Assembly (NCBI RefSeq): GCF_058153355.1
Contig: NZ_CM177019.1
Length of the DNA: 64,000 bases
Direction: 5' to 3' (one strand)
In this document: one piece after another, positions 1 to 64,000 of the stretch
Position numbering within the stretch: the stretch's first letter is position 1
Layout: the number at the start of each line of letters is the position of its first letter
The notes under the pieces: model-generated
Databases searched by the model: none
Told to the model about the DNA's origin: nothing
The model's input: the letters and a program-made list of their open reading frames with translations, nothing else
Position numbers and translations under genes: made by a program

Positions 1-289
1 TTGGAATGTTAACGCCTGCAATGACTTCATAATGCTCTTTGTCGACGACAATGCGGCTGGCAGCATTGAACGGGCTGCCTCCCCATGTATCAACGAGAAA
101 CAGCACGCCTTTAGTGGTGTCGAGTTTTGCCAACTGAGCGTTGTACTTTTCAATCAGCGTTTCGGCATTTTCACCTGGAACGAAATCGATCCAGCCGACG
201 TTTTCCTGCTCGCCTAACAGCATTTCTGCCGTTTTAAGCAACTGCTCTGCAGCCCAACCATGTGTGCCTATAACAATAGCAATGGTCAC
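1..289 (-). CDS. manX: PTS mannose-specific EIIAB component, N-terminal part (gene runs off the window start)
   Basis: Minus-strand translation from GTG at 287-289 reads (M)TIAIVIGTHGWAAEQLLKTAEMLLGEQENVGWIDFVPGENAETLIEKYNAQL..., the recognisable ManX N-terminus; divergent from yoaE as in K-12. Confidence 0.85.
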   Translation of the reverse strand, partial: MTIAIVIGTHGWAAEQLLKTAEMLLGEQENVGWIDFVPGENAETLIEKYNAQLAKLDTTKGVLFLVDTWGGSPFNAASRIVVDKEHYEVIAGVNIP

Positions 290-751
290 TTGCTACCTCC
301 TTTATTATCGTTAACACCTCAACGTGCCAGATGTATTTTTGAATCGTCGTCCACAATCGAATCGATTCAGATAAGGGCTACAACAAAAAACCCCTGCGTT
401 TCGCGATTTATTTTAGATATCGAAAAAATTATTTTATGTGATGAAGATCCGTAATTTAACTTTCGATTAGCAGAAATTTCGAAAGGTAAAATATCCTTGT
501 CACATTCGTTTGCAAAGGAAGGTAAATCTTTGCCAAATCAGATGTGTCTCTGATATGTTTAACTCCCGTTTAACAACCATGGAGTATAGGGCAGTAGCCC
601 GCAGTATGGATCGTCACCGACGTCATTTCAGCATCAGGCCTTTTAACGCCTGCCTTTCTGGCACTCTATGCCGCACCTTTCGTTTGCATTTTGTCGTTAC
701 GCCTGCATTATTTCTGGCGTCGAATAGCTATTCCTTAAGCAGGAGCTTGTC

Positions 752-2308
752 ATGGAATTCTTAATGGACCCCTCAATTTGGGCGGGGCTACTCACGCTTG
801 TTGTTCTCGAAATTGTGCTGGGTATCGATAACCTGGTCTTCATCGCCATTCTTGCTGACAAACTGCCGCCAAAACAACGCGATAAAGCGCGTTTGCTGGG
901 ATTATCACTGGCGCTGATTATGCGTCTGGGGCTGCTGTCGCTGATTTCATGGATGGTCACGCTGACCAAACCGCTCTTTACCGTCATGGATTTCTCCTTC
1001 TCCGGACGCGACCTGATTATGTTGTTCGGGGGGATATTCTTGCTGTTCAAAGCAACAACCGAACTGCATGAACGGCTGGAAAACCGCGATCATGATTCCG
1101 GCCACGGTAAAGGCTACGCCAGTTTCTGGGTGGTCGTCACACAGATCGTCATCCTTGACGCCGTCTTCTCGTTGGATGCGGTGATTACTGCTGTAGGGAT
1201 GGTTAACCATCTACCGGTGATGATGGCTGCGGTGGTGATTGCGATGGCGGTTATGCTGCTGGCATCGAAACCGCTGACGCGATTTGTTAACCAGCATCCA
1301 ACGGTGGTGGTGCTCTGTCTGAGCTTCCTGTTAATGATAGGTCTGAGTCTGGTGGCAGAAGGTTTCGGTTTCCACATTCCGAAAGGTTACCTGTATGCCG
1401 CGATTGGCTTCTCGATCATCATCGAAGTGTTTAACCAAATTGCGCGTCGCAACTTTATTCGTCACCAGTCGACTTTGCCGCTGCGAGCGCGTACTGCCGA
1501 TGCCATCCTGCGTTTGATGGGCGGGAAACGTCAGGCCAATGTTCAGCACGATGCCGATAACCCGATACCGATGCCGATCCCGGAAGGCGCGTTTGCCGAA
1601 GAAGAACGTTACATGATTAACGGTGTATTGACGCTGGCGTCGCGTTCTCTGCGCGGGATCATGACGCCGCGCGGTGAAATAAGTTGGGTTGACGCTAATC
1701 TCGGGGTGGATGAAATCCGCGAGCAGCTGCTCTCTTCACCGCACAGTCTGTTCCCGGTATGTCGCGGTGAACTGGATGAAATTATCGGTATCGTGCGTGC
1801 CAAAGAACTGCTGGTGGCGCTGGAAGAGGGCGTTGATGTGGCGGCGATTGCTTCGGCGTCTCCGGCAATTATCGTTCCGGAAACCCTCGACCCGATCAAC
1901 CTGCTGGGCGTGCTGCGTCGTGCTCGCGGGAGCTTCGTTATCGTGACCAACGAGTTTGGTGTGGTACAAGGCCTGGTCACGCCGCTGGATGTGCTGGAAG
2001 CCATTGCGGGTGAATTCCCGGACGCTGACGAAACGCCGGAAATCATTACCGATGGTGACGGCTGGCTGGTAAAAGGCGGTACAGATTTGCATGCCTTGCA
2101 GCAGGCGCTTGATGTTGAGCACCTTGCCGATGACGATGATATCGCGACGGTCGCGGGCCTCGTGATCTCGGCAAATGGTCACATTCCCCGTGTGGGCGAT
2201 GTGATTGATGTAGGGCCACTGCATATCACCATCATTGAAGCCAATGATTATCGTGTTGATCTGGTTCGCATTGTTAAAGAGCAACCGGCGCACGATGAAG
2301 ATGAGTAA
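752..2308 (+). CDS. yoaE: UPF0053 inner membrane protein (TerC-like membrane domain + CBS/CorC domains)
   Basis: 518-aa [37 protein letters not shown]...; length and sequence match my recollection of YoaE; position next to manX. Confidence 0.92.
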
Positions 2309-2311
2309 GCG

Positions 2312-3910
2312 TTAACGTAACGGCATAACGGGCGTGATATGTCCATTATGCCGGGCGGGCGGCGGTTGGCTGCCCGCCAGCCATTTGGGAAAATCATGTA
2401 GCGGCATCGGCTGTGCGTACAAATACCCTTGCAAAATATGCACGCCATGACGGCGCAAATACTTCGCCTGTTCTTGTGTTTCCACACCCTCCGCCACCAG
2501 TTCAATATTCAGTCTTTGCCCCAGTGCGATGATGATATCGGTCACCGTCGAGTTAACCGCGTCAGAACCTATAGCTGCGGTAAATGACTTATCAATTTTC
2601 AGCACGTCAGGACGTAATGTTTCAAGCCAGGAAAATGAACTGTTGCCGGTGCCGAAGTCATCAATCGCCAGTTTGACGTTTTTACGATGCAGCTCGCGGG
2701 CAATCCGATAATCAACATCCAGTAAGGCATCGCGTTCGGTGATTTCGAGGATCAGTTGCTGAATCGGGTGAGCGCTAAACCAGTACTGATTGAGATCTTT
2801 TATCAGCACACCACGGCGAAAATGGCTGGGTGCGACGTTAATGCCAACATGAAACTGACTACTCATTGGGAAAACATGCCGCTGACGGATGGTTTCTGCC
2901 ATCACATAGCGGGTCAGTGGCACAATTAAATGATGTTCTTCCGCGATAGGAATAAACACATCCGGTGAAATCCAGCCCTGACGTGGATTGTTCCAGCGCA
3001 GCAAAATCTCTACACCAATACATTGCTGGCTGCGCGCATTAAGCAAAGGCTGGCAGAACAATTCGAACTCATGTTGCGCCAGGCCCAGATTGATTTCACG
3101 GGAAAAACTCATCCGGTAAGCGGTCGCCAGCCAGGCGATATAGCCCACAAGTAAACTTAGCAGCACCGCCAGCGGTAATTGTGTTGGAAGATAGTGCCAT
3201 GCCAGCGCCGTAGCCCCCGGACCATTAACGTTAATGGTAAAAGGAAAGCGTTGCGAAGAAACATGATAGTTTTCATTGACTTCAGGTTGCGGAAGGGAAT
3301 CTACCAGCCCATTACCATAGAGCAAATGCCGATCGTCCACCGTCAGGCTGGCGCTACTGATTTGCGGCAGTTGTGGCTCAAGCAGCATTGCCGCCAGTAA
3401 GTCGATGTTGATCATCTCCATGACCCCAGCATTGCTACTGCCCGCTGCAGGCGTCCATTGAATCAAAACCGGACTGCCTTTAATCAGGGCATGGTCGGTC
3501 GTCAGTCGTAAAAGTGGTTGCGGTGCAGGAAGTTCAGCCAGAATGTCCACGACGGGCACATTGCGATAACCAAAAATGCTGGAGCAATAAAGTGTGCCGT
3601 CTTGCACCAGGCCAATGGATCGCACAGTTTGGAGTTTTGCCGCCTGTTTACGTAATGGCAAATGGGCGACAGAGCAGGGCAGACCAATTAGCGGAAGTAA
3701 GACTTCGCTACCTGCCTGTAGGGGAAGCAGTACTTTATCTAATTCCTCTACAGCGTGATTGGCGAATTGTACTACCCGTTGTTGATTTAAGTTACGCTGT
3801 GAAATAAATCGCACGCTCAGGGTCGAAGCGAGCGTAACGAGTGCGCAAATCGTACAAACAATCATTCGATTACGGCGATAGGTTTTAATGATCCGTTGTG
3901 CTTTTTGCAT
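2312..3910 (-). CDS. pdeD: c-di-GMP phosphodiesterase, EAL domain with N-terminal membrane/periplasmic sensor
   Basis: ORF 2312-3940; EAL-domain signatures (ELHRKNVKLAIDDFGTGNSSFSWL); start trimmed to ATG at 3908-3910 (MQKAQRII...) giving 532 aa; convergent with yoaE. Confidence 0.85.
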   Translation of the reverse strand: MQKAQRIIKTYRRNRMIVCTICALVTLASTLSVRFISQRNLNQQRVVQFANHAVEELDKVLLPLQAGSEVLLPLIGLPCSVAHLPLRKQAAKLQTVRSIGLVQDGTLYCSSIFGYRNVPVVDILAELPAPQPLLRLTTDHALIKGSPVLIQWTPAAGSSNAGVMEMINIDLLAAMLLEPQLPQISSASLTVDDRHLLYGNGLVDSLPQPEVNENYHVSSQRFPFTINVNGPGATALAWHYLPTQLPLAVLLSLLVGYIAWLATAYRMSFSREINLGLAQHEFELFCQPLLNARSQQCIGVEILLRWNNPRQGWISPDVFIPIAEEHHLIVPLTRYVMAETIRQRHVFPMSSQFHVGINVAPSHFRRGVLIKDLNQYWFSAHPIQQLILEITERDALLDVDYRIARELHRKNVKLAIDDFGTGNSSFSWLETLRPDVLKIDKSFTAAIGSDAVNSTVTDIIIALGQRLNIELVAEGVETQEQAKYLRRHGVHILQGYLYAQPMPLHDFPKWLAGSQPPPARHNGHITPVMPLR

Positions 3911-4040
3911 GCGGGCCACCCTGTAAGCGTATGGCGACAAACGCCTGACGCAACAGTGGAAGTGTAGTGGGGAAAATTACAGCAGACGAGAAAGCAGGGA
4001 TAAATTCGCCCATCCGTTGCAGATGGGCGAGGATAAAGTA

Positions 4041-5405
4041 TTAGTCACACTGGACTTTAATTGCCAGACCACCACGAGACGTTTCGCGGTACTTGGCGTT
4101 CATGTCTTTACCGGTTTCGTACATCGTTTCGATGACTTTATCCAGCGAGACGCGCGGCGCACTGGTGCGACGCAGGGCCATCCGCGCGGCGTTAATCGCC
4201 TTGACTGACGCAATGGCGTTACGTTCAATGCACGGCACCTGAACTTGCCCTGCAACAGGGTCACAGGTCAGACCGAGGTTGTGCTCCATGCCAATTTCCG
4301 CCGCCACACAAACCTGTTCCGGGCTACCGCCCAACAGCTCGGCAAGGCCCGCAGCAGCCATTGAACAGGCAACACCCACTTCGCCCTGGCAACCGACTTC
4401 CGCACCGGAAATAGAGGCGTTCATTTTATACAGTGCACCAATCGCGCCCGCAGCCATAAAGTAACGGGTATAGATGTCCGGGCTAACCGATTCAATAAAG
4501 TGGTCATAATAAGCCAGCACTGCCGGAACAATGCCACAAGCACCGTTGGTTGGCGCAGTTACCACACGACCACCGGCGGCGTTTTCTTCGTTAACTGCCA
4601 GCGCAAACATGTTTACCCAGTCAATGACATTCATCGGATCGTTAGACAGTTTATCGCTGGAAACCAGCATCCGGCGCAGGGCCGACGCACGACGCGGCAC
4701 GCGCAGCGGGCCTGGCAGCACGCCTTCGGTGTTCATTCCGTGATCGATACATGCCTGCATGGTTTGCCAGACATGCGCGAAATACTCGTCGATCTCTTTC
4801 TTGCTGTGCAGCGCCAGTTCGTTCTGCATAGCGAGACCAGACAGCGAATAGCCGCTTTCATTACAGTACGCGAGCAGTTCGGTGGCAGATTTGAACGGAT
4901 ACGGCACGCTCAATTCGTTAGCGGCATCCTGACCAAAGTGTTCTTCATCGACGATAAAACCGCCGCCGATGGAATAATAAGTTTTGCTGTAGACGACTTC
5001 ATCGCCGTTATAGGCGTGGATTTGCATACCGTTTTCATGCAGCGGCAGGTTGCCGTTATGAAAACGCATCCCGTTGTCGCGCGGGAAATCCACTTCATGC
5101 CGTCCCTGTGCCAGCAGCAGACGTTCGCGCTCTTCTACGTCGCGAATAAAACCGGGAATACTGTCGATATCCACGGTGGCAGGTTCGTTACCTGCAAGAC
5201 CCATAATAATGGCGATATCGGTGTGGTGGCCTTTACCCGTCAGCGACAGTGAACCATAAACGTCCACGGCAACGCGAGTAACGCTATCCAGTAAGCCTTT
5301 TTCGACCAGATCATCGACGAACTGTTTACCCGCCTTCATAGGCCCTACGGTATGGGAAGATGAGGGACCAATCCCCACCTTAAACATGTCGAATAGACTA
5401 ATCAC
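4041..5405 (-). CDS. sdaA: L-serine dehydratase 1 (4Fe-4S)
   Basis: 454-aa [29 protein letters not shown]...; full-length match to SdaA by recollection; synteny. Confidence 0.95.
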
Positions 5406-5588
5406 GATAATACTCCTGACAAGGTGACTGGACTTCCAGTAACGAACTAATAACAGCGCATAGTGTAAGAGGGAACGCGGCGACTGGCTTAACTATTCAC
5501 ATGAATTAAACTAATCAAAAACCGCGATTTAACTAATATTGCGATGATTGTCTCAAGTAGTGTTTTGTAGATGTAAAGATAAGTATAG

Positions 5589-6167
5589 TCAGGGTTTCAC
5601 ACCAATTTGCAGCGCCAGCTCACGAATTATGCCTGCGGTCATTCCCCATACAAAATACTGTTCATACCAGGACAGCCATACCCGATGTGAATCGCCACGG
5701 CGGTAGATATCTAAAGGGTGATAACGACCCAGATGTAATGCCTGGGCGAGCGGCATTTCAAACACAGCGGAGACTTCATCTTCACTGGCGCGATACGGTA
5801 GATCGGGCGGGATAATGCCGACCACCGGGGTTACCTGGTAGCCAGTTACGCTATCGACGGGCGGCAGCACGCCGATAACTTCAACGGCGGAAGGCGGTAT
5901 AGCGACCTCTTCTTCAGCTTCGCGCAGCGCAGCGGCGATAACTGACGCGTCCGTATCATCCACTGCGCCGCCTGGAAACGCCACCTGTCCGGCGTGTTTA
6001 CGCAGATGAATGGAGCGTTGGGTAAGCAATAACCCTGGCTGTGGTCGGCGTACAATGGGGATCAACACGGCAGCCTGACGATGATTTAACGTTTCCCGGT
6101 TAATTTGCGGGCGCAAAAGTTGAAAGCGCGATAAAAAATCATCAAGCGTCAGGCTACGGTATTCCAC
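5589..6167 (-). CDS. nudL: CoA pyrophosphohydrolase (Nudix family)
   Basis: 192-aa ORF with Nudix box ([25 protein letters not shown]); synteny sdaA-nudL-pabB. Confidence 0.9.
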
Positions 6168-6169
6168 GT

Positions 6170-7531
6170 TTATTTCTCCAGTTGCTTCAGGATACGATTA
6201 ACTTTATCAAAAGTTTCCTGATATTCCGCTTCTTCCTGGCTATCAGCGACAATACCACCCCCAGCGGAACAGTAAATTTGCCCGTTATACGCAGTCAGCG
6301 TGCGGATAGTAATGCTGGTATCCATGTTGCCGCAAAAGCTCAAATAGCCAATGCTGCCGCACCAGGCATTGCGTCGCTGCGGTTCCAGTTCGTCGATAAT
6401 TTCCATAGCCCGTACTTTCGGTGCTCCAGTTATTGAGCCACCAGGAAAAGCTGCGCGCAGCAGATCGCTGGTGTGTAACTGTTCTGGTAGTTGCGCCGTT
6501 ATGGTGCTGACCAGATGATGCACGGCAGGGAAGGGTTCCACCACGAACAGCTCTGGTACTTTTACCGAACCTGCTACGGCAACACGACCGATATCATTAC
6601 GCATTAAATCGACAATCATCAGATTTTCGGCACGATCTTTCGCTGAGTTCGCCAGTTTTTCTGCTTGTTTGCTATCTTCCTGAGGATCGGGCAGGCGTGG
6701 TAGCGTGCCTTTAATCGGGCGGGTCTGGATTTCACTATTATCACAAAGAATAAACCGCTCTGGCGAAAGGCTTAAAATCGCGCCCTGTTCAAGACGTAAA
6801 TAAGCGCTAAATGGCGCGCGGTTGGCCTGATTAAGCTGAAGGAATGCCTGCCATTCATCGCCAGAATAGGTCGCATGGAAACGCTGGGCGAGATTCACCT
6901 GATAGCAATCACCGCTGTGCAGATATTCCTGTACCTGGCGAAATTTTTCGCCGTACAGCTCGCGGGTCATATTGGATTGCCAGTCGGAAGTGAGCGTGAA
7001 ATCTTCCTGCGGCGAGAATTGCTGGCTTTCCAGCCAGGCCCGACGGGCATTGACATCATTATGACTCAGCAAAGAAACTGTTTGACGCTGGTGGTCGACA
7101 ATGAGCGCCCAGTCGTAGATACCCACAGCCATATCCGGCAGAACGATATCTTGCTGCGCAATTTCTGGCAGTGACTCAAAACGGCGGCCCAGATCGTAGC
7201 CAAACAACCCCAGCGCGCCGCCCTGAAATGGCAAATCTTCGTTATGCGCTGGGCGAATGTCTGCGCGATCCAGCACCTGCTGGAGCACCTGTAGCGGGTC
7301 ATCAGTGGTCGTTGTGCGTTTTTCGCTTTCACTAACAACGGTTTCTTTACCGAAAGTGGTTAAAGTGCAAATCGGCTCGGCGACCACAATATCAAAGCGG
7401 CTATATGGATGATCGGCATAGCCGGAGTGTAAAAGCATCGCCCACGGCAGGTGACTTAAGCGGGAGAAATAAAATTCAGCGGCGTCCTGACGCCAGGGTA
7501 AAGTAATCACAGCGGGAGATAACGTCTTCAT
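6170..7531 (-). CDS. pabB: aminodeoxychorismate synthase component I
   Basis: 453-aa [40 protein letters not shown]...; chorismate-binding fold motifs; synteny. Confidence 0.95.
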
Positions 7532-7604
7532 CAGTCCTGACTCTACTGGCTATGTGCCGGGTAGCATGAAATAATTAGCGCCAACAATTTAGCAGGAGTT
7601 AACA

Positions 7605-7784
7605 ATGTTTGCAGGTTTACCTTCACTCACCCATGAACAGCAGCAAAAAGCCGTTGAGCGGATCCAGGAACTGATGGCACAGGGGATGAGCAGCGGCCAG
7701 GCAATCGCGCTGGTGGCAGAAGAGTTGCGTGCTAACCATTCCGGTGAGCGGATTGTGGCGCGATTTGAGGATGAAGACGAGTAA
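7605..7784 (+). CDS. yoaH: UPF0181 small protein
   Basis: 59-aa ORF below the track cut-off: ATG at 7605, [62 protein letters not shown] at 7782-7784; SD-like AGGAG upstream. Confidence 0.85.
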
Positions 7785-7790
7785 CACAAA

Positions 7791-8243
7791 ATGATCCGTA
7801 TCGATTTCGTCACGGATGACGCCCTGTATCTTGATACGGATAGCCTCATCGGCTGGGATTTTTCCGGCATGAACTTACATCGTGCCATTTTTGACGGTAC
7901 GTGCCTGGACGGCGCGCGGTTTAATCATGCGCATCTGCGTAATATCAGTTTTATCAACGCGTCCCTGATTGGGGCCGACCTCTCGTCCAGCGCACTGATG
8001 TGTGCCTGGTTCAACAGCGCCGATCTGACCAATTGTAATTTTGCTCAGTCACGACCCATTGATGCTGATTTTAGGCATGCACGACTTTGTGGGGCAGATT
8101 TTACCGACACCGATTTAAGAGGTGCTAATTTTTCATCGACACATCTTCAGAATGTTTGTTTTAACGGGGCGCATTATGACAAACGAACTGTCTGGCCCGC
8201 AGAGTTTTATCCAAGGATTAACGGGGCTGTGTTGGTTGATTGA
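7791..8243 (+). CDS. pentapeptide-repeat protein (uncharacterized)
   Basis: 150-aa ORF with tandem A(D/N)LXX pentapeptide repeats (ADLSSSALMCAWFNSADLTNCNFAQS...GADFTDTDLRGANFSSTHLQNV); ATG only 6 bp after the yoaH stop, suggesting co-transcription. Confidence 0.7.
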   Translation: MIRIDFVTDDALYLDTDSLIGWDFSGMNLHRAIFDGTCLDGARFNHAHLRNISFINASLIGADLSSSALMCAWFNSADLTNCNFAQSRPIDADFRHARLCGADFTDTDLRGANFSSTHLQNVCFNGAHYDKRTVWPAEFYPRINGAVLVD

Positions 8244-8332
8244 ATTTGGCGGGGTTTATGATGGCAAGAAAAAGACGCTTTTATGTGGTCAACAAAAGCG
8301 CCCTGGTCAATTTTTGCTGATAGAGAATTAAC

Positions 8333-8632
8333 TCAAACCAGTGCTTTGAGTTCTTCCTGCATGTACGACGAAAAGTATTCTGGGTTTTTAATCACAATAC
8401 GTTCACCAGACTCCATTTTTTTTGCCCATCCCACCATTTTTTCCGTGAATCCAGGATTCCAGCCTTCCTGATCGGCTCGCGCAGTAATATCGGCGGAACT
8501 GGCGGGTACACCCAGGTCATGCAAATATTTAAATATTCCCTTCGCCGTACTTTCATTCATAGAACTTGGTGTTGATGCTGATACATCCATGGCACCAATA
8601 AAATCCAGAGCTTTATCTATTACTGCAGGCAT
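8333..8632 (-). CDS. yoaC: DUF1889-family protein
   Basis: ORF 8333-8656; start placed at ATG 8630-8632 (MPAVIDKALDFIGAMDVSASTPSSMNESTAKGIFKYLHDLG...) giving 99 aa, the length I recall for YoaC. Confidence 0.8.
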   Translation of the reverse strand: MPAVIDKALDFIGAMDVSASTPSSMNESTAKGIFKYLHDLGVPASSADITARADQEGWNPGFTEKMVGWAKKMESGERIVIKNPEYFSSYMQEELKALV

Positions 8633-8984
8633 ATTCTTTTCCTTAAAATTAACCATGTGAACAATAAGGCTATATATGACCTTAAATTGCGTCCAATATC
8701 AAAGGGATTATAACGATATCTCATTAGTTAACCTATTGACATTCAGGTGTTTTAAAGGTAGCAGGTCATAGTCTGTTATGTAGTGATGTACCGCAAATTA
8801 ACTGTAAATAGAAACGCTTCAGCCCAGGTTTTCAAGCAAGAAAGATAGCAAGAAGAAAACCAAAGTAGGCTAATCAGGGAGTTAGCATAATAATTTGATT
8901 TTGCTGATTAATATCAATTGTGTATAAATAACAACGAATCGATAAAAATAAAGAATAAATGACCTGAAGGGGTATTACACATCT

Positions 8985-9016
8985 AAAACACTGACCGTTT
9001 TATTCAAAGTCGGCCA
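8985..9016 (-). terminator. stem-loop downstream of yoaB (possible bidirectional terminator)
   Basis: cactgaccg...cggccagtg inverted repeat followed on the minus strand by a short U-run; sits about 60 bp 3' of the yoaB stop. Confidence 0.3.
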
Positions 9017-9072
9017 GTGTTTTCGATAAATTATTGTGCGACTTTTGCCGTGACAGAATTCTTTTTCTGAAA

Positions 9073-9417
9073 TTAAACCGCCGCGATAATCTTAATTTCA
9101 ACCTTGTACTTCGGGTTCATCAAACCCGCTTGTACCGTGCAGCGCACCGGCGCATGACCCGCGACAACCCAGGCATCCCACGCTTTATTCATCGCCGCGA
9201 AGTCGTTTTTATCAGCCAGGAAAATGGTGGCATCCAGAATGCTCGATTTATTGCTGCCCTGTTTTTCCAGCACGGCGTCAATCTGCGCCAGCGTGTTGGC
9301 GGTTTGCTCAAAGGCATTGGCGTCGAGGTTTTCCGGTACACCAGTGTAGTAGAGCGTGTTGTTGTGGATTACTACATCAGACCAGCGGGCTTCAGCATCG
9401 ATACGAACGATAGTCAT
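9073..9417 (-). CDS. yoaB: RidA/YjgF/TdcF-family protein
   Basis: ORF 9073-9465; start at ATG 9415-9417 (MTIVRIDAEARWSDVVIHNNTLYYTGVPENLDANAFEQTANTLAQIDAVLEKQGS...) giving 114 aa. Confidence 0.85.
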   Translation of the reverse strand: MTIVRIDAEARWSDVVIHNNTLYYTGVPENLDANAFEQTANTLAQIDAVLEKQGSNKSSILDATIFLADKNDFAAMNKAWDAWVVAGHAPVRCTVQAGLMNPKYKVEIKIIAAV

Positions 9418-9524
9418 CATTTTGTCCTCATTATCCTTCCATTTTCGTGCTGCAAAGACTGCCACAATGTGAGGTCGCCGTCACCACTTCAACTGGCGAA
9501 AGCGCCCTCATCCTGACATAATCC

Positions 9525-9540
9525 CTGTTCAAATCAACAG
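9525..9540 (+). promoter_or_regulatory. LexA (SOS) box immediately upstream of yoaA
   Basis: CTGTTCAAATCAACAG fits the CTGT-N8-ACAG LexA consensus, 9 bp upstream of the yoaA start; yoaA is a known SOS-regulon gene. Confidence 0.6.
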
Positions 9541-9548
9541 GGGGTAGT

Positions 9549-11459
9549 GTGACGGACGATTTTGCACCAGACGGTCAGCTGGCGAAAGCGATACCAGGCT
9601 TTAAGCCGCGAGAACCACAGCGTCAGATGGCGGTAGCCGTCGCCGGGGCGATAGATAAAAGCCAGCCGCTGGTGGTGGAGGCCGGAACCGGTACGGGCAA
9701 AACCTACGCTTACCTGGCCCCTGCGCTGCGGGCGAAAAAGAAAGTCATTATCTCGACCGGTTCAAAAGCGTTGCAGGATCAGCTCTACAGCCGCGATTTG
9801 CCAACGGTTTCAAAGGCGTTGAAATATACGGGCAACGTGGCGTTGCTGAAAGGGCGCTCTAACTACCTCTGCCTCGAACGTCTCGAACAGCAGGCGCTGG
9901 CGGGTGGCGATCTACCGGTACAAATTTTAAGCGATGTGATCCTGCTGCGCTCCTGGTCTAATCAAACAGTCGATGGTGATATCAGCACCTGCGTCAGCGT
10001 GGCGGAAGATTCACAGGCGTGGCCGCTGGTCACCAGCACCAACGACAACTGCCTTGGCAGCGACTGCCCGATGTATAAAGATTGCTTTGTGGTCAAAGCA
10101 CGCAAAAAAGCGATGGACGCCGATGTGGTGGTGGTAAACCATCATCTCTTTCTGGCGGATATGGTGGTGAAAGAGAGTGGATTTGGCGAACTGATCCCGG
10201 AAGCTGACGTCATGATCTTCGACGAAGCCCACCAGTTGCCGGATATCGCCAGCCAGTATTTTGGTCAGTCACTCTCCAGTCGACAACTGCTCGACCTGGC
10301 AAAAGACATCACCATCGCCTACCGCACCGAATTAAAAGACACCCAGCAGTTACAAAAGTGCGCCGACCGCCTTGCCCAGAGCGCGCAGGATTTTCGCCTG
10401 CAATTAGGTGAGCCAGGTTATCGTGGCAACCTGCGCGAACTGTTAGCTAATCCGCAAATTCAGCGGGCATTTTTACTGCTCGATGACACCCTTGAACTCT
10501 GTTATGACGTAGCGAAATTGTCGCTGGGGCGTTCCGCCTTGCTGGATGCAGCATTTGAACGCGCCACACTTTATCGTACGCGGCTTAAACGGCTGAAAGA
10601 GATCAATCAGCCGGGTTACAGCTACTGGTATGAATGCACTTCGCGCCATTTTACTCTGGCGCTCACGCCGCTTAGCGTGGCGGATAAATTCAAAGAGTTA
10701 ATGGCGCAAAAACCAGGTAGCTGGATCTTCACCTCAGCAACGCTGTCGGTGAACGACGATCTGCATCATTTTACCTCGCGGCTTGGGATAGAACAGGCGG
10801 AGTCGTTGCTATTGCCAAGCCCCTTTGATTACAGCCGCCAGGCATTACTCTGTGTGCCGCGCAACCTGCCGCAAACCAATCAACCGGGTTCCGCTCGGCA
10901 GCTGGCGGCAATGCTGCGACCGATCATCGAAGCCAATAATGGTCGTTGTTTCATGCTTTGTACCTCGCATGCCATGATGCGCGATCTGGCCGAGCAGTTC
11001 CGCGCCACCATGACGCTTCCCGTTTTATTGCAGGGAGAAACCAGCAAAGGCCAACTGTTGCAGCAGTTTGTCAGTGCCGGTAATGCGCTTCTTGTGGCAA
11101 CCAGCAGCTTCTGGGAAGGGGTGGATGTGCGTGGCGATACATTGTCATTGGTGATTATCGACAAGTTGCCGTTTACCTCACCGGATGATCCACTATTAAA
11201 AGCGCGCATGGAAGATTGCCGTTTGCGTGGAGGCGACCCGTTCGATGAAGTACAGCTGCCGGATGCGGTCATTACTCTCAAGCAGGGGGTAGGGCGACTG
11301 ATTCGCGACGCCGACGATCGAGGGGTTTTGGTGATTTGCGACAATCGGCTGGTGATGCGCCCTTACGGCGCGACGTTTCTCGCCAGTCTGCCGCCAGCGC
11401 CGCGCACCCGTGACATTGCCCGTGCGGTTCGTTTCCTTGCGATACCATCCTCCAGGTAA
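9549..11459 (+). CDS. yoaA: DinG-family ATP-dependent DNA helicase (SOS-inducible)
   Basis: 636-aa ORF with Walker A (AGTGTGKT), DEAH box (FDEAHQL) and Fe-S Cys cluster (CLGSDCPMYKDC); GTG start. Confidence 0.93.
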   Translation: MTDDFAPDGQLAKAIPGFKPREPQRQMAVAVAGAIDKSQPLVVEAGTGTGKTYAYLAPALRAKKKVIISTGSKALQDQLYSRDLPTVSKALKYTGNVALLKGRSNYLCLERLEQQALAGGDLPVQILSDVILLRSWSNQTVDGDISTCVSVAEDSQAWPLVTSTNDNCLGSDCPMYKDCFVVKARKKAMDADVVVVNHHLFLADMVVKESGFGELIPEADVMIFDEAHQLPDIASQYFGQSLSSRQLLDLAKDITIAYRTELKDTQQLQKCADRLAQSAQDFRLQLGEPGYRGNLRELLANPQIQRAFLLLDDTLELCYDVAKLSLGRSALLDAAFERATLYRTRLKRLKEINQPGYSYWYECTSRHFTLALTPLSVADKFKELMAQKPGSWIFTSATLSVNDDLHHFTSRLGIEQAESLLLPSPFDYSRQALLCVPRNLPQTNQPGSARQLAAMLRPIIEANNGRCFMLCTSHAMMRDLAEQFRATMTLPVLLQGETSKGQLLQQFVSAGNALLVATSSFWEGVDVRGDTLSLVIIDKLPFTSPDDPLLKARMEDCRLRGGDPFDEVQLPDAVITLKQGVGRLIRDADDRGVLVICDNRLVMRPYGATFLASLPPAPRTRDIARAVRFLAIPSSR

Positions 11460-11516
11460 TTTGTGATGGAGTATGGTATGATGCGCGCCTTTTTATTGAT
11501 CTAAGCACGAAGACCC

Positions 11517-12212
11517 ATGCGAATTCTGGCTATCGATACCGCGACAGAGGCCTGCTCTGTCGCCCTGTGGAACGACGGTACTGTCAACGCTCATTTTGAG
11601 CTTTGCCCTCGTGAACATACTCAACGAATCTTACCGATGGTGCAGGATATCCTGACCACCAGCGGAACTTCCCTGACGGACATAAATGCTCTGGCTTACG
11701 GGCGCGGCCCCGGTAGCTTTACCGGCGTGCGCATTGGTATTGGCATTGCGCAAGGGCTGGCGCTTGGCGCGGAATTACCGATGATTGGCGTCTCCACGCT
11801 AATGACGATGGCTCAAGGGGCGTGGCGCAAAAACGGCGCAACCCGCGTGCTGGCAGCCATTGACGCGCGAATGGGCGAAGTTTACTGGGCCGAATATCAG
11901 CGTGATGAAAATGGTATCTGGCACGGTGAAGAAACCGAAGCCGTACTCAAACCTGAACTCGTTCATGAACGGATGCAACAGCTTTCCGGCGAATGGGTGA
12001 CGGTAGGGACGGGCTGGCAAGCCTGGCCGGATCTCGGTAAAGAGAGCGGTTTGGCCCTGCGCGATGGCGAAGTGTTACTGCCCGCTGCAGAAGATATGCT
12101 GCCGATTGCTTGTCAGATGTTTGCCGAGGGTAAAACGGTGGCGGTGGAACATGCCGAACCGGTTTATTTACGTAACAACGTCGCGTGGAAGAAACTTCCT
12201 GGCAAAGAATGA
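11517..12212 (+). CDS. tsaB: tRNA threonylcarbamoyladenosine (t6A) biosynthesis protein TsaB
   Basis: 231-aa [26 protein letters not shown]...; YeaZ/TsaB family; synteny. Confidence 0.93.
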
Positions 12213-12250
12213 ATCTTAAGAGTATGCCCTGAGAAAAAAGGAGTCGCATC

Positions 12251-12832
12251 ATGGCGGTTCAAAAGAATGTTATCAAAGGCATACTGGCAGGTACGTTTGC
12301 GCTAATGCTCAGCGGTTGTGTTACTGTGCCGGACGCCATTAAAGGCAGCAGTCCCACGCCGCAACAAGATTTAGTTCGGGTAATGAGTGCGCCGCAGCTG
12401 TACGTTGGTCAGGAGGCACGCTTTGGCGGCAAAGTGGTTGCGGTACAAAACCAGCAAGGGAAAACCCGCCTGGAAATTGCCACCGTACCACTGGACAGCG
12501 GAGCCAGACCGACGCTGGGAGAACCTTCTCGCGGTCGCATTTATGCTGATGTGAACGGTTTTCTGGACCCGGTAGATTTCCGTGGACAACTGGTTACGGT
12601 AGTTGGGCCAATCACCGGTGCGGTTGACGGCAAAATCGGCAACACGCCCTATAAATTTATGGTGATGCAGATAACGGGTTACAAACGTTGGCATTTAACC
12701 CAGCAGGTGATTATGCCGCCTCAGCCGATTGATCCATGGTTTTATGGCGGTCGTGGCTGGCCCTATGGCTACGGTGGATGGGGCTGGTATAATCCCGGCC
12801 CCGCGAGAGTACAAACTGTTGTAACTGAATAA
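12251..12832 (+). CDS. yeaY: Slp-family outer-membrane lipoprotein
   Basis: 193-aa ORF with lipoprotein signal peptide and lipobox (FALMLSGC); synteny between tsaB and fadD. Confidence 0.88.
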
Positions 12833-12947
12833 TTGCTTGTTTTTAAAGAAAAAGAAACAGCGGCTGGTCCGCTGTTTCTGCATTCTTACGGTAAAGATAA
12901 AAATAAATAGTGACGCGCTTCGCAACCTTTTCGTTGGGTAATTATCA

Positions 12948-12964
12948 AGCTGGTATGATGAGTT
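12948..12964 (+). promoter_or_regulatory. FadR operator in the fadD promoter
   Basis: AGCTGGTATGATGAGTT resembles the FadR consensus (ANCTGGTCNGACCNGTT), about 70 bp upstream of the fadD start. Confidence 0.5.
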
Positions 12965-13036
12965 AATATTATGTTAACGGCATGTATATCATTTGGGGTT
13001 GCGATGACGACGAACACGCATTTTAGAGGTGAAGAA

Positions 13037-14722
13037 TTGAAGAAGGTTTGGCTTAACCGTTATCCCGCGGACGTTCCGACGGAGATCAACCCTGACCGTT
13101 ATCAATCTCTGGTAGATATGTTTGAGCAGTCGGTCGCGCGCTACGCCGATCAACCCGCGTTTGTGAATATGGGGGAGGTGATGACCTTCCGCAAACTGGA
13201 AGAACGCAGTCGCGCGTTTGCCGCTTATTTGCAACAAGGGTTGGGACTGAAGAAAGGCGATCGCGTTGCGTTGATGATGCCTAATTTATTGCAATATCCG
13301 GTGGCGCTGTTTGGCATTTTGCGTGCCGGGATGATTGTCGTAAACGTTAACCCGTTGTATACCCCGCGTGAACTTGAGCATCAGCTTAACGATAGCGGCG
13401 CATCGGCGATTGTTATCGTGTCTAACTTTGCCCACACTCTGGAAAAAGTGGTTGATAAAACCGCCGTTCAGCACGTAATTCTGACCCGTATGGGCGATCA
13501 GCTATCCACGGCAAAAGGCACGGTAGTCAACTTCGTTGTTAAATACATCAAGCGTCTGGTGCCGAAATACCATCTGCCAGATGCCATCTCATTTCGCAGC
13601 GCACTGCATAACGGCTACCGGATGCAGTACGTCAAACCCGAACTGGTGCCAGAAGATTTAGCTTTCCTGCAATATACCGGCGGTACCACTGGTGTGGCGA
13701 AGGGCGCGATGCTGACTCACCGCAATATGCTGGCGAATCTGGAACAAGTTAACGCGACTTATGGGCCGCTGTTGCATCCGGGCAAAGAGCTGGTGGTGAC
13801 GGCACTGCCGCTGTATCACATTTTTGCGCTGACCATTAACTGCCTGCTGTTTATTGAACTGGGTGGGCAGAACTTGCTTATCACTAACCCGCGCGATATT
13901 CCGGGGTTGGTAAAAGAGTTAGCGAAATATCCGTTTACCGCGATAACCGGCGTTAACACCTTGTTCAATGCGTTGCTGAACAATAAAGAGTTCCAGCAGC
14001 TGGATTTCTCCAGTCTGCATCTTTCTGCAGGCGGTGGTATGCCTGTTCAACAAGTGGTGGCTGAACGTTGGGTGAAACTGACCGGACAGTATCTGCTGGA
14101 AGGTTATGGCCTGACCGAGTGTGCGCCGCTGGTCAGCGTTAACCCGTATGATATTGATTATCATAGTGGTAGCATCGGTTTGCCGGTGCCGTCGACGGAA
14201 GCCAAACTGGTGGATGATGATGATAACGAAGTACCACCGGGTCAACCGGGTGAGCTTTGTGTCAAAGGACCGCAGGTGATGCTGGGCTACTGGCAGCGTC
14301 CGGATGCTACCGATGAAATCATCAAAAATGGCTGGTTACACACCGGCGACATCGCGGTGATGGATGAAGAAGGATTCCTGCGCATTGTCGATCGTAAAAA
14401 AGACATGATTCTGGTTTCCGGTTTTAACGTCTATCCCAACGAGATTGAAGATGTCGTCATGCAGCATCCTGGCGTACAGGAAGTCGCGGCTGTTGGCGTA
14501 CCTTCCGGCTCCAGTGGTGAAGCGGTGAAAATCTTCGTTGTGAAAAAAGATCCATCGCTTACCGAAGAGTCACTGGTGACTTTTTGCCGCCGTCAGCTCA
14601 CGGGCTACAAAGTACCGAAGCTGGTAGAGTTTCGTGATGAGTTACCGAAATCTAACGTCGGCAAAATTTTGCGACGAGAATTACGTGACGAAGCGCGCGG
14701 CAAAGTGGACAATAAAGCCTGA
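13037..14722 (+). CDS. fadD: long-chain fatty acyl-CoA ligase
   Basis: ORF 12971-14722; start placed at TTG 13037 after SD GAGGTGAAG, giving 561 aa (M)[30 protein letters not shown]...; AMP-binding motif [18 protein letters not shown]. Confidence 0.93.
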
Positions 14723-14741
14723 GCGTTAAGTCAGTCGTCAG

Positions 14742-14767
14742 ACGCCGGTTAATCCGGCGTTTTTTTT
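14742..14767 (+). terminator. rho-independent terminator after fadD
   Basis: Hairpin ACGCCGG-TTAAT-CCGGCGT followed by T7 run, about 20 bp after the fadD stop. This may correspond to the SroD sRNA region of K-12, which I cannot confirm. Confidence 0.7.
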
Positions 14768-14791
14768 GACGCCCACTAAAGAGAATACAAT

Positions 14792-15919
14792 TTGAATTAC
14801 CAAATGATTACCACGGACGATGCGCTGGCTTCTTTGTGTGAAGCTGTCCGTGCCTTTCCGGCGATAGCCCTGGATACTGAATTTGTTCGTACGCGCACCT
14901 ATTACCCGCAGCTGGGTCTAATTCAACTTTTCGATGGCGAGCATCTGGCGCTAATTGATCCTCTCGGGATCTCCGACTGGTCACCGCTGAAAGCGATCCT
15001 GCGCGATCCGTCCATCACAAAATTTCTCCATGCAGGCAGTGAAGATCTGGAAGTGTTCCTCAATGTCTTTGGCGAATTACCACAACCCCTGATTGACACG
15101 CAAATCCTTGCTGCCTTCTGCGGACGCCCGATGTCATGGGGTTTTGCTTCCATGGTGGAAGAGTATTCCGGCGTTACGCTGGACAAGAGTGAATCGCGCA
15201 CCGACTGGCTGGCCAGACCGCTGACTGAACGTCAGTGTGAATACGCAGCGGCGGATGTCTGGTATCTGTTACCGATCACCGCAAAGCTTATGGTAGAAAC
15301 GGAGGCCTCCGGCTGGCTACCTGCGGCGCTGGATGAATGCCGCCTGATGCAAATGCGTCGTCAGGAAGTCGTTGCACCGGAAGATGCCTGGCGTGATATC
15401 ACCAATGCCTGGCAGTTACGCACACGCCAACTGGCCTGTCTGCAACTGTTAGCCGACTGGCGACTGCGCAAGGCGCGGGAGCGCGATCTGGCGGTGAACT
15501 TTGTCGTGCGTGAAGAGCATTTGTGGTCGGTAGCGCGTTATATGCCGGGAAGTTTAGGCGAACTGGACAGCCTGGGCTTATCCGGTAGCGAAATCCGCTT
15601 TCACGGTAAAACGCTGCTGGCGCTGGTGGAAAAAGCGCAGACATTGCCGGAAGAGGCCTTACCGCAGCCGATGCTTAACCTGATGGACATGCCGGGTTAT
15701 CGTAAAGCGTTTAAAGCGATTAAGTCGCTGATTACTGACGTGAGCGAAACACACAAGATCAGCGCCGAATTGCTGGCATCGCGTCGGCAAATCAACCAAC
15801 TGCTGAACTGGCACTGGAAACTGAAACCGCAGAACAATTTACCCGAGCTGATTTCCGGCTGGCGTGGTGAGTTGATGGCGGATTCATTACACAATTTATT
15901 GCAGGATTATCCACAGTAA
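14792..15919 (+). CDS. rnd: ribonuclease D
   Basis: 375-aa ORF starting at TTG 14792, (M)NYQMITTDDALASLCEAVRAFPAIALDTEFVRT...; 3'-5' exonuclease and HRDC domains. Confidence 0.93.
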   Translation: MNYQMITTDDALASLCEAVRAFPAIALDTEFVRTRTYYPQLGLIQLFDGEHLALIDPLGISDWSPLKAILRDPSITKFLHAGSEDLEVFLNVFGELPQPLIDTQILAAFCGRPMSWGFASMVEEYSGVTLDKSESRTDWLARPLTERQCEYAAADVWYLLPITAKLMVETEASGWLPAALDECRLMQMRRQEVVAPEDAWRDITNAWQLRTRQLACLQLLADWRLRKARERDLAVNFVVREEHLWSVARYMPGSLGELDSLGLSGSEIRFHGKTLLALVEKAQTLPEEALPQPMLNLMDMPGYRKAFKAIKSLITDVSETHKISAELLASRRQINQLLNWHWKLKPQNNLPELISGWRGELMADSLHNLLQDYPQ

Positions 15920-15925
15920 AATCTT

Positions 15926-15968
15926 CCGAAGCCGGACTGGGCGCACTCAGCGCTCAGTCCGGCTTCGG
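15926..15968. terminator. stem-loop between convergent rnd and yeaX (likely bidirectional terminator)
   Basis: CCGAAGCCGGACTG...CAGTCCGGCTTCGG, a 14-bp inverted repeat directly after the rnd stop. Confidence 0.55.
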
Positions 15969-15972
15969 CAAA

Positions 15973-16938
15973 CTACAAATCCAACACCAGGCGTTTACCC
16001 TTCGCACGCGAACAACAGATCAACATACTTTGCTGGCTGGCACGCTCTTCATCGCTAAAATACTGATCCCGATGGTCAGCTTCACCTTCCAGTATTGCCG
16101 TTTCGCAGGTTCCGCATACCCCTTCACGACATAAACATTCCACTTTCGCTGCTTTACTATTTTCAATAACCTGCAAAATAGTCATCTCTTCCGGCACCAC
16201 AAACTCTTTTCCGGAACGGGCAAGCACCAGCGTAAATGCATCGCCGGTTTTGTCTTCGATAGCAAATTGCTCAAAGTGCAGCGTATCGGTGGCGATGTCC
16301 AGACGCGCAGCTTCACTTCTTACCGCCTCATTTAGCGCCTCGGGGCCACAGGTATAAACATGTGTGCCAGGTTCGATATCCGCCAACAATCGCGCTAATT
16401 CCAGTCGTGTTCCGGTTGATGAATGATGCAAATGGACTTTCTCGGCCTGCGGATGCTGGACTAGCTCATCACGAAATGCGCAACTTTCTGGATTTCGCGA
16501 GCAGTAATGTAACTGCCAGTCGACGTCGCTGTATTGCAACTCTGCCATGTGCGACAGGAAAGGGGTGATACCAATACCGCCCGCGATAAACAGATGCTTT
16601 CTGGCCGAGGGAATTAGCGCAAACAGATTATTAGGCGTCGAAATGGTCAACCGATCGCCTGCTTTCACCTGCTGATGCAAAAAGCGCGAACCACCGCGCG
16701 AGTTTTCTTCCAGCCGAACGGCAATCTGATAACGAGACGTATCGAGTGGCGAACTCAGCAGTGAGTACGCATTGCTGTACTGGTTATCACCATCGCTCAT
16801 CTGCACAATGATGTGACTTCCTCCAGTAAACGCAGGTAATGGTTTGCCATCGGTTGCCACCAGCGTGAAGCGTTTCACCTGTTCGGTAAGCGGTTCAATT
16901 TGGCTCACCTGTACTTCAAACATTTGATAGTCTGACAT
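15973..16938 (-). CDS. yeaX: carnitine monooxygenase reductase subunit (FNR-like flavin/NAD domains + 2Fe-2S ferredoxin)
   Basis: 321-aa ORF; C-terminal 2Fe-2S Cys motif (CREGVCGTCET); operon partner of the Rieske oxygenase yeaW. Confidence 0.9.
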   Translation of the reverse strand: MSDYQMFEVQVSQIEPLTEQVKRFTLVATDGKPLPAFTGGSHIIVQMSDGDNQYSNAYSLLSSPLDTSRYQIAVRLEENSRGGSRFLHQQVKAGDRLTISTPNNLFALIPSARKHLFIAGGIGITPFLSHMAELQYSDVDWQLHYCSRNPESCAFRDELVQHPQAEKVHLHHSSTGTRLELARLLADIEPGTHVYTCGPEALNEAVRSEAARLDIATDTLHFEQFAIEDKTGDAFTLVLARSGKEFVVPEEMTILQVIENSKAAKVECLCREGVCGTCETAILEGEADHRDQYFSDEERASQQSMLICCSRAKGKRLVLDL

Positions 16939-16993
16939 TGCTGTACTCCATCAAAAATCAGCCCAGCGGCGGAAAATACCGCCGCCGATGTCA

Positions 16994-18118
16994 TTAGTCC
17001 TTAAACACCTGCGCCAGCAGATTATGAAAATGGGCGATACCATGTTCGGAAATTCCGCTACCGCTACTGTCGGCCATGATGCGCCCCTGACCACGATAGC
17101 CACGCGATTTCAGCCCTTTCTGTACGCTTTCAACCAGACGTAAATCTTCCGGACGGAACACATCGCGATACCACTCAATCAGCGATTTTTGCTCGTCGGT
17201 TAACTCTTCATTGGTGAAGTAAATATCGTAGTTTTGCAGGGTAGTTTCAGAATCCACCGGGAATTCATAAATGACCGTCATCATGCCTTTGATCGGGGTG
17301 ACGTTCAGCATCGTGCACGGCCACAGCCAGAAACCATGGAATGCCGCATCCGTGCCCTCTTCGAATTTGAAAGACTGTTCGGACGGTTTGGCGAAACCGT
17401 ACTGCAGCGTCCAGTTACCGTGCATGGTGTGCCAGTAACGATCAACCTGAACGGAGTCGGAGAAACCTGGATGCGCCGGACCACAGTGATAGCACTCGAG
17501 ATAGTTATCGACAATGTTCTTCCAGTTGGCAGGCGTGCGGGTGGTAAAGCGGGCCGCCAGTTTCAGGTTGTGGACTTCCGGGCAGGCTTCCAGCACTTTC
17601 GCCCCCAGACCGGGTAACTGATCTTCTACGCTGGTGGCGTTGGGGTCCATGTTGATGAAGACGAATCCGGCATATTCTTCCAGACATACTGGAACCAGTT
17701 GCGCTTTGTCGCTATCGAAATTGGCAACGTTTTCGCAGTTACGCGCATGGGCCAGGTTGCCATCGAGTTTGAATGCCCAGGCGTGATACGGGCAGGTAAT
17801 CACATTTTTCGCTTTCCCTTCGCCGCTCAATAACTGATGACCACGGTGCGGGCAAACGTTATAGAACGCGCGCAAAACCTTATCACGACCGCGTACCAGC
17901 ACGATGCTTTCGCCAATGATCTCACGCGTCACATAATCATTGGTATTCGCCAGTTCGCTGCTGTGAGCGACGCAAATCCAGCTTTTGGCGAAGACGTTCT
18001 CTTTTTCGTGTTCAAACGCGTTCTGATCGGTATAAAAACGGGCAGGAATGGTCCACGCCTCTTGCGGGTTAGCGCAAAAATTTTCGGGTAGTACAAAGTC
18101 AGGGCTCAGATTGCTCAT
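16994..18118 (-). CDS. yeaW: carnitine monooxygenase oxygenase subunit (Rieske 2Fe-2S)
   Basis: ORF 16994-18238; start at ATG 18116-18118 (MSNLSPDFVLPENF...) giving 374 aa; Rieske motif CPHRGH...CPYHAW. Confidence 0.9.
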   Translation of the reverse strand: MSNLSPDFVLPENFCANPQEAWTIPARFYTDQNAFEHEKENVFAKSWICVAHSSELANTNDYVTREIIGESIVLVRGRDKVLRAFYNVCPHRGHQLLSGEGKAKNVITCPYHAWAFKLDGNLAHARNCENVANFDSDKAQLVPVCLEEYAGFVFINMDPNATSVEDQLPGLGAKVLEACPEVHNLKLAARFTTRTPANWKNIVDNYLECYHCGPAHPGFSDSVQVDRYWHTMHGNWTLQYGFAKPSEQSFKFEEGTDAAFHGFWLWPCTMLNVTPIKGMMTVIYEFPVDSETTLQNYDIYFTNEELTDEQKSLIEWYRDVFRPEDLRLVESVQKGLKSRGYRGQGRIMADSSGSGISEHGIAHFHNLLAQVFKD

Positions 18119-18149
18119 AGGGATACCTTTATCGTTAGGATGATGGCGT

Positions 18150-19760
18150 TCAGTTGTCGCCTTTGAATACGGTTCCAGCAGGAAGCACTGGCGTTTTTTC
18201 CAGGGCTTCAACCGGTGTCTGCGGGAGATAATGTTCAACTTGATGAGCCGGAATGTCGGCGTAATCCTGTTTCAGCCAGCGAATAAATCCGCCGACTTTC
18301 ACCAGTAAAATGACGAGGAAGGGAAGGGCTGTGAGCACGACAGTAGTTTTCATCGTTTCCAGCGACGCGCCAGTGAAAAGAATTGAAAGCGGGATCAGGG
18401 TAATTACCACGCACCAGAAAAGACGCAGCCCACGGTCAGGATCGTCACCTTCCTGGAGATTACGCGTACTGGTTGCCGCCATGGTGTAGGCCACCGCATC
18501 CATATGCGAGGCAAGGAAAATAATCATCACGCCCAGGTATGCAGCGAGGAACAATTTACCGGCTGGCAACGACATCAGAACTTGTTGCACAGCTGTTTCG
18601 CCGCCCAGTGTTTCCAGCACCTGTGGGACGTTGATTACGCCATTGATAAACTGATGAATGGCATAGCTTTCCATTACGCCGAAGAAGAACCAGCAACCGA
18701 CGGTGCTGCCGAGGATCAGTCCCCAGATAACTTCTTTAATCTTACGACCGCGCGAAACTCGGGTGACAAACATTGCTACGCCAGGGGTGTATGAGATCCA
18801 CCACAGCCAGTAGAAAACTGTCCAGTTGCGGGTAAATGAACCATCGCCAAGCGGATCGGTGAATAAGCTCATTTGCAGGAAGTTTTGCGTGGTCAGGCCG
18901 ATGGCATTGATGATGCTGTTGGTAATAAATTCGGTTGGACCGACAATCAGCACCAGCAATGGCAGCAGGAACGCGCCCCAGCCAACCATTTTGCTTAGAC
19001 GTTGCAAACCATTGTTGATACCAATCCACGAGCTTAGGCAAAAAATGCCGCCGGAAAGCAGGATCACAAATGCCTGTACGGTAAAGTTATCGGGTAAACC
19101 GGTCAGCGCGGAAAGCCCACGGGTAAAGGTTGCTGCGGTGACAACAAGGGAAATGGTCAGTGCGCCGACAGTGGCGATCAGGAACATCAAATCGACCAGT
19201 TTCCCCCACGGGCCTTGCGGGCGAACGCCGGTAATAGCAGCAATAATGCCGGAAAGGCTCAGCCCTTTATTTTTCCGCACATGAAAGTGATAAGCCATGA
19301 TTAATGAGGCCAGCGTATAAGTTGCCCAGGCGCTGATGCCCCAGTGGAAGAAGGAGTAGGGAACGCTAAATTCGAGTGCCTGTTGTGAACGCGGTGCGAT
19401 ATTTAATCCAGGCGTTTGATAATAATAGGCCCATTCAGCAACCCCCCAATAAAGCGTAGAAGAACCTAAACCTGCACAAATAAACATAAACAGCCAGGAG
19501 AGCGTGCTGTATTCCGGTTTTCCTTCGCCAAGACGAATATTGCCGTATTTACTGGTGGCTAAATAAATCACCAGTCCCATTGCCAGCAAAACCAATACCT
19601 GTACGGCGGAACCTAACGTACGCGTAACAAAAGTGTATATTGCGTTGGCCGCGTCGGCCGATTGTTGTGGGAAAAGGCTTAATGCAGCTGCGATGAAAAG
19701 AATGGCCACCAGGCTGATGCTTATCAACGGCACATCTTTTTTCTTAACATTGCTCATCAT
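18150..19760 (-). CDS. yeaV: BCCT-family transporter
   Basis: 536-aa ORF, multi-pass membrane protein aligning with CaiT/BetT-type N-termini; exact start (19760 vs 19757) uncertain. Confidence 0.85.
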
Positions 19761-19963
19761 GAGTCATCTCCTGGGCATAAAAGCCCGCCTCTGGCTTTTG
19801 CCAGTTGTAATTATTTGCAGGGTATGAGTTGTATGTTGTGTTTAACAAATTGATTATTTACATGTTACATAAATTAAACAATTAAGAATACGGAAAGCCA
19901 TAAAACACGAAACGGAAACAATAAAAGGTGAAATGACGCAGGTTATTTACTGCAAAGAACGAA

Positions 19964-19990
19964 TAAAAAAACCGCGTCAGTGACGCGGTT
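19964..19990 (-). terminator. rho-independent terminator after dmlA
   Basis: CCGCGTCA/TGACGCGG hairpin flanked by an A8 run on the plus strand (U-run on the minus-strand transcript), 20 bp downstream of the dmlA stop. Confidence 0.7.
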
Positions 19991-20009
19991 CAAATAAACT
20001 GGTTTGACC

Positions 20010-21095
20010 TTAACGCAAAATAATTTTGCAAATCGCGTCGGCAACCTGTGGCGTGGTGGCATTGCCTTTCATATCAGGTGTTTTCGGCCCGTGAGCAATC
20101 ACTTCTTCAATCGCGGCCAGAATACCGTTATGCGCTTGCTGGAAACGCTCATCGCCATTGCCGAGAAAATCGAGCATCATTGCACCGGCCCAAATCGTGG
20201 CGATAGGGTTAGCAATATTTTTCCCGTAGATATCCGGCGCGGAACCGTGGACTGGCTCGAAGAGCGACGGGAAAGTGCGTTCCGGATTCAGGTTGGCGGA
20301 TGGGGCAATGCCAATGGTGCCGGTGCAGGCCGGGCCAAGATCGGAAAGGATATCGCCAAACAAATTGGACGCCACTACCACATCGAAGCGTTCCGGCTGC
20401 ATCACAAAACGTGCGCAGAGAATGTCAATATGCTGCTTGTCCCAGCGGATCTCCGGGTAATTCTCAGCCATTGCTTCCACTCGCTCATCCCAGTACGGCA
20501 TGCTGATGGCTAAACCGTTCGATTTAGTGGCAGAAGTTAGCGTCTTACGTGGGCGGCTTTGCGCAAGTTCAAAGGCATAGCGCAAAATACGATCGACACC
20601 ACGACGAGTAAATACCGATTCCTGAATGACGACTTCATGCTCTGTACCTTCATTCACTCTACCGCCGAGCGAGGAATATTCGCCTTCGGTGTTTTCCCTG
20701 ACCACGTAAAAATCGATGTCGCCAGGCTGTTTTCCCGCCAGCGGGCAGGGAACGCCAGGAAAGAGACGAACCGGGCGCAGGTTGACGTACTGGTCGAACT
20801 CACGACGAAATTTCAGCAGCGAACCCCACAACGAAATATGGTCCGGAACGGTATCCGGCCAGCCGACGGCACCAAAATAGATGGCGTCGAAACGACTAAG
20901 TTGCTTATGCCAGTCGTCCGGCATCATTTTACCGTGATGGCTGTAATACTCGCAGCTCGCCCACTCCATTTGCTCAAAACTCAAGGCGAAGCCCCAGCGC
21001 TCAGCGGCAGCCTGTAACACGCGAATCCCTTCAGGAAGGACTTCTTTGCCAATCCCGTCTCCCGGGATCGCAGCAATACGCATCGTTTTCATCAT
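20010..21095 (-). CDS. dmlA: D-malate dehydrogenase (decarboxylating) / tartrate dehydrogenase family
   Basis: 361-aa ORF MMKTMRIAAIPGDGIGKEVLPEGIRVLQAAAERW...; isocitrate/isopropylmalate dehydrogenase fold; divergent from dmlR. Confidence 0.92.
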   Translation of the reverse strand: MMKTMRIAAIPGDGIGKEVLPEGIRVLQAAAERWGFALSFEQMEWASCEYYSHHGKMMPDDWHKQLSRFDAIYFGAVGWPDTVPDHISLWGSLLKFRREFDQYVNLRPVRLFPGVPCPLAGKQPGDIDFYVVRENTEGEYSSLGGRVNEGTEHEVVIQESVFTRRGVDRILRYAFELAQSRPRKTLTSATKSNGLAISMPYWDERVEAMAENYPEIRWDKQHIDILCARFVMQPERFDVVVASNLFGDILSDLGPACTGTIGIAPSANLNPERTFPSLFEPVHGSAPDIYGKNIANPIATIWAGAMMLDFLGNGDERFQQAHNGILAAIEEVIAHGPKTPDMKGNATTPQVADAICKIILR

Positions 21096-21197
21096 TGGGT
21101 TCTCACTTCCTGACCATCAAAATTGACAATACCCTCATCCTATAATTGACTGAAAAGGAATTAATCCCCGTAACTGGTGAAACATAAAACACGAATC

Positions 21198-22121
21198 ATG
21201 AATAATTTACCGCTGCTGAACGATTTGCGCGTCTTTATGCTGGTGGCTCGCCGGGCTGGTTTTGCCTCCGTGGCAGAAGAATTGGGCGTTTCACCGGCGT
21301 TCGTCAGCAAGCGCATCGCCTTGCTGGAGCAAACGCTAAACGTGGTGTTGTTACACCGCACCACCCGCCGCGTCACCATTACCGAAGAAGGAGAGCGGAT
21401 TTATGAATGGGCGCAGCGGATTTTGCAGGATGTCGGTCAAATGATGGACGAACTTTCTGACGTGCGTCAGGTGCCGCAGGGGATGCTGCGTATTATCAGC
21501 AGCTTTGGTTTTGGACGACAGGTAGTGGCTCCGGCGTTATCAGCGCTGGCGAAAGCGTATCCGCAACTGGAATTACGTTTTGATGTGGAAGACCGGTTGG
21601 TCGATTTGGTCAATGAAGGTGTCGATCTCGATATTCGCATTGGCGATGACATCGCCCCTAATTTAATCGCCCGCAAACTGGCGACCAATTATCGCATTCT
21701 CTGCGCTTCGCCGGAATTTATTGCGCAACATGGCACGCCGAAACATTTAACCGATCTTTCTGCACTGCCATGTCTGGTCATTAAAGAGCGCGATCATCCT
21801 TTTGGTGTCTGGCAATTACGCAATAAAGAAGGCCACCATGCGATTAAAGTCACCGGCCCGCTGTCGTCTAATCATGGAGAAATTGTCCATCAGTGGTGTC
21901 TCGATGGGCAGGGGATTGCTCTGCGCTCCTGGTGGGATGTTAGCGAAAATATTGCCAGTGGACATTTAGTGCAAGTGCTACCGGAGTATTACCAGCCAGC
22001 AAATGTCTGGGCCGTTTATGTTTCAAGGCTGGCGACGTCAGCGAAAGTGCGGATAACGGTAGAATTTTTACGCCAGTATTTTGCCGAGCACTACCCGAAT
22101 TTTTCACTGGACCACGCCTGA
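21198..22121 (+). CDS. dmlR: LysR-family transcriptional regulator of dmlA
   Basis: ORF 21177-22121; start at ATG 21198 (MNNLPLLNDLRVFMLVARRAGFASVAEELGVSPAFVSKRIALLE...) giving 307 aa; HTH LysR N-terminus. Confidence 0.9.
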   Translation: MNNLPLLNDLRVFMLVARRAGFASVAEELGVSPAFVSKRIALLEQTLNVVLLHRTTRRVTITEEGERIYEWAQRILQDVGQMMDELSDVRQVPQGMLRIISSFGFGRQVVAPALSALAKAYPQLELRFDVEDRLVDLVNEGVDLDIRIGDDIAPNLIARKLATNYRILCASPEFIAQHGTPKHLTDLSALPCLVIKERDHPFGVWQLRNKEGHHAIKVTGPLSSNHGEIVHQWCLDGQGIALRSWWDVSENIASGHLVQVLPEYYQPANVWAVYVSRLATSAKVRITVEFLRQYFAEHYPNFSLDHA

Positions 22122-22229
22122 TTAATGATTCAATTATCGGGTTGATATCAGGTTAAACCCTGATTTTCTCCTTTCTAAGCCGCTAGAGATTGGTTAGCAT
22201 ATTCACCTTTAATCGCGCATGATCGATAG

Positions 22230-22886
<657 letters not shown>

Positions 22887-22893
22887 TGCTTTC

Positions 22894-22922
22894 AGCCCGC
22901 GTTATCGCGGGCTTCCTGCCTG
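22894..22922 (+). terminator. possible terminator after leuE
   Basis: AGCCCGCG-TTAT-CGCGGGCT hairpin 8 bp after the leuE stop; downstream U-tract is weak. Confidence 0.4.
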
Positions 22923-22968
22923 TAATCTTTCCTTATTCATCGCTGATACGGTGCTAAAGAGTAACCAA

Positions 22969-22991
22969 TAAATGGTATTTAAAATGCAAAT
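22969..22991 (+). promoter_or_regulatory. NsrR-type operator upstream of yeaR-yoaG
   Basis: TAAATGGTATTTAAAATGCAAAT resembles the NsrR consensus AAGATGCATTTAAAATGCATCTT; yeaR-yoaG is a known NsrR-repressed operon. Confidence 0.45.
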
Positions 22992-23058
22992 TATCAGGCG
23001 TACCCTGAAACGGCTGAAATAAACTGTTTTCAGCACATTCATCGAAGGAGGGAAAAGG

Positions 23059-23418
23059 ATGCTGCAAATCCCACAGAATTATATTCATACGCGCTCAACG
23101 CCTTTCTGGAATAAACAAACTGCGCCTGCCGGAATATTCGAACGTCATCTTGATAAAGGAACGCGCCCGGGGGTTTACCCACGCCTTTCCGTTATGCATG
23201 GGGCGGTCAAATATCTCGGCTACGCTGATGAACACAGTGCAGAGCCTGATCAGGTGATCCTTATCGAAGCGGGGCAGTTTGCGGTGTTTCCGCCAGAAAA
23301 GTGGCACAACATAGAAACCATGACTGACGATACTTATTTCAACATTGACTTCTTCGTTGCTCCTGAAGTCCTGATGGAAGGCGCGCAACAACGGAAAGTC
23401 ATTCATAACGGGAAATGA
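23059..23418 (+). CDS. yeaR: DUF1971-family protein, nitrate/NO-inducible
   Basis: 119-aa ORF MLQIPQNYIHTRSTPFWNKQTAPAGIFERHLDKGTRPGVYPRLSVMHGAVKYLGY...; synteny. Confidence 0.9.
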   Translation: MLQIPQNYIHTRSTPFWNKQTAPAGIFERHLDKGTRPGVYPRLSVMHGAVKYLGYADEHSAEPDQVILIEAGQFAVFPPEKWHNIETMTDDTYFNIDFFVAPEVLMEGAQQRKVIHNGK

Positions 23419-23421
23419 ATC

Positions 23422-23604
23422 ATGGGCAAAGCAACGTATACCGTGACCGTTACCAATAACAGCAATGGTGTTTCTGTTGATTACGAAACAGAGACGCCGA
23501 TGACTTTGCTGGTGCCAGAAGTGGCGGCTGAAGTGATAAAAGATCTGGTGAATACCGTGCGTTCTTATGACACGGAAAACGAACATGATGTTTGTGGTTG
23601 GTAA
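23422..23604 (+). CDS. yoaG: DUF1869-family small protein
   Basis: 60-aa ORF MGKATYTVTVTNNSNGVSVDYETETPMTLLVPEVAAEVIKDLVNTVRSYDTENEHDVCGW, 4 bp after yeaR. Confidence 0.88.
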   Translation: MGKATYTVTVTNNSNGVSVDYETETPMTLLVPEVAAEVIKDLVNTVRSYDTENEHDVCGW

Positions 23605-23737
23605 TTATCACTGATCGTTGATGGCGCAATTTCTGCGCCATCGCAAAAAAATCCTCCGTGATGCTTGTCACAAATCTTGCCCTCCTGATGTTGTGCTATG
23701 CTTTTTATCAGCGACTAACCCGCTAATGCAAAACAGA

Positions 23738-23986
23738 TTGGGCATTCTGTCATGGATTATTTTTGGGCTTATTGCCGGTATTCTGGCGAAGTGGATCATG
23801 CCAGGTAAAGATGGTGGTGGATTCTTTATGACTATCCTGCTGGGGATAGTCGGTGCCGTAGTCGGCGGATGGATCAGCACGCTGTTTGGCTTTGGTAAAG
23901 TCGATGGCTTCAATTTTGGCAGCTTCGTGGTTGCCGTTATTGGTGCGATTGTCGTGCTGTTTATCTACAGAAAGATCAAAAGTTAA
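23738..23986 (+). CDS. yeaQ: GlsB/YeaQ/YmgE-family small membrane protein
   Basis: ORF 23618-23986; start placed at TTG 23738 giving 82 aa (M)GILSWIIFGLIAGILAKWIMPGKDGGGFFMTILLGIVGAVVGGWISTLFGFGKV... Confidence 0.85.
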   Translation: MGILSWIIFGLIAGILAKWIMPGKDGGGFFMTILLGIVGAVVGGWISTLFGFGKVDGFNFGSFVVAVIGAIVVLFIYRKIKS

Positions 23987-24001
23987 CGCGTAAATTGCAC
24001 A

Positions 24002-24034
24002 AAGGCTGCACACAGGCAGCCTTTGCTATTTTTT
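24002..24034. terminator. rho-independent terminator after yeaQ (probably bidirectional, also 3' of yoaJ)
   Basis: AAGGCTGC-ACACAG-GCAGCCTT hairpin followed by T6; A-rich on the other side. Confidence 0.7.
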
Positions 24035-24044
24035 AGATGTGACG

Positions 24045-24119
24045 TTACCACCATCCCAACTCAGTGCCGAGTACGACAATAATCGCCACACCCATCATAA
24101 TAATCGTTGTTTTTTTCAT
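24045..24119 (-). CDS. yoaJ: small membrane protein (24 aa)
   Basis: Minus strand ATG...TAA encoding MKKTTIIMMGVAIIVVLGTELGWW; matches the known K-12 small protein YoaJ; not in the ORF track (under 60 aa). Confidence 0.75.
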   Translation of the reverse strand: MKKTTIIMMGVAIIVVLGTELGWW

Positions 24120-24121
24120 CT

Positions 24122-24220
24122 TTATGCTCCCGGGGCAGCATAGCCGCCAATAAAAAACCATGCTAAAAATACGACCGCTGTAATAAAGATTACAACCGGA
24201 AAAATAATACCGATTCGCAT
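24122..24220 (-). CDS. yoaK: small membrane protein (32 aa)
   Basis: Minus strand encoding MRIGIIFPVVIFITAVVFLAWFFIGGYAAPGA; matches the known small protein YoaK; 2 bp upstream of yoaJ. Confidence 0.75.
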   Translation of the reverse strand: MRIGIIFPVVIFITAVVFLAWFFIGGYAAPGA

Positions 24221-24252
24221 GTTATCACCAATCAAAAGGATGTGAATACGCC

Positions 24253-25278
24253 TCAGGAATGTAGCGCTGGATGCGCGACAAAAGGGGTTTTCTGTTTGTG
24301 TTTTTTCTCCTGATACATCGCGATATCGGCAGCATGCAGGGCGCTGTCTGCATCGGTCGTTTCAGGATCGACTTCTACTATGCCAAGACTGGCACCAGGA
24401 TAATACAAATCAACATCACCTAGGTGATATTCTCCACGTATTTGCTGTTGAATACGTTCTCGCAGCGATGGAATATCCGCATTCTCATTGTTCAGTGAAA
24501 CAACTAAAAACTCATCACCGCCGAGACGACCAATAACTTCGCCATTTTGCTGGAGTGTATTAAGGCGCTCGCCAACCTGAATAAGAAACAGATCGCCACT
24601 ATTATGACCAAAACGATCATTGATTAATTTGAAGTTATCCAGATCGATAAATGCGATCATTATCTTATGGTTAAGATGCCTCGCAAGAGAAAACAGCGTC
24701 GTCAGGTTTTCAAAAATCGCCCGCCGATTCGGTAGCCCGGTTAACGAGTCGGTATACGATTGCGCAATCAGCGCAGCATTAGCTTCGCGCAACTGTTCAA
24801 CCAGCGCCTCTTTTTGAATATATTGTGCAATCAGCCCGGCGAATAACTGCAAAACCTGTTCCGCGTGTTCACTCCACTGGCGCTTCTCACTGCTGGCGGC
24901 GCAAAGCGTGCCATAGAATGATCCATCCGGTAAGTGAATTGGCGTGCTCAGAAATGTGGTGATGCCAAGATTGCGTGCCGCAATACAGTCGCCCCAACGG
25001 TCGGGGACTTCATCGCTGAAAAAGCAGTTTTCATCAATGGCGCGTTTGCATAACGAGTAATCCCACGAGACGGTAAAATTCTCCGGGATGTGCATTTTCT
25101 GGCTATTACGGGCAAACATAATATGCTGCAGGCGCGCTTCGACATCCACTTTGGTCAGGTAGGTTGACTCCATATCAGTGACTATTTCCAGCATCTCCAG
25201 AAGCTGTCGGACCAGACTTTCCAGTGACTGTTCTTTGGCAAGGGATTGCGAGACACGGGCGATAATCTGATCTGACAC
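24253..25278 (-). CDS. dgcP: diguanylate cyclase (GAF-like sensor + GGDEF)
   Basis: ORF 24253-25407; start at GTG 25276-25278 ((M)SDQIIARVSQSLAKEQ...) giving 341 aa; intact GGDEF motif (RLGGDEFLVV). Confidence 0.88.
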   Translation of the reverse strand: MSDQIIARVSQSLAKEQSLESLVRQLLEMLEIVTDMESTYLTKVDVEARLQHIMFARNSQKMHIPENFTVSWDYSLCKRAIDENCFFSDEVPDRWGDCIAARNLGITTFLSTPIHLPDGSFYGTLCAASSEKRQWSEHAEQVLQLFAGLIAQYIQKEALVEQLREANAALIAQSYTDSLTGLPNRRAIFENLTTLFSLARHLNHKIMIAFIDLDNFKLINDRFGHNSGDLFLIQVGERLNTLQQNGEVIGRLGGDEFLVVSLNNENADIPSLRERIQQQIRGEYHLGDVDLYYPGASLGIVEVDPETTDADSALHAADIAMYQEKKHKQKTPFVAHPALHS

Positions 25279-25460
25279 GAAACAACTCCAGGATACGGCG
25301 GGTAAATGCTGATTATTTAATCTTTGCAGGCATGATAAAACATCATCAACAAAGATGAAACAAGACGTAATATGTTTTGAGTGAATGTAATAAAAATAGT
25401 GCTGCAAAACAAAACGATACCGCGATACTCTAAGCTTGGATAAATGTGTGAGATCAATAA

Positions 25461-25715
25461 ATGAAAATTATCAGTTTTGCTCTGCCTTGCTTGCTGGTCC
25501 TGGCTGGCTGTTCAACCCCTTCTCAGCCTGAAGCACCTAAACCGCCGCAGATTGGTATGGCGAATCCGGCGTCGGTCTATTGCCAGCAGAAGGGCGGGAC
25601 GCTCATTCCTGTGCAGACAGCACAAGGGGTCAGCAATAATTGCAAATTACCGGGCGGTGAAACGATTGATGAATGGGCATTGTGGCGACGGGACCATCCG
25701 GCTGGTGAAAAATAA
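25461..25715 (+). CDS. yoaF: DUF333 lipoprotein
   Basis: 84-aa ORF MKIISFALPCLLVLAGCSTPSQPEAPKPPQIGMANPASVYCQQKGG...; lipobox LAGC. Confidence 0.88.
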   Translation: MKIISFALPCLLVLAGCSTPSQPEAPKPPQIGMANPASVYCQQKGGTLIPVQTAQGVSNNCKLPGGETIDEWALWRRDHPAGEK

Positions 25716-25736
25716 CCGCCGGATGCTGCACTAAAA

Positions 25737-26093
25737 TCACAAGCTACGTAGCCAGTCTGCCAGCACCAGCGCATGGTTCTGCGTGGTGTTTTTTGCTGAG
25801 TAGAGCAGGGTTAGCGGCTGTTTTTTGGCGATGTCTGCCAGCCGCTTTCCTGCTTGCTCGTGTTGCGCCAGTTCTGCAAGATATTGCTCGCGAAAGGTTG
25901 CAAAATCGACGACTTCGCCGACTTCGCCGTGAAAGGCTTTGCGCAGTTCCGTTGACGGCGTGATTTCTTTATCCCACTCATCAAGGGCTAAATCGGTTTT
26001 TTTGATACCACGCGGCCAGAGGCGGTCGACCAGTACGCGATAACCATCGCTCTGTTCTGCCGGATCATAAACGCGTTTGCACTGAATATTCAT
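25737..26093 (-). CDS. yeaO: DUF488-family protein
   Basis: ORF 25737-26114; start at ATG 26091-26093 (MNIQCKRVYDPAEQSDGYRVLVDRLWPRGIKK...). Confidence 0.85.
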   Translation of the reverse strand: MNIQCKRVYDPAEQSDGYRVLVDRLWPRGIKKTDLALDEWDKEITPSTELRKAFHGEVGEVVDFATFREQYLAELAQHEQAGKRLADIAKKQPLTLLYSAKNTTQNHALVLADWLRSL

Positions 26094-26147
26094 CGTGTTT
26101 GTTCTCCCTTCCACGCATGATTGGTCACGTCACTATAGCACCGGATA

Positions 26148-27329
26148 TTAGCGAATTTCTTTGTCTCTCCCGGCGCAAAGTCCGAAAATCGCCATCAGTA
26201 GTGAAAGTATGGCAACACCCATCAATGGTATGGACCAGTCACCGTTAGCATCGTGTATTTTACCCATCAGTGGCGGCCCACAGGCTGCCAGCAAATACCC
26301 GACGGATTGTGCCATCCCCGAGAGTGCCGCCGCCTGATGCGCAGAACTTGCCCGCAGACCAATGAACGTCAACCCCAGTATCATTGTTGCGCCGGAACCA
26401 AAACCGAAAAGCAGAGTCCAGGTTATCGCGTGTGCTGGCATAAAGCAGAGCCCAACCGCGCCCACTGCGCACATCAAGGCAACGAACGCTGCAATACCAC
26501 GCTGATCTTTCACATGATGTAAGAAAAGTGGGATCAGCAAACCGGGAGCTGCTGTGGCTAGTTGCAGCAAACCATGCAGTGAACCCGCCTGTGCTTCGCT
26601 ATAGCCGTGACTGATGAGGATCGCCGGAAGCCAGCCAATAATCACGTAATAGACGAGTGAGTTGATCCCAAGAAACAATGTTACCTGCCAAGCAAGCGGC
26701 GAACGCCAGATACCCCGAGTATGTAAGGCGCGTGAGGTACTCAAATTTGCATGTTGTTGACTTCGCCACTGTGGCAGCCATAAAAAAAGAGCCAGCAGAG
26801 GAAAACACATCAGCATGAGCAACGCGCCTTGCCAGCCAAAACCGTTCAAAGCCAGCGGCACGACCATAGCCGATCCCAGTGCCGCCGCAGCTCCCATTGT
26901 CAGGGAATATGCGCCGGTAAGTCTGGCGACGGAATGAGGGAAATCGCGTTTAATTAATCCTGGCAGTAAGACATTGCCTAATGCAATCCCACCGCCAATG
27001 ACCGCTGTACCGCCAAATAATAAGTAAGGCGAAGGGAGAGAGCGAATTGCAATACCAGCACAGATCAAAAGTAACGCGGCAAACAGGCTACGTTCCATAC
27101 CAAAACGTCGCGCCACCGGGGCGGCCAGCGGTGAGATTAGCGCAAAGGCTAATAATGGCAGGGTGGTCAATAAGCCGGTTTGCGCCGTCGTTAGCGAGTA
27201 AGCGGAACGAATCGTATCCAGTAACGGTGCTGCGCCGGTAAAGGTGACGCGTAATGTTGTGGCAATCATCAGAATGCCAGCGATAAGGACAATCCTGTTT
27301 TTACCGCTTAATGAAGTTGAACAGGTCAT
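26148..27329 (-). CDS. nimT: MFS transporter (2-nitroimidazole exporter)
   Basis: 393-aa 12-TM ORF; divergent from the AraC-family gene nimR, as for K-12 yeaN/yeaM. Confidence 0.88.
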   Translation of the reverse strand: MTCSTSLSGKNRIVLIAGILMIATTLRVTFTGAAPLLDTIRSAYSLTTAQTGLLTTLPLLAFALISPLAAPVARRFGMERSLFAALLLICAGIAIRSLPSPYLLFGGTAVIGGGIALGNVLLPGLIKRDFPHSVARLTGAYSLTMGAAAALGSAMVVPLALNGFGWQGALLMLMCFPLLALFLWLPQWRSQQHANLSTSRALHTRGIWRSPLAWQVTLFLGINSLVYYVIIGWLPAILISHGYSEAQAGSLHGLLQLATAAPGLLIPLFLHHVKDQRGIAAFVALMCAVGAVGLCFMPAHAITWTLLFGFGSGATMILGLTFIGLRASSAHQAAALSGMAQSVGYLLAACGPPLMGKIHDANGDWSIPLMGVAILSLLMAIFGLCAGRDKEIR

Positions 27330-27425
27330 ATGCTTCTCATTGTTACAAACGAGGCTGTACCTTACCGTTTTTATTGTTATGTTGAATCAAGCTAAAATGA
27401 CAAAATATCGCTAAATTCGGACAAA

Positions 27426-28247
27426 ATGATGCACAGGTTGAATCTCAATGGCTATGAACCCGACCGACACCATGAAGCCGCGGTCGCATTTTGTATTCAC
27501 GCCGGAACGGATGAGTTAACCAGTCCTGTACATCAGCACCGCAAAGGGCAGTTGATACTGGCACTACATGGTGCAATTACCTGTACGGTGGAAAATGCGT
27601 TGTGGATGGTGCCGCCACAATATGCGGTTTGGATACCGGGCGGGGTGAAACATAGCAATCAAGTGACAGCTAACGCTGAACTCTGTTTTCTGTTTATAGA
27701 GCCCAGCGCAGTGACAATGCCGACAACATGTTGCACATTGAAAATATCGCCCTTATGCCGGGAATTAATTTTAACCCTGGCAAACAGGACGACGACTCAG
27801 CGTGCTGAGCCGATGACCCGCAGATTAATTCAGGTCCTGTTTGATGAACTGCCTCAGCAGCCACAACAACAGCTGCACCTGCCCGTTTCTTCTCATCCTA
27901 AAATCCGCACGATGGTGGAGATGATGGCGAAAGAGCCCGTCGAGTGGGGGTCATTGGGCCAATGGGCTCGCTTTTTCGCGATGAGTGAACGCAATCTTGC
28001 CCGGCTGATAGTGAAAGAGACGGGGTTGAGTTTTCGCCAGTGGCGTCAGCAGTTACAGTTGATTATGGCGCTTCAGGGATTAGTGAAAGGCGATACAGTA
28101 CAGAAAGTTGCACATACGCTGGGGTATGATTCAACAACGGCCTTTATTACTATGTTTAAGAAAGGCCTGGGGCAAACGCCAGGCCGATATATTGCGGGAT
28201 TAACTACTGTTTCCCCACAATCAGCGAAACCAGACCCGCGGCAATAA
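27426..28247 (+). CDS. nimR: AraC-family transcriptional regulator
   Basis: 273-aa ORF with cupin-like N-terminus and C-terminal AraC HTH ([28 protein letters not shown]). Confidence 0.88.
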
Positions 28248-28650
28248 GCGGGCCAACCGGTACGCCGCGAAACAGCGCCACGCCCAAAACAGTGCCCACC
28301 AGCAGCCCGGCGACCAGTTGCGGCTAGCTGCCCATTAACGTCACGCCGCGCCCACCTAGCCAGGAGACAATAACGCCTACTGCAATTGCCACCAGCGATT
28401 TCCAGTTCAGAAACGAGTGAATCAGGGGTGAGGGCGGTAGCGTCCCGCTGGCGATGGGGGCCATAACGCCAATAGTCAGAATGATTATCCCGATACTTAG
28501 CCCCTGTTTTTCAATCCACGGGAAAAAGGTGCTTAACGGTGTGACGCGGACAATGATCAACACCAGAATTGAAACGGCGACAGTGGTGTTATGACTGATA
28601 AAGCCCAGCGCAGCTAACCCGAGCAGGATCAGCAAAGTGACATCAAACAT
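28204..28650 (-). pseudogene. yeaL: UPF0756/DUF441 membrane protein gene interrupted by an in-frame amber codon
   Basis: Frame opens at ATG 28648-28650 ([23 protein letters not shown]...) and hits TAG at 28324-28326 after 108 codons; the same frame continues [39 protein letters not shown] to a stop at 28204-28206, which would give the 148-aa length I recall for K-12 YeaL. Confidence 0.55.
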
Positions 28651-28749
28651 CGTGGTTTCCTTGCCAAAAAAAAATAAGCCTGCTTACTTTACGCTTGCTG
28701 CAGGAAGGAGGTACAAAATCTTTATGTTTTTTGCATAAATTCAGGCGTA

Positions 28750-28767
28750 CTGTCATCAAACTGCCAT
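28750..28767 (+). promoter_or_regulatory. Pho box (PhoB binding site) upstream of yoaI
   Basis: CTGTCAT-CAAA-CTGCCAT matches the direct-repeat Pho-box consensus (CTGTCAT-N4-CTGTCAT), about 50 bp upstream of the yoaI ATG. Confidence 0.45.
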
Positions 28768-28816
28768 TTGTACACGCTATCAATAACGTGAAAACAGTTA
28801 TCTCCCGGGGCATACC

Positions 28817-28921
28817 ATGAACGATCAAATGTTCGTTGAGACACTGATTATCACGTCATCGTTTTTTGTTATTGCTGTTGTGCTAGTTTTGTCCGTTCTG
28901 CTTATTGAACGGACAGGCTAG
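28817..28921 (+). CDS. yoaI: small membrane protein (34 aa)
   Basis: ATG 28817 to TAG 28919-28921 encodes [34 protein letters not shown], matching the known small protein YoaI; under the 60-aa track cut-off. Confidence 0.75.
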
Positions 28922-29425
28922 TTACGCAGTGCGGCGGAAATTCACCAGTTCTGGTTGCGCAATGCGCAGATAATCCGCAGTTTTCAAAATAACGGATTTA
29001 TTCAGCATGCCTGCATTAAAGGCGATTTCATCGAATCGCTCGAAGAGCAATGGGTCGGCGACCAGTTTGAGTTTTGGATGGAAGCTGAAAGGGGGGATCG
29101 CGCCAAAGACACAGCCTGTCAGTTCATCGACTTCCGCAGGACTGGCCAACGAAGCGCGTAATCCGCCTATATGACTGGCGAGTTGGCTCAGATCGGCCTG
29201 TTGATCGGCAGCGAGGATCGCCAGAACATGTTGATTCACGCCATTGCCTTTGACTTTACATACCAGCGCTTTTGCACCCTGGCCTAAAGCGGTGCCACGA
29301 ATTTCTGACACCGCTTCACATTTACCTACCGCTTCGTGGGTAACGACGCGGAAGTCAGCACCTTCTTGTGATAATAAAGCGATTAACCGCTGATGCGTCA
29401 CGCTTCCTTTAGCCATTTCAGTCAT
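28922..29425 (-). CDS. yeaK: YbaK/ProX-like aminoacyl-tRNA deacylase
   Basis: 167-aa ORF MTEMAKGSVTHQRLIALLSQEGADFRVVTHEAVGKCEAVSEIRGTALGQGAKALVCKV... Confidence 0.88.
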   Translation of the reverse strand: MTEMAKGSVTHQRLIALLSQEGADFRVVTHEAVGKCEAVSEIRGTALGQGAKALVCKVKGNGVNQHVLAILAADQQADLSQLASHIGGLRASLASPAEVDELTGCVFGAIPPFSFHPKLKLVADPLLFERFDEIAFNAGMLNKSVILKTADYLRIAQPELVNFRRTA

Positions 29426-29463
29426 TTCACGCTCCTGAGATTACAAACAACCACAGAAGATTA

Positions 29464-30954
29464 TCATGAACGGCTGTTTTTGTTCTGCTTATTGACATAT
29501 AAACGCTCATCGGAAGCTTTATACGCATCATGTAACGTATCGTTTTCTTTCATCGCATAAATACCGGAAGAAAAGCCGATCTCTTTTTGCGGCGCGATAT
29601 GTTGCAGACGTTTTTCGATACGTTCAGGCAGTTGTGCTGCAATTTGCGGCGTCGAATCGACAAGAATGATGCAGAATTCATCGCCACCGAGTCGGATGGC
29701 ATAATCACTTTTACGAATCGACTGTTTAATCGCCTGAGCTAATAACGTAATCGCTAAATCTCCTTCCTGATGACCGAGCGTGTCATTTATTTGCTTTAAC
29801 TTGTCCATGTCAATTGCAATAAACATCACCGAAGAACCAGATTGCACCAGTTTTTGCAACCGCTGCTCCAGTTCAGGGGTTAATATTTTGCGATTATACA
29901 GTCCGGTCATCGCATCACTAATATTTTCTCGCGACACGTTTTGGTATAAACGGAAGTGCATCCGGACCATATTCAGCAAAATTAACGCCGTCAAAATCCA
30001 GAACAGAACGCTTTTCCACGAAGACGTGATAAAGTAAAGAATATCAATGGATAACGAGACACGAATACCGCCCGGTAAGTCATGGACGTAACTGACATAC
30101 TGGAACAGATTATCTTCGCTCTGGTTGATGATAATGTCGCGCCCTGAATCTGTATCAGTTAGCGTGACATTGAGAAAACGCCAGAGGAGAGGGCGGTCAT
30201 GAGTGTAAAAGATATTCCGCAGATTGTTTTTGTTAATATCCAGCAGCACAATCCCTTTTAGCTGCCCTGCGACATATACCGGCGTCAGCAAACTCATCAC
30301 GTTCTGTTTAGTACGCTGATCCTGGTAAATGCTCGATAATACGGTACGCCCGGTAAATACCTTTTCAATATCTTTGCGATCGATGCCAATACTTCCTGAC
30401 TGCAGGAAGGACCAGTTATTCATCGCAAAGTACTCAACATTAACCGGCTCATAAAAATAGACATAGCGGTCATTGAGATCGAGATAATAGTGAAATTTCT
30501 CTTCGGCCATTCCAAGACCTGAACCGTAATCATCCTGGTGGCGGTTGCCTTCCACTGCCTGATCAAAAGCGGGTAATAGTGCTGCAGCTTCCACAATTGT
30601 GTCGCAGTCAGTGGATGCGGTTTGTAGTGTGCCGCGTAAGCCCGGGTATTTATGGGCAGTCAGGTTTAAGCCATGGGTATTATTGGCAGACTCAAAAGCC
30701 TCGCAGATGGCGCGCCGCTGTTCTGGCGACACTTCCGACTGCTCAGCAGCGAGAGCGCGCATCACATGCGCGGCAATACTCTGATTCTGATACTTATCAT
30801 AAAGAAAGGAGGAATCTGCTCTCTGCACGATATAGCGCAGATAGGCACTCATTGCTCTGTCGCTGGCGACAAGTTCAAAAATAAGGAAGGAAGATGTCAG
30901 CACAATGACACTTGCGGCGATAAAATGCCGGAGCATTCTATGGTGCAATTTCAT
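29464..30954 (-). CDS. dgcJ: diguanylate cyclase (membrane-anchored, periplasmic sensor + GGDEF)
   Basis: ORF 29464-31134; start at ATG 30952-30954 (MKLHHRMLRHFIAASVIVL...) giving 496 aa; intact GGDEF (RLGGDEFCIIL). Confidence 0.88.
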   Translation of the reverse strand: MKLHHRMLRHFIAASVIVLTSSFLIFELVASDRAMSAYLRYIVQRADSSFLYDKYQNQSIAAHVMRALAAEQSEVSPEQRRAICEAFESANNTHGLNLTAHKYPGLRGTLQTASTDCDTIVEAAALLPAFDQAVEGNRHQDDYGSGLGMAEEKFHYYLDLNDRYVYFYEPVNVEYFAMNNWSFLQSGSIGIDRKDIEKVFTGRTVLSSIYQDQRTKQNVMSLLTPVYVAGQLKGIVLLDINKNNLRNIFYTHDRPLLWRFLNVTLTDTDSGRDIIINQSEDNLFQYVSYVHDLPGGIRVSLSIDILYFITSSWKSVLFWILTALILLNMVRMHFRLYQNVSRENISDAMTGLYNRKILTPELEQRLQKLVQSGSSVMFIAIDMDKLKQINDTLGHQEGDLAITLLAQAIKQSIRKSDYAIRLGGDEFCIILVDSTPQIAAQLPERIEKRLQHIAPQKEIGFSSGIYAMKENDTLHDAYKASDERLYVNKQNKNSRS

Positions 30955-31134
30955 GATAAATGGCACTCCTTCGGTTAGTGAAACGAGAAAACCAGATAAA
31001 GTTCGATTGCGGCCTGGCACAGGGGCGCTAATTATACTCATCTCTGCGCCGCTGGGGAGGGGAAATTTAGGGGTAATAGTAATAAATTGTATGCAAAAGC
31101 CACGCAAAAAGCATGGCTCTGAATATTTTTGCAC

Positions 31135-32610
31135 TTAAATATGATGAATAATCACTTTGTTGCCCCCCTCGCTTTTCGCTTCGCGTAAGGCTTTATCTGC
31201 TTCCGTCATGACAAGCGAGATATTACGCGTGTCACCCGTTGAAAAAACCGTGCCAATACTGATGGTCATTTGTTCAGGAACATCATATCTGTTACTAAAA
31301 CCGGTCAGGAGTTCGACATTTTTACGCATACGTTCCGCAATGATTTTTGCCTGGGCACTATTGAGTTCGGTAAATAGCAAGCCAAACACCTCACCCTCCA
31401 GTCGCGCTAAAATATCATCGGGGCGGATGCTTTGCTGGATAATATCGACAATTGAAACCAGCACTTTATCACCCACACGATGTCCCCATTGGGCATTGAT
31501 GCGCTTGAACTGATTAATATCAACCAGCATGACACAAAAGTCCTTAACAACAGGTCGCGACAATAATGACTCTACGCTGTTGAAAAAGTAGCGCCGATTA
31601 TAAATATTGGTCAGTACATCATGAACTGCCAGTTTGCTGGAGAGTTGCAGTTCCTGAAAAATGTTATAAATCAGAAAAGACACAACAAACAGTTTACTGG
31701 AAACTTCAATCCCGCGACTGATATACCAGATGGTGTAATTATACTCATCCAGAGTCAGTAGAAGTAAGTTGCAGCATAGCGATGCCAGACATAATAATGC
31801 TATTAACGGCCATAGTTCGCTGGCTAATCGTGTACGCATGATAATAAAGAACAGTAAAAATGCCCACAAACAAACCAATATTTTTGTATAGTTGATTCCC
31901 CAGGTCGCAGTATGGTTGTCCGGACAGTAATCGACGACATACAAAGAATAGTCAGCGTTATAACTGCTCAGATTGTGTGCCAGAAGGGGGAAAACTAAAA
32001 AAGGAATCAGCGCCAGCAACAGAATGCCAGTTTTTTTCTTATTGTTGTCAAGGATGTTGTCTTTCCCATAACAAAAGAGCGCCAGCGAGGTTAAACAAAT
32101 GAAACTGAGTTGGCGGAAAATATAGAAAATAGAAACATCATTCGACTTTGTCTGGATCAGTGTACTGCCGTTGATTGGTTTATGGATAATTACAATGGTT
32201 TCAACTAAATAGATAAGGCCACTTAAAAATGCAAGGCTTAAAATGAGTGTTGGTAAAATTTGTTTGTTAGTGAAATACTTCATTAACATGAAAAGAAAAA
32301 TGACGGCGTTAAGGAAAAACAAAGCCACAACAACCATCAGGTAATTCATCTGTGGAATGAGTTTTACATTCGTGTTTTCGTTATATAAGGTGGTGATGCA
32401 AAATAAAATTAACGTCAGCAATAAGCTGAAAATAAAAAAGCCTTGAGCTTTTAATTTTTGTGTACCCATAGAAACCATAAAAAGGAGAGCAATGTGAGTG
32501 CTGGATTTTATTGATGGCAGAGATATATGGTTTTGACCAGGATCAATTTTCGTTGACGATAAAAAATAATTAAAGAATAACCCCAGGGAAATACGTGTTG
32601 ACCGAATCAT
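31135..32610 (-). CDS. dgcI: GGDEF-domain protein with degenerate active-site motif (EGEVF)
   Basis: 491-aa ORF, multi-TM N-terminus plus GGDEF domain in which the GG(D/E)EF motif reads EGEVF (ARLEGEVFGLLF); paralog of the adjacent dgcJ. Confidence 0.88.
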   Translation of the reverse strand: MIRSTRISLGLFFNYFLSSTKIDPGQNHISLPSIKSSTHIALLFMVSMGTQKLKAQGFFIFSLLLTLILFCITTLYNENTNVKLIPQMNYLMVVVALFFLNAVIFLFMLMKYFTNKQILPTLILSLAFLSGLIYLVETIVIIHKPINGSTLIQTKSNDVSIFYIFRQLSFICLTSLALFCYGKDNILDNNKKKTGILLLALIPFLVFPLLAHNLSSYNADYSLYVVDYCPDNHTATWGINYTKILVCLWAFLLFFIIMRTRLASELWPLIALLCLASLCCNLLLLTLDEYNYTIWYISRGIEVSSKLFVVSFLIYNIFQELQLSSKLAVHDVLTNIYNRRYFFNSVESLLSRPVVKDFCVMLVDINQFKRINAQWGHRVGDKVLVSIVDIIQQSIRPDDILARLEGEVFGLLFTELNSAQAKIIAERMRKNVELLTGFSNRYDVPEQMTISIGTVFSTGDTRNISLVMTEADKALREAKSEGGNKVIIHHI

Positions 32611-32756
32611 TTTTCCGAATGATTGTTTTCTGAAACTAAATTGTGTAAAGGTTATGCTGTCATATTTAAAGCGATTGTAAGCTAATGTATGTAATAAATG
32701 AGATAATTTACAGTGAGCTAAAAATCAGCCAGGCGATAATGACCCGGCTGACAGTT

Positions 32757-34052
<1,296 letters not shown>

Positions 34053-34152
34053 CTACATTTGCCAACTGTTTGCTACGCCTGTGTTGCCGCTTCTCTGGCC
34101 CACGGTTCGCTGTCGTTGTAGGCCCGGTAGCATGCGTACCGGGCCATGGTTG

Positions 34153-36087
34153 TTAAGACGATTTACGTACGCGCAAATACCATTCGCACAGTAAACGCAC
34201 CTGTTTACGGGTGTAGCCTTTTTCCATCATACGGTCGACAAAATCGTCGTGTTTCTTCTGCTCGTCGGTTGACGTTTTGGCGTTAAACGAAATAACTGGC
34301 AACAGCTCCTCGGTATTAGAGAACATTTTCTTCTCAATAACCGTGCGCAGTTTTTCATAGCTGGTCCAGTTCGGATTGCGTCCGCTGTTATTCGCTCTGG
34401 CGCGCAGTACGAAGTTGACAATCTCGTTGCGGAAATCTTTTGGATTACTGATCCCCGCCGGTTTCTCAATTTTCTCTAGCTCAGCGTTGAGAGATTCGCG
34501 GTCAAATAGCTGCCCGGTATCCGGGTCGCGATACTCCTGATCCTGAATCCAGAAATCTGCATACGTGACATAACGGTCAAAAATGTTTTGTCCATATTCA
34601 GAATAGGATTCAAGATACGCAGTCTGAATCTCTTTACCGATAAACTCGGCATATTTCGGAATCAAGTAACCTTTCAGGAACTCGAGATAACGCTCAGCCT
34701 GCTCCTGAGGGAACTGCTCGCGCTCGATCTGCTGTTCCAGGACGTAGAACAGATGAACAGGGTTTGCTGCCACTTCCACGTGGTCGAAGTTGAACACGCG
34801 AGAGAGGATCTTAAACGCAAAACGCGTGGACAGACCGTTCATCCCTTCATCAACGCCTGCGTAGTCTCGATATTCCTGATACGACTTGGCTTTCGGATCG
34901 GTGTCTTTCAGACTTTCGCCATCATAAACCCGCATCTTCGAATAAATGCTGGAGTTTTCCGGCTCTTTCAGACGCGAAAGAATGGAAAAACGAGACAGCG
35001 TTTCCAGCGTGCCAGGTGCGCATGGGGCGTGAGTCAGTTCACTGTGATTAAGCAATTTCTCGTAGATTTTGATCTCTTCGGAAATACGCAAGCAATATGG
35101 CACCTTCACGATATAAACACGATCGAGGAAGGCTTCGTTGTTCTTGTTATTACGGAAAGTGACCCATTCGGATTCGTTCGAATGGGCGAGAATAATCCCG
35201 TTAAACGGCAGGGCGGAGATACCTTCCGTCCCGTTGTAGTTACCTTCCTGAGTGGCGGTTAACAGGGGATGCAGCACTTTAATCGGTGCTTTAAACATCT
35301 CGACAAACTCCATGATCCCCTGGTTGGCGCGGCATAGTGCACCGGAATATCCGTAGGCGTCCGGATCGTTCTGCGCGTAGTGTTCGAGTTTACGGATATC
35401 GACTTTCCCTACCAGCGCTGAGATGTCCTGGTTGTTCTCATCGCCAGGTTCCGTTTTGGCGATAGCAATTTGTTGCAGAATTGACGGCCAGACCTTTACC
35501 ACCCGGAACTTAGTAATATCGCCACCAAATTCATGCAGGCGTTTTGCTGCCCACGGCGACATGATGGTGCCAAGATAGCGTCGAGGAATGCCATACTCTT
35601 TTTCCAGAATCTGCGCATCTTCTTGCGGATTGAAAAGACAGAACGGATGATCGTTGACCGGGCTCCGCTCACCGTTAGCGCTTAATACATAGATCGGCAC
35701 GAGCTGCATTAATGATTTCAGTCGCTCAGCAAGCGATGATTTACCCCCACCCACAGGCCCCAGCAGATACAGGATTTGTTTCTTCTCCTCCAGCCCCTGA
35801 GCCGCGTGTTTCAGATAAGAGACAATCTGTTCAATCGCGTCTTCCATGCCGTAAAACTCTTCAAAGGCCGGGTAACGTGCAATGACCCGGTTAGAAAAGA
35901 GTCGAGAAAGTCTGGGTTCCTGGGCTGTATCGACCATGACAGGCTCACCGATAGCCATCAATAGCCGCTCAGCCGCGTTGGCATAAGCACTGCGATCTTG
36001 CCGACAAGTGGTAAGAAACTCCTGCAGTGTGAACTCTTCGTCCTTGGCAGCTTCATATCGCTGGCGATAGTGATCGAATATATTCAT
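34153..36087 (-). CDS. yeaG: PrkA-family serine protein kinase
   Basis: 644-aa ORF with Walker A (GPVGGGKSS) and PrkA AAA/kinase architecture; long 435-bp upstream region consistent with a complex promoter. Confidence 0.93.
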   Translation of the reverse strand: MNIFDHYRQRYEAAKDEEFTLQEFLTTCRQDRSAYANAAERLLMAIGEPVMVDTAQEPRLSRLFSNRVIARYPAFEEFYGMEDAIEQIVSYLKHAAQGLEEKKQILYLLGPVGGGKSSLAERLKSLMQLVPIYVLSANGERSPVNDHPFCLFNPQEDAQILEKEYGIPRRYLGTIMSPWAAKRLHEFGGDITKFRVVKVWPSILQQIAIAKTEPGDENNQDISALVGKVDIRKLEHYAQNDPDAYGYSGALCRANQGIMEFVEMFKAPIKVLHPLLTATQEGNYNGTEGISALPFNGIILAHSNESEWVTFRNNKNNEAFLDRVYIVKVPYCLRISEEIKIYEKLLNHSELTHAPCAPGTLETLSRFSILSRLKEPENSSIYSKMRVYDGESLKDTDPKAKSYQEYRDYAGVDEGMNGLSTRFAFKILSRVFNFDHVEVAANPVHLFYVLEQQIEREQFPQEQAERYLEFLKGYLIPKYAEFIGKEIQTAYLESYSEYGQNIFDRYVTYADFWIQDQEYRDPDTGQLFDRESLNAELEKIEKPAGISNPKDFRNEIVNFVLRARANNSGRNPNWTSYEKLRTVIEKKMFSNTEELLPVISFNAKTSTDEQKKHDDFVDRMMEKGYTRKQVRLLCEWYLRVRKSS

Positions 36088-36522
36088 GGTATGCCGTCCT
36101 TTCGTTTTTTAGCACAGGTTAAGAGCCGTTCATATGAATAGTAGAGGCTCCCGGAAGAGGTAAACTGAACGACGTCTCTTGCTAAAACACAGCAACTCTC
36201 ATGCCATTTTAACGACGATGAGAACAACGTGCCCGGTGATACACCTTCAAAATTAAGCGTAGATGGCAAATGGAAAACTTGCCTGCACGGCTTTCTTAAT
36301 TTCAATGGCATATCAACAACTCATCCATAAAATTTGCATAATTAATGTAAAGACCAGGGTCGCCAGTAACGCGTAATTCATTTGGCTGTAAGCGTGGTGT
36401 CATCTGCGTCAGGAAAATTAAACAGTTACTTTAAAAAATGAAAACGTAAAAAGGTTGGGTTTCGATGTATTGACGGGTAAACTTTGTCGCCCGCTAAACA
36501 TTTGTTTAAGGAATGATTAATT

Positions 36523-37269
36523 GTGACCAAACTCAAACTTCTGGCACTTGGAGTGCTTATCGCAACGTCTGCAGGCGTAGCGCACGCTGAAGGTAAATTT
36601 TCCCTGGGCGCAGGCGTAGGTGTCGTTGAACACCCATATAAAGATTACGATACCGATGTTTACCCAGTACCGGTAATCAACTATGAAGGCGATAACTTCT
36701 GGTTCCGTGGCTTAGGTGGTGGTTACTACCTGTGGAATGACGCAACGGATAAACTTTCAATTACCGCTTACTGGTCGCCGCTTTACTTCAAAGCTAAAGA
36801 CAGTGGCGATCACCAAATGCGTCACCTGGATGACCGTAAGAGCACCATGATGGCTGGTCTGTCTTATGCTCACTTTACCCAGTACGGTTACCTGCGTACC
36901 ACCCTGGCTGGCGATACCCTGGATAACAGCAACGGCATCGTCTGGGATATGGCCTGGTTGTATCGTTACACCAACGGTGGCCTGACCGTGACTCCGGGTA
37001 TTGGTGTGCAGTGGAACAGCGAAAACCAGAACGAATACTATTATGGCGTATCGCGCAAAGAGTCCACTCGCAGCGGTCTGCGTGGCTATAACCCGAACGA
37101 CAGCTGGAGCCCTTACCTGGAGCTGAGTGCCAGCTACAACTTCCTCGGTGACTGGAGTGTTTACGGTACCGCGCGCTACACCCGTCTGTCTGATGAAGTT
37201 ACTGACAGCCCAATGGTGGATAAATCCTGGACTGGCCTGATTTCTACCGGGATCACCTACAAATTCTGA
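36523..37269 (+). CDS. mipA: MltA-interacting outer-membrane protein
   Basis: 248-aa ORF, GTG start, signal peptide (MTKLKLLALGVLIATSAGVAHA) and C-terminal aromatic beta-barrel signature (ITYKF). Confidence 0.92.
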   Translation: MTKLKLLALGVLIATSAGVAHAEGKFSLGAGVGVVEHPYKDYDTDVYPVPVINYEGDNFWFRGLGGGYYLWNDATDKLSITAYWSPLYFKAKDSGDHQMRHLDDRKSTMMAGLSYAHFTQYGYLRTTLAGDTLDNSNGIVWDMAWLYRYTNGGLTVTPGIGVQWNSENQNEYYYGVSRKESTRSGLRGYNPNDSWSPYLELSASYNFLGDWSVYGTARYTRLSDEVTDSPMVDKSWTGLISTGITYKF

Positions 37270-37302
37270 TAATGCATCTTTCCAGGGCATTTTGTGCATA
37301 AA

Positions 37303-37326
37303 AACAGGGCGTAATGCCCTGTTTTG
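37303..37326 (+). terminator. rho-independent terminator after mipA
   Basis: AACAGGGC-GTAAT-GCCCTGTT hairpin followed by TTTT, about 35 bp after the mipA stop. Confidence 0.65.
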
Positions 37327-37358
37327 CATTACGGTGGTGCAATACCTGGGAGGAAACA

Positions 37359-38213
37359 ATGCAACAAAAAATGATTCAATTTAGTGGCGATGTCTCACTG
37401 CCAGCCATAGGGCAGGGAACATGGTATATGGGCGAAGATGCCAGTCAGCGTAAAACAGAAGTTGCTGCACTACGCGCGGGCATTGAACTCGGTTTAACCC
37501 TCATTGATACCGCCGAAATGTATGCCGATGGCGGTGCCGAAAAAGTGGTTGGGGAAGCATTAACCGGTCTGCGTGAGAACGTCTTTCTCGTCTCTAAAGT
37601 CTATCCGTGGAATGCTGGCGGGCAAAAAGCGATAAATGCATGCGAAGCCAGTTTACGCCGTCTCAATACTGATTATCTCGATCTCTACTTATTACACTGG
37701 TCTGGCAGTTTCGCTCTCGAAGAGACTGTCGCAGCGATGGAAAAATTGATCGCCCAGGGAAAAATCCGCCGCTGGGGCGTTTCTAACCTTGATTATGCCG
37801 ATATGCAGGAACTCTGGCAGCTGCCGGGGGGAAATCAGTGTGCCACTAATCAGGTGCTTTACCATCTCGGTTCACGAGGGATTGAGTATGATCTACTCCC
37901 CTGGTGCCAGAAACAGCAGATGCCGGTGATGGCTTACAGTCCATTAGCCCAGGCCGGGCGGTTGCGCAATGGACTGTTAAAAAATGCGGTAGTCAACGAA
38001 ATTGCACATGCTCACAATATCAGTGCGGCACAAGTATTGTTGGCGTGGGTAATCAGCCATCAGGGTGTGATGGCGATTCCAAAAGCGGCAACTGTCGCAC
38101 ATGTCCAACAAAATGCGGCTGTGCTTGAGGTTGAACTTTCGTCAGCGGAATTAGTTATGCTGGATAAAGCGTATCCGGCACCAAAAGGAAAAACTGCGCT
38201 GGATATGGTGTGA
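37359..38213 (+). CDS. yeaE: aldo-keto reductase (methylglyoxal reductase)
   Basis: ORF 37314-38213; start at ATG 37359 after SD GGGAGG (MQQKMIQFSGDVSLPAIGQGTWYMGED...) giving 284 aa. Confidence 0.9.
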   Translation: MQQKMIQFSGDVSLPAIGQGTWYMGEDASQRKTEVAALRAGIELGLTLIDTAEMYADGGAEKVVGEALTGLRENVFLVSKVYPWNAGGQKAINACEASLRRLNTDYLDLYLLHWSGSFALEETVAAMEKLIAQGKIRRWGVSNLDYADMQELWQLPGGNQCATNQVLYHLGSRGIEYDLLPWCQKQQMPVMAYSPLAQAGRLRNGLLKNAVVNEIAHAHNISAAQVLLAWVISHQGVMAIPKAATVAHVQQNAAVLEVELSSAELVMLDKAYPAPKGKTALDMV

Positions 38214-38263
38214 TGTTGATACGTGCCGGATGCATCGCACCCGGCACACAATATTAACGCAAA

Positions 38264-39148
38264 TTAACGTTTCGCAACGCGAATGGATTGCGCCAGATGT
38301 GCAGGTTTCTCTTTGGTGACTTTTTGCGTTTCTGAAGCGTATGCCGTTTCTACACAAACAAAGGTCTTGTAGCCATCATCCGGCATATCGCCCATGCTAA
38401 CTGAAAGCGCCGGTCCTGGGTTCCAGCCTACAACGTTCAGATGATGCTGGTGGCCTACGGCGATAATACGATTCAGCGCTTCGTCATTAATTACGCTGCA
38501 ATCTTGCGGATTCAGATACACGCGATCGGTACGGTCAGGGAAGGTCTGAATACCGTCGGTCAGTACATCTTCTTTCGCGTCATTTACTTTATCAATGAAG
38601 CGATCGCCTAGTCCACTGACGCTTACCTTAGCGATATCACCCACGTTAAAGTAGGTATGCAGAGCAGAGGTAGTTTCAAATTCGCCGTGTGCTTCAAGAT
38701 CGATTTCACAGGCTTTACCTACGCGGAAATGCGCTAACAGCGTAAAGTCGTGCGGCCAGAATTTTTTCGTCTCTTCGCTTTGTGTCAATTCAAAAGTCAG
38801 CGCTACACCATCAGCATCTTCACGATGTGATTTCAGCGTCCACGGCAGGTTGCGGGCAAAACCGTGCGCAGGCAGACCTTGTTGTGCAGCCGGACCAAAC
38901 CACGGCCAGCAAACCGGTATGCCACCGCGAATGGCGACGCCATTTTTGAACGGTGTGTTGTTACTCAACCACAGAACTTCTTCTTCACCCGCAGGTTTCC
39001 ACGAGAGAAGGTGTGCGCCCTGTAATGCAAAAGAGGCTTTTACCTGGGGATGATCGACCACAATGAGGTCCAGTTCATCCAGTTTACGACGGGAGAGGAC
39101 AGGGGAGATTTGTTCGATGACCGGAAGGGCAAAAATTTTCTTAATCAT
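38264..39148 (-). CDS. yeaD: glucose-6-phosphate 1-epimerase (aldose 1-epimerase family)
   Basis: ORF 38264-39169; start at ATG 39146-39148 (MIKKIFALPVIEQISPVLSRRKLDEL...) giving 294 aa. Confidence 0.9.
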   Translation of the reverse strand: MIKKIFALPVIEQISPVLSRRKLDELDLIVVDHPQVKASFALQGAHLLSWKPAGEEEVLWLSNNTPFKNGVAIRGGIPVCWPWFGPAAQQGLPAHGFARNLPWTLKSHREDADGVALTFELTQSEETKKFWPHDFTLLAHFRVGKACEIDLEAHGEFETTSALHTYFNVGDIAKVSVSGLGDRFIDKVNDAKEDVLTDGIQTFPDRTDRVYLNPQDCSVINDEALNRIIAVGHQHHLNVVGWNPGPALSVSMGDMPDDGYKTFVCVETAYASETQKVTKEKPAHLAQSIRVAKR

Positions 39149-39178
39149 GACGCAGTCCTTTAACTTCATTTTATCAGG

Positions 39179-39210
39179 TAAAAAAAAGAGCGACCGAAGT
39201 CGCTCTTTTT
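39179..39210 (-). terminator. rho-independent terminator after gapA
   Basis: AGAGCGAC-CGAA-GTCGCTCT hairpin flanked by A8 (plus strand) and T5; on the minus-strand gapA transcript the stem is followed by a U-run. Confidence 0.8.
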
Positions 39211-39231
39211 AGATCACAGAGTCATCTCAAC

Positions 39232-40239
<1,008 letters not shown>

Positions 40240-40568
40240 CTATTTGTTAGTGAATAAAAGGTTGCCTGTAAAATTACAAAAACCTTACGCAGCGTCAAGC
40301 GGAATCGTGTCAATCATTGCGACAAATCAATCCTGTGCCTAAGCATTATGCGACTGACTCGCCTCACTCTTCCTTTGGGCTTGAGACCACATGGGGTCGG
40401 CGCCCCGAATTTTAAAGGGCAATTACGATAAAAATGTGATTTTCATCACGATTTAGGTGCAGCCATTTCGTCGAGATCAAGTTTAGGACAAAATTTTGCC
40501 AGTTGGTGTTAATGTTTTGTTGGAATCAGTCACGTAATGTGAGTACGATTAAAGTGAGATGTGAGCAA

Positions 40569-40982
40569 ATGGCTAATAAACCTTCGGCAGAAGAACTGAA
40601 AAAAAATTTGTCCGAGATGCAGTTCTACGTGACGCAGAATCATGGGACAGAGCCGCCATTTACGGGTCGTTTACTGCATAACAAGCGTGACGGCGTATAT
40701 CACTGTTTGATCTGCGATGCCCCGCTGTTTCATTCCCAAACCAAGTATGATTCCGGCTGTGGTTGGCCCAGTTTCTACGAACCGGTGAGTGAAGAATCCA
40801 TTCGTTATATCAAAGACTTGTCACATGGAATGCAGCGCATAGAAATTCGTTGCGGTAACTGTGATGCCCATCTGGGGCATGTCTTCCCCGACGGGCCGCA
40901 GCCAACGGGTGAACGTTATTGTGTTAACTCAGCCTCTTTACGCTTTACCGATGGCGAAAACGGCGAAGAAATCAACGGTTGA
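40569..40982 (+). CDS. msrB: peptide methionine-(R)-sulfoxide reductase
   Basis: ORF 40503-40982; start at ATG 40569 ([33 protein letters not shown]...) giving 137 aa; zinc-binding CxxC pairs (CLICDAP, CGNCDAH). Confidence 0.93.
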
Positions 40983-41023
40983 AAAAACGATTCAGCAACT
41001 TATTCCACAGGAGCGGAAAAATT

Positions 41024-41296
41024 ATGAATCTTGATGACATTATCAACAGCATGACGCCTGATGTATACCAGCGTTTGTCGACTGCCGTTGAGCTGGGGAA
41101 ATGGCCCGATGGCGTTGCGCTGACCGAGGAACAAAAAGAGAACTGCCTACAGCTGGTGATGCTGTGGCAAGCCCGCCATAATACCGAAGCACAGCATATG
41201 ACAATTGACACACATGGTCAGATGGTTATGAAGAGCAAACAACAGTTAAAAGAAGATTTTGGTATCTCAGCAAAGCCTATTGCCATGTTTAAATGA
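41024..41296 (+). CDS. yeaC: DUF1315-family protein
   Basis: ORF 40979-41296; start at ATG 41024 after SD GGAGCGG (MNLDDIINSMTPDVYQRLSTAVELGKWPDG...) giving 90 aa. Confidence 0.85.
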   Translation: MNLDDIINSMTPDVYQRLSTAVELGKWPDGVALTEEQKENCLQLVMLWQARHNTEAQHMTIDTHGQMVMKSKQQLKEDFGISAKPIAMFK

Positions 41297-41464
41297 TTGA
41301 ATTATTCAGCTTTTTGAGTCTGTTATTAAGTGCGAACAAAAATACTTGTTTGACGTCTTGATTGTTCGATTTAGCGGTTGATAGGTTAAATGCAACACTG
41401 ACGAGTATAACCTGGCCTACGATGTCAATGAGGAAATGTAGGCCAGAGATGTATTCAACTAATA

Positions 41465-42106
41465 TTACTCCTGCGTCTCTTCCCAGTCTGCCAGCGTATA
41501 TAGCGTTGCCCCAGCTGCTGACATCTCCATAAACGCGTGCGCACTGTCCTGTGGCTGGATATTCACGCCACGACAACCATCGGTAATCACATTAACCTTA
41601 TAACCTAACTGTAACGCGTCCAGCACGGTAAACTTCACGCAATAGTCAGTAGCCAGGCCCATAATGATCAATTCATCGATTTCATGATCGCGTAACCAGT
41701 CATCGAGCGTGGTTTTCTGCCGACGGCCGTTATCAAAAAAGGCACTGTAACTGTCAACTAAAGGATTTTCGCCTTTATGGAACACCGCTGCGATCGCTTT
41801 TTGGTTCAGTAACGGATGTAATTGTGCGCCTTCACTGTTCTGCACACAGTGATCTGGCCAGAAGGTTTGTGGCAAACCGTCGAGTTGGCCTGGCGTATAA
41901 GGCTCTACACCGTGCTGACTGGCAAAACTGCCGTGATTCGCCGGGTGCCAGTCTTGACTGGCGATAACCGCTTCACCGCGCGACTGGCACCAGTCAATCA
42001 GGCGGTTAGCGACATCCACCGTACTGTCACCTTCCGGCACGGCGAGCGCGCCACCAGCACAGAAATCATTTTGTAAATCGACCAGTAACAGGGCGCGAGG
42101 GGGCAT
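41465..42106 (-). CDS. pncA: nicotinamidase / pyrazinamidase
   Basis: ORF 41465-42124; start at ATG 42104-42106 (MPPRALLLVDLQNDFCAGGALAV...) giving 213 aa. Confidence 0.93.
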   Translation of the reverse strand: MPPRALLLVDLQNDFCAGGALAVPEGDSTVDVANRLIDWCQSRGEAVIASQDWHPANHGSFASQHGVEPYTPGQLDGLPQTFWPDHCVQNSEGAQLHPLLNQKAIAAVFHKGENPLVDSYSAFFDNGRRQKTTLDDWLRDHEIDELIIMGLATDYCVKFTVLDALQLGYKVNVITDGCRGVNIQPQDSAHAFMEMSAAGATLYTLADWEETQE

Positions 42107-42116
42107 TGCAGTCTCC

Positions 42117-43133
42117 TTAATCATCCGGCGTCAGTTCGCCGCGCAGGTTTTGGCTCATGGCCTTGCGAATGGTTTCAGTATCCAGTTCCTGGCTAAGCAG
42201 GTAATGCAGTTTGGTTAGCGTGGCTTCTACAGTCATATCTGCACCGCCAATAACGCCGGCATGGGCGAGGGCGTTACCGGTGGCATAACCCCCCATGTTC
42301 ACTTTACCGGACATACATTGTGTCAGGTTGACTACCACAATTCCGCGATCGCTGGCTTCTTGTAATTCTTGCAGGAAGGCTTTGTTTTGTGGCGCATTAC
42401 CCACGCCATATGAGCGCAGAATCAATGCTTTCACCGGTTGGCGCAGAAAATTGCGCACGACGTCAGCAGAAATCCCCGGATAAATCGTCACTACGCCAAT
42501 TGGTTGTGGGGTGATTGGATGAACGATCAATTCCCCTTCACCGTGCGGGGCTGGGGGGGTATTCAAACGACGAATGTGGATACCTGCTTCCAGTAACGGA
42601 GGAAGGTTTGGAGAGGCAAACGCATCAAAACCATCGGCATGGGCTTTGGTGGTACGGTTGCCACGATAAAGTCGATTATTAAAAAAGAGAGTTACTTCGT
42701 TGATAGGATAATTCGCCGCAACGTACAACGCATTCAGCAGATTAATTTGTCCGTCAGAGCGTAACTCAGCCAGCGGGATTTGTGACCCTGTCACAATGAC
42801 CGGTTTACCGAGATTCTCGAGCATGAACGACAGCGCAGAGGCGGTATACGCCATCGTGTCGGTGCCGTGCAGAATGACAAAACCATCATAGTCGTCATAA
42901 TGCGCTTTAATATCTTCAGCAATATGCTGCCAGTCTTCTGGCGTCATATCTGAAGAGTCCATCAGCGGCGTATATTCATGAATGGTGAAATCTGGCATCT
43001 CCGGGCGATGGAATTCCGGCATCAGCGCCAGTTGGCGTTGTAGATGACCTGACACCGGAATATAACCCTGCTCGGAACGCTGCATCCCGATGGTCCCGCC
43101 CGTGTAGGCGACGTAAATTGATTTCTTTTGCAT
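42117..43133 (-). CDS. ansA: cytoplasmic L-asparaginase I
   Basis: 338-aa ORF MQKKSIYVAYTGGTIGMQRSEQGYIPVSGHLQRQLALMPEFHRPEMPDF...; asparaginase TGGTIG motif. Confidence 0.95.
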   Translation of the reverse strand: MQKKSIYVAYTGGTIGMQRSEQGYIPVSGHLQRQLALMPEFHRPEMPDFTIHEYTPLMDSSDMTPEDWQHIAEDIKAHYDDYDGFVILHGTDTMAYTASALSFMLENLGKPVIVTGSQIPLAELRSDGQINLLNALYVAANYPINEVTLFFNNRLYRGNRTTKAHADGFDAFASPNLPPLLEAGIHIRRLNTPPAPHGEGELIVHPITPQPIGVVTIYPGISADVVRNFLRQPVKALILRSYGVGNAPQNKAFLQELQEASDRGIVVVNLTQCMSGKVNMGGYATGNALAHAGVIGGADMTVEATLTKLHYLLSQELDTETIRKAMSQNLRGELTPDD

Positions 43134-43264
43134 GATATTGATATGAATGATATCGAAAGAGCAAAAGTATATACGTGAGGGGCAGCGAGCGCACCTGGTT
43201 ACTCTGTGGATATGAGAAAAGTCCGGCAGAACGGAGGGATTAGTGTCCCGCCGGAGAAAAGTGG

Positions 43265-43987
43265 TTAATCCTGCAACGCATAGGTTACGGTGGTGACTAC
43301 GCGTACCGTTTTATTAATCGCCGTAGGATCATCTTCATCACTGCCACTGGCGAAGATCTGGAACACGCCTTGTGAGGCATCGCTAATTGACCCCACCTGG
43401 CTACCTGAGTCCGTTGCAAATTGTAATGCTGCGTTGCGTGCATCTTTGGTGGCGGCGGCAATCATCTCAGCGCGCAGTGCGCCAATACCATTAAAGCGAT
43501 AGGCGACTTTGCTCTCAGCGATAGCGCCCTCCGTAGCGACTTGCAGTTCGTTTAATTTCGCGACGACTTTTTCGACAGCAGCAACATTATGGGTTTTTAT
43601 CGTCACTGACCCGTCTGCGTTATAGCGTGGCATTGTGGGATCATCTTTCAGATAAAAGGAATCTGTTCGCTTGCTTTTCCATTGGCCCAGGGTTATCTCT
43701 TTCTCGTTAATCCCCTGAGCATTGAGTTCGGCAACAATTTTTTTCTGCGCGTCTTCCAGTTTCGGGAACAGTTCGCCGGGAATATTACCCTTAAAGTTAA
43801 TCGCAATTGTTAATTCTGCCGTATCTGCGCGAACTTCTTTTTCAGAAAGCCCACGCACATTTACATAACGGTTATTGGTTTTTAAATGTTTAACACCATC
43901 GCCAACAAAATAACCACAGGCGCTAATCCCCAGTCCGAGGACGATAGCGGCAATTAAAGAGGGGGCCTTATTCACTGATAACTCCAT
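43265..43987 (-). CDS. SIMPL-domain (DUF541, YggE/BP26-like) protein with N-terminal signal anchor
   Basis: ORF 43265-44077 (270 aa from GTG); the more plausible start is ATG 43985-43987 (MELSVNKAPSLIAAIVLGLGISACGYFVGD...), 240 aa, a hydrophobic N-terminus followed by a SIMPL-like domain; sits between sppA and ansA. Confidence 0.7.
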   Translation of the reverse strand: MELSVNKAPSLIAAIVLGLGISACGYFVGDGVKHLKTNNRYVNVRGLSEKEVRADTAELTIAINFKGNIPGELFPKLEDAQKKIVAELNAQGINEKEITLGQWKSKRTDSFYLKDDPTMPRYNADGSVTIKTHNVAAVEKVVAKLNELQVATEGAIAESKVAYRFNGIGALRAEMIAAATKDARNAALQFATDSGSQVGSISDASQGVFQIFASGSDEDDPTAINKTVRVVTTVTYALQD

Positions 43988-44090
43988 ATCAGATGCTAAA
44001 TGAGCAAGGGAATGTAGTGGAGAGAGGGAGTGAAAGACAGTCCGATTCAGGAGTGTGGCCGACAGCATATCGGCCACATTTTTGCAGGAT

Positions 44091-45947
44091 TTAACGCACG
44101 TTGGCGCAGGTCAGGCAAAACGCATAACGGTTTTGTGGGTCGTTAAACGCTGCCAGCTTGTCGCTTTCACTTTTAACGGTAGAGGCTACCGAGGCCAGCG
44201 GTGCAGGTAACATGGCCTGGAACGCATCTGGCAACATTGCCCGGACAGAACCAGACATATTGTCCATCACTTTGTCGAAGATGGTCGGTTCATCAACGTA
44301 GTATTCCAGATGCCACTGTTTCACTTTTGCCAGCTCTGCTGCTTTGGCAACCGCATCATCGAAATCCCCGAGACTATCGACCAGCCCGTTAGCTTTTGCA
44401 TCCTGACCGGTCCAGACGTGGCCCTGGGCGATTTTATCAATCTGCTCCGGCGTCGAATGACGCGCATCAGCAACCAGCGTGATAAAGCGTTTATAGCCAT
44501 TCTCAATGCTTAACTGCATCATCTGCTGCGCTTCCGGCGGCAGTGCCTTGGTGATAGAAACATCCGCCAGCGGTGAAGTTGAGACGCCATCGGTATGAAC
44601 ACCAATCGAATCCAAACTATTTTCTACGGTAGTGATCACGCCGAAGATACCGATAGAACCGGTCAGGGTGCTGGGGTTAGCCACAATGTAATTAGCTGGC
44701 GTGGAAATCCAGTAACCACCAGATGCCGCCATGCCGCCCATCGATACAACCACAGGCTTACCCGCTGCCCTGGCGGCTGCCAGTTCAGCGCGAATCACTT
44801 CAGAGGCGGTAACGCTGCCGCCAGGGCTATTAACACGCAGAACAATCGCTTTCACTTTCGGGTCAAGGCGAGCGTCGCGGATTTGTGCCGCAGTGGTATC
44901 ACCGCCAACATTCCCCTGAGTTTCCTCGCCATCCATAATTGCGCCATTCGCGAAGACGACACCGATGCTGTCACCGGTATCTGCCGGCGTTTTCAATGCG
45001 TAATCGTAATAACTGATGGCGCGATAATTTTTATCAGTCTTACTCCAGCCGAACTCTTTGGTCAGAGCTTTTTCGATTTCGGCACTTGATGCCAGTGCAT
45101 CGACCAGCTTGTTTTCCAGCGCATATTTCGCGGTATCGCCACCTGTTTTGGTTAAACCCTCAAGCAACCCTTGCGCACCAGGGAATACCTGCTGAGCAGG
45201 GATCTGCCGGTTAGCGGCAACAGTATTCAGATAGTTTTGCCACAGCTCACCGATCCAGCGGCTGTTAGCTTCGCGGGCTGCCGGTGACATATCATCACGA
45301 ATAAACGGTTCAACGGCAGATTTATACGTACCCACGCGGAACACATGGGTGGAGACTTTCAGCTTATCCAGTAACGATTTGTAGTACAGACCGTTGGTAG
45401 CAAAACCGTGCAGATCCACCACGCCTTGTGGAGATAGCCAAATTTTGTTGGCGAAACTGGCGAGATAATATTGCCCCTGGCTGTAGTTCTCGCCTATGGC
45501 ATAAACTGGTTTCCCGCTGTCACGAAACTCTTTCAGGGCTTTGCCGATGTACTGCATAGACGGCTGGTCGCCGCCTGCGAAGTTTTTCAGATCCATCACG
45601 ATACCGGTGATATTGCGGTCGTCCTTTGCCTGGCGAATGGTGTTGACGATATCAAACAGTGAGTTTTCCTGCAGACGATCGGAACTGGCACCAAGGAGCT
45701 GGCGGCTTAGCTTACTAAACCGCTGAGAACTGTCGGGTTTATCGACGATTACACCAGATATGTCCAGCAGCAGCGCGCCACGACTGGCCGTTTCTTTCGA
45801 ATCACCACCACTGACCTGCATCCAGATCCCCACACCAACCAGTACGAGAAAAATAAAGAACAGGTTAAGTACCATTTCACGGACGAAATTCAGCAGACGC
45901 CACGTCCATTTAAAAAATCCGGCAATAAATCGCCAAAGGGTTCGCAT
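44091..45947 (-). CDS. sppA: signal peptide peptidase A (protease IV)
   Basis: ORF 44091-46091; start at ATG 45945-45947 ([38 protein letters not shown]...) giving 618 aa; tandem S49 peptidase domains. Confidence 0.93.
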
Positions 45948-46107
45948 GTATTCTCCCAACTTAAGGTCACACCTGTCACAGGCGCAATAGATGTGGTTAT
46001 CGTAATGACCCAACCGGCACTTGTCAGCAGGAATTGCGGACTGTGCTGTAACAAAATCCACTCTCGTGTTAATTTTGTGAATAAATATCATGACAGGAGT
46101 TAATCAA

Positions 46108-46659
46108 ATGGATGCACTCGAACTATTGATCAATCGCCGTAGCGCCTCCCGCCTGGCTGAACCTGCGCCAACGGGTGAACAACTGCAAAACATACTGCGA
46201 GCGGGTATGCGTGCCCCGGACCATAAGTCCATGCAACCGTGGCATTTTTTTGTGATTGAAGGGGAAGGACGCGAGCGTTTCAGCGCATTATTGGAACAGG
46301 GGGCGATTGCTGCCGGTAGTGATGACAAAGCTATCGTCAAAGCGCGTAATGCGCCGTTCCGCGCACCGCTCATCATAACGGTGGTGGCAAAATGCGAAGA
46401 AAATCATAAAGTCCCGCGCTGGGAACAGGAAATGTCTGCGGGATGTGCGGTCATGGCGATGCAAATGGCAGCAGTTGCCCAGGGGTTTGGCGGCATCTGG
46501 CGCAGTGGCGCATTAACTGAAAGTCCGGTAGTGCGTGAAGCATTCGGTTGCCGTGAGCAGGATAAAATGGTCGGTTTTCTCTACCTTGGTACGCCGCAGT
46601 TGAAAGCATCTACATCGATAAACGTTCCGGACCCGACGCCGTTTGTGACTTATTTCTGA
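46108..46659 (+). CDS. ydjA: nitroreductase-family protein
   Basis: ORF 46090-46659; start at ATG 46108 ([39 protein letters not shown]...) giving 183 aa. Confidence 0.9.
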
Positions 46660-46775
46660 TAATTGTCGCGAAACTGTCTGGATTGTGAGCAAAGGCGCAG
46701 GAATTCAGACACTCTCACTTATCACTTCATGGAATGAGGGTTACCATACCCGGATTGCATTGACAGGAGATGTCC

Positions 46776-47819
46776 ATGAGCGAGAACTCGATTCGTTTGA
46801 CCCAATACAGCCACGGTGCAGGTTGCGGCTGTAAAATTTCCCCAAAAGTGTTGGAAACCATCCTGCACAGTGAGCAGGCGAAGTTTGTTGATCCGAATTT
46901 GCTTGTGGGTAATGAAACCCGCGACGATGCGGCGGTGTACGATCTGGGCAATGGCACCAGCGTTATCAGTACCACCGACTTCTTTATGCCGATCGTTGAT
47001 AATCCTTTCGATTTTGGCCGCATTGCGGCGACTAACGCCATCAGCGATATCTTCGCGATGGGTGGCAAACCGATTATGGCGATTGCGATCCTCGGCTGGC
47101 CTATTAACAAACTTTCCCCTGAAATTGCCCGCGAAGTAACCGAAGGTGGACGCTATGCATGCCGTCAGGCGGGTATTGCGCTGGCTGGCGGTCACTCCAT
47201 CGATGCGCCGGAGCCGATTTTTGGTCTGGCGGTAACGGGGATCGTACCGACCGAGCGGGTGAAGAAAAACAGTACTGCACAAGCCGGATGCAAACTGTTC
47301 CTGACGAAACCGCTGGGAATTGGCGTTCTTACTACGGCTGAGAAAAAATCACTGCTGAAACCAGAACATCAGGGACTAGCGACGGAAGTGATGTGCCGGA
47401 TGAACATCGCAGGCGCGTCCTTTGCCAACATCGAAGGCGTAAAAGCGATGACTGACGTGACTGGTTTTGGTCTGCTGGGGCATTTGAGCGAAATGTGTCA
47501 GGGTGCTGGTGTGCAGGCGCGAGTCGACTATGAAGCGATCCCGAAACTGCCGGGGGTTGAAGAGTACATTAAGTTGGGCGCAGTGCCTGGCGGCACCGAA
47601 CGTAACTTTGCCAGCTATGGGCATCTGATGGGTGAAATGCCGCGTGAAGTGCGCGATCTGCTGTGCGATCCGCAAACTTCTGGCGGTCTGCTGCTGGCGG
47701 TCATGCCGGAAGCAGAAAATGAGGTCAAAGCTACAGCCGCCGAGTTTGGCATTGAACTGACGGCGATTGGCGAACTGGTGCCAGCGCGCGGCGGTCGTGC
47801 CATGGTTGAGATCCGTTAA
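46776..47819 (+). CDS. selD: selenide, water dikinase (selenophosphate synthetase)
   Basis: ORF 46770-47819; start at ATG 46776 ([30 protein letters not shown]...) giving 347 aa; Cys17 in the glycine-rich loop. Confidence 0.95.
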
Positions 47820-47823
47820 TTCA

Positions 47824-49779
47824 ATGCGGTTGTTTATTGCCGAAAAACCGAGTCTGGCGCGCGCCATTGCTGATGTCCTGCCCAAACCGCACCGGAAAGG
47901 CGATGGCTTTATCGAGTGCGGTAATGGCCAGGTGGTGACCTGGTGTATCGGTCACCTGCTTGAGCAGGCGCAGCCAGACGCCTACGACAGTCGCTATGCG
48001 CGCTGGAACCTGGCCGATCTCCCCATTGTCCCGGAAAAGTGGCAATTACAGCCACGACCCTCCGTGACCAAACAACTTAACGTCATCAAACGCTTTCTGC
48101 ATGAAGCCAGCGAAATCGTTCACGCCGGTGACCCGGACCGTGAAGGGCAATTGCTGGTAGATGAAGTGCTGGACTACCTGCAACTGGCACCAGAAAAGCG
48201 CCAGCAGGTACAGCGTTGTTTGATAAACGACCTGAACCCGCAGGCGGTTGAGCGGGCTATCGATCGTCTTCGCTCCAATAGCGAGTTTGTACCACTGTGC
48301 GTTTCTGCGCTGGCGCGAGCACGAGCCGACTGGTTATACGGCATCAATATGACCCGCGCGTACACCATTCTCGGTCGTAATGCGGGTTATCAGGGCGTGC
48401 TTTCCGTGGGACGCGTGCAGACGCCCGTGCTCGGGCTGGTGGTGCGCCGCGATGAAGAAATTGAAAACTTCGTGGCGAAAGACTTCTTTGAAGTCAAAGC
48501 GCATATCGTGACACCTGCCGATGAGCGGTTTACCGCTATCTGGCAACCGAGCGAAGCGTGTGAACCGTACCAGGATGAAGAAGGGCGCTTGTTACATCGT
48601 CCGCTGGCGGAGCATGTGGTCAACCGCATCAGCGGCCAACCGGCTATTGTCACCAGCTATAACGATAAACGGGAATCAGAATCCGCACCGCTGCCGTTTT
48701 CGCTTTCGGCGTTGCAGATTGAAGCGGCTAAACGCTTTGGTCTGAGTGCGCAGAACGTGCTTGATATCTGCCAGAAGTTGTACGAAACGCACAAGCTAAT
48801 CACTTATCCGCGTTCCGATTGTCGCTATCTGCCAGAAGAGCATTTTGCCGGACGCCACGCGGTGATGAATGCTATCGGCGTCCATGCGCCGGATCTGTTG
48901 CCGCAACCAGTGGTAGATCCAGATATACGCAACCGCTGTTGGGATGACAAAAAGGTCGATGCGCACCACGCCATCATCCCGACCGCGAGGAGTTCTGCCA
49001 TCAACCTGACGGAAAACGAGGCGAAGGTCTATAACCTGATTGCTCGTCAGTATTTGATGCAGTTCTGTCCGGACGCGGTGTTCCGCAAGTGTGTTATCGA
49101 ACTGGAAATAGCCAAAGGCAAATTTGTCGCTAAAGCCCGTTTTCTTGCTGAAGCAGGCTGGCGCACACTGTTAGGCAGCAAAGAGCGCGATGAAGAAAAC
49201 GACGGCACGCCACTGCCTGTGGTGGCGAAAGGCGATGAGTTGCTGTGTGAAAAAGGTGAAGTGGTAGAGCGGCAAACCCAGCCGCCGCGCCATTTTACCG
49301 ATGCAACACTGCTTTCGGCGATGACCGGGATCGCGCGCTTTGTGCAGGATAAAGATCTGAAAAAGATCCTTCGTGCCACCGATGGTCTGGGGACAGAAGC
49401 AACCCGTGCCGGGATTATTGAACTGCTGTTCAAGCGTGGCTTTCTGACCAAAAAAGGGCGCTATATCCACTCCACCGACGCCGGAAAAGCGTTATTCCAT
49501 TCACTGCCAGAAATGGCTACGCGACCGGACATGACCGCGCACTGGGAATCGGTGCTGACGCAAATCAGCGAAAAGCAGTGCCGCTATCAGGACTTTATGC
49601 AACCGTTGGTGGGGACGCTGTATCAGTTGATTGATCAGGCCAAACGTACGCCGGTGCGGCAGTTTCGCGGCATAGTGGCTCCAGATGGCGGAGAAGGAAA
49701 TAAGAAGACTTCACCCCGTAAGCGAGCAGCGAAAAAAAGCCCGCCATCAGCAGAGGCGGGCAGTGGAGTGATAATGTAA
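47824..49779 (+). CDS. topB: DNA topoisomerase III
   Basis: ORF 47767-49779; start at ATG 47824 ([47 protein letters not shown]...); Toprim and topoisomerase IA domains; 4 bp after the selD stop. Confidence 0.95.
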
Positions 49780-49799
49780 TGCTCTGATGCAGTCAGTTT

Positions 49800-52158
49800 G
49801 TCGGGTAGCAGCGATTCATTACTGTCTCGCCGCCCCCTAAGAACGGTACGTGCGAGTTTCCCCGCATACCGCTCAAGCCTTTATAAGCCTCCACCTTGTG
49901 GGAGACCAGCGTCATTACTATGTAGTTGTCGATGGCAGTTGGGATGGAGTAGGACTAAATTGCTCACATCATCGCTACCGCCAAGAGATTTCTTGAGCAA
50001 ATGATGAACATTCCATCCTGTATCGCGATTAATCGGTTGCTCACATAAAGGGCAGCGCGATCCTTGCCTTTTCCATATAGCGAGAATCCTTTTCTGCCCC
50101 TGTTGGGATTTCTTCCATGAGTAGTCCAGCCTTCTTTCGAAGTATGTTTCCCACTCGGGATCATATGGATTTGCCGTTCCCTTTATTTTTATATAGCGAT
50201 TAATATGGATGTCGCTGGCCCGGGACAGAACATATTTCCTACCCTCCGGATCGACTCCATAAAATCGACCATGACACATTTTTATTGTCGTGTGGTACTT
50301 TCGGAAGATCCATCTCCGGCCTTTGCCGGGATGTCTCCTTCTGCACCACTGCCAGATTTTGCGCCAGATTTGGTTGTCGACATAGTTAAATGTCTCTGCC
50401 GATGCTACATGTTGGTGATAGTTTGCCCACCCGGTGATGATTGGATTAAGCAGATTTATTAGCACCCATGCAGGAACCGTTCGGTTACCTTCAATAGTCT
50501 CTCTGATCTTGCTAAGAAATTGTTTAACGTTTTTCTTGGCTGGTCTGATTATGAGTTTTCTACCGAAGCGTCGGACGTGCTGCCCAAGGAAATCAAATCC
50601 GTCAGTAATGTGAGTGATGACCGTTTTCTCTTCGGATAACGTCAGCCCTCTTTCTGCAAGAAATGATTTCACCAACGGAAGAACATTCTCCTCCAGAAGT
50701 TCTTTCGACTTTCCGGAAATGATGAAATCATCAGCATACCGGACGAAGTGAACCTGATGTTTCCTGAATGTTTTTGAGCGTTTCGGACCAAAGCGATTTT
50801 GCAGCAGTCTTTCCAGTCCATCCAGGGCCATGTTTGCCAGAACTGGAGATATGATTCCTCCCTGGGGTGTACCCGAGAGAGTTTTGCTGAATATGCTTTT
50901 TTCGATGATCCCGGCTTTCAACCAATTACGGAGTATTTGCTTGTCCATAGGAATATTTTCAAGCAGCCACTCGTGGCTAATGTGTTCAAAGCATCCTTTA
51001 ATATCGCCTTCCAGAACCCATTTCGAGGCGTTCCGGGAACTATACATATTACATACCTGTTGAATGGCGTCAGCCGTACATCGCGCTGGTCTGAAACCAT
51101 AACTGTTGTGATCTGCATTAGTTTCCGATACAGGCTCCAATCCCAGCAGATGCAGGGCCTGCATTGCCCTGTCAAGCATGACGGGGATTCCTAATGGTCT
51201 TTTCTTGCCATTAGATTTGGGTATAAAAACTCTTTTTAGCGGTAGGGGCTTGTACCCTTTTCGCCTGAGTTTGAATATCGCTTCCCATTTTGATTCTGGA
51301 GTACTCCAGATTTGACCATCAACTCCGGGGGTTTTACGCCCGCTATTTTCCGTAACTCGTTTCACCGCCAGTGCTCTGGCGCTGAATGAGCGAACCAGCA
51401 ATCGTTGCAATCTACCGACTGTACGCCATTGCTGGTTACATGCCGCCTTTGCGATTCTTGTCTGTATGGTTTTAACGTGTTGATGGCATTTCTTCCAGTT
51501 AATGGAATGCCAACCTTTTCCGTTGATGACCGCAGTTACATTGTTAGATGTAATTTTCATACATGTCATCCAAAGAAACCTTCGCAGATGTTTCGCAATT
51601 AAAGACCAGATGGAAGTCAGCACGGTTTCCCGTTAAGGCAAATATTGAACCTCTATCCGCACGATTACAGTCCGGCTTTCGCTTTTTCCATCCTCCTTTA
51701 CCCGCATTCTCATCAGTTTGCCTTACGGTGCCCCTGCCACTAGGGCGAGAATTCGGGCTTACCAAGTTCCGACCAACATACAAAGAACGGGTTAGGTTCT
51801 GTCTATCCGCCGGGGGAGTTATTGTCCATGTATTCCCACTACGAACAGGAATAGCCTTACCCCTTACCTTTTGGTGCAAGCCTATCAGCATCTTTGGCTC
51901 GTTCTCTGTTACGACGTTTAACGACAGTTCACTATGTTAACCATACCGCCCAGCCTAGCGCTCTCGCCGCATGATGCTTGTAGCGATCAGGTTTTCTCAC
52001 GATTAACTGAAGCAATATTTGCTAAGCTACATTGTCCCAAGGGCTTCAGACAGAGCCGTTACCAGCTTTGCCTGCCTCAGTAGGCTACAACTAATGGAAT
52101 AGTTGGTTTTATATAAATAATTTATCAAAACAATATGTTGGACGACTTCTTGTCGCAC
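49800..52158 (-). mobile_element. group II intron, full length with intact intron-encoded protein (boundaries approximate, +/- 10 bp)
   Basis: Minus strand: 5' end GTGCGACAAG... at 52158; about 535 nt of domains I-III; ORF in domain IV (49881-51560); canonical 34-nt domain V GAGCGGTATGCGGGGAAACTCGCACGTACCGTTC at 49842-49875 (AGC triad, GAAA tetraloop) 6 nt after the ORF stop; short domain VI ending about 49800. Confidence 0.85.
49881..51560 (-). CDS. group II intron reverse transcriptase/maturase with C-terminal HNH endonuclease domain
   Basis: ORF 49881-51623; likely start MKITSNNV... at ATG 51558-51560; RT block with YADD catalytic motif (VHFVRYADDFIISG), maturase X region, and HNH/En motif (CPLCEQP...WNVHHLLKKSLGGSDDVSNLVLLHPNCHRQLH). 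Confidence 0.88.
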   Translation of the reverse strand: MKITSNNVTAVINGKGWHSINWKKCHQHVKTIQTRIAKAACNQQWRTVGRLQRLLVRSFSARALAVKRVTENSGRKTPGVDGQIWSTPESKWEAIFKLRRKGYKPLPLKRVFIPKSNGKKRPLGIPVMLDRAMQALHLLGLEPVSETNADHNSYGFRPARCTADAIQQVCNMYSSRNASKWVLEGDIKGCFEHISHEWLLENIPMDKQILRNWLKAGIIEKSIFSKTLSGTPQGGIISPVLANMALDGLERLLQNRFGPKRSKTFRKHQVHFVRYADDFIISGKSKELLEENVLPLVKSFLAERGLTLSEEKTVITHITDGFDFLGQHVRRFGRKLIIRPAKKNVKQFLSKIRETIEGNRTVPAWVLINLLNPIITGWANYHQHVASAETFNYVDNQIWRKIWQWCRRRHPGKGRRWIFRKYHTTIKMCHGRFYGVDPEGRKYVLSRASDIHINRYIKIKGTANPYDPEWETYFERRLDYSWKKSQQGQKRILAIWKRQGSRCPLCEQPINRDTGWNVHHLLKKSLGGSDDVSNLVLLHPNCHRQLHSNDAGLPQGGGL

Positions 52159-52160
52159 TC

Positions 52161-52195
52161 GTAGGCCAGATAAGGCGTTCACGCCGCATCTGGCA
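52161..52195. repeat. REP (repetitive extragenic palindrome) element downstream of gdhA
   Basis: GTAGGCCAGATAAGGCGTTCACGCCGCATCTGGCA matches the E. coli REP consensus family (GCCGGATGCGGCGTGAACGCCTTATCCGGCCTAC) with a G-to-A variant in each arm. Confidence 0.75.
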
Positions 52196-52221
52196 TAAAC
52201 GCCTGAAACGGCGCTAATGAC

Positions 52222-53565
52222 TTAAATCACCCCCTGCGCCAGCATCGCATCGGCAACCTTCACAAAACCGGCAATGTTCGCGCCCTGCACGTAGTTGGTT
52301 TGCTCACCTTCACCACCATGCTCAACACAGGCATGGTGGATATCCAGCATGATGTGATGCAAACGTGCGTCAACTTTCTCGGCTTTCCAGCCCAGGCGCG
52401 CAGCGTTTTGCGCCATTTCCAGGCCGGATGTAGCTACGCCACCAGCATTAGCCGCTTTACCCGGTGCAAACAGTACGCCTGCCTGCTGGAACAGTTCAGT
52501 CGCTTCGATGGTGGTCGGCATATTTGCCCCTTCGGCGACGGCTTTAACGCCATTGGCGATAAGCTGATGCGCGGCGTCTACATCCAGTTCGTTCTGGGTG
52601 GCGCAAGGCAGGGCGATATCAACCGGTACAGACCACGGCTGTTGGCCTTCGAGATAGACCAGGCCAAATTCTTTGGCGTAATCTGCCACTCGACCATCGC
52701 GGCTGGCTTTGATTTCGATAAGACGTGCCAGTTTCTCTTTAGTGAATCCGCTTTCATCAACGACAGTGCCACTGGAATCTGACGCAGTAATCACACGGGC
52801 ACCAAATTCCATCGCTTTTTCGATAGCGTACTGAGCGACGTTGCCGGAGCCAGAAACGGAAACGCGCATCCCTTCAAAACCCATACCGTGGCGTTTTAGC
52901 ATTGCTTCTGTGAAATAAACCAGACCGTAGCCGGTTGCTTCCGGGCGAATAAGACTGCCGCCAAAAGAAAGCCCCTTACCGGTGAAGACGCAGGCGGTAT
53001 TGTTGGAGAGCTTTTTCATCATCCCCGCCATAAAGCCGACTTCACGACCACCAACGCCGATATCGCCCGCCGGAACGTCGGTATCTGCGCCCAGGTGGCG
53101 ATACAGTTCAGTCATTAGCGCCTGGCAGAACCGCATCACTTCGCCTTCGCTTTTCCCTTTCGGGTCGAAATCGCTGCCGCCTTTACCACCGCCCATTGGC
53201 AGAGTTGTCAGGGCATTTTTGAAGGTTTGTTCAAAGCCGAGGAATTTGAGAATGGAGAGGTTTACCGACGGATGGAAGCGCATACCACCTTTGTACGGGC
53301 CGATGGCGGAGCTGAACTGCACGCGCCATGCACGGTTGACCTGCACCTGGTTGCGATCGTCAACCCATACCACGCGAAACTGGATCACGCGCTCCGGCTC
53401 AACCAAGCGCTCCAGTAATGACATTTGGCGATATTTTGGATTTTGTTCAAGAAAAGGCCAGAGTGTGGTCATTACTTCACGAACGGCTTGCGCGAACTCG
53501 GTTTGATTCGGGTCGCGCTTTTGGACATGGTTGAGGAATGACTCCAGAGAATATGTCTGATCCAT
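52222..53565 (-). CDS. gdhA: NADP-specific glutamate dehydrogenase
   Basis: 447-aa ORF MDQTYSLESFLNHVQKRDPNQTEFAQAVREVMTTLWPFLEQNPKYRQ...; matches E. coli GdhA. Confidence 0.97.
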   Translation of the reverse strand: MDQTYSLESFLNHVQKRDPNQTEFAQAVREVMTTLWPFLEQNPKYRQMSLLERLVEPERVIQFRVVWVDDRNQVQVNRAWRVQFSSAIGPYKGGMRFHPSVNLSILKFLGFEQTFKNALTTLPMGGGKGGSDFDPKGKSEGEVMRFCQALMTELYRHLGADTDVPAGDIGVGGREVGFMAGMMKKLSNNTACVFTGKGLSFGGSLIRPEATGYGLVYFTEAMLKRHGMGFEGMRVSVSGSGNVAQYAIEKAMEFGARVITASDSSGTVVDESGFTKEKLARLIEIKASRDGRVADYAKEFGLVYLEGQQPWSVPVDIALPCATQNELDVDAAHQLIANGVKAVAEGANMPTTIEATELFQQAGVLFAPGKAANAGGVATSGLEMAQNAARLGWKAEKVDARLHHIMLDIHHACVEHGGEGEQTNYVQGANIAGFVKVADAMLAQGVI

Positions 53566-53800
53566 AGATATAAAACCCTTATATATTAATACGATTATGC
53601 TTATGTTGTTTATGTCATGTGCTTTTGCAGTTTTCGACTATACCATCAAGAATGTGACGGTAAGCAAGAAAAAAATGACTCACGAAAGCAAATTAATAAC
53701 GGGAGAAATCTCATAACCAAAAGCGATAACTCAGACGCTAAAGTTTTGCCGCCAGGCTACCGTTATCAGTAGCAGAGACAAAAACGTTAAGGAGTTCCCT

Positions 53801-54073
53801 GTGAGTCGAGCATTGTTCGCCCTAGCATTGGCATTTCCATTCATTGCACTGGCTAACCCGCATTATCGTCCGGACGTGGAGGTGAACGTACCGCCAGAAG
53901 TGTTCAGTTCAGGCGGGCAGTCAGCGCAGCCCTGTACTCAGTGCTGCGTTTATCAGGATAAAAATTATTCTGAAGGGGCGGTAATTAAAGCCGAAGGAAT
54001 ACTCCTGCAATGCCAGCGGGATGACAAAACCCTTAGCACTAATCCGCTGGTCTGGCGGCGCGTAAAGCCATAA
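53801..54073 (+). CDS. ynjH: DUF1496 secreted protein
   Basis: 90-aa ORF with signal peptide (MSRALFALALAFPFIALA); divergent from gdhA; 3' end overlaps nudG by 35 bp. Confidence 0.85.
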   Translation: MSRALFALALAFPFIALANPHYRPDVEVNVPPEVFSSGGQSAQPCTQCCVYQDKNYSEGAVIKAEGILLQCQRDDKTLSTNPLVWRRVKP

Positions 54074-54446
54074 ACGCCTCTAATAGTGGAATGTCAGCAG
54101 GGGCCAGCGGATATTGCAGCGCCTCTTCAGGTGAGCACCAGACTAGCGCCTGATGTTCATGTGCCTGTAACGTCCCGTGGAAGTCGGGTACGTGCCAGGC
54201 ATGAAGATGGATAATCCGCCCCGACACTTCTCGTTGATGGCTGGCAACATACTCACCCACAGTTGCTTCGATGCCCAATTCTTCGCGTAACTCACGCACC
54301 AGCGCCTGCCGCTGGCTTTCATCCGGCTCGACTTTACCACCGGCAAACTCCCATAATCCCGCCTGATCGCTATGGGCGGGGCGTTGAGCGAGTAAAATTT
54401 TGCCATCACGTTCGATGATGGCGGCAACAACTTCAATCATATTCAT
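54039..54446 (-). CDS. nudG: CTP/dCTP pyrophosphohydrolase (Nudix)
   Basis: 135-aa ORF with Nudix box (GGKVEPDESQRQALVRELREELGI). Confidence 0.9.
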   Translation of the reverse strand: MNMIEVVAAIIERDGKILLAQRPAHSDQAGLWEFAGGKVEPDESQRQALVRELREELGIEATVGEYVASHQREVSGRIIHLHAWHVPDFHGTLQAHEHQALVWCSPEEALQYPLAPADIPLLEAFMALRAARPAD

Positions 54447-54532
54447 AAATTACACACGGGCAGATAAGCGAAAAATGCCATAATATCCGCACTGTTGCTC
54501 AATCAGAAAGGCTTTATATTTAAGGAGTGCCT

Positions 54533-55153
54533 GTGTTAGACCGCCATCTTCATCCCCGAATTAAACCTTTGTTGCATCAGTGTGTGAAGGTGCTGGATAA
54601 ACCCGGCATTACGCCAGATGGTTTAACATTAGTGGGATTTGCCATCGGCGTGCTGGCACTGCCGTTTCTGGCGCTGGGCTGGTATCTGGCGGCGCTAATC
54701 GTCATTTTGTTGAACAGGCTGCTGGATGGTCTGGACGGCGCGTTGGCGCGGCGAAGAGGACTTACCGACGCGGGTGGCTTTCTCGATATTTCTCTCGATT
54801 TTCTTTTTTACGCACTGGTGCCTTTTGGGTTTATCCTCGCCGCACCGGAGCAAAACGCGCTGGCAGGCGGCTGGCTGCTGTTTGCGTTTATCGGCACGGG
54901 CAGCAGTTTTCTCGCTTTTGCTGCGCTGGCGGCGAAACATCAGATTGATAATCCCGGTTATGCGCATAAATCGTTTTATTATCTGGGCGGGTTAACCGAA
55001 GGCAGCGAGACGATTTTGCTGTTTGTTCTGAGTTGCCTCTTGCCAGCTTATTTTCCGTGGTTTGCGTGGGTATTTGGTGCGTTGTGCTGGATGACGACCT
55101 TTACGCGGGTGTGGAGTGGGTATCTGACGCTGAAGTCGCTCCAGCGCCAGTAA
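54533..55153 (+). CDS. ynjF: CDP-alcohol phosphatidyltransferase-family membrane protein
   Basis: ORF 54527-55153; start placed at second GTG 54533 (5 nt after SD AAGGAG) giving 206 aa; D-G-x2-A-R...G-x3-D motif region (LDGLDGALARRRGLTDAGGFLD). Confidence 0.85.
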   Translation: MLDRHLHPRIKPLLHQCVKVLDKPGITPDGLTLVGFAIGVLALPFLALGWYLAALIVILLNRLLDGLDGALARRRGLTDAGGFLDISLDFLFYALVPFGFILAAPEQNALAGGWLLFAFIGTGSSFLAFAALAAKHQIDNPGYAHKSFYYLGGLTEGSETILLFVLSCLLPAYFPWFAWVFGALCWMTTFTRVWSGYLTLKSLQRQ

Positions 55154-55161
55154 TTGCAATG

Positions 55162-56469
55162 TTATTTGCTGCTGTCCGGGCCGCGCTCACCGGTTGCTAC
55201 GGGATTTTTCGGATCGCTGCTCCATTCGTACCAGCCGCCGTCGTAAACGGAGACGTTATTCCAGCCCATTGCTCGTGCGTACATAAAGGTTTCGGACGCG
55301 CGCCAGCCGGTGCCGCAGTAGAATGAAACTTGCTGATCTGGTTTGATATTCCATGCTTTCCACATAGCGGCAATATCATCGGCGCTACGCATGGTGCCAT
55401 CCGGGTTATGGAAATCCTCCATATGCGTCGAGTCGCTACCAGCGTGTCCCCAACGGGCTCCGGCTATTTCACCTTTTGGCTTAATATAGCTGTAACCACT
55501 GGTCGTACCGATAAATTCTGGCCACGAACGAATGCTCACCAGCGATGCATCCTGGCGATGCAGCAGCCCACGGGCCTGTTCCATATCAAGCATCAACTGC
55601 GGTTGCGCCGGGATCTTCACGCCGAAATCCGGTTCAGCTTTCACTTTCGGTGGCGTTCCGCGCTCAACAGGCAGTCCCGCGTCGGACCAGGTTTGCCAGC
55701 CGCCGTCCAGCAGGCGCACATCTTTCACCCCTGCATAGAGCATAATCTGTGCTACACGCGCTGCTGCGTATACATCACGACCATATAGAATCACCGTGGT
55801 GTCATGACGAATGCCATGCTTTGCCAGCATCGCTTTCAGTTGTTCATCAGAGACTTTATTCCACAGCGGTTCGCTTTCCACTTCATTGGTATCGATGTAA
55901 TCCGCGCCGGGAATATGGCTGATAAGGTAAAGCTTAGGAGCGCCCCAGGCCGCTTCAATGACTTTCCAGTCACCGGCAGGTTTCGCCGTAACCTCTTTAC
56001 CCTGTTGCAGGTCATGCAGCCATTGCGGATAAACCAGCTGCTCAAAGTGCGGCAGTTTTTGCAGACGGGAAGGTTCGCTTAGCGCGTCACTCAGGATGGA
56101 GATATGCGTAAAACCTGCTTTTTGCAGTCGCGTTTTGACGGCGTCGACATCTTTGTCATTACCGTACAGCGCCACCGGAGCGTCGGTTTTCAGGTTATGT
56201 TGCTTGATCCACGCGTTGAGCTGTTCGGTGCTCATTTTGTCGAGCCAGCTAGCAGAGAGGTTTAAGGCGGCAGGTTCATGACCAGAAGGGCCATTTAAGG
56301 TTTGTGGCCAGCCGTTATAAAACGCGCTGGGGCGAGTATCTATCGCTTTGCCATTTTGTTGTTGAAGCTGGTCAAGTGTAAGAGGCTTCGCCAGTTCAGC
56401 GGCCCACGAAGAAGCGCAAGCCAGCCCTAAAGCCATTGCCAGCGCGGTCATTTGAGAAACACGTTTCAT
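55162..56469 (-). CDS. ynjE: periplasmic sulfurtransferase with tandem rhodanese domains
   Basis: ORF 55162-56484; start at ATG 56467-56469 (MKRVSQMTALAMALGLACASSWA...) giving 435 aa with signal peptide; active-site Cys loop (CGTGWRAS). Confidence 0.88.
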   Translation of the reverse strand: MKRVSQMTALAMALGLACASSWAAELAKPLTLDQLQQQNGKAIDTRPSAFYNGWPQTLNGPSGHEPAALNLSASWLDKMSTEQLNAWIKQHNLKTDAPVALYGNDKDVDAVKTRLQKAGFTHISILSDALSEPSRLQKLPHFEQLVYPQWLHDLQQGKEVTAKPAGDWKVIEAAWGAPKLYLISHIPGADYIDTNEVESEPLWNKVSDEQLKAMLAKHGIRHDTTVILYGRDVYAAARVAQIMLYAGVKDVRLLDGGWQTWSDAGLPVERGTPPKVKAEPDFGVKIPAQPQLMLDMEQARGLLHRQDASLVSIRSWPEFIGTTSGYSYIKPKGEIAGARWGHAGSDSTHMEDFHNPDGTMRSADDIAAMWKAWNIKPDQQVSFYCGTGWRASETFMYARAMGWNNVSVYDGGWYEWSSDPKNPVATGERGPDSSK

Positions 56470-56535
56470 CGAAAATCCCGACATTGTAGTTTTGAGTGCG
56501 CCATTCTGAACTGACGCATTGGGAAAAACTTTGCG

Positions 56536-57189
56536 TTATCGCAGTTTGTTGTAATTTTCTGACCACTGCGCCATATCCAGAACAGAACTATCAGCAGGAA
56601 CATCCTGGAGATCGTGCGTTACCTGAACGACGGGGATCGCCAGTTCGCGAACTTCGCTGAACACCCACTGGCGAAAATTATCGCGCAGAGCTACATCAAG
56701 ACGGCTGAACGGCTCATCCAGGAGTAACGCTTTTGGCTGGGCGAGAAGGGCGCGTAGCAGAGCAACGCGCGCTCGCTGACCACCAGACAAAGTGGCAGGA
56801 TCCTGATGGAAAGCTCCGTCAAGGCCTGAACGCTCAAGTGCATCATTCACGGCATTACGTCGGGCATTCCCCTTAAGTGTCTCCGGTAGCGCCAGCAATA
56901 AATTTTGCCCGACGCTGAACTGGTCAAATAACAGCGCATCCTGGAAAAGAATGCCAATCTGACGCTGTGCGGTGGGTAGCATGTCAATCCGTTGCTCATT
57001 GAGCCATAGCTCACCTGTACAAGAAAACTGTCCTGCCAGCGCACCAATCATCCATGAAAACAGAGAAGATTTACCACAGCCTGAGGGACCCATTAACGTG
57101 ACAATGTCACCTTTATTGACCGTAAAGTTAACGTTTGTCAGCAAAGGCCTTTCAGGCAAACGTAGCGAAACATCTTTCACGCAGAGCAT
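56536..57189 (-). CDS. ynjD: ABC transporter ATP-binding protein
   Basis: ORF 56536-57276; start at ATG 57187-57189 (MLCVKDVSLRLPERPLLTNVNFTVNKGDIVTLMGPSGCGKSSLF...) giving 217 aa; Walker A, signature LSGGQRARVAL, Walker B LLLDEPFS; 1-nt overlap with ynjC stop. Confidence 0.9.
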   Translation of the reverse strand: MLCVKDVSLRLPERPLLTNVNFTVNKGDIVTLMGPSGCGKSSLFSWMIGALAGQFSCTGELWLNEQRIDMLPTAQRQIGILFQDALLFDQFSVGQNLLLALPETLKGNARRNAVNDALERSGLDGAFHQDPATLSGGQRARVALLRALLAQPKALLLDEPFSRLDVALRDNFRQWVFSEVRELAIPVVQVTHDLQDVPADSSVLDMAQWSENYNKLR

Positions 57190-58724
57190 TAGCGGAGTCC
57201 TTGTCTGACATAACCTACCCATTTTGCAAGCAGGGCGGTCAGGGCAAAAATAATAAGCGGTAATAGCAGTTGCCAAAGGGCCTGGGCAGCGAGAATACCG
57301 TTACTGCCGCCGCTGCTTAATGCCACCGCTTCAGTGGTGAGCGTCGGAAAACGCCCCGCGCCCAGCCACAGCGTCGGCATATACTGCGCAATACTGACTG
57401 AAAATCCCACCGCGAAGGTAATCAGCGCAGGGCGCAACATGAGTGGGCATTTCACGTAAAAGAAGATTTTAGCCCGCGACCAGCCCAGTGTTTGCGCAAT
57501 CAAAATTAACCGTGAATCAATGCGCTGCCAGGCGGGTTGCAGGATAAACAGCATCCACGGCATTACCCACAGCAGATGCCCCCAGACCACCGCTGTCCAG
57601 CTCCCATCTATGTTCAGCCATAGCGCCAGCATGTACTGGCCCGCCACCAGCGGCAGAGCGGGTAACAATATGGGCAACCATAGCCAGAATTGCCTCCGTA
57701 GTGATCCCCATTCCAGCCAGGCCAGTAACAGGATTAAAGCGAGAAACGTCGCGGTAAGTCCCATCGTCAGGCTGTTGATGAGCGCTTCACTATTGATCGT
57801 CGACTGATCCGCGAGGATCGCCAGCAGAGCCACACAGAGCACACCGGTTAAGGGTAAAAAAATCGCCAGTGTATTACCGGGTAATAAAGGCGTGGCGTGC
57901 TTACGAACGCCATCTTCCTGGGGGATCGTGCGTCGCCAGGCGCGCCATAACAGATAACCCAGCAAAACGTAGGCGGCGAGTAACAGCATCAGCAGCAGGC
58001 TGGCAAGCGCGCCTTTTGTCTGTTGGTCAATGCCACCCTGGGTTAGCCACTGCCAGCTAATTACCGCCAGCGTCGGTGGATTACCCGGCCCGAGAATAAT
58101 TGCCACATCCACGACCGACAACGACCATGCCACAATAGCCAGCATCGCCATTGCCAGTGCAGGCGCGACGGAGGGCAACAACAACCAGTTCAGACATTGC
58201 CAGCGGCTGTAGCCCAGCGAATCCAGTACAATAACCTGCTGCAACAGCCGTTTCTCGCTCAATACTGCCGCTAAGATCCACAGCAGAAATGCGCTTTCTT
58301 TCACCGCCAGGGTAAGGCCCAGCCCAATACCCAATTTATCCATCGGCGGAGTGAGAAAAGGAAAAAACTGATAAACCAGGCCACCTTCAGCAAACAGCAA
58401 CAGGGCGCTGGTGGCAAAAGCCACATGGGGAATGGCGAGCAGCCACGGCAGACGGGCGCACATACGCTGCCATTTCGGCCCAGGCCACAGCGCCATAATT
58501 ACCAGCAGGGCAATCGTCAATGCGCCGAGCGCCGCGATGGTTGTTGACACCAGCGTCGCCAGTAATGCCTGCGGTAGCTGCGGATCGGCAAATAACGCCT
58601 GCCAGTGTGCCAACGACAAAGCAGGCGATATCAGCGTGAACGCCGCCGGAATCAGCGGTGCGTAAATCACCGCCATCAGTGACCACAGCAGAAAGATTAA
58701 TGCGTACCGTAACGGCGTAGCCAT
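57189..58724 (-). CDS. ynjC: ABC transporter permease (fused two-domain)
   Basis: 511-aa multi-TM ORF; overlaps upstream ynjB by 28 bp and ends 1 nt into the ynjD start. Confidence 0.88.
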   Translation of the reverse strand: MATPLRYALIFLLWSLMAVIYAPLIPAAFTLISPALSLAHWQALFADPQLPQALLATLVSTTIAALGALTIALLVIMALWPGPKWQRMCARLPWLLAIPHVAFATSALLLFAEGGLVYQFFPFLTPPMDKLGIGLGLTLAVKESAFLLWILAAVLSEKRLLQQVIVLDSLGYSRWQCLNWLLLPSVAPALAMAMLAIVAWSLSVVDVAIILGPGNPPTLAVISWQWLTQGGIDQQTKGALASLLLMLLLAAYVLLGYLLWRAWRRTIPQEDGVRKHATPLLPGNTLAIFLPLTGVLCVALLAILADQSTINSEALINSLTMGLTATFLALILLLAWLEWGSLRRQFWLWLPILLPALPLVAGQYMLALWLNIDGSWTAVVWGHLLWVMPWMLFILQPAWQRIDSRLILIAQTLGWSRAKIFFYVKCPLMLRPALITFAVGFSVSIAQYMPTLWLGAGRFPTLTTEAVALSSGGSNGILAAQALWQLLLPLIIFALTALLAKWVGYVRQGLR

Positions 58725-59863
58725 TCTTGTTCCAGCGCATTTACCCAGCCAGCATGCGGTTCCGCCAGTACCGGCGGCAGATCCTGCGGCATTCTTGATT
58801 GTAAAGTTTCACGCTGCCCGGCAGGCAGTTTTTGTGGATCGAGAACCGATGGATCACCCCAGACAGCAGGATCTGCCTTACGTAGCTGTGCATCAGGTGA
58901 GAGCAGGAAATTGGCAACCACCTTCGCCGCAGCACTGGCATTCGCGTTGGCAGGAACGGTGACGAAATGCACGTTGCCAATCATCCCCTCGCGAAAGCCA
59001 AAACTGTAACTGCTTGCTGGCAATTCGCCACTGGCGATTTTTTGCTGGGCATGTGCAGGATTAAAGGTCAGCGACAGGCGCAATGTGCCAGTTTTCAGCA
59101 GAGCATCCATCCGCGCGGGCGAAGGTGGGAAATCCTTTCCTTCGCGCCATAGATACGGATGCAGCGCATCAAGATATTGCCACAAGGGCGCAGTGATACG
59201 GGCGAAAGTCGCATCGTTCGGCGCTTTCTTTAATGCTGCGGGATCTGGCGTCAGCATAATCAGTAACTGTTCAAGAAATGCGGTGCCAGTAAAGTCTGGC
59301 GGGCGCGGATAGGTAACCGTGCCAGGATTGGCTTTAGCGAATTCCAGTAAGGCTTGCGGTGTTTGTGGTGGCAGTGGCGTAACATCGCGGCGGGCGATAA
59401 ACGTCAGTTGTGCGCCGCCCCACGGCGATTCTGCGCCTTCGACAGGTACAGAAAAATCTTCCCGTACCGGCAGTTGTGTATCGACATAACGCCAGTTTGG
59501 CAGAGTCTCAGCCCAGCCGGTTTGCAGTAAATTGGCCTCTTTTAAGGTGCGGAAGTTTTCGCCGTTCACCCAGAGCAGATCCACCGAACCGCCTGTCTCG
59601 CGCCCGGCTGCGGCTTCGGTCTGAATGCGCTTCACCGCGTCTGCGGCATCCGCCAGGCGGACAATCTTCAGGTTTATATCATAATGGGTTTTCATCTCGC
59701 CGCTAACCCAGTCGAGATAGCGGTTAATTGCGGTATCGCCGCCCCAGGCGTTAAACCAGACGGTTTGCCCTTTGGCCTCATTTTTAACTTCCTGCCAGTC
59801 ACTGGCATGTGTTGCCAGAGAAAACAGCGATAACAATCCCAGCAACCACCCACAATGGCGCAT
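58697..59863 (-). CDS. ynjB: ABC transporter periplasmic substrate-binding protein
   Basis: ORF 58697-59866; signal peptide MRHCGWLLGLLSLFSLATHA; start at either of two adjacent ATGs (59863 or 59866). Confidence 0.88.
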   Translation of the reverse strand: MRHCGWLLGLLSLFSLATHASDWQEVKNEAKGQTVWFNAWGGDTAINRYLDWVSGEMKTHYDINLKIVRLADAADAVKRIQTEAAAGRETGGSVDLLWVNGENFRTLKEANLLQTGWAETLPNWRYVDTQLPVREDFSVPVEGAESPWGGAQLTFIARRDVTPLPPQTPQALLEFAKANPGTVTYPRPPDFTGTAFLEQLLIMLTPDPAALKKAPNDATFARITAPLWQYLDALHPYLWREGKDFPPSPARMDALLKTGTLRLSLTFNPAHAQQKIASGELPASSYSFGFREGMIGNVHFVTVPANANASAAAKVVANFLLSPDAQLRKADPAVWGDPSVLDPQKLPAGQRETLQSRMPQDLPPVLAEPHAGWVNALEQEWLRRYGTH

Positions 59864-59872
59864 CATCTCTCC

Positions 59873-60421
59873 TTAAGAACGTTTTTCAGGAATACGGCAC
59901 AGCCCCTGAGCGGGAATGTCCATGGCAGAATTAAAACGGGCTGACAGGTTTTGCAGGCCGATCAATGCCGTCAGTTCGGTGAGCGCCTGGGCGTCAAAAT
60001 GCGCAGCCAGTCGGGTACGCAGGGCATCATCGACCGTTGGCGGCGTTACGCTTGCGGCTTCGGCGTACTCCAGCGCCAGCCGTTCTTCATCGCTAAAGAG
60101 CGGGCTTTGCCGCCAGTCAGCCACTGCCAGCAGTTTATCGGTGCTGCCAGTGCGCTCGGCGACTTTCATACTGGTGATATCCACGCAAAATTCACACAGG
60201 CACATTTGCGCAATGCGTGCGCTGACAAGCGATCGCACTACCGGATCGAGCGGTGAGCGTTTACGCTCCAGCCAACCGACAAACATCGACACCAGATAAA
60301 AGATAAACGGGATCCGTCCCCACCAGCGAATTGGACTTAGCACCTCGCCGTAATGGCGACGATGCAGCCACGCCTGCGGACGTAAACTTAAAGGAATTTT
60401 GCTAAGCGGTGGTAAACCCAT
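59873..60421 (-). CDS. ynjA: carboxymuconolactone decarboxylase-family (AhpD-like) protein
   Basis: 182-aa ORF; AhpD-like Cys pair (QMCLCEFCVDI); start overlaps the ydjZ stop. Confidence 0.88.
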   Translation of the reverse strand: MGLPPLSKIPLSLRPQAWLHRRHYGEVLSPIRWWGRIPFIFYLVSMFVGWLERKRSPLDPVVRSLVSARIAQMCLCEFCVDITSMKVAERTGSTDKLLAVADWRQSPLFSDEERLALEYAEAASVTPPTVDDALRTRLAAHFDAQALTELTALIGLQNLSARFNSAMDIPAQGLCRIPEKRS

Positions 60422-61128
60422 CAGGCATTCCTCTTCTGGCGTTCAAGCCATATTTTTTTCGCCATAAAAATCACCACGGTCAGGGCAAACAGAATAAACA
60501 GTCCGGTGACAAACCAGAAGGTACCGCCCGTTAACATACTGCCCGCCCAGGAATAAACAATAGTCGCCGGTAATTGACCAAGCCCGGTGGCGATAAAAAA
60601 CGAGCGAAAACGTATTGACGTCAAACCGGCAGCATAGCTGATTGGATCGAAAGGGACAAAAGGCAATAACCGGCATACCAGGATAGTGTGTTTGCCGTAG
60701 CGAGTGAAAAAGCCGTCCATACTGTCAAGCACGGTTTTACCGGTTAATTTTTCCACCACTTCGCGGCCCATCACTCTGGCGATAAAAAAGCATAGCGCCG
60801 CGCCTGCCATAGAACTGGTCCACGACAGCAAGCCCCCCCAGAACGCGCCAAACAACGACGCATTAGCAAAGGTAATTAAAAACGCAGGCAGCGGTGCAGC
60901 AATGGCCTGTAAAATCATCAAAATGAACGAGACAACGGCTGCCAGTGCGCCGTAAGACTGAATAAAGCGCTCTATACCCTGTTGGTCCACGGCGGCAAAC
61001 GCCGCAACGCTGCGATTGATAAACTGATGGACGCCGGGAAGCAGTGCCCATGCCAGCAGCATAGCGAACAACAGGATGATGAGGGTTATACGGTAGTACC
61101 AGATTTTACGCGATTGCATCTTCATCAT
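60421..61128 (-). CDS. ydjZ: TVP38/TMEM64 (DedA-related) inner membrane protein
   Basis: 235-aa multi-TM ORF MMKMQSRKIWYYRITLIILLFAMLLAWALLPG... Confidence 0.88.
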   Translation of the reverse strand: MMKMQSRKIWYYRITLIILLFAMLLAWALLPGVHQFINRSVAAFAAVDQQGIERFIQSYGALAAVVSFILMILQAIAAPLPAFLITFANASLFGAFWGGLLSWTSSMAGAALCFFIARVMGREVVEKLTGKTVLDSMDGFFTRYGKHTILVCRLLPFVPFDPISYAAGLTSIRFRSFFIATGLGQLPATIVYSWAGSMLTGGTFWFVTGLFILFALTVVIFMAKKIWLERQKRNA

Positions 61129-61142
61129 CCTTTATCGTGGCT

Positions 61143-61820
61143 TTATTCGGTGATTTTAAAGGTAACCGTAGCCAGCGTGTTATCTGCCGGGAGAACCGAG
61201 GCATTGCCTTTGAATTGCACTTCACCACGTTTTTCCACCGCACCATAAGTGTATGTTGCATTGCTGACGATGCCGACCGGGCAGCTATCCAGACATACCA
61301 GGCAGCCCGTTTTCTTCTCTTCTGCGGCGGCTAAATTACCGCCAAAGCGCATGTCCAGTTTTTTACCGTTATTGTCGACAATCACCTCATCGAATGAATA
61401 CGCTTTTGCTGCCCCTTGCCAGTTGACCGAAATATCCAGTTTGCTGCCCGCTACATGAGTCGTTTCTTTATTATCCATCGTCATGTTTTCGCCCGGGATA
61501 CCACCGGCTTGTTTCAGTGCTTCATAAAATGCTTTCGGGGTCGCATAACCCATAAACAGCGATTTATGTCCGTTGGAGCCATCTTTAAACACTATGCCGT
61601 GTCGAGTGTCGTCTGTCAGGAAACGGCCATTAATTTGTACCAGCATGGTGACCGTATGGTTATTGGTATCGACACGCAGTGGTTGGCTGTCTGAAAGACC
61701 GTCGTATTCCACTTTTGCTGCCGCATTCTCTTTTTGATCGCAGCCACTAAGCCCCGCAACGGCCAGTAAACACAGTGCAGCCAGTCCTTTTTTCCATGAC
61801 GCTGAATAATGTTGCAACAT
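61143..61820 (-). CDS. ydjY: exported lipoprotein-like protein with C-terminal CxxCxxxC motif
   Basis: ORF 61143-61982; start at ATG 61818-61820 (MLQHYSASWKKGLAALCLLAVAGLSGCDQ...) giving 225 aa; lipobox LSGC; C-terminal CLVCLDSCP. Confidence 0.85.
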   Translation of the reverse strand: MLQHYSASWKKGLAALCLLAVAGLSGCDQKENAAAKVEYDGLSDSQPLRVDTNNHTVTMLVQINGRFLTDDTRHGIVFKDGSNGHKSLFMGYATPKAFYEALKQAGGIPGENMTMDNKETTHVAGSKLDISVNWQGAAKAYSFDEVIVDNNGKKLDMRFGGNLAAAEEKKTGCLVCLDSCPVGIVSNATYTYGAVEKRGEVQFKGNASVLPADNTLATVTFKITE

Positions 61821-61824
61821 CGTT

Positions 61825-62535
61825 CTATCCTTCTTTTTTTGGGTGAGTAAGTGGGCTGCGGCGCGAAGCAGACAGATCCACGTGTTTGTGTCGGGCGTAG
61901 AGTTTGGCAAGCTGGACGAGAATAAACAGTGCAAGGCCCGCCAGACAGAGTTGTAAAATAAAGCGCAGCGTAATGCCTTCACTGGCGAGATCGCTGGCCA
62001 TCACGGTATAAATAACGATACCGGGCAGGGTAGTGAGTGCCGAAATAAAGGTATAAGGCCAGAAGGCGATAGTGGTTAATCCGTAGGCGTAATTTTGAAT
62101 ATTGTAAGGAAACAGCGGGATTAAGCGGGTAAGAATTAAAAAATCGATACCGTTATGTGCAATGCCTTTTTCAATGGCCTGGAAGGTATGGCTGTGACCA
62201 ACGTATTTCAGCAATAAATCGCGCCCCAAAAAGCGTGCCAACAGGAATGAACTCGAGGAGGCCAGCGTAGCGGCAATTAATGAGAGTAGTGTCCCTAAGA
62301 TCGGGCCAAAAACTATGCCTCCAGTGATCACCAGTATGCTTCCTGGTAACAGAAAGAGGGTGGCAATGATGAATAACACAATATAAAGGCAATAACCGAA
62401 CAATCCGCTCTGGCGAATGAGAGTTTGTAAGTGGGGTAAATCGGTGAGCAGATCGAATAAACCGCAAGCGTGGATAGCGTAAATGACCAGCGCAAAAATA
62501 AAACAGGCAAAAAGAAATTTACGCTCAGCGTTCAT
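61825..62535 (-). CDS. ydjX: TVP38/TMEM64 (DedA-related) inner membrane protein
   Basis: ORF 61825-62583; start at ATG 62533-62535 (MNAERKFLFACFIFALVIYAIHA...) giving 236 aa; paralog of ydjZ. Confidence 0.88.
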   Translation of the reverse strand: MNAERKFLFACFIFALVIYAIHACGLFDLLTDLPHLQTLIRQSGLFGYCLYIVLFIIATLFLLPGSILVITGGIVFGPILGTLLSLIAATLASSSSFLLARFLGRDLLLKYVGHSHTFQAIEKGIAHNGIDFLILTRLIPLFPYNIQNYAYGLTTIAFWPYTFISALTTLPGIVIYTVMASDLASEGITLRFILQLCLAGLALFILVQLAKLYARHKHVDLSASRRSPLTHPKKEG

Positions 62536-62701
62536 TGTGGAGTTTCCTATATCAAACTTGATAATAGAGAAGTGGTCAGACAACTAAAAACGCTGTGACG
62601 GTATAACAAAGGACGACAAGCAACAAATCATTACTGACAGTTTGTTGATTTTTCTCAAGGTTAATTCTCCTGACTCCGTTTGAGCCAGGAGAGCAGCTAA
62701 A

Positions 62702-63508
62702 TTAGCGGCGGAAGGTCGCCCACACAGGCGCGTGATCGGACGGTTTTTCCATGCTGCGGATTTCATAGTCGATGCCGGTTTCTACGCAACAGTCTGCCAG
62801 CGGTTGGCTGGCGAGCAGCAGGTCGATACGCAGACCACGGTTATCGTCAAAACCTTTTGAGCGGTAATCAAACCATGAGAAACGATCTGCTGTTTCCGGA
62901 TTCGCATGGCGGAAGGTATCCACCAGCCCCCAACTTATCAGCCTGTCCATCCATTCACGTTCTTCAGGCAGGAAAGAACATTTACCAGTACGCAGCCAGC
63001 GTTTGCGGTTCTCTTCGCCAATGCCGATATCCAGGTCGGTGGGGCTGATATTCATATCGCCCATAATCAGCACCGGATTTTCGCGCTTAAGTTCGGTTTC
63101 GAGATAGTTTTGCAGGTTCTGATAAAACTGCGCTTTCGCCGGGAATTTAATCGGATGGTCGCGACTTTCGCCCTGTGGGAAGTAACCGTTGATCACGGTG
63201 ACATTACCCAGCGGCGAGGGGATTTCCGCCATAATAATTCGCCGTTGTGCCTCTTCGCCGTCGTCAGGGAAGCCGCGACGCACAGCAATCGGCGTCTCTT
63301 TGGTCAACAATGCCACGCCGTAATGGCCTTTCTGCCCGTGATAAAACACGTTGTAGCCGAGCTTTGCCACCTCTTCGAGCGGAAACATATCGTCATGAAC
63401 TTTTGTCTCCTGCAGGCCAATCACATCTGGTTGGTGCTTTTCGACGATGGCTTCAAGCTGGTGAGGTCTGGCGCGCAGGCCGTTGATATTAAAAGAGACA
63501 AATTTCAT
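62702..63508 (-). CDS. xthA: exodeoxyribonuclease III (AP endonuclease)
   Basis: ORF 62702-63691; start at ATG 63506-63508 ([47 protein letters not shown]...) giving 268 aa, matching E. coli XthA. Confidence 0.96.
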
Positions 63509-63865
63509 AGTCGCTGCCATTAATTCAGATAAAGAATGCGTGGATGGTAGCAGAATTTCGCTTTGCTTACCGCCTGTTGTTAAGTGATTTGATCGATGGT
63601 TGTTAATGATGTCAACGATGGCGCAAAAAATGCCCGCTTTTGGTGCGCGCTGCGTCAGAATGGCGCAGTAATTTCCAGTAAATTTCGTCAATGATCACAA
63701 TTCCAGAATTATATTTTACTTCTGCATAACATTGCGTTTTTTATTCTTTTTATTCACCTACATCGCAAACGTATTCACTTTATATGCACTTTAAATGCAT
63801 ATGGTTTGGTTATAACTCCTTGATTTCCAGTTAGCCACCGCGGTTTATGCACTTTTATCACTGGC

Positions 63866-63882
63866 TGGCACGAACCCTGCAA
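63866..63882 (+). promoter_or_regulatory. sigma-54 (-24/-12) promoter of astC
   Basis: TGGCACGAACCCTGCAA fits TGGCAC-N5-TTGCA (one mismatch in the -12 element), about 70 bp upstream of the astC ATG; the ast operon is known to have a sigma-54 promoter. Confidence 0.55.
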
Positions 63883-63953
63883 TCTACATTTACAGCGCAA
63901 ACATTACTTATTATTAACATATAAATAACTAATTATTTACTGTAGAGGTCGCT

Positions 63954-64000
63954 ATGTCTCAGCCAATTACGCGTGAAAACTTTGATGAATGGATGATACC
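63954..64000 (+). CDS. astC: succinylornithine transaminase, N-terminal 15 codons (gene runs off the window end)
   Basis: ATG at 63954 after SD GAGGTC; MSQPITRENFDEWMIP matches the AstC N-terminus; position next to xthA as in K-12. Confidence 0.8.
   Translation, partial: MSQPITRENFDEWMI

Follow-up and report, generated by a model that had tools for sequence, protein, structure and literature searches.

The YeeE/YeeD system for thiosulfate uptake combines a membrane carrier with a Cys-bearing TusA-type acceptor for the chalcogen. The E. coli ydjXYZ-ynjABCD operon and its neighbours, analyzed here, are comparable to this system and to the selenium-associated pair YedE/YedF in the combination of a membrane carrier and a TusA-type acceptor, the long selenium-type YedF being encoded inside YdjY/DedA operons. 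However, YeeE and YedE show no sequence relationship to DedA/VTT proteins, and the YdjY system also comprises a tri-Cys lipoprotein, an ABC importer, a lipid enzyme and a rhodanese that is exported. With regard to the rhodanese, YnjE, the nearest solved relatives after YnjE itself are 460-aa sulfurtransferases (PDB 6ktv/6h98; E ~1e-88, residues 33-427), which we take to be EanB, a rhodanese forming a C-S bond in anaerobic ergothioneine synthesis. EanB is cytoplasmic, whereas YnjE is exported, and no eanA-type methyltransferase lies near ynjE. An importer is coupled to a CDP-alcohol phosphatidyltransferase in the case of phosphatidylcholine synthase and the choline ABC importer, which the arrangement of YnjF and YnjBCD in Bacillota and in locus L090 resembles, although YnjF scored under the cut-off for every curated synthase (best: archaetidylinositol-phosphate, 64 bits; PIP synthase, 42 bits).

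Purely by analogy, the locus also recalls MerP-MerT-MerA, which runs from a periplasmic Cys protein through a membrane protein to a cytoplasmic dithiol/disulfide reductase. DedA proteins of COG0398 are most often fused to mercuric-reductase-type (MerA-type) oxidoreductases (Todor 2023 preprint), whereas the partner found here is a CCG/4Fe-4S module; further, the YdjY system has neither MerP/MerT homology nor MerR, and its neighbours indicate selenium or sulfur, not mercury. The VTT/DedA domain of YdjX and YdjZ is shared with UptA, the DedA undecaprenyl-phosphate flippases, and with the eukaryotic TMEM41B/VMP1 scramblases. Nevertheless, UptA models matched YdjX and YdjZ at only 26-36 bits, with cut-offs of 250, and YdjZ falls in COG0398, a group without UndP-binding and proton-coupling residues (Todor 2023 preprint). 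Finally, the genes for ArsS, TIGR04282 and TIGR04283, named for 'arsenosugar biosynthesis' (rSAM/selenodomain-associated), are interspersed among homologues of ydjX, ydjY and ydjZ in taxa including Campylobacter, Facklamia, Catonella and Syntrophus, whereas the E. coli locus lacks all three enzymes and carries YnjF and YnjA instead.

The locus was already catalogued; newly added here are the membership of ynjF, the cross-phylum pairing of YdjY with DedA proteins, the selenium and sulfur neighbours and the rhodanese fusions. We propose, with a probability of roughly 35%, that the operon, ynjE and ynjF constitute an oxygen-repressed relay across the envelope, connecting periplasm and cytoplasm, whose cargo is a thiophilic chalcogen: most probably selenium or, failing that, sulfane sulfur.

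Locus structure and conservation

The window is a 64,000-nucleotide stretch of DNA; the coordinates given here were carried over to the window from the RefSeq annotation of an E. coli chromosome with 98.3% identity, and were rechecked on the window sequence. The genes ydjX, ydjY, ydjZ, ynjA, ynjB, ynjC, ynjD and ynjE all occupy the minus strand, which the earlier note did not name, in head-to-tail order and are intact, each with an ATG start and no internal stop. Computed spacers from ydjX to ynjD were 4, 14, -1, 9, -28 and -1 bp, followed by a 66-bp gap between ynjD and ynjE. Gene content, order and spacers matched those of the earlier note to the base, and profile searches agreed with its family calls (two DedA proteins, a CxxCxxxC lipoprotein, an AhpD-like protein, an ABC importer and a triple rhodanese).

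The locus was found in 5424 of the 5426 complete E. coli genomes, and dN/dS values between 0.02 and 0.15 in comparisons with E. coli, E. albertii and Citrobacter, with ynjA the lowest in the operon, indicated purifying selection on all eight genes, from which we conclude that the gene arrangement is not due to chance. Its description as core genome rather than an insertion stands within E. coli but not across Enterobacterales, where the distribution is patchy: Klebsiella has the locus minus ydjY, in Edwardsiella both the ABC genes and ydjY are missing and the module sits elsewhere in the genome, and variant loci shrink to DedA, YnjA, YnjE and YnjF.

The unit had been drawn as eight genes, which appears too narrow. 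Judging from the gene neighbourhoods in variant loci and Bacillota, ynjF (54533..55153, plus strand; 206 aa CDP-alcohol phosphatidyltransferase, PF01066 at 44.5 bits), which is convergent with ynjE at a distance of 8 bp, probably belongs to it too. YnjF was the most persistent partner in Enterobacterales, and ynjF overlaps ynjA in Edwardsiella and L088. Orthologues were present in YdjY loci of at least six Bacillota lineages, abutting or overlapping ynjB, and in L090 ynjF stands ahead of the YnjBCD genes. Both ynjF and ydjY were nearly missing from the literature searched.

Transcription and FNR control

In line with the coupling geometry, ydjXYZ-ynjABCD is listed as a single FNR-activated operon by Myers 2013 (PMC3688515), which bears out the proposal of one transcript from ydjX to ynjD. 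There, ynjE is a separate FNR-activated unit with its own FNR-dependent promoter in K-12, and it is therefore co-regulated rather than carried on the ydjX-ynjD transcript.

FNR control is established by the literature together with a conserved site upstream of ydjX, TTGAG-AAAA-ATCAA (62645..62658, minus strand), which has one mismatch to TTGAT-N4-ATCAA and whose half-sites do not vary among Escherichia, Citrobacter and Klebsiella (alignment A4). In K-12, ChIP showed an FNR peak, accompanied by activation, that was placed at -60.5 of the ydjX promoter (PMC3688515). The predicted ydjX promoter, as read from the sequence, contains an extended -10-like element, TGTTATAC (62601..62608, minus strand), conserved in alignment A4 and positioned consistently with the published FNR spacing. 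A palindrome in the ydjX leader, TATCAAGTTTGATA (62550..62563, minus strand), is kept in Escherichia and Citrobacter, not in Klebsiella, and may be an operator.

The control region between ynjD and ynjE (56483..56544, minus strand) comprises the palindrome CTGCGATAACGCAA (56544-56531) and, according to a promoter scan, the promoter-like element TTCAGA-16-TACAAT (56510-56483) upstream of ynjE; the gap also contains a conserved block (alignment A5). In K-12, an FNR site was placed at -41.5 of ynjE (PMC3688515). CTGCGATAACGCAA is a poor match to the FNR consensus, and no FNR site with two or fewer mismatches was found within the ynjD-ynjE gap.

Encoded proteins and their conserved residues

The ynjE gene (55162..56469) encodes a 435-aa periplasmic protein with three rhodanese domains, which matched its already solved structure (PDB 3ipo/2wlr), with crystal chains beginning past the signal peptide, at E 1e-285 or better. 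YnjE was inactive with thiosulfate:GSH and added little cellular sulfane sulfur, and its physiological substrate was described as unclear (PMC10215317), while a ΔynjE strain showed normal Moco-dependent phenotypes (HAP and chlorate; PMC3831636); the view that the locus has no assigned role is in agreement with both reports. They bear on a function found in some databases, in which YnjE, and by extension the operon, would give sulfur to molybdopterin synthesis. Myers 2013 (PMC3688515) carries the label 'molybdopterin synthase sulfurtransferase', on the authority of earlier biochemistry cited there, and FNR control would fit anaerobic molybdoenzymes. However, this reading was already weakened by the ΔynjE phenotypes, Moco synthesis takes place in the cytoplasm whereas YnjE is an exported, periplasmic protein, and moa, moe and mog were not recurrent in the neighbourhoods, so that we consider it extremely improbable.

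The 225-aa periplasmic lipoprotein YdjY (61143..61820) matched NF040466 (ydjY_domain) at 139.5 bits (cut-off 50), and its lipobox, LSGC followed by D, indicates inner-membrane anchoring. The family is rare, and no relative of solved structure was found. Its invariant residues are H74, M113 and the three cysteines of the C-terminal motif C173-x2-C176-x3-C180. YdjY retains about 50% identity between phyla, suggestive of lateral spread, and was found fused to a rhodanese at least four times, to a VTT domain twice and also to a fatty acid hydroxylase. A cobW fragment adjoins YdjY in Finegoldia.

On either side, ydjX (61825..62535) and ydjZ (60421..61128) encode DedA/VTT inner-membrane proteins of 236 and 235 aa, respectively. 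Both matched PF09335, YdjX at 89.9 bits and with the RefSeq label TVP38/TMEM64 family. Many YdjY loci hold a YdjX-type partner, which in Desulfobacterota carries a 4Fe-4S/CCG module as a fusion. YdjZ is the best conserved partner of YdjY, with adjacent orthologues across phyla at E 1e-60 to 1e-83; about 60 of its residues, M71, M107 and C113 among these, reach at least 95% conservation across 26 lineages.

The invariant Cys3-His-Met set of YdjY and the Met-Met-Cys set of YdjZ could, by analogy, also denote handling of a soft metal (Cu(I), Hg, Zn or Cd), with YdjY as a periplasmic lipoprotein that would bind the metal and YdjZ conducting it through the membrane. This would accord with the MerA-type fusions of COG0398 proteins, the cobW fragment, and the mild induction of ynjABCD (1.4-1.6 fold) by BaeR overproduction, an effect judged indirect by its authors (PMC2731931). 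Nevertheless, no metal regulator, efflux pump or metallochaperone was recurrent among clusters common to at least three genera, and rhodanese fusions and a SelD/YedF context would be unexpected for a metal system, which makes this explanation quite improbable.

The 182-aa AhpD/CMD-like protein YnjA (59873..60421; PF02627), whose start shares 1 nt with the ydjZ stop, carries the motif CLCEFC, and its best NCBIfam match, under the cut-off, was 'YciW-related (seleno)protein' (E 5.8e-29). It occurred only in Enterobacterales, paired there with ynjF in two variant loci. The importer consists of the periplasmic substrate-binding protein YnjB (58697..59863; 388 aa; PRK11622 at 559.6 bits), the fused double permease YnjC (57189..58724; 511 aa; PF00528), whose start overlaps ynjB by 28 nt, and the ATPase YnjD (56536..57189; 217 aa; PF00005 at 102.5 bits), whose start overlaps ynjC by 1 nt. 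In a structure model, YnjB adopted the cluster-D SBP fold and shared about 15% identity with each of its PDB neighbours; its invariant residues are aromatic, acidic or amide, none being Cys. Same-subfamily YnjB orthologues occur in Bacillota loci and L090. YnjC resembles PhnU2, CysT and ModB, all under cut-offs, and its counterpart in Bacillota is two separate genes.

A rival reading makes anaerobic membrane-lipid remodelling the main function of the system: YnjBCD would import an alcohol, from which YnjF would form an unusual phospholipid with CDP-diacylglycerol, the DedA pair would flip it, and YdjY, YnjE and YnjA would modify or maintain its outer-leaflet head group. Phosphatidylcholine synthase with its choline importer is a precedent. 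The persistence of YnjF and its translational coupling to YnjB or YnjA elsewhere argue for this scheme, as do the YdjY-fatty acid hydroxylase fusion, the resemblance of COG0398 DedA proteins to eukaryotic scramblases (Todor 2023 preprint), and the recurrence in YdjY loci of LPG-synthase-type flippase domains, TIGR04282 (nucleotidyltransferase-like) and TIGR04283 (GT2). Further, YnjF and the TIGR04282/TIGR04283 pair never co-occurred in one locus while YnjBCD accompanied either, although this exclusivity is statistically weak (~2 overlaps expected, 0 observed). However, most Gemella, Finegoldia and Peptostreptococcus loci consist of YdjY and DedA alone with no lipid enzyme, and the adjacency of SelD, YedF, DUF3343 and CCG and the rhodanese fusions would be left unaccounted for; we therefore regard lipid remodelling as possible but doubtful.

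Genomic neighbourhoods across phyla

A YdjZ/YdjX-type DedA gene adjoins YdjY in 79 of 82 YdjY loci, which covered Pseudomonadota, Bacillota, Campylobacterota, Desulfobacterota and Spirochaetia. YnjB (17 loci), YnjE-type rhodaneses (15), YnjC (14) and YnjF (11) recurred as well, and exported YnjE-type rhodaneses were present in Campylobacter, Catonella and Peptostreptococcaceae. Above curated cut-offs, the selenium genes near YdjY encode SelD, YedF (TIGR03527), SelB, a SclA-like desulfurase and a DUF3343 Se/S carrier. These genes stand beside YdjY/DedA on the same strand in L022, L081, L082, L078, L030 and Facklamia, the last with a tRNA-Sec gene right after the rhodanese gene. SelD lies directly beside YdjY/DedA in several Desulfobacterota, and 5 of about 45 lineages have it no more than 10 kb away (Poisson ~1e-5 for an assumed background of 0.6%). 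Locus L090 brings the parts together: a rhodanese-YdjY fusion and a small TM protein stand between two DedA genes, followed by YedF and DUF3343, with CCG, YnjF and YnjBCD opposite them. The CCG iron-sulfur reductase recurs in YdjY loci, sometimes fused to the DedA protein. The earlier guess of a sulfur- or selenium-containing substrate was thus backed independently by neighbourhoods and fusions in other phyla, while still unproven.

Tri-Cys sites suit As(III), and ArsS (TIGR04167, 410 bits), TIGR04282/TIGR04283 and a nucleoside hydrolase were found inside YdjXYZ clusters in 8-9 lineages. The system might accordingly serve the metabolism of organoarsenicals (arsenosugars or arsenolipids), with As(III) bound by the three Cys of YdjY and the E. 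coli version salvaging an imported arsenical; selenoprotein lists also include AhpD domains fused to arsenite methyltransferase. However, ArsS needs methylated As(III), yet ArsM, ArsC, ArsB/Acr3 and ArsR were not recurrent in more than 80 loci, ArsM being present in none. Moreover, neither ArsS nor the transferases, whose names are based on co-occurrence and not on assays, are encoded in E. coli, Klebsiella or Edwardsiella, and the specific neighbours are selenium genes, making the organoarsenical explanation highly improbable. The ArsS of YdjY loci carries Cys rather than Sec, and therefore the sel neighbours are not explained by ArsS as a selenoprotein.

A proposed envelope relay for selenium

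The route below is inferred throughout, from the cargo and its direction of transfer to every single step and the part played by the lipid enzyme. YnjE would hold the element as persulfide or perselenide on its active-site Cys and exchange it with the three invariant Cys of YdjY, and the YdjX/YdjZ pair, through the Met-Met-Cys residues of YdjZ, would carry it across the inner membrane. A cytoplasmic dithiol protein, possibly YnjA in enterobacteria and a 4Fe-4S/CCG reductase, often DedA-fused, in other phyla, would then free the reduced element, making it available to SelD and other users; outside enterobacteria, YedF and DUF3343 would act as acceptors. YnjBCD would bring in a small molecule and YnjF join an alcohol to phospholipid, together providing a lipid-bound co-substrate or carrier for the DedA proteins. 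If true, this would constitute a testable route by which cells obtain trace selenium.

The same relay might instead carry sulfane sulfur (polysulfide or persulfide), so as to scavenge sulfur anaerobically or detoxify it at the envelope. Periplasmic Sud of Wolinella supplies polysulfide sulfur to a membrane reductase. The rhodanese, TusA/DsrE-type YedF, DsrK/HdrD-like CCG and cysteine desulfurase are classical sulfur-trafficking families, tied to sulfur no less than to selenium, which counts against a selenium relay, as does the restriction of SelD, YedF and DUF3343 to a minority of loci, SelD being missing from most. YnjE also accepts persulfide, according to work cited in PMC10215317. On the other hand, YnjE was essentially inactive with thiosulfate, the YedF form present is the one that NCBI curates as a selenium-metabolism protein, and SelD is selenium-specific where it adjoins YdjY/DedA in Desulfobacterota; we consider sulfur as the cargo unlikely.

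Several observations speak against the selenium relay itself. The Facklamia cluster encodes a PrdB-like selenoprotein, which could explain the sel genes there, Klebsiella keeps its locus without YdjY, and the DedA proteins of COG0398 are regarded as scramblases of lipids rather than carriers of solutes (Todor 2023 preprint). YnjF, the ABC importer, TIGR04282/TIGR04283 and the flippase-like genes are not needed by it and are in part unaccounted for. It is supported, in turn, by the YdjY/DedA pairing, the nearby selenium genes, L090 and the fusions, and by the invariant thiophilic residues of YdjY and YdjZ. The nearness of selD, which in the window is 7.3 kb away from ynjE and in L088 4.4 kb away from ynjA, is also in its favour, although the placement of the Edwardsiella module elsewhere means that this nearness may be plain synteny in Enterobacteriaceae. 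The selenoproteins of E. coli are formate dehydrogenases, chiefly FdhF and FdnG, and mainly anaerobic, and the activation of both K-12 promoters by FNR is in line with a selenium relay.

Gene Layout and Conservation

The coordinates of the eight open reading frames (ORFs) were transferred to the window from an E. coli chromosome of 98.3% identity, as annotated in RefSeq, and then rechecked on the window sequence. All eight ORFs were intact and located on the minus strand: ydjX (61825-62535), ydjY (61143-61820), ydjZ (60421-61128), ynjA (59873-60421), ynjB (58697-59863), ynjC (57189-58724), ynjD (56536-57189) and ynjE (55162-56469). The recomputed spacers of 4, 14, -1, 9, -28 and -1 bp, followed by 66 bp to ynjE, were exactly those claimed in the earlier note.

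All but two of the 5426 complete E. coli genomes, i.e., 5424, carry the locus. Comparison with E. coli, E. albertii and Citrobacter orthologues gave dN/dS values of 0.02-0.15 in all eight genes, with the lowest values for ynjA and ynjE. Window positions 55000-62600 showed 90-95% identity to 5410 of the 5424 E. coli genomes and 98% to 14, and dS with respect to typical E. coli was 0.4-0.5. Because of this dS and since most E. coli loci are just 90-95% identical, the source of the window is a divergent or cryptic Escherichia lineage.

Family Assignment of the Encoded Proteins

At the domain level, each E. coli protein of the locus is an ordinary member of its own family. YdjX and YdjZ matched the VTT domain PF09335 (89.9 and 87.1 bits, respectively, vs. 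a Pfam cut-off of 33.9) and are therefore both DedA/VTT members. Around 60 residues of YdjZ, including M71, M107 and C113, were at least 95% kept across 26 lineages, while YdjX was far less constrained. YdjZ has been assigned to the COG0398 DedA subfamily, likened to eukaryotic scramblases; this subfamily is argued to lack the acidic and basic re-entrant-loop residues required for undecaprenyl-phosphate (UndP) flipping, and its commonest fusion partners are mercuric-reductase-type oxidoreductases (Todor 2023). The possibility that YdjX and YdjZ are UndP-flippase DedA proteins was rejected, since neither reached the UptA equivalog (25.7 and 36 bits vs. an NCBIfam cut-off of 250). With regard to the MerP-MerT-MerA system, the locus is similar in relay logic and is not a member by homology; that it serves for handling soft metals seems improbable.

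YdjY matched a sole model, the ydjY_domain family (NF040466/PF27149; 139.5 bits vs. a cut-off of 50). It carries C173-x2-C176-x3-C180, the family motif being GCxxCLDSCPVG, and these three cysteines, together with H74 and M113, were kept across 47 lineages. The name 4Fe-4S ferredoxin, used for YdjY in some sources, was discarded on account of an incomplete motif and of export by the Sec route: YdjY has CxxCxxxCP instead of the full CxxCxxCxxxCP, with a non-cysteine residue at the first cysteine position, and no Fer4 Pfam match was found in it. Its signal is of the Sec lipoprotein type, devoid of a twin arginine, with the lipobox LSGC followed by aspartic acid at position +2 (...VAGLSGC-D-QKEN); RefSeq names the protein 'lipoprotein YdjY'. 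Aspartic acid at +2 retains a lipoprotein in the inner membrane and, judging from lipobox and +2 residue, YdjY is a predicted lipoprotein of this retained class.

YnjA is a member of the AhpD/CMD family (PF02627, 36.5 bits vs. a cut-off of 23) with the motif CLCEFC, and scored 101 bits with a YciW-related (seleno)protein model, under the cut-off of 310. By family matches, YnjBCD represents a complete binding-protein-dependent ABC importer set encoded in one operon, with YnjB as substrate-binding protein (PRK11622, 559.6 bits vs. 203), YnjC as fused double permease (PF00528, 27.5 bits vs. 26.4) and YnjD as ATPase (PF00005, 102.5 bits). The matches of YnjB and YnjC to thiamine, sulfate, molybdate, polyamine and phosphonate importers were all far under the equivalog cut-offs, and no sequence relative of YnjB was found in the PDB. 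Ligand prediction for YnjB by structure, as proposed in the earlier note, singled out no ligand: the fold neighbours returned by Foldseek (PhnS, PotD/F, FbpA, AfuA, TbpA and MctA, at ~15% identity) represent six ligand classes. With respect to ligand clues from riboswitches or leader RNAs, the window gave no relevant Rfam match at E values of up to 1, and neither did 16 homologous loci. A borderline match to the Clostridiales-1 RNA (49.5 bits vs. a gathering score of 48) was observed in the gap between the ydjY and ydjZ homologues of Catonella morbi (positions 10571-10678 of its homologous locus, L034).

YnjE is a YnjE-type rhodanese with three rhodanese domains and an N-terminal signal peptide. 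It matched the solved YnjE structures 3ipo and 2wlr with E values of 1e-285 or better, the crystal chains starting at residues 20-23, past the signal peptide. The next-best solved relatives were the 460-aa sulfurtransferases 6ktv and 6h98 (E ~1e-88), which we take to be EanB, the rhodanese responsible for C-S bond formation when ergothioneine is made anaerobically. RefSeq gives thiosulfate sulfurtransferase as the product name of YnjE; the protein has been described as periplasmic and without thiosulfate:GSH activity, and its physiological substrate as unclear (PMC10215317). Sulfur supply for Moco is an extremely improbable function, given that a ΔynjE strain shows normal HAP and chlorate phenotypes (PMC3831636).

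Inclusion of ynjF and Composition of the Enterobacterial Unit

The gene ynjF (54533-55153, plus strand) encodes a CDP-alcohol phosphatidyltransferase (PF01066, 44.5 bits vs. a cut-off of 22) that reaches no curated synthase equivalog. It is convergent with ynjE, their stop codons lying 8 bp apart. Klebsiella encodes VTT-VTT-YnjA-YnjB-YnjC-YnjD-YnjE and a convergent YnjF, without ydjY. Further, a genome labelled Salmonella Choleraesuis has overlapping YnjA-YnjF genes opposite VTT-YnjB-YnjC-YnjD-YnjE, with selD-topB 4.4 kb away, and Edwardsiella hoshinae retains only overlapping YnjA-YnjF, YnjE and one VTT gene. Since these variant loci keep YnjF, ynjF belongs to the unit, which is thus wider than first drawn. 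From the same variants, it follows that the enterobacterial core consists of DedA, YnjA, YnjE and YnjF, with YdjY, the second DedA protein and the ABC importer as accessory components.

The syntenic locus of Klebsiella pneumoniae (L086:7651-14958) comprises both DedA genes, ynjABCD, ynjE and ynjF. With ydjY missing from this otherwise complete set, the best-conserved protein of the cross-phylum module is dispensable or lost in this species.

YdjY Neighbourhoods in Other Phyla

The YdjY family is rare, with 393 clusters at 50% identity matching the profile, of 1.84 billion representatives, and its members are ~50% identical among E. coli, Bacillota, Campylobacterota and Desulfobacterota. Scanning with a YdjY alignment, limited to one genome per species, yielded 80 loci, in which ORFs were called and searched with the eight window proteins. 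The remaining ORFs were clustered, recurrent clusters were named by Pfam and NCBIfam, and recurrent neighbours were counted above curated cut-offs wherever a cut-off exists.

A YdjZ/YdjX-type DedA gene adjoined YdjY in 79 of 82 loci (YdjZ orthologues with E values of 1e-60 to 1e-83). Orthologues of YnjB (PRK11622 subfamily) were present in 17 loci, YnjC in 14, a YnjE-type exported rhodanese in 15 and YnjF in 11. Many of the YnjF genes of Bacillota directly adjoin ynjB or overlap with it. YnjA was restricted to Enterobacterales. Elsewhere, a 4Fe-4S dicluster plus CCG protein (an HdrD/DsrK-like iron-sulfur reductase) recurs near YdjY, as a separate protein in Campylobacter, Peptostreptococcus, Catonella and some Bacillota and as a fusion with DedA in Desulfobacterota. 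Four proteins carry YdjY itself fused to rhodanese, two to VTT and one to a fatty-acid hydroxylase. Nearly all parts of the system are united in one homologous locus, L090, which encodes a VTT protein, a rhodanese-YdjY fusion, a small transmembrane protein, a second VTT protein, YedF and DUF3343 on one strand, and CCG, YnjF, YnjB, two permeases and an ATPase on the opposite strand.

In many phyla, YdjY is followed by a membrane protein of 125-150 aa with about four helices and a WLEMR motif (L019:6145-6540, L056:3311-3688 and others), which in Bacillota constitutes the N-terminal extension of a 'long YdjZ' of 390-410 aa. This protein matched no family and has no E. coli counterpart.

ArsS (TIGR04167), the TIGR04282 and TIGR04283 transferases and a nucleoside hydrolase also recur in YdjY loci. 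ArsS, TIGR04282 and TIGR04283 were confined to homologous clusters of other phyla, with none in the window or in enterobacterial loci. Organoarsenical metabolism is quite improbable as a function, and the E. coli locus is no ArsS system, as E. coli lacks the enzymes that define one.

YnjF and the TIGR04282/TIGR04283 pair never shared a locus, and YnjBCD accompanied one or the other. This pattern points to a lipid-linked intermediate or co-substrate. An anaerobic phospholipid head-group pathway is therefore kept, though unlikely overall, as a serious rival of the relay proposed below, or possibly as its complement.

Selenium-Related Genes in YdjY Loci

The recurrent neighbours related to selenium and sulfur were SelD, a long selenium-type YedF (TIGR03527), SelB, a SclA-like cysteine desulfurase and the DUF3343 Se/S carrier. 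The selD, yedF and DUF3343 genes adjoined YdjY-DedA on the same strand in L022, L081, L082, L078 and L030. In the Facklamia clusters, tRNA-Sec lies directly downstream of the rhodanese gene (L072:11714-11806 and L074:11659-11751) and is followed by selD-yedF-selB-selA within 2-3 kb; Facklamia loci also encode a CcdA/DsbD-type membrane protein and a ResA-like thioredoxin. SelD was located within 10 kb in 5 of ~45 lineages (p ~1e-5, on an assumed background chance of 0.6% for SelD within this distance). YedF was co-located in 8. In the window, selD (46770-47819, plus strand; 618.7 bits to the SelD equivalog) is followed by topB, and its end lies at a distance of 7.3 kb to ynjE and of 6.7 kb to ynjF; this nearness may be plain synteny and thus weak evidence for a selenium link.

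A PrdB/GrdB-like protein with an in-frame stop in the motif (S/N)PG*YICHQS is encoded at L074:3693-4460 in Facklamia and at L069:13115-13876 in Bacillus benzoevorans. As judged from this stop, the YdjXYZ-type clusters of these two include a putative UxxC selenoprotein, whose place is taken by a C_GCAxxG_C_C (seleno)protein in other Bacillota. An LPG-synthase-type flippase domain pairs with either of them. The sel genes of the Facklamia and Bacillus loci could conceivably be tied to this neighbouring selenoprotein. That sel genes are nearby because ArsS is a selenoprotein was rejected, since ArsS carries cysteine in YdjY-family loci. Concerning selenocysteine variants of YdjY, YnjE, YnjA and DedA, no in-frame TGA aligned to cysteine in the homologous loci.

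Regulatory Sites

In K-12, ydjXYZ-ynjABCD forms one operon directly activated by FNR through a site at -60.5 (Myers et al. 2013, PMC3688515), and ynjE is a separate, directly FNR-activated unit with a site at -41.5 (PMC3688515). The expression and ChIP evidence for FNR comes from this K-12 literature, and the window provides a candidate site by sequence. Upstream of ydjX, an FNR-type TTGAG-AAAA-ATCAA with one mismatch is located at 62658-62645, and its half-sites are invariant in Escherichia, Citrobacter and Klebsiella. Upstream of ynjE, no FNR site with two or fewer mismatches was found in the window. The 66-bp gap between ynjD and ynjE contains a promoter-like element and a conserved palindrome, CTGCGATAACGCAA (56531-56544, minus strand), which overlaps the ynjD stop codon and is kept from Escherichia to Klebsiella. 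It agrees with the FNR consensus at 5 of 10 positions only and is located where the K-12 data put the FNR site of ynjE.

A second palindrome, TATCAAGTTTGATA (62550-62563, minus strand), lies in the ydjX leader directly upstream of the ribosome-binding site. It is kept in Escherichia and Citrobacter and absent in Klebsiella, and may be an operator. With regard to other regulators, overproduction of BaeR induced ynjABCD 1.4-1.6-fold, an effect judged indirect by the authors (PMC2731931), and genomic SELEX in K-12 gave a weak peak for PdhR between xthA and ydjX, where no PdhR box is recognisable (PMC7660256).

A Selenium-Leaning Envelope Relay as the Preferred Reading

An exported rhodanese, a likewise exported, membrane-anchored tri-cysteine protein, a single DedA protein or a pair of them, and a cytoplasmic redox partner of the dithiol or the Fe-S/CCG type co-occur, are repeatedly fused in pairs and, in several phyla, are embedded among Se/S carrier genes; in E. 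coli, they are co-induced by FNR. The simplest mechanism using these facts would be a relay across the envelope, for which we infer the cargo, the direction and all transfer steps. YnjE would carry a persulfide or perselenide and exchange it with YdjY, the DedA pair would take the element across the membrane, and YnjA would receive or reduce it for SelD or for sulfur users, a task that the CCG reductase, YedF and DUF3343 would fulfil elsewhere. In its mode of working, the locus most resembles the chalcogen/thiophile relays YeeE/YeeD and YedE/YedF, and it can be likened in function to Sud feeding polysulfide reductase, in neither case with membership by homology. Read in this way, the system would be a chalcogen/thiophile relay from known families, in an undescribed combination.

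E. coli selenoproteins are anaerobic enzymes. As this matches FNR control, SelD is selenium-specific and the YedF form is selenium-associated, we favour selenium as cargo and assign a probability of roughly one in three to a selenium-leaning envelope relay. The same relay with sulfur as cargo is distinctly unlikely. The relay does not explain YnjF, YnjBCD, the TIGR0428x proteins or the flippase genes.

A broader version of the selenium reading is speculative and, in our view, rather unlikely: the locus, together with ynjE and ynjF, could be the enterobacterial form of an undescribed cross-phylum system for selenium acquisition and delivery built on the YdjY lipoprotein and COG0398 DedA. It would supply selenide to SelD under anaerobic conditions, possibly via a lipid-linked intermediate made by YnjF, and would represent the 'specific' route for trace selenium in E. 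coli, one that to our knowledge has never been identified.

The locus itself is not new: every E. coli genome has it annotated, and control by FNR has been published. It ranks among the larger conserved operons without an assigned function in a model bacterium. The earlier claim that it has no assigned role held up: beyond FNR, BaeR and PdhR regulon listings, the structure of YnjE and Moco work on it, and DedA phylogeny, no published function was found for any of the nine genes, and the literature on ydjY, ynjA, ynjB and ynjF consists of gene lists only. The searchable literature appears to offer no picture of the system as a whole, no account of ynjF as a member, of the YdjY-DedA core or of the fusions to rhodanese, and no mention of the selenium and ArsS surroundings. 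The comparative evidence redraws the unit with ynjF, defines its minimal core and presents the YdjY-DedA pair as an ancient module spread over phyla and placed among selenium/sulfur carrier genes and redox proteins. Were the selenium reading true, it would name the missing specific route that captures nanomolar selenium for bacterial selenoproteins and provide the first physiological role for the bacterial COG0398 DedA proteins, the closest relatives of human TMEM41B and VMP1. Should lipid synthesis prove to be the function, E. coli would make an undescribed anaerobic phospholipid. Both outcomes are directly testable with existing Keio mutants.

Neighbouring Features in the Window

The convergent genes ynjH (plus strand) and nudG (minus strand) overlap by 35 bp at their 3' ends (54039-54073). 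Both nudG-ynjH and ynjE-ynjF are among the convergent overlapping transcript pairs ('excludons') of an RNA-seq survey (PMC12288877).

Between topB and gdhA, the window carries a 580-aa ORF for a group II intron reverse transcriptase/maturase (49881-51623, minus strand) with RVT_N, RVT_1, GIIM and HNH endonuclease domains. This ORF marks a mobile intron inserted in this strain, at a site where K-12 has ynjI.

Follow-up and report, generated by a model that had tools for sequence, protein, structure and literature searches.

The spacer between the divergent genes xthA and astC contains a 23-bp inverted repeat, which raises the question of which regulator, if any, recognizes it. The window (the whole stretch of DNA that was analysed, 64,000 nucleotides) is Escherichia coli DNA, and its spacer was matched in 5424 of 5426 complete genomes, with gapless 98% identity to K-12 MG1655. 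The repeat, TATATGCACTTTAAATGCATATG (positions 63781-63803), is an 11-1-11 palindrome with its centre at 63792, about -100 from the sigma-54 start of astC (~63892). An earlier note on this DNA had suggested that it might be an NsrR operator representing an unrecognised nitrosative-stress input, with an ArgR- or NtrC-type site as the fallback. Based on its bases and their setting, the palindrome is most likely the centre of the already described ArgR region of this locus, a known kind of site.

Sequence and genomic context of the palindrome

The palindrome is located between the following features.

62702-63508, minus strand: xthA coding sequence, the divergent neighbour, with its ATG at 63508
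63866-63881, plus strand: astC sigma-54 promoter TGGCACGAACCCTGCA, with the -24 GG at 63867-8 and the -12 GC at 63879-80, conserved in orthologues
63955-64000, plus strand: start of the astC coding sequence, with its ATG at 63955

On re-reading of positions 63781-63803, the sequence, coordinates and perfect 7-bp arms given in the earlier note proved exact, the arms being ATATGCA (63782-88) and TGCATAT (63796-802). A repeat search returned arms of 10 nt (63782-91 and 63793-802), which are 90% complementary and separated by 1 nt. With 9 of 11 complementary arm positions and a 1-nt centre, the palindrome has an NsrR-type architecture, and a manual count against the NsrR operator AAGATGCATTT-A-AAATGCATCTT gave 8/11 and 9/11 matches in the two halves, reproducing the claimed similarity of about 17 of 22 positions. 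The claimed distances of ~65 bp to the -24 element and ~275 bp to xthA were also confirmed, the measured values being 64 bp from the end of the palindrome to the GG and 273 bp from its start to the xthA ATG.

The 23-mer is identical in K-12 (NC_000913.3, 1832134-1832156, corresponding to window positions 63803-63781) and in CFT073, and the 51 bp around the palindrome are identical in 3745 of 5423 E. coli genomes. Ten of its bases, TATGCACTTT (63783-63792), recur as an exact direct repeat at 63846-63855, which is 63 bp (3 x 21) away, and a third near-copy, TATTCACTTT, is present at 63772. No sigma-70 promoter was found at the palindrome.

Palindromes of this type are common. The window contains 17 11-1-11 palindromes with at least 9/11 complementary positions, compared to 8.8 +/- 3.9 in Markov resamples, and approximately 10% of resampled 446-bp spacers hold one; on these grounds, an argument for significance from the palindrome alone was rejected. 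The same frequencies favour a functionless chance palindrome in an AT-rich spacer, but across 33 genera-level orthologues the arms are invariant amid variable adjoining bases, their distances to other elements are fixed, and the repeat co-occurs with astC, as described below. Contradicted by these conservation data, a chance origin is scarcely credible.

Analysis of the palindrome as an NsrR operator

In strain CFT073, 27 NsrR 11-1-11 sites were identified by PatSer at lnP <= -14.28, and NsrR ChIP-seq revealed 49 promoter-associated peaks (Mehta et al. 2015, PMC5320621). From these 27 published sites, we rebuilt the NsrR position weight matrix (PWM) in four variants. The top match in the window was the yeaR site (score 16.55), which served as a positive control for the scan. 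The palindrome was second of 63,978 window positions, after the yeaR site only, and its half-sites scored 4.9 each, which is approximately the lower quartile of the published half-sites (first quartile 4.94). Nevertheless, the PWM check proposed in the earlier note went against an NsrR operator, with lnP values of -10.0 to -12.5 falling short of the published cut-off of -14.28 in all four variants. The corresponding probability of ~4e-6 per position implies about 20 such sites by chance in a 5-Mb genome.

The yeaR site itself, AAATGGTATTTAAAATGCAAATT (22970-22992), is the exact published yeaR NsrR operator (Table 4, PMC5320621). A 119-aa ORF (23059-23418) follows 67 bp downstream and, like YeaR, resembles the N-terminal domain of TehB.

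Published ChIP data were equally unfavourable. The 23-mer is identical in CFT073, where it is absent from the published list of 27 PatSer sites, and no promoter-associated ChIP-seq peak lies between 1.89 and 2.31 Mb, a range that includes the site at ~1.986 Mb (astC starts at 1,985,827). This absence is softened by the known NsrR targets yeaR and ygbA, which were also missed by the CFT073 ChIP-seq (PMC5320621). A search of about 8 million papers for NsrR and astC returned only one co-mention, in an unrelated proteomics study, and no NsrR link to astC or xthA. The CFT073 annotation (NC_004431.1) lists astA (1983576-1984610) as a pseudogene interrupted by an internal stop, and the strain used for NsrR ChIP-seq may therefore lack an active arginine succinyltransferase pathway.

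Phylogenetic footprint of the astC-xthA spacer

Scanning of XthA relatives gave 80 loci, including 33 Enterobacteriaceae loci with divergent astC and xthA. The alignment comprised 32 of these loci and the window, making 33 rows (referred to as 33 orthologues), with genera including Escherichia, Citrobacter, Enterobacter, Kosakonia, Cedecea, Kluyvera, Pluralibacter and Mangrovibacter; Pseudocitrobacter faecalis was omitted. The spacer of the latter is 903 bp long, compared to ~450 bp elsewhere, presumably due to an insertion.

Across the 33 rows, the hexamers TATkCA (63783-88) and TGmATA (63796-801), where k is G or T and m is C or A, show no or almost no variation. Variable bases of the 23-mer are the two outermost ones at either end and the seven that separate the cores, and these differ even among E. 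coli sequences. In the left core, A, T and C are invariant and G63786 is T in seven orthologues; the adjacent position 63789 is not conserved (C in 16 rows, A in 11, T in 5 and G in one). The right core (63796-63800) has invariant T, G, A and T with a C/A alternation, and reads TGAAT in 20 of 33 orthologues. Unlike the bare palindrome, this conservation marks the element as real. The pattern AT(G/T)CA-N7-TG(A/C)AT was found upstream of xthA in 30 of 32 loci with an astC neighbour versus one of 37 loci without astC, and therefore the motif belongs to astC, not to xthA.

The resemblance to NsrR operators is not conserved. None of the 33 orthologues reached the NsrR cut-off (median score 3.8), and the Spearman correlation between conservation and NsrR information content along the palindrome was -0.08 (33 rows). 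The high-information outer AA/TT of the NsrR motif are mismatched or variable in these rows, the inner TTT-n-AAA varies within E. coli, and the near-invariant T63783 and A63801 represent the base least used by NsrR (2 of 54 half-sites) and fit ARG positions. A functional NsrR operator would have holo-NsrR bound to the 11-1-11 repeat and astC and/or xthA responsive to NO, possibly in competition with ArgR. Its geometry is correct, and it shares 17 of 22 positions with the best NsrR site (ytfE). Given the sub-threshold score, the unlisted CFT073 23-mer and the lack of conserved NsrR-likeness, we consider such an operator very unlikely and do not retain the proposed nitrosative-stress input.

Proposed ARG boxes and half-sites around the palindrome

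An 18-bp symmetric PWM for the ARG box, whose consensus is wnTGAATwwwwATTCAnw, was constructed from 16 classical K-12 boxes (argA, argD, argECBH, argF, argI, argG, argR and carAB). All 16 sequences were located in NC_000913.3 at the right promoters with a spacing of 21 bp (20 bp in argR); one argD box showed a single-base difference from the classical form, and the genomic version was taken. On this scale, the known boxes score 5.7-15.7 (the 16 training boxes) or 2.6-15.1 (leave-one-out). The matrix is built on repressor-type boxes, and the operator junctions used as a scale are training data. A half-site scan (maximum 8.28) over the 33 orthologues revealed five ARG-type sites with medians of 6.5-7.7, the next-best distinct site having 3.96. 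The sites and boxes are listed below without strand, with positions relative to the astC sigma-54 start.

63721-63738: upstream ARG-like box, score 2.98, full-box median 5.08
63723-29: conserved half-site TGCATAA in the upstream ARG-like box, at -167, half-site median 6.46
63772-63778: ARG-type half-site TATTCAC, at -117, median 7.71, repeating the left arm in direct orientation 11 bp further upstream
63773-63790: proposed ARG box A, ATTCACTTTATATGCACT, centre at -110.5, its right half being the left arm of the palindrome
63784-63788: ARG half-site ATGCA (ATTCA type), left arm core, central base at -106, median 6.93
63794-63811: proposed ARG box B, AATGCATATGGTTTGGTT, only its left half ARG-like and conserved
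63796-63800: ARG half-site TGCAT (TGAAT type), right arm core, central base at -94, median 7.06
63846-63851: ARG-type half-site TATGCA, at -43, median 7.24, part of the TATGCACTTT repeat

Box A is the best ARG-box match upstream of the promoter, with a score of 6.54 at the weak end of the known boxes, and also the best conserved full-box position (median 6.24 in the 33 orthologues). Box B scores -2.5 (orthologue median -2.7); its inner TGCAT is placed at the exact 3-bp inter-box distance and its outer half is absent, the 39-bp tandem of both boxes scoring only 4.0. Reading of the palindrome as a single ARG box was rejected. An intra-box pair requires arms that are one base closer together, and the frames 63783-800 and 63784-801 accordingly reach no more than 1.1 and 1.8.

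The spacing of the half-sites is rigid. Those at -106 and -94 are 12 bp apart, which is the inter-box distance, in 30 of 30 loci, and the -94 and -43 half-sites are 51 bp apart (9 + 2 x 21, in phase) in 26 of 30 loci, so that with a phasing of ~21 bp these three half-sites are in phase in 26-30 of 30 loci. The half-sites at -117 and -106 are 11 bp apart in 27 of 27 loci and form direct repeats, a non-canonical ARG geometry. Those at -167 and -117 are 50-51 bp apart, and the -43 half-site is 18 bp from the -24 GG in nearly all loci. Position 5 of the verified ARG half-sites is A in 19 of 32 and C in 8 of 32, which is the same G/T and C/A alternation as found in the palindrome arms.

These matches suggest that the palindrome is probably the core of an ArgR site in the control of astCADBE, its arms representing the inner half-sites of the adjacent ARG boxes A and B with a 3-bp spacer. 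Against ArgR stand box B with its single ARG-like half, the weak box A and the non-canonical 11-bp direct repeat. The lack of a textbook ARG-box pair, the weak full-box scores, the 11-bp direct repeats and the half-sites 50-51 bp apart flanking an IHF consensus could also point to another DNA-binding or architectural protein (not ArgR, NsrR or NtrC), which would read the TATkCA repeats on one helix face. However, the conserved hexamers, the base alternations and the 12-bp and 9 + 42-bp spacings are those of ArgR recognition, and ArgR is the regulator documented for the astC promoter, making a different factor rather unlikely. Compared by eye, the consensus sequences of Fis (G-N13-C), Nac (ATA-N9-TAT), ArcA (TGTTA direct repeats) and Lrp do not fit the palindrome.

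A full-text literature search with the palindrome sequence in either orientation gave no match. The text of the ArgR ChIP-exo paper does not mention astC, and a search for astC in the supplements of the IPOD-HR, iModulon-motif, RegulonDB-10 and CFT073 papers returned nothing useful.

Comparison of the NsrR and ArgR models on one frame

For direct comparison, an ArgR-junction model was scored on the same 23-bp frame as the NsrR PWM. The palindrome had an ArgR-junction score of 10.9 (lnP -13.1) versus an NsrR score of 9.95 in E. coli. These values are nearly equal, and therefore the discrimination between the two regulators rests on the orthologues. Their medians were 11.3 for the ArgR junction versus 3.8 for NsrR, with the ArgR score exceeding the NsrR score in 32 of 33, and the palindrome frame was the top conserved ArgR-junction position across the whole spacer. 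Seven genuine operator junctions with 3-bp spacers had ArgR-junction scores of 11.1-14.5.

When scored with the NsrR PWM, the K-12 argI junction ATCATCCATATAAATTGAATTTT, a genuine ArgR site, reached 11.53 (lnP -13.9), which is above the astC site and close to the cut-off. Thus, the NsrR resemblance is generic to ARG-box tandems. It arises because the NsrR core ATGCA-TTTnAAA-TGCAT shares its half-sites, their orientation and the 7-bp AT-rich gap with the ARG-box junction, which has the form AT(T/G)CA-nw-nnn-wn-TG(A/C)AT; the conserved bases of the astC site, TAT(G/T)CA-N7-TG(A/C)ATA, fit this form. The inner 23 bp of tandem ARG-box operators have the NsrR 11-1-11 geometry and core, and NsrR scans will catch ArgR operators and vice versa. 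From the fallback offered in the earlier note, the ArgR part is upheld by ARG half-sites at the inter-box spacing, and the NtrC part is wrong, with no consensus match of three or fewer mismatches on the palindrome (see below).

A combined use of the site, with weak NsrR binding in competition with ArgR, would be limited to the E. coli lineage, in which both arms read ATGCAT, and appears highly improbable. If true, host arginine-derived nitric oxide would modulate bacterial arginine catabolism or exonuclease III expression.

Comparison with known operators

The classical ARG operators (argI, argF, argA, argECBH, argD, argG, carAB and argR) have the same half-sites as the astC palindrome (TGAAT/TGCAT and ATTCA/ATGCA), and share with it a 7-bp inner gap (3-bp spacer), AT-rich surroundings and half-sites that face the same side of the helix. 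With a junction score of 10.9, the palindrome is just below their range (11.1-14.5). In contrast to these operators, the outer half-sites at astC are weak or absent (box B -2.5, tandem 4.0), and additional half-sites are found at distances of 11 bp and 50-51 bp. The classical operators are repressing sites that overlap a sigma-70 promoter, whereas the putative astC site, located at -100 relative to a sigma-54 start, would serve in activation.

With the NsrR operators of ytfE, hmp and yeaR (Partridge et al. 2009; PMC5320621), the astC palindrome shares the inverted repeat with a 1-bp centre, the ATGCA...TGCAT core and an AT-rich middle. It differs from them in its sub-cut-off PWM score, its mismatched outer AA/TT and the A/T at 63783/63801, which is almost never used in NsrR sites. 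Furthermore, it is unlisted in the CFT073 ChIP-seq and PatSer data and is not conserved as an NsrR motif.

Candidate NtrC and IHF elements of the spacer

The following elements were found on the two sides of the palindrome.

63631-63647, no strand assigned: NtrC-like dyad 1, TGCCCGCTTTTGGTGCG, centre at -253, conserved
63651-63667, no strand assigned: NtrC-like dyad 2, TGCGTCAGAATGGCGCA, centre at -233, conserved
63813-63825, minus strand: exact IHF consensus AATCAAGGAGTTA (candidate site), at ~-73, between the palindrome and the promoter

A scan of the spacer for the NtrC consensus TGCACY-N5-RGTGCA with up to three mismatches found dyads 1 and 2 only and no match at 63781-63803. The TGCAC(T) sequences at 63785 and 63848 correspond to the left half of the consensus, and NtrC binds the spacer in vivo and in vitro, with a ChIP-seq interval near the promoter, at ~63860-63940 if the published coordinates refer to U00096.2. 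The palindrome could thus be read as an NtrC (NRI) enhancer or 'governor' site with TGCAC as its half-site, but its outer TGCA...TGCA spans 15 bp, not 17 bp, C63789 is not conserved, and G63786 is T in seven orthologues. Together with the negative consensus scan, this makes an NtrC site exceedingly unlikely.

Binding of NtrC and sigma-54 to the E. coli astC-xthA spacer has been published (PMC4066584; PMC8743547), and the orthologous Salmonella promoter TGGCACGAATGCTGCAAT is bound by sigma-54 (PMC3844500). The supplement of a gSELEX paper labels ATGGCGCAGTAATTTCCT, which overlaps the NtrC-like dyads, as an RpoN-type box.

In the IHF consensus, AA and TTGA are invariant in the 33 orthologues, and a constant 15 bp separates its start from the middle base of TGCAT in the right arm. 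To our knowledge, IHF has not been documented for the astC promoter.

Proposed organization of the astC control region

ArgR reportedly binds between the NtrC sites and the promoter (Kiupakis & Reitzer 2002, J Bacteriol 184:2940; Lu & Abdelal 1999, J Bacteriol 181:1934). The ArgR region described for ast in E. coli and Salmonella and the palindrome are at the same locus, at the same sigma-54, NtrC-dependent promoter, and in the same class of position, between the NtrC sites and the promoter. There is probably no difference between the two, and by its location the palindrome is most likely part of that very site. Citing these two studies, PMC3037356 describes arginine-bound ArgR as an accessory activator that acts at the NtrC-dependent sigma-54 promoter of astCADBE in both E. 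coli and Salmonella. Where two ARG boxes meet, ArgR introduces a DNA bend of 70-90 degrees (PMC4381063).

From the arrangement of these elements, we infer that ArgR occupies these exact bases and contributes to promoter activation by bending. Of the four subunits through which the arginine-bound ArgR hexamer contacts DNA, the two central ones would sit on ATGCA (-106) and TGCAT (-94). The palindrome, the ARG-type half-sites at -167, -117 and -43 and the IHF consensus at -73 may together form a bent nucleoprotein segment, which would be located between the NtrC dyads (-253 and -233) and the sigma-54 promoter. Such bending could help NtrC to contact the sigma-54 RNA polymerase and might underlie the 'superinduction' of ast that has been published as dependent on arginine and ArgR.

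The identification of the palindrome as an ArgR site has little discovery value, because the control of astCADBE by ArgR was already reported in 1999-2002. The footprint provides a base-level map of ast control, on which the sigma-54 promoter and the two NtrC dyads are joined by an exact, conserved IHF consensus and by five ARG-type half-sites with rigid spacing, and could guide mutational work on how ArgR aids a distant enhancer.

Additional observations

CRP was considered for the palindrome and rejected, since the best CRP-like match in the spacer is elsewhere (63681-63702) and is weak, with only 7 of 10 core positions matching. The block at 63693-63716, GATCACAATTCCAGAATTATATTT, shows very strong conservation and contains a TCACA half-site and an ARG/Lrp-like CAGAAT box. 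Among tandem ARG-box-like matches, the highest score in the window (13.9) was obtained at 31118-31156, with TCTGAATATTTTTGCACT (10.8) as the first box, where two minus-strand GGDEF-type ORFs (29464-31134 and 31135-32610) adjoin.
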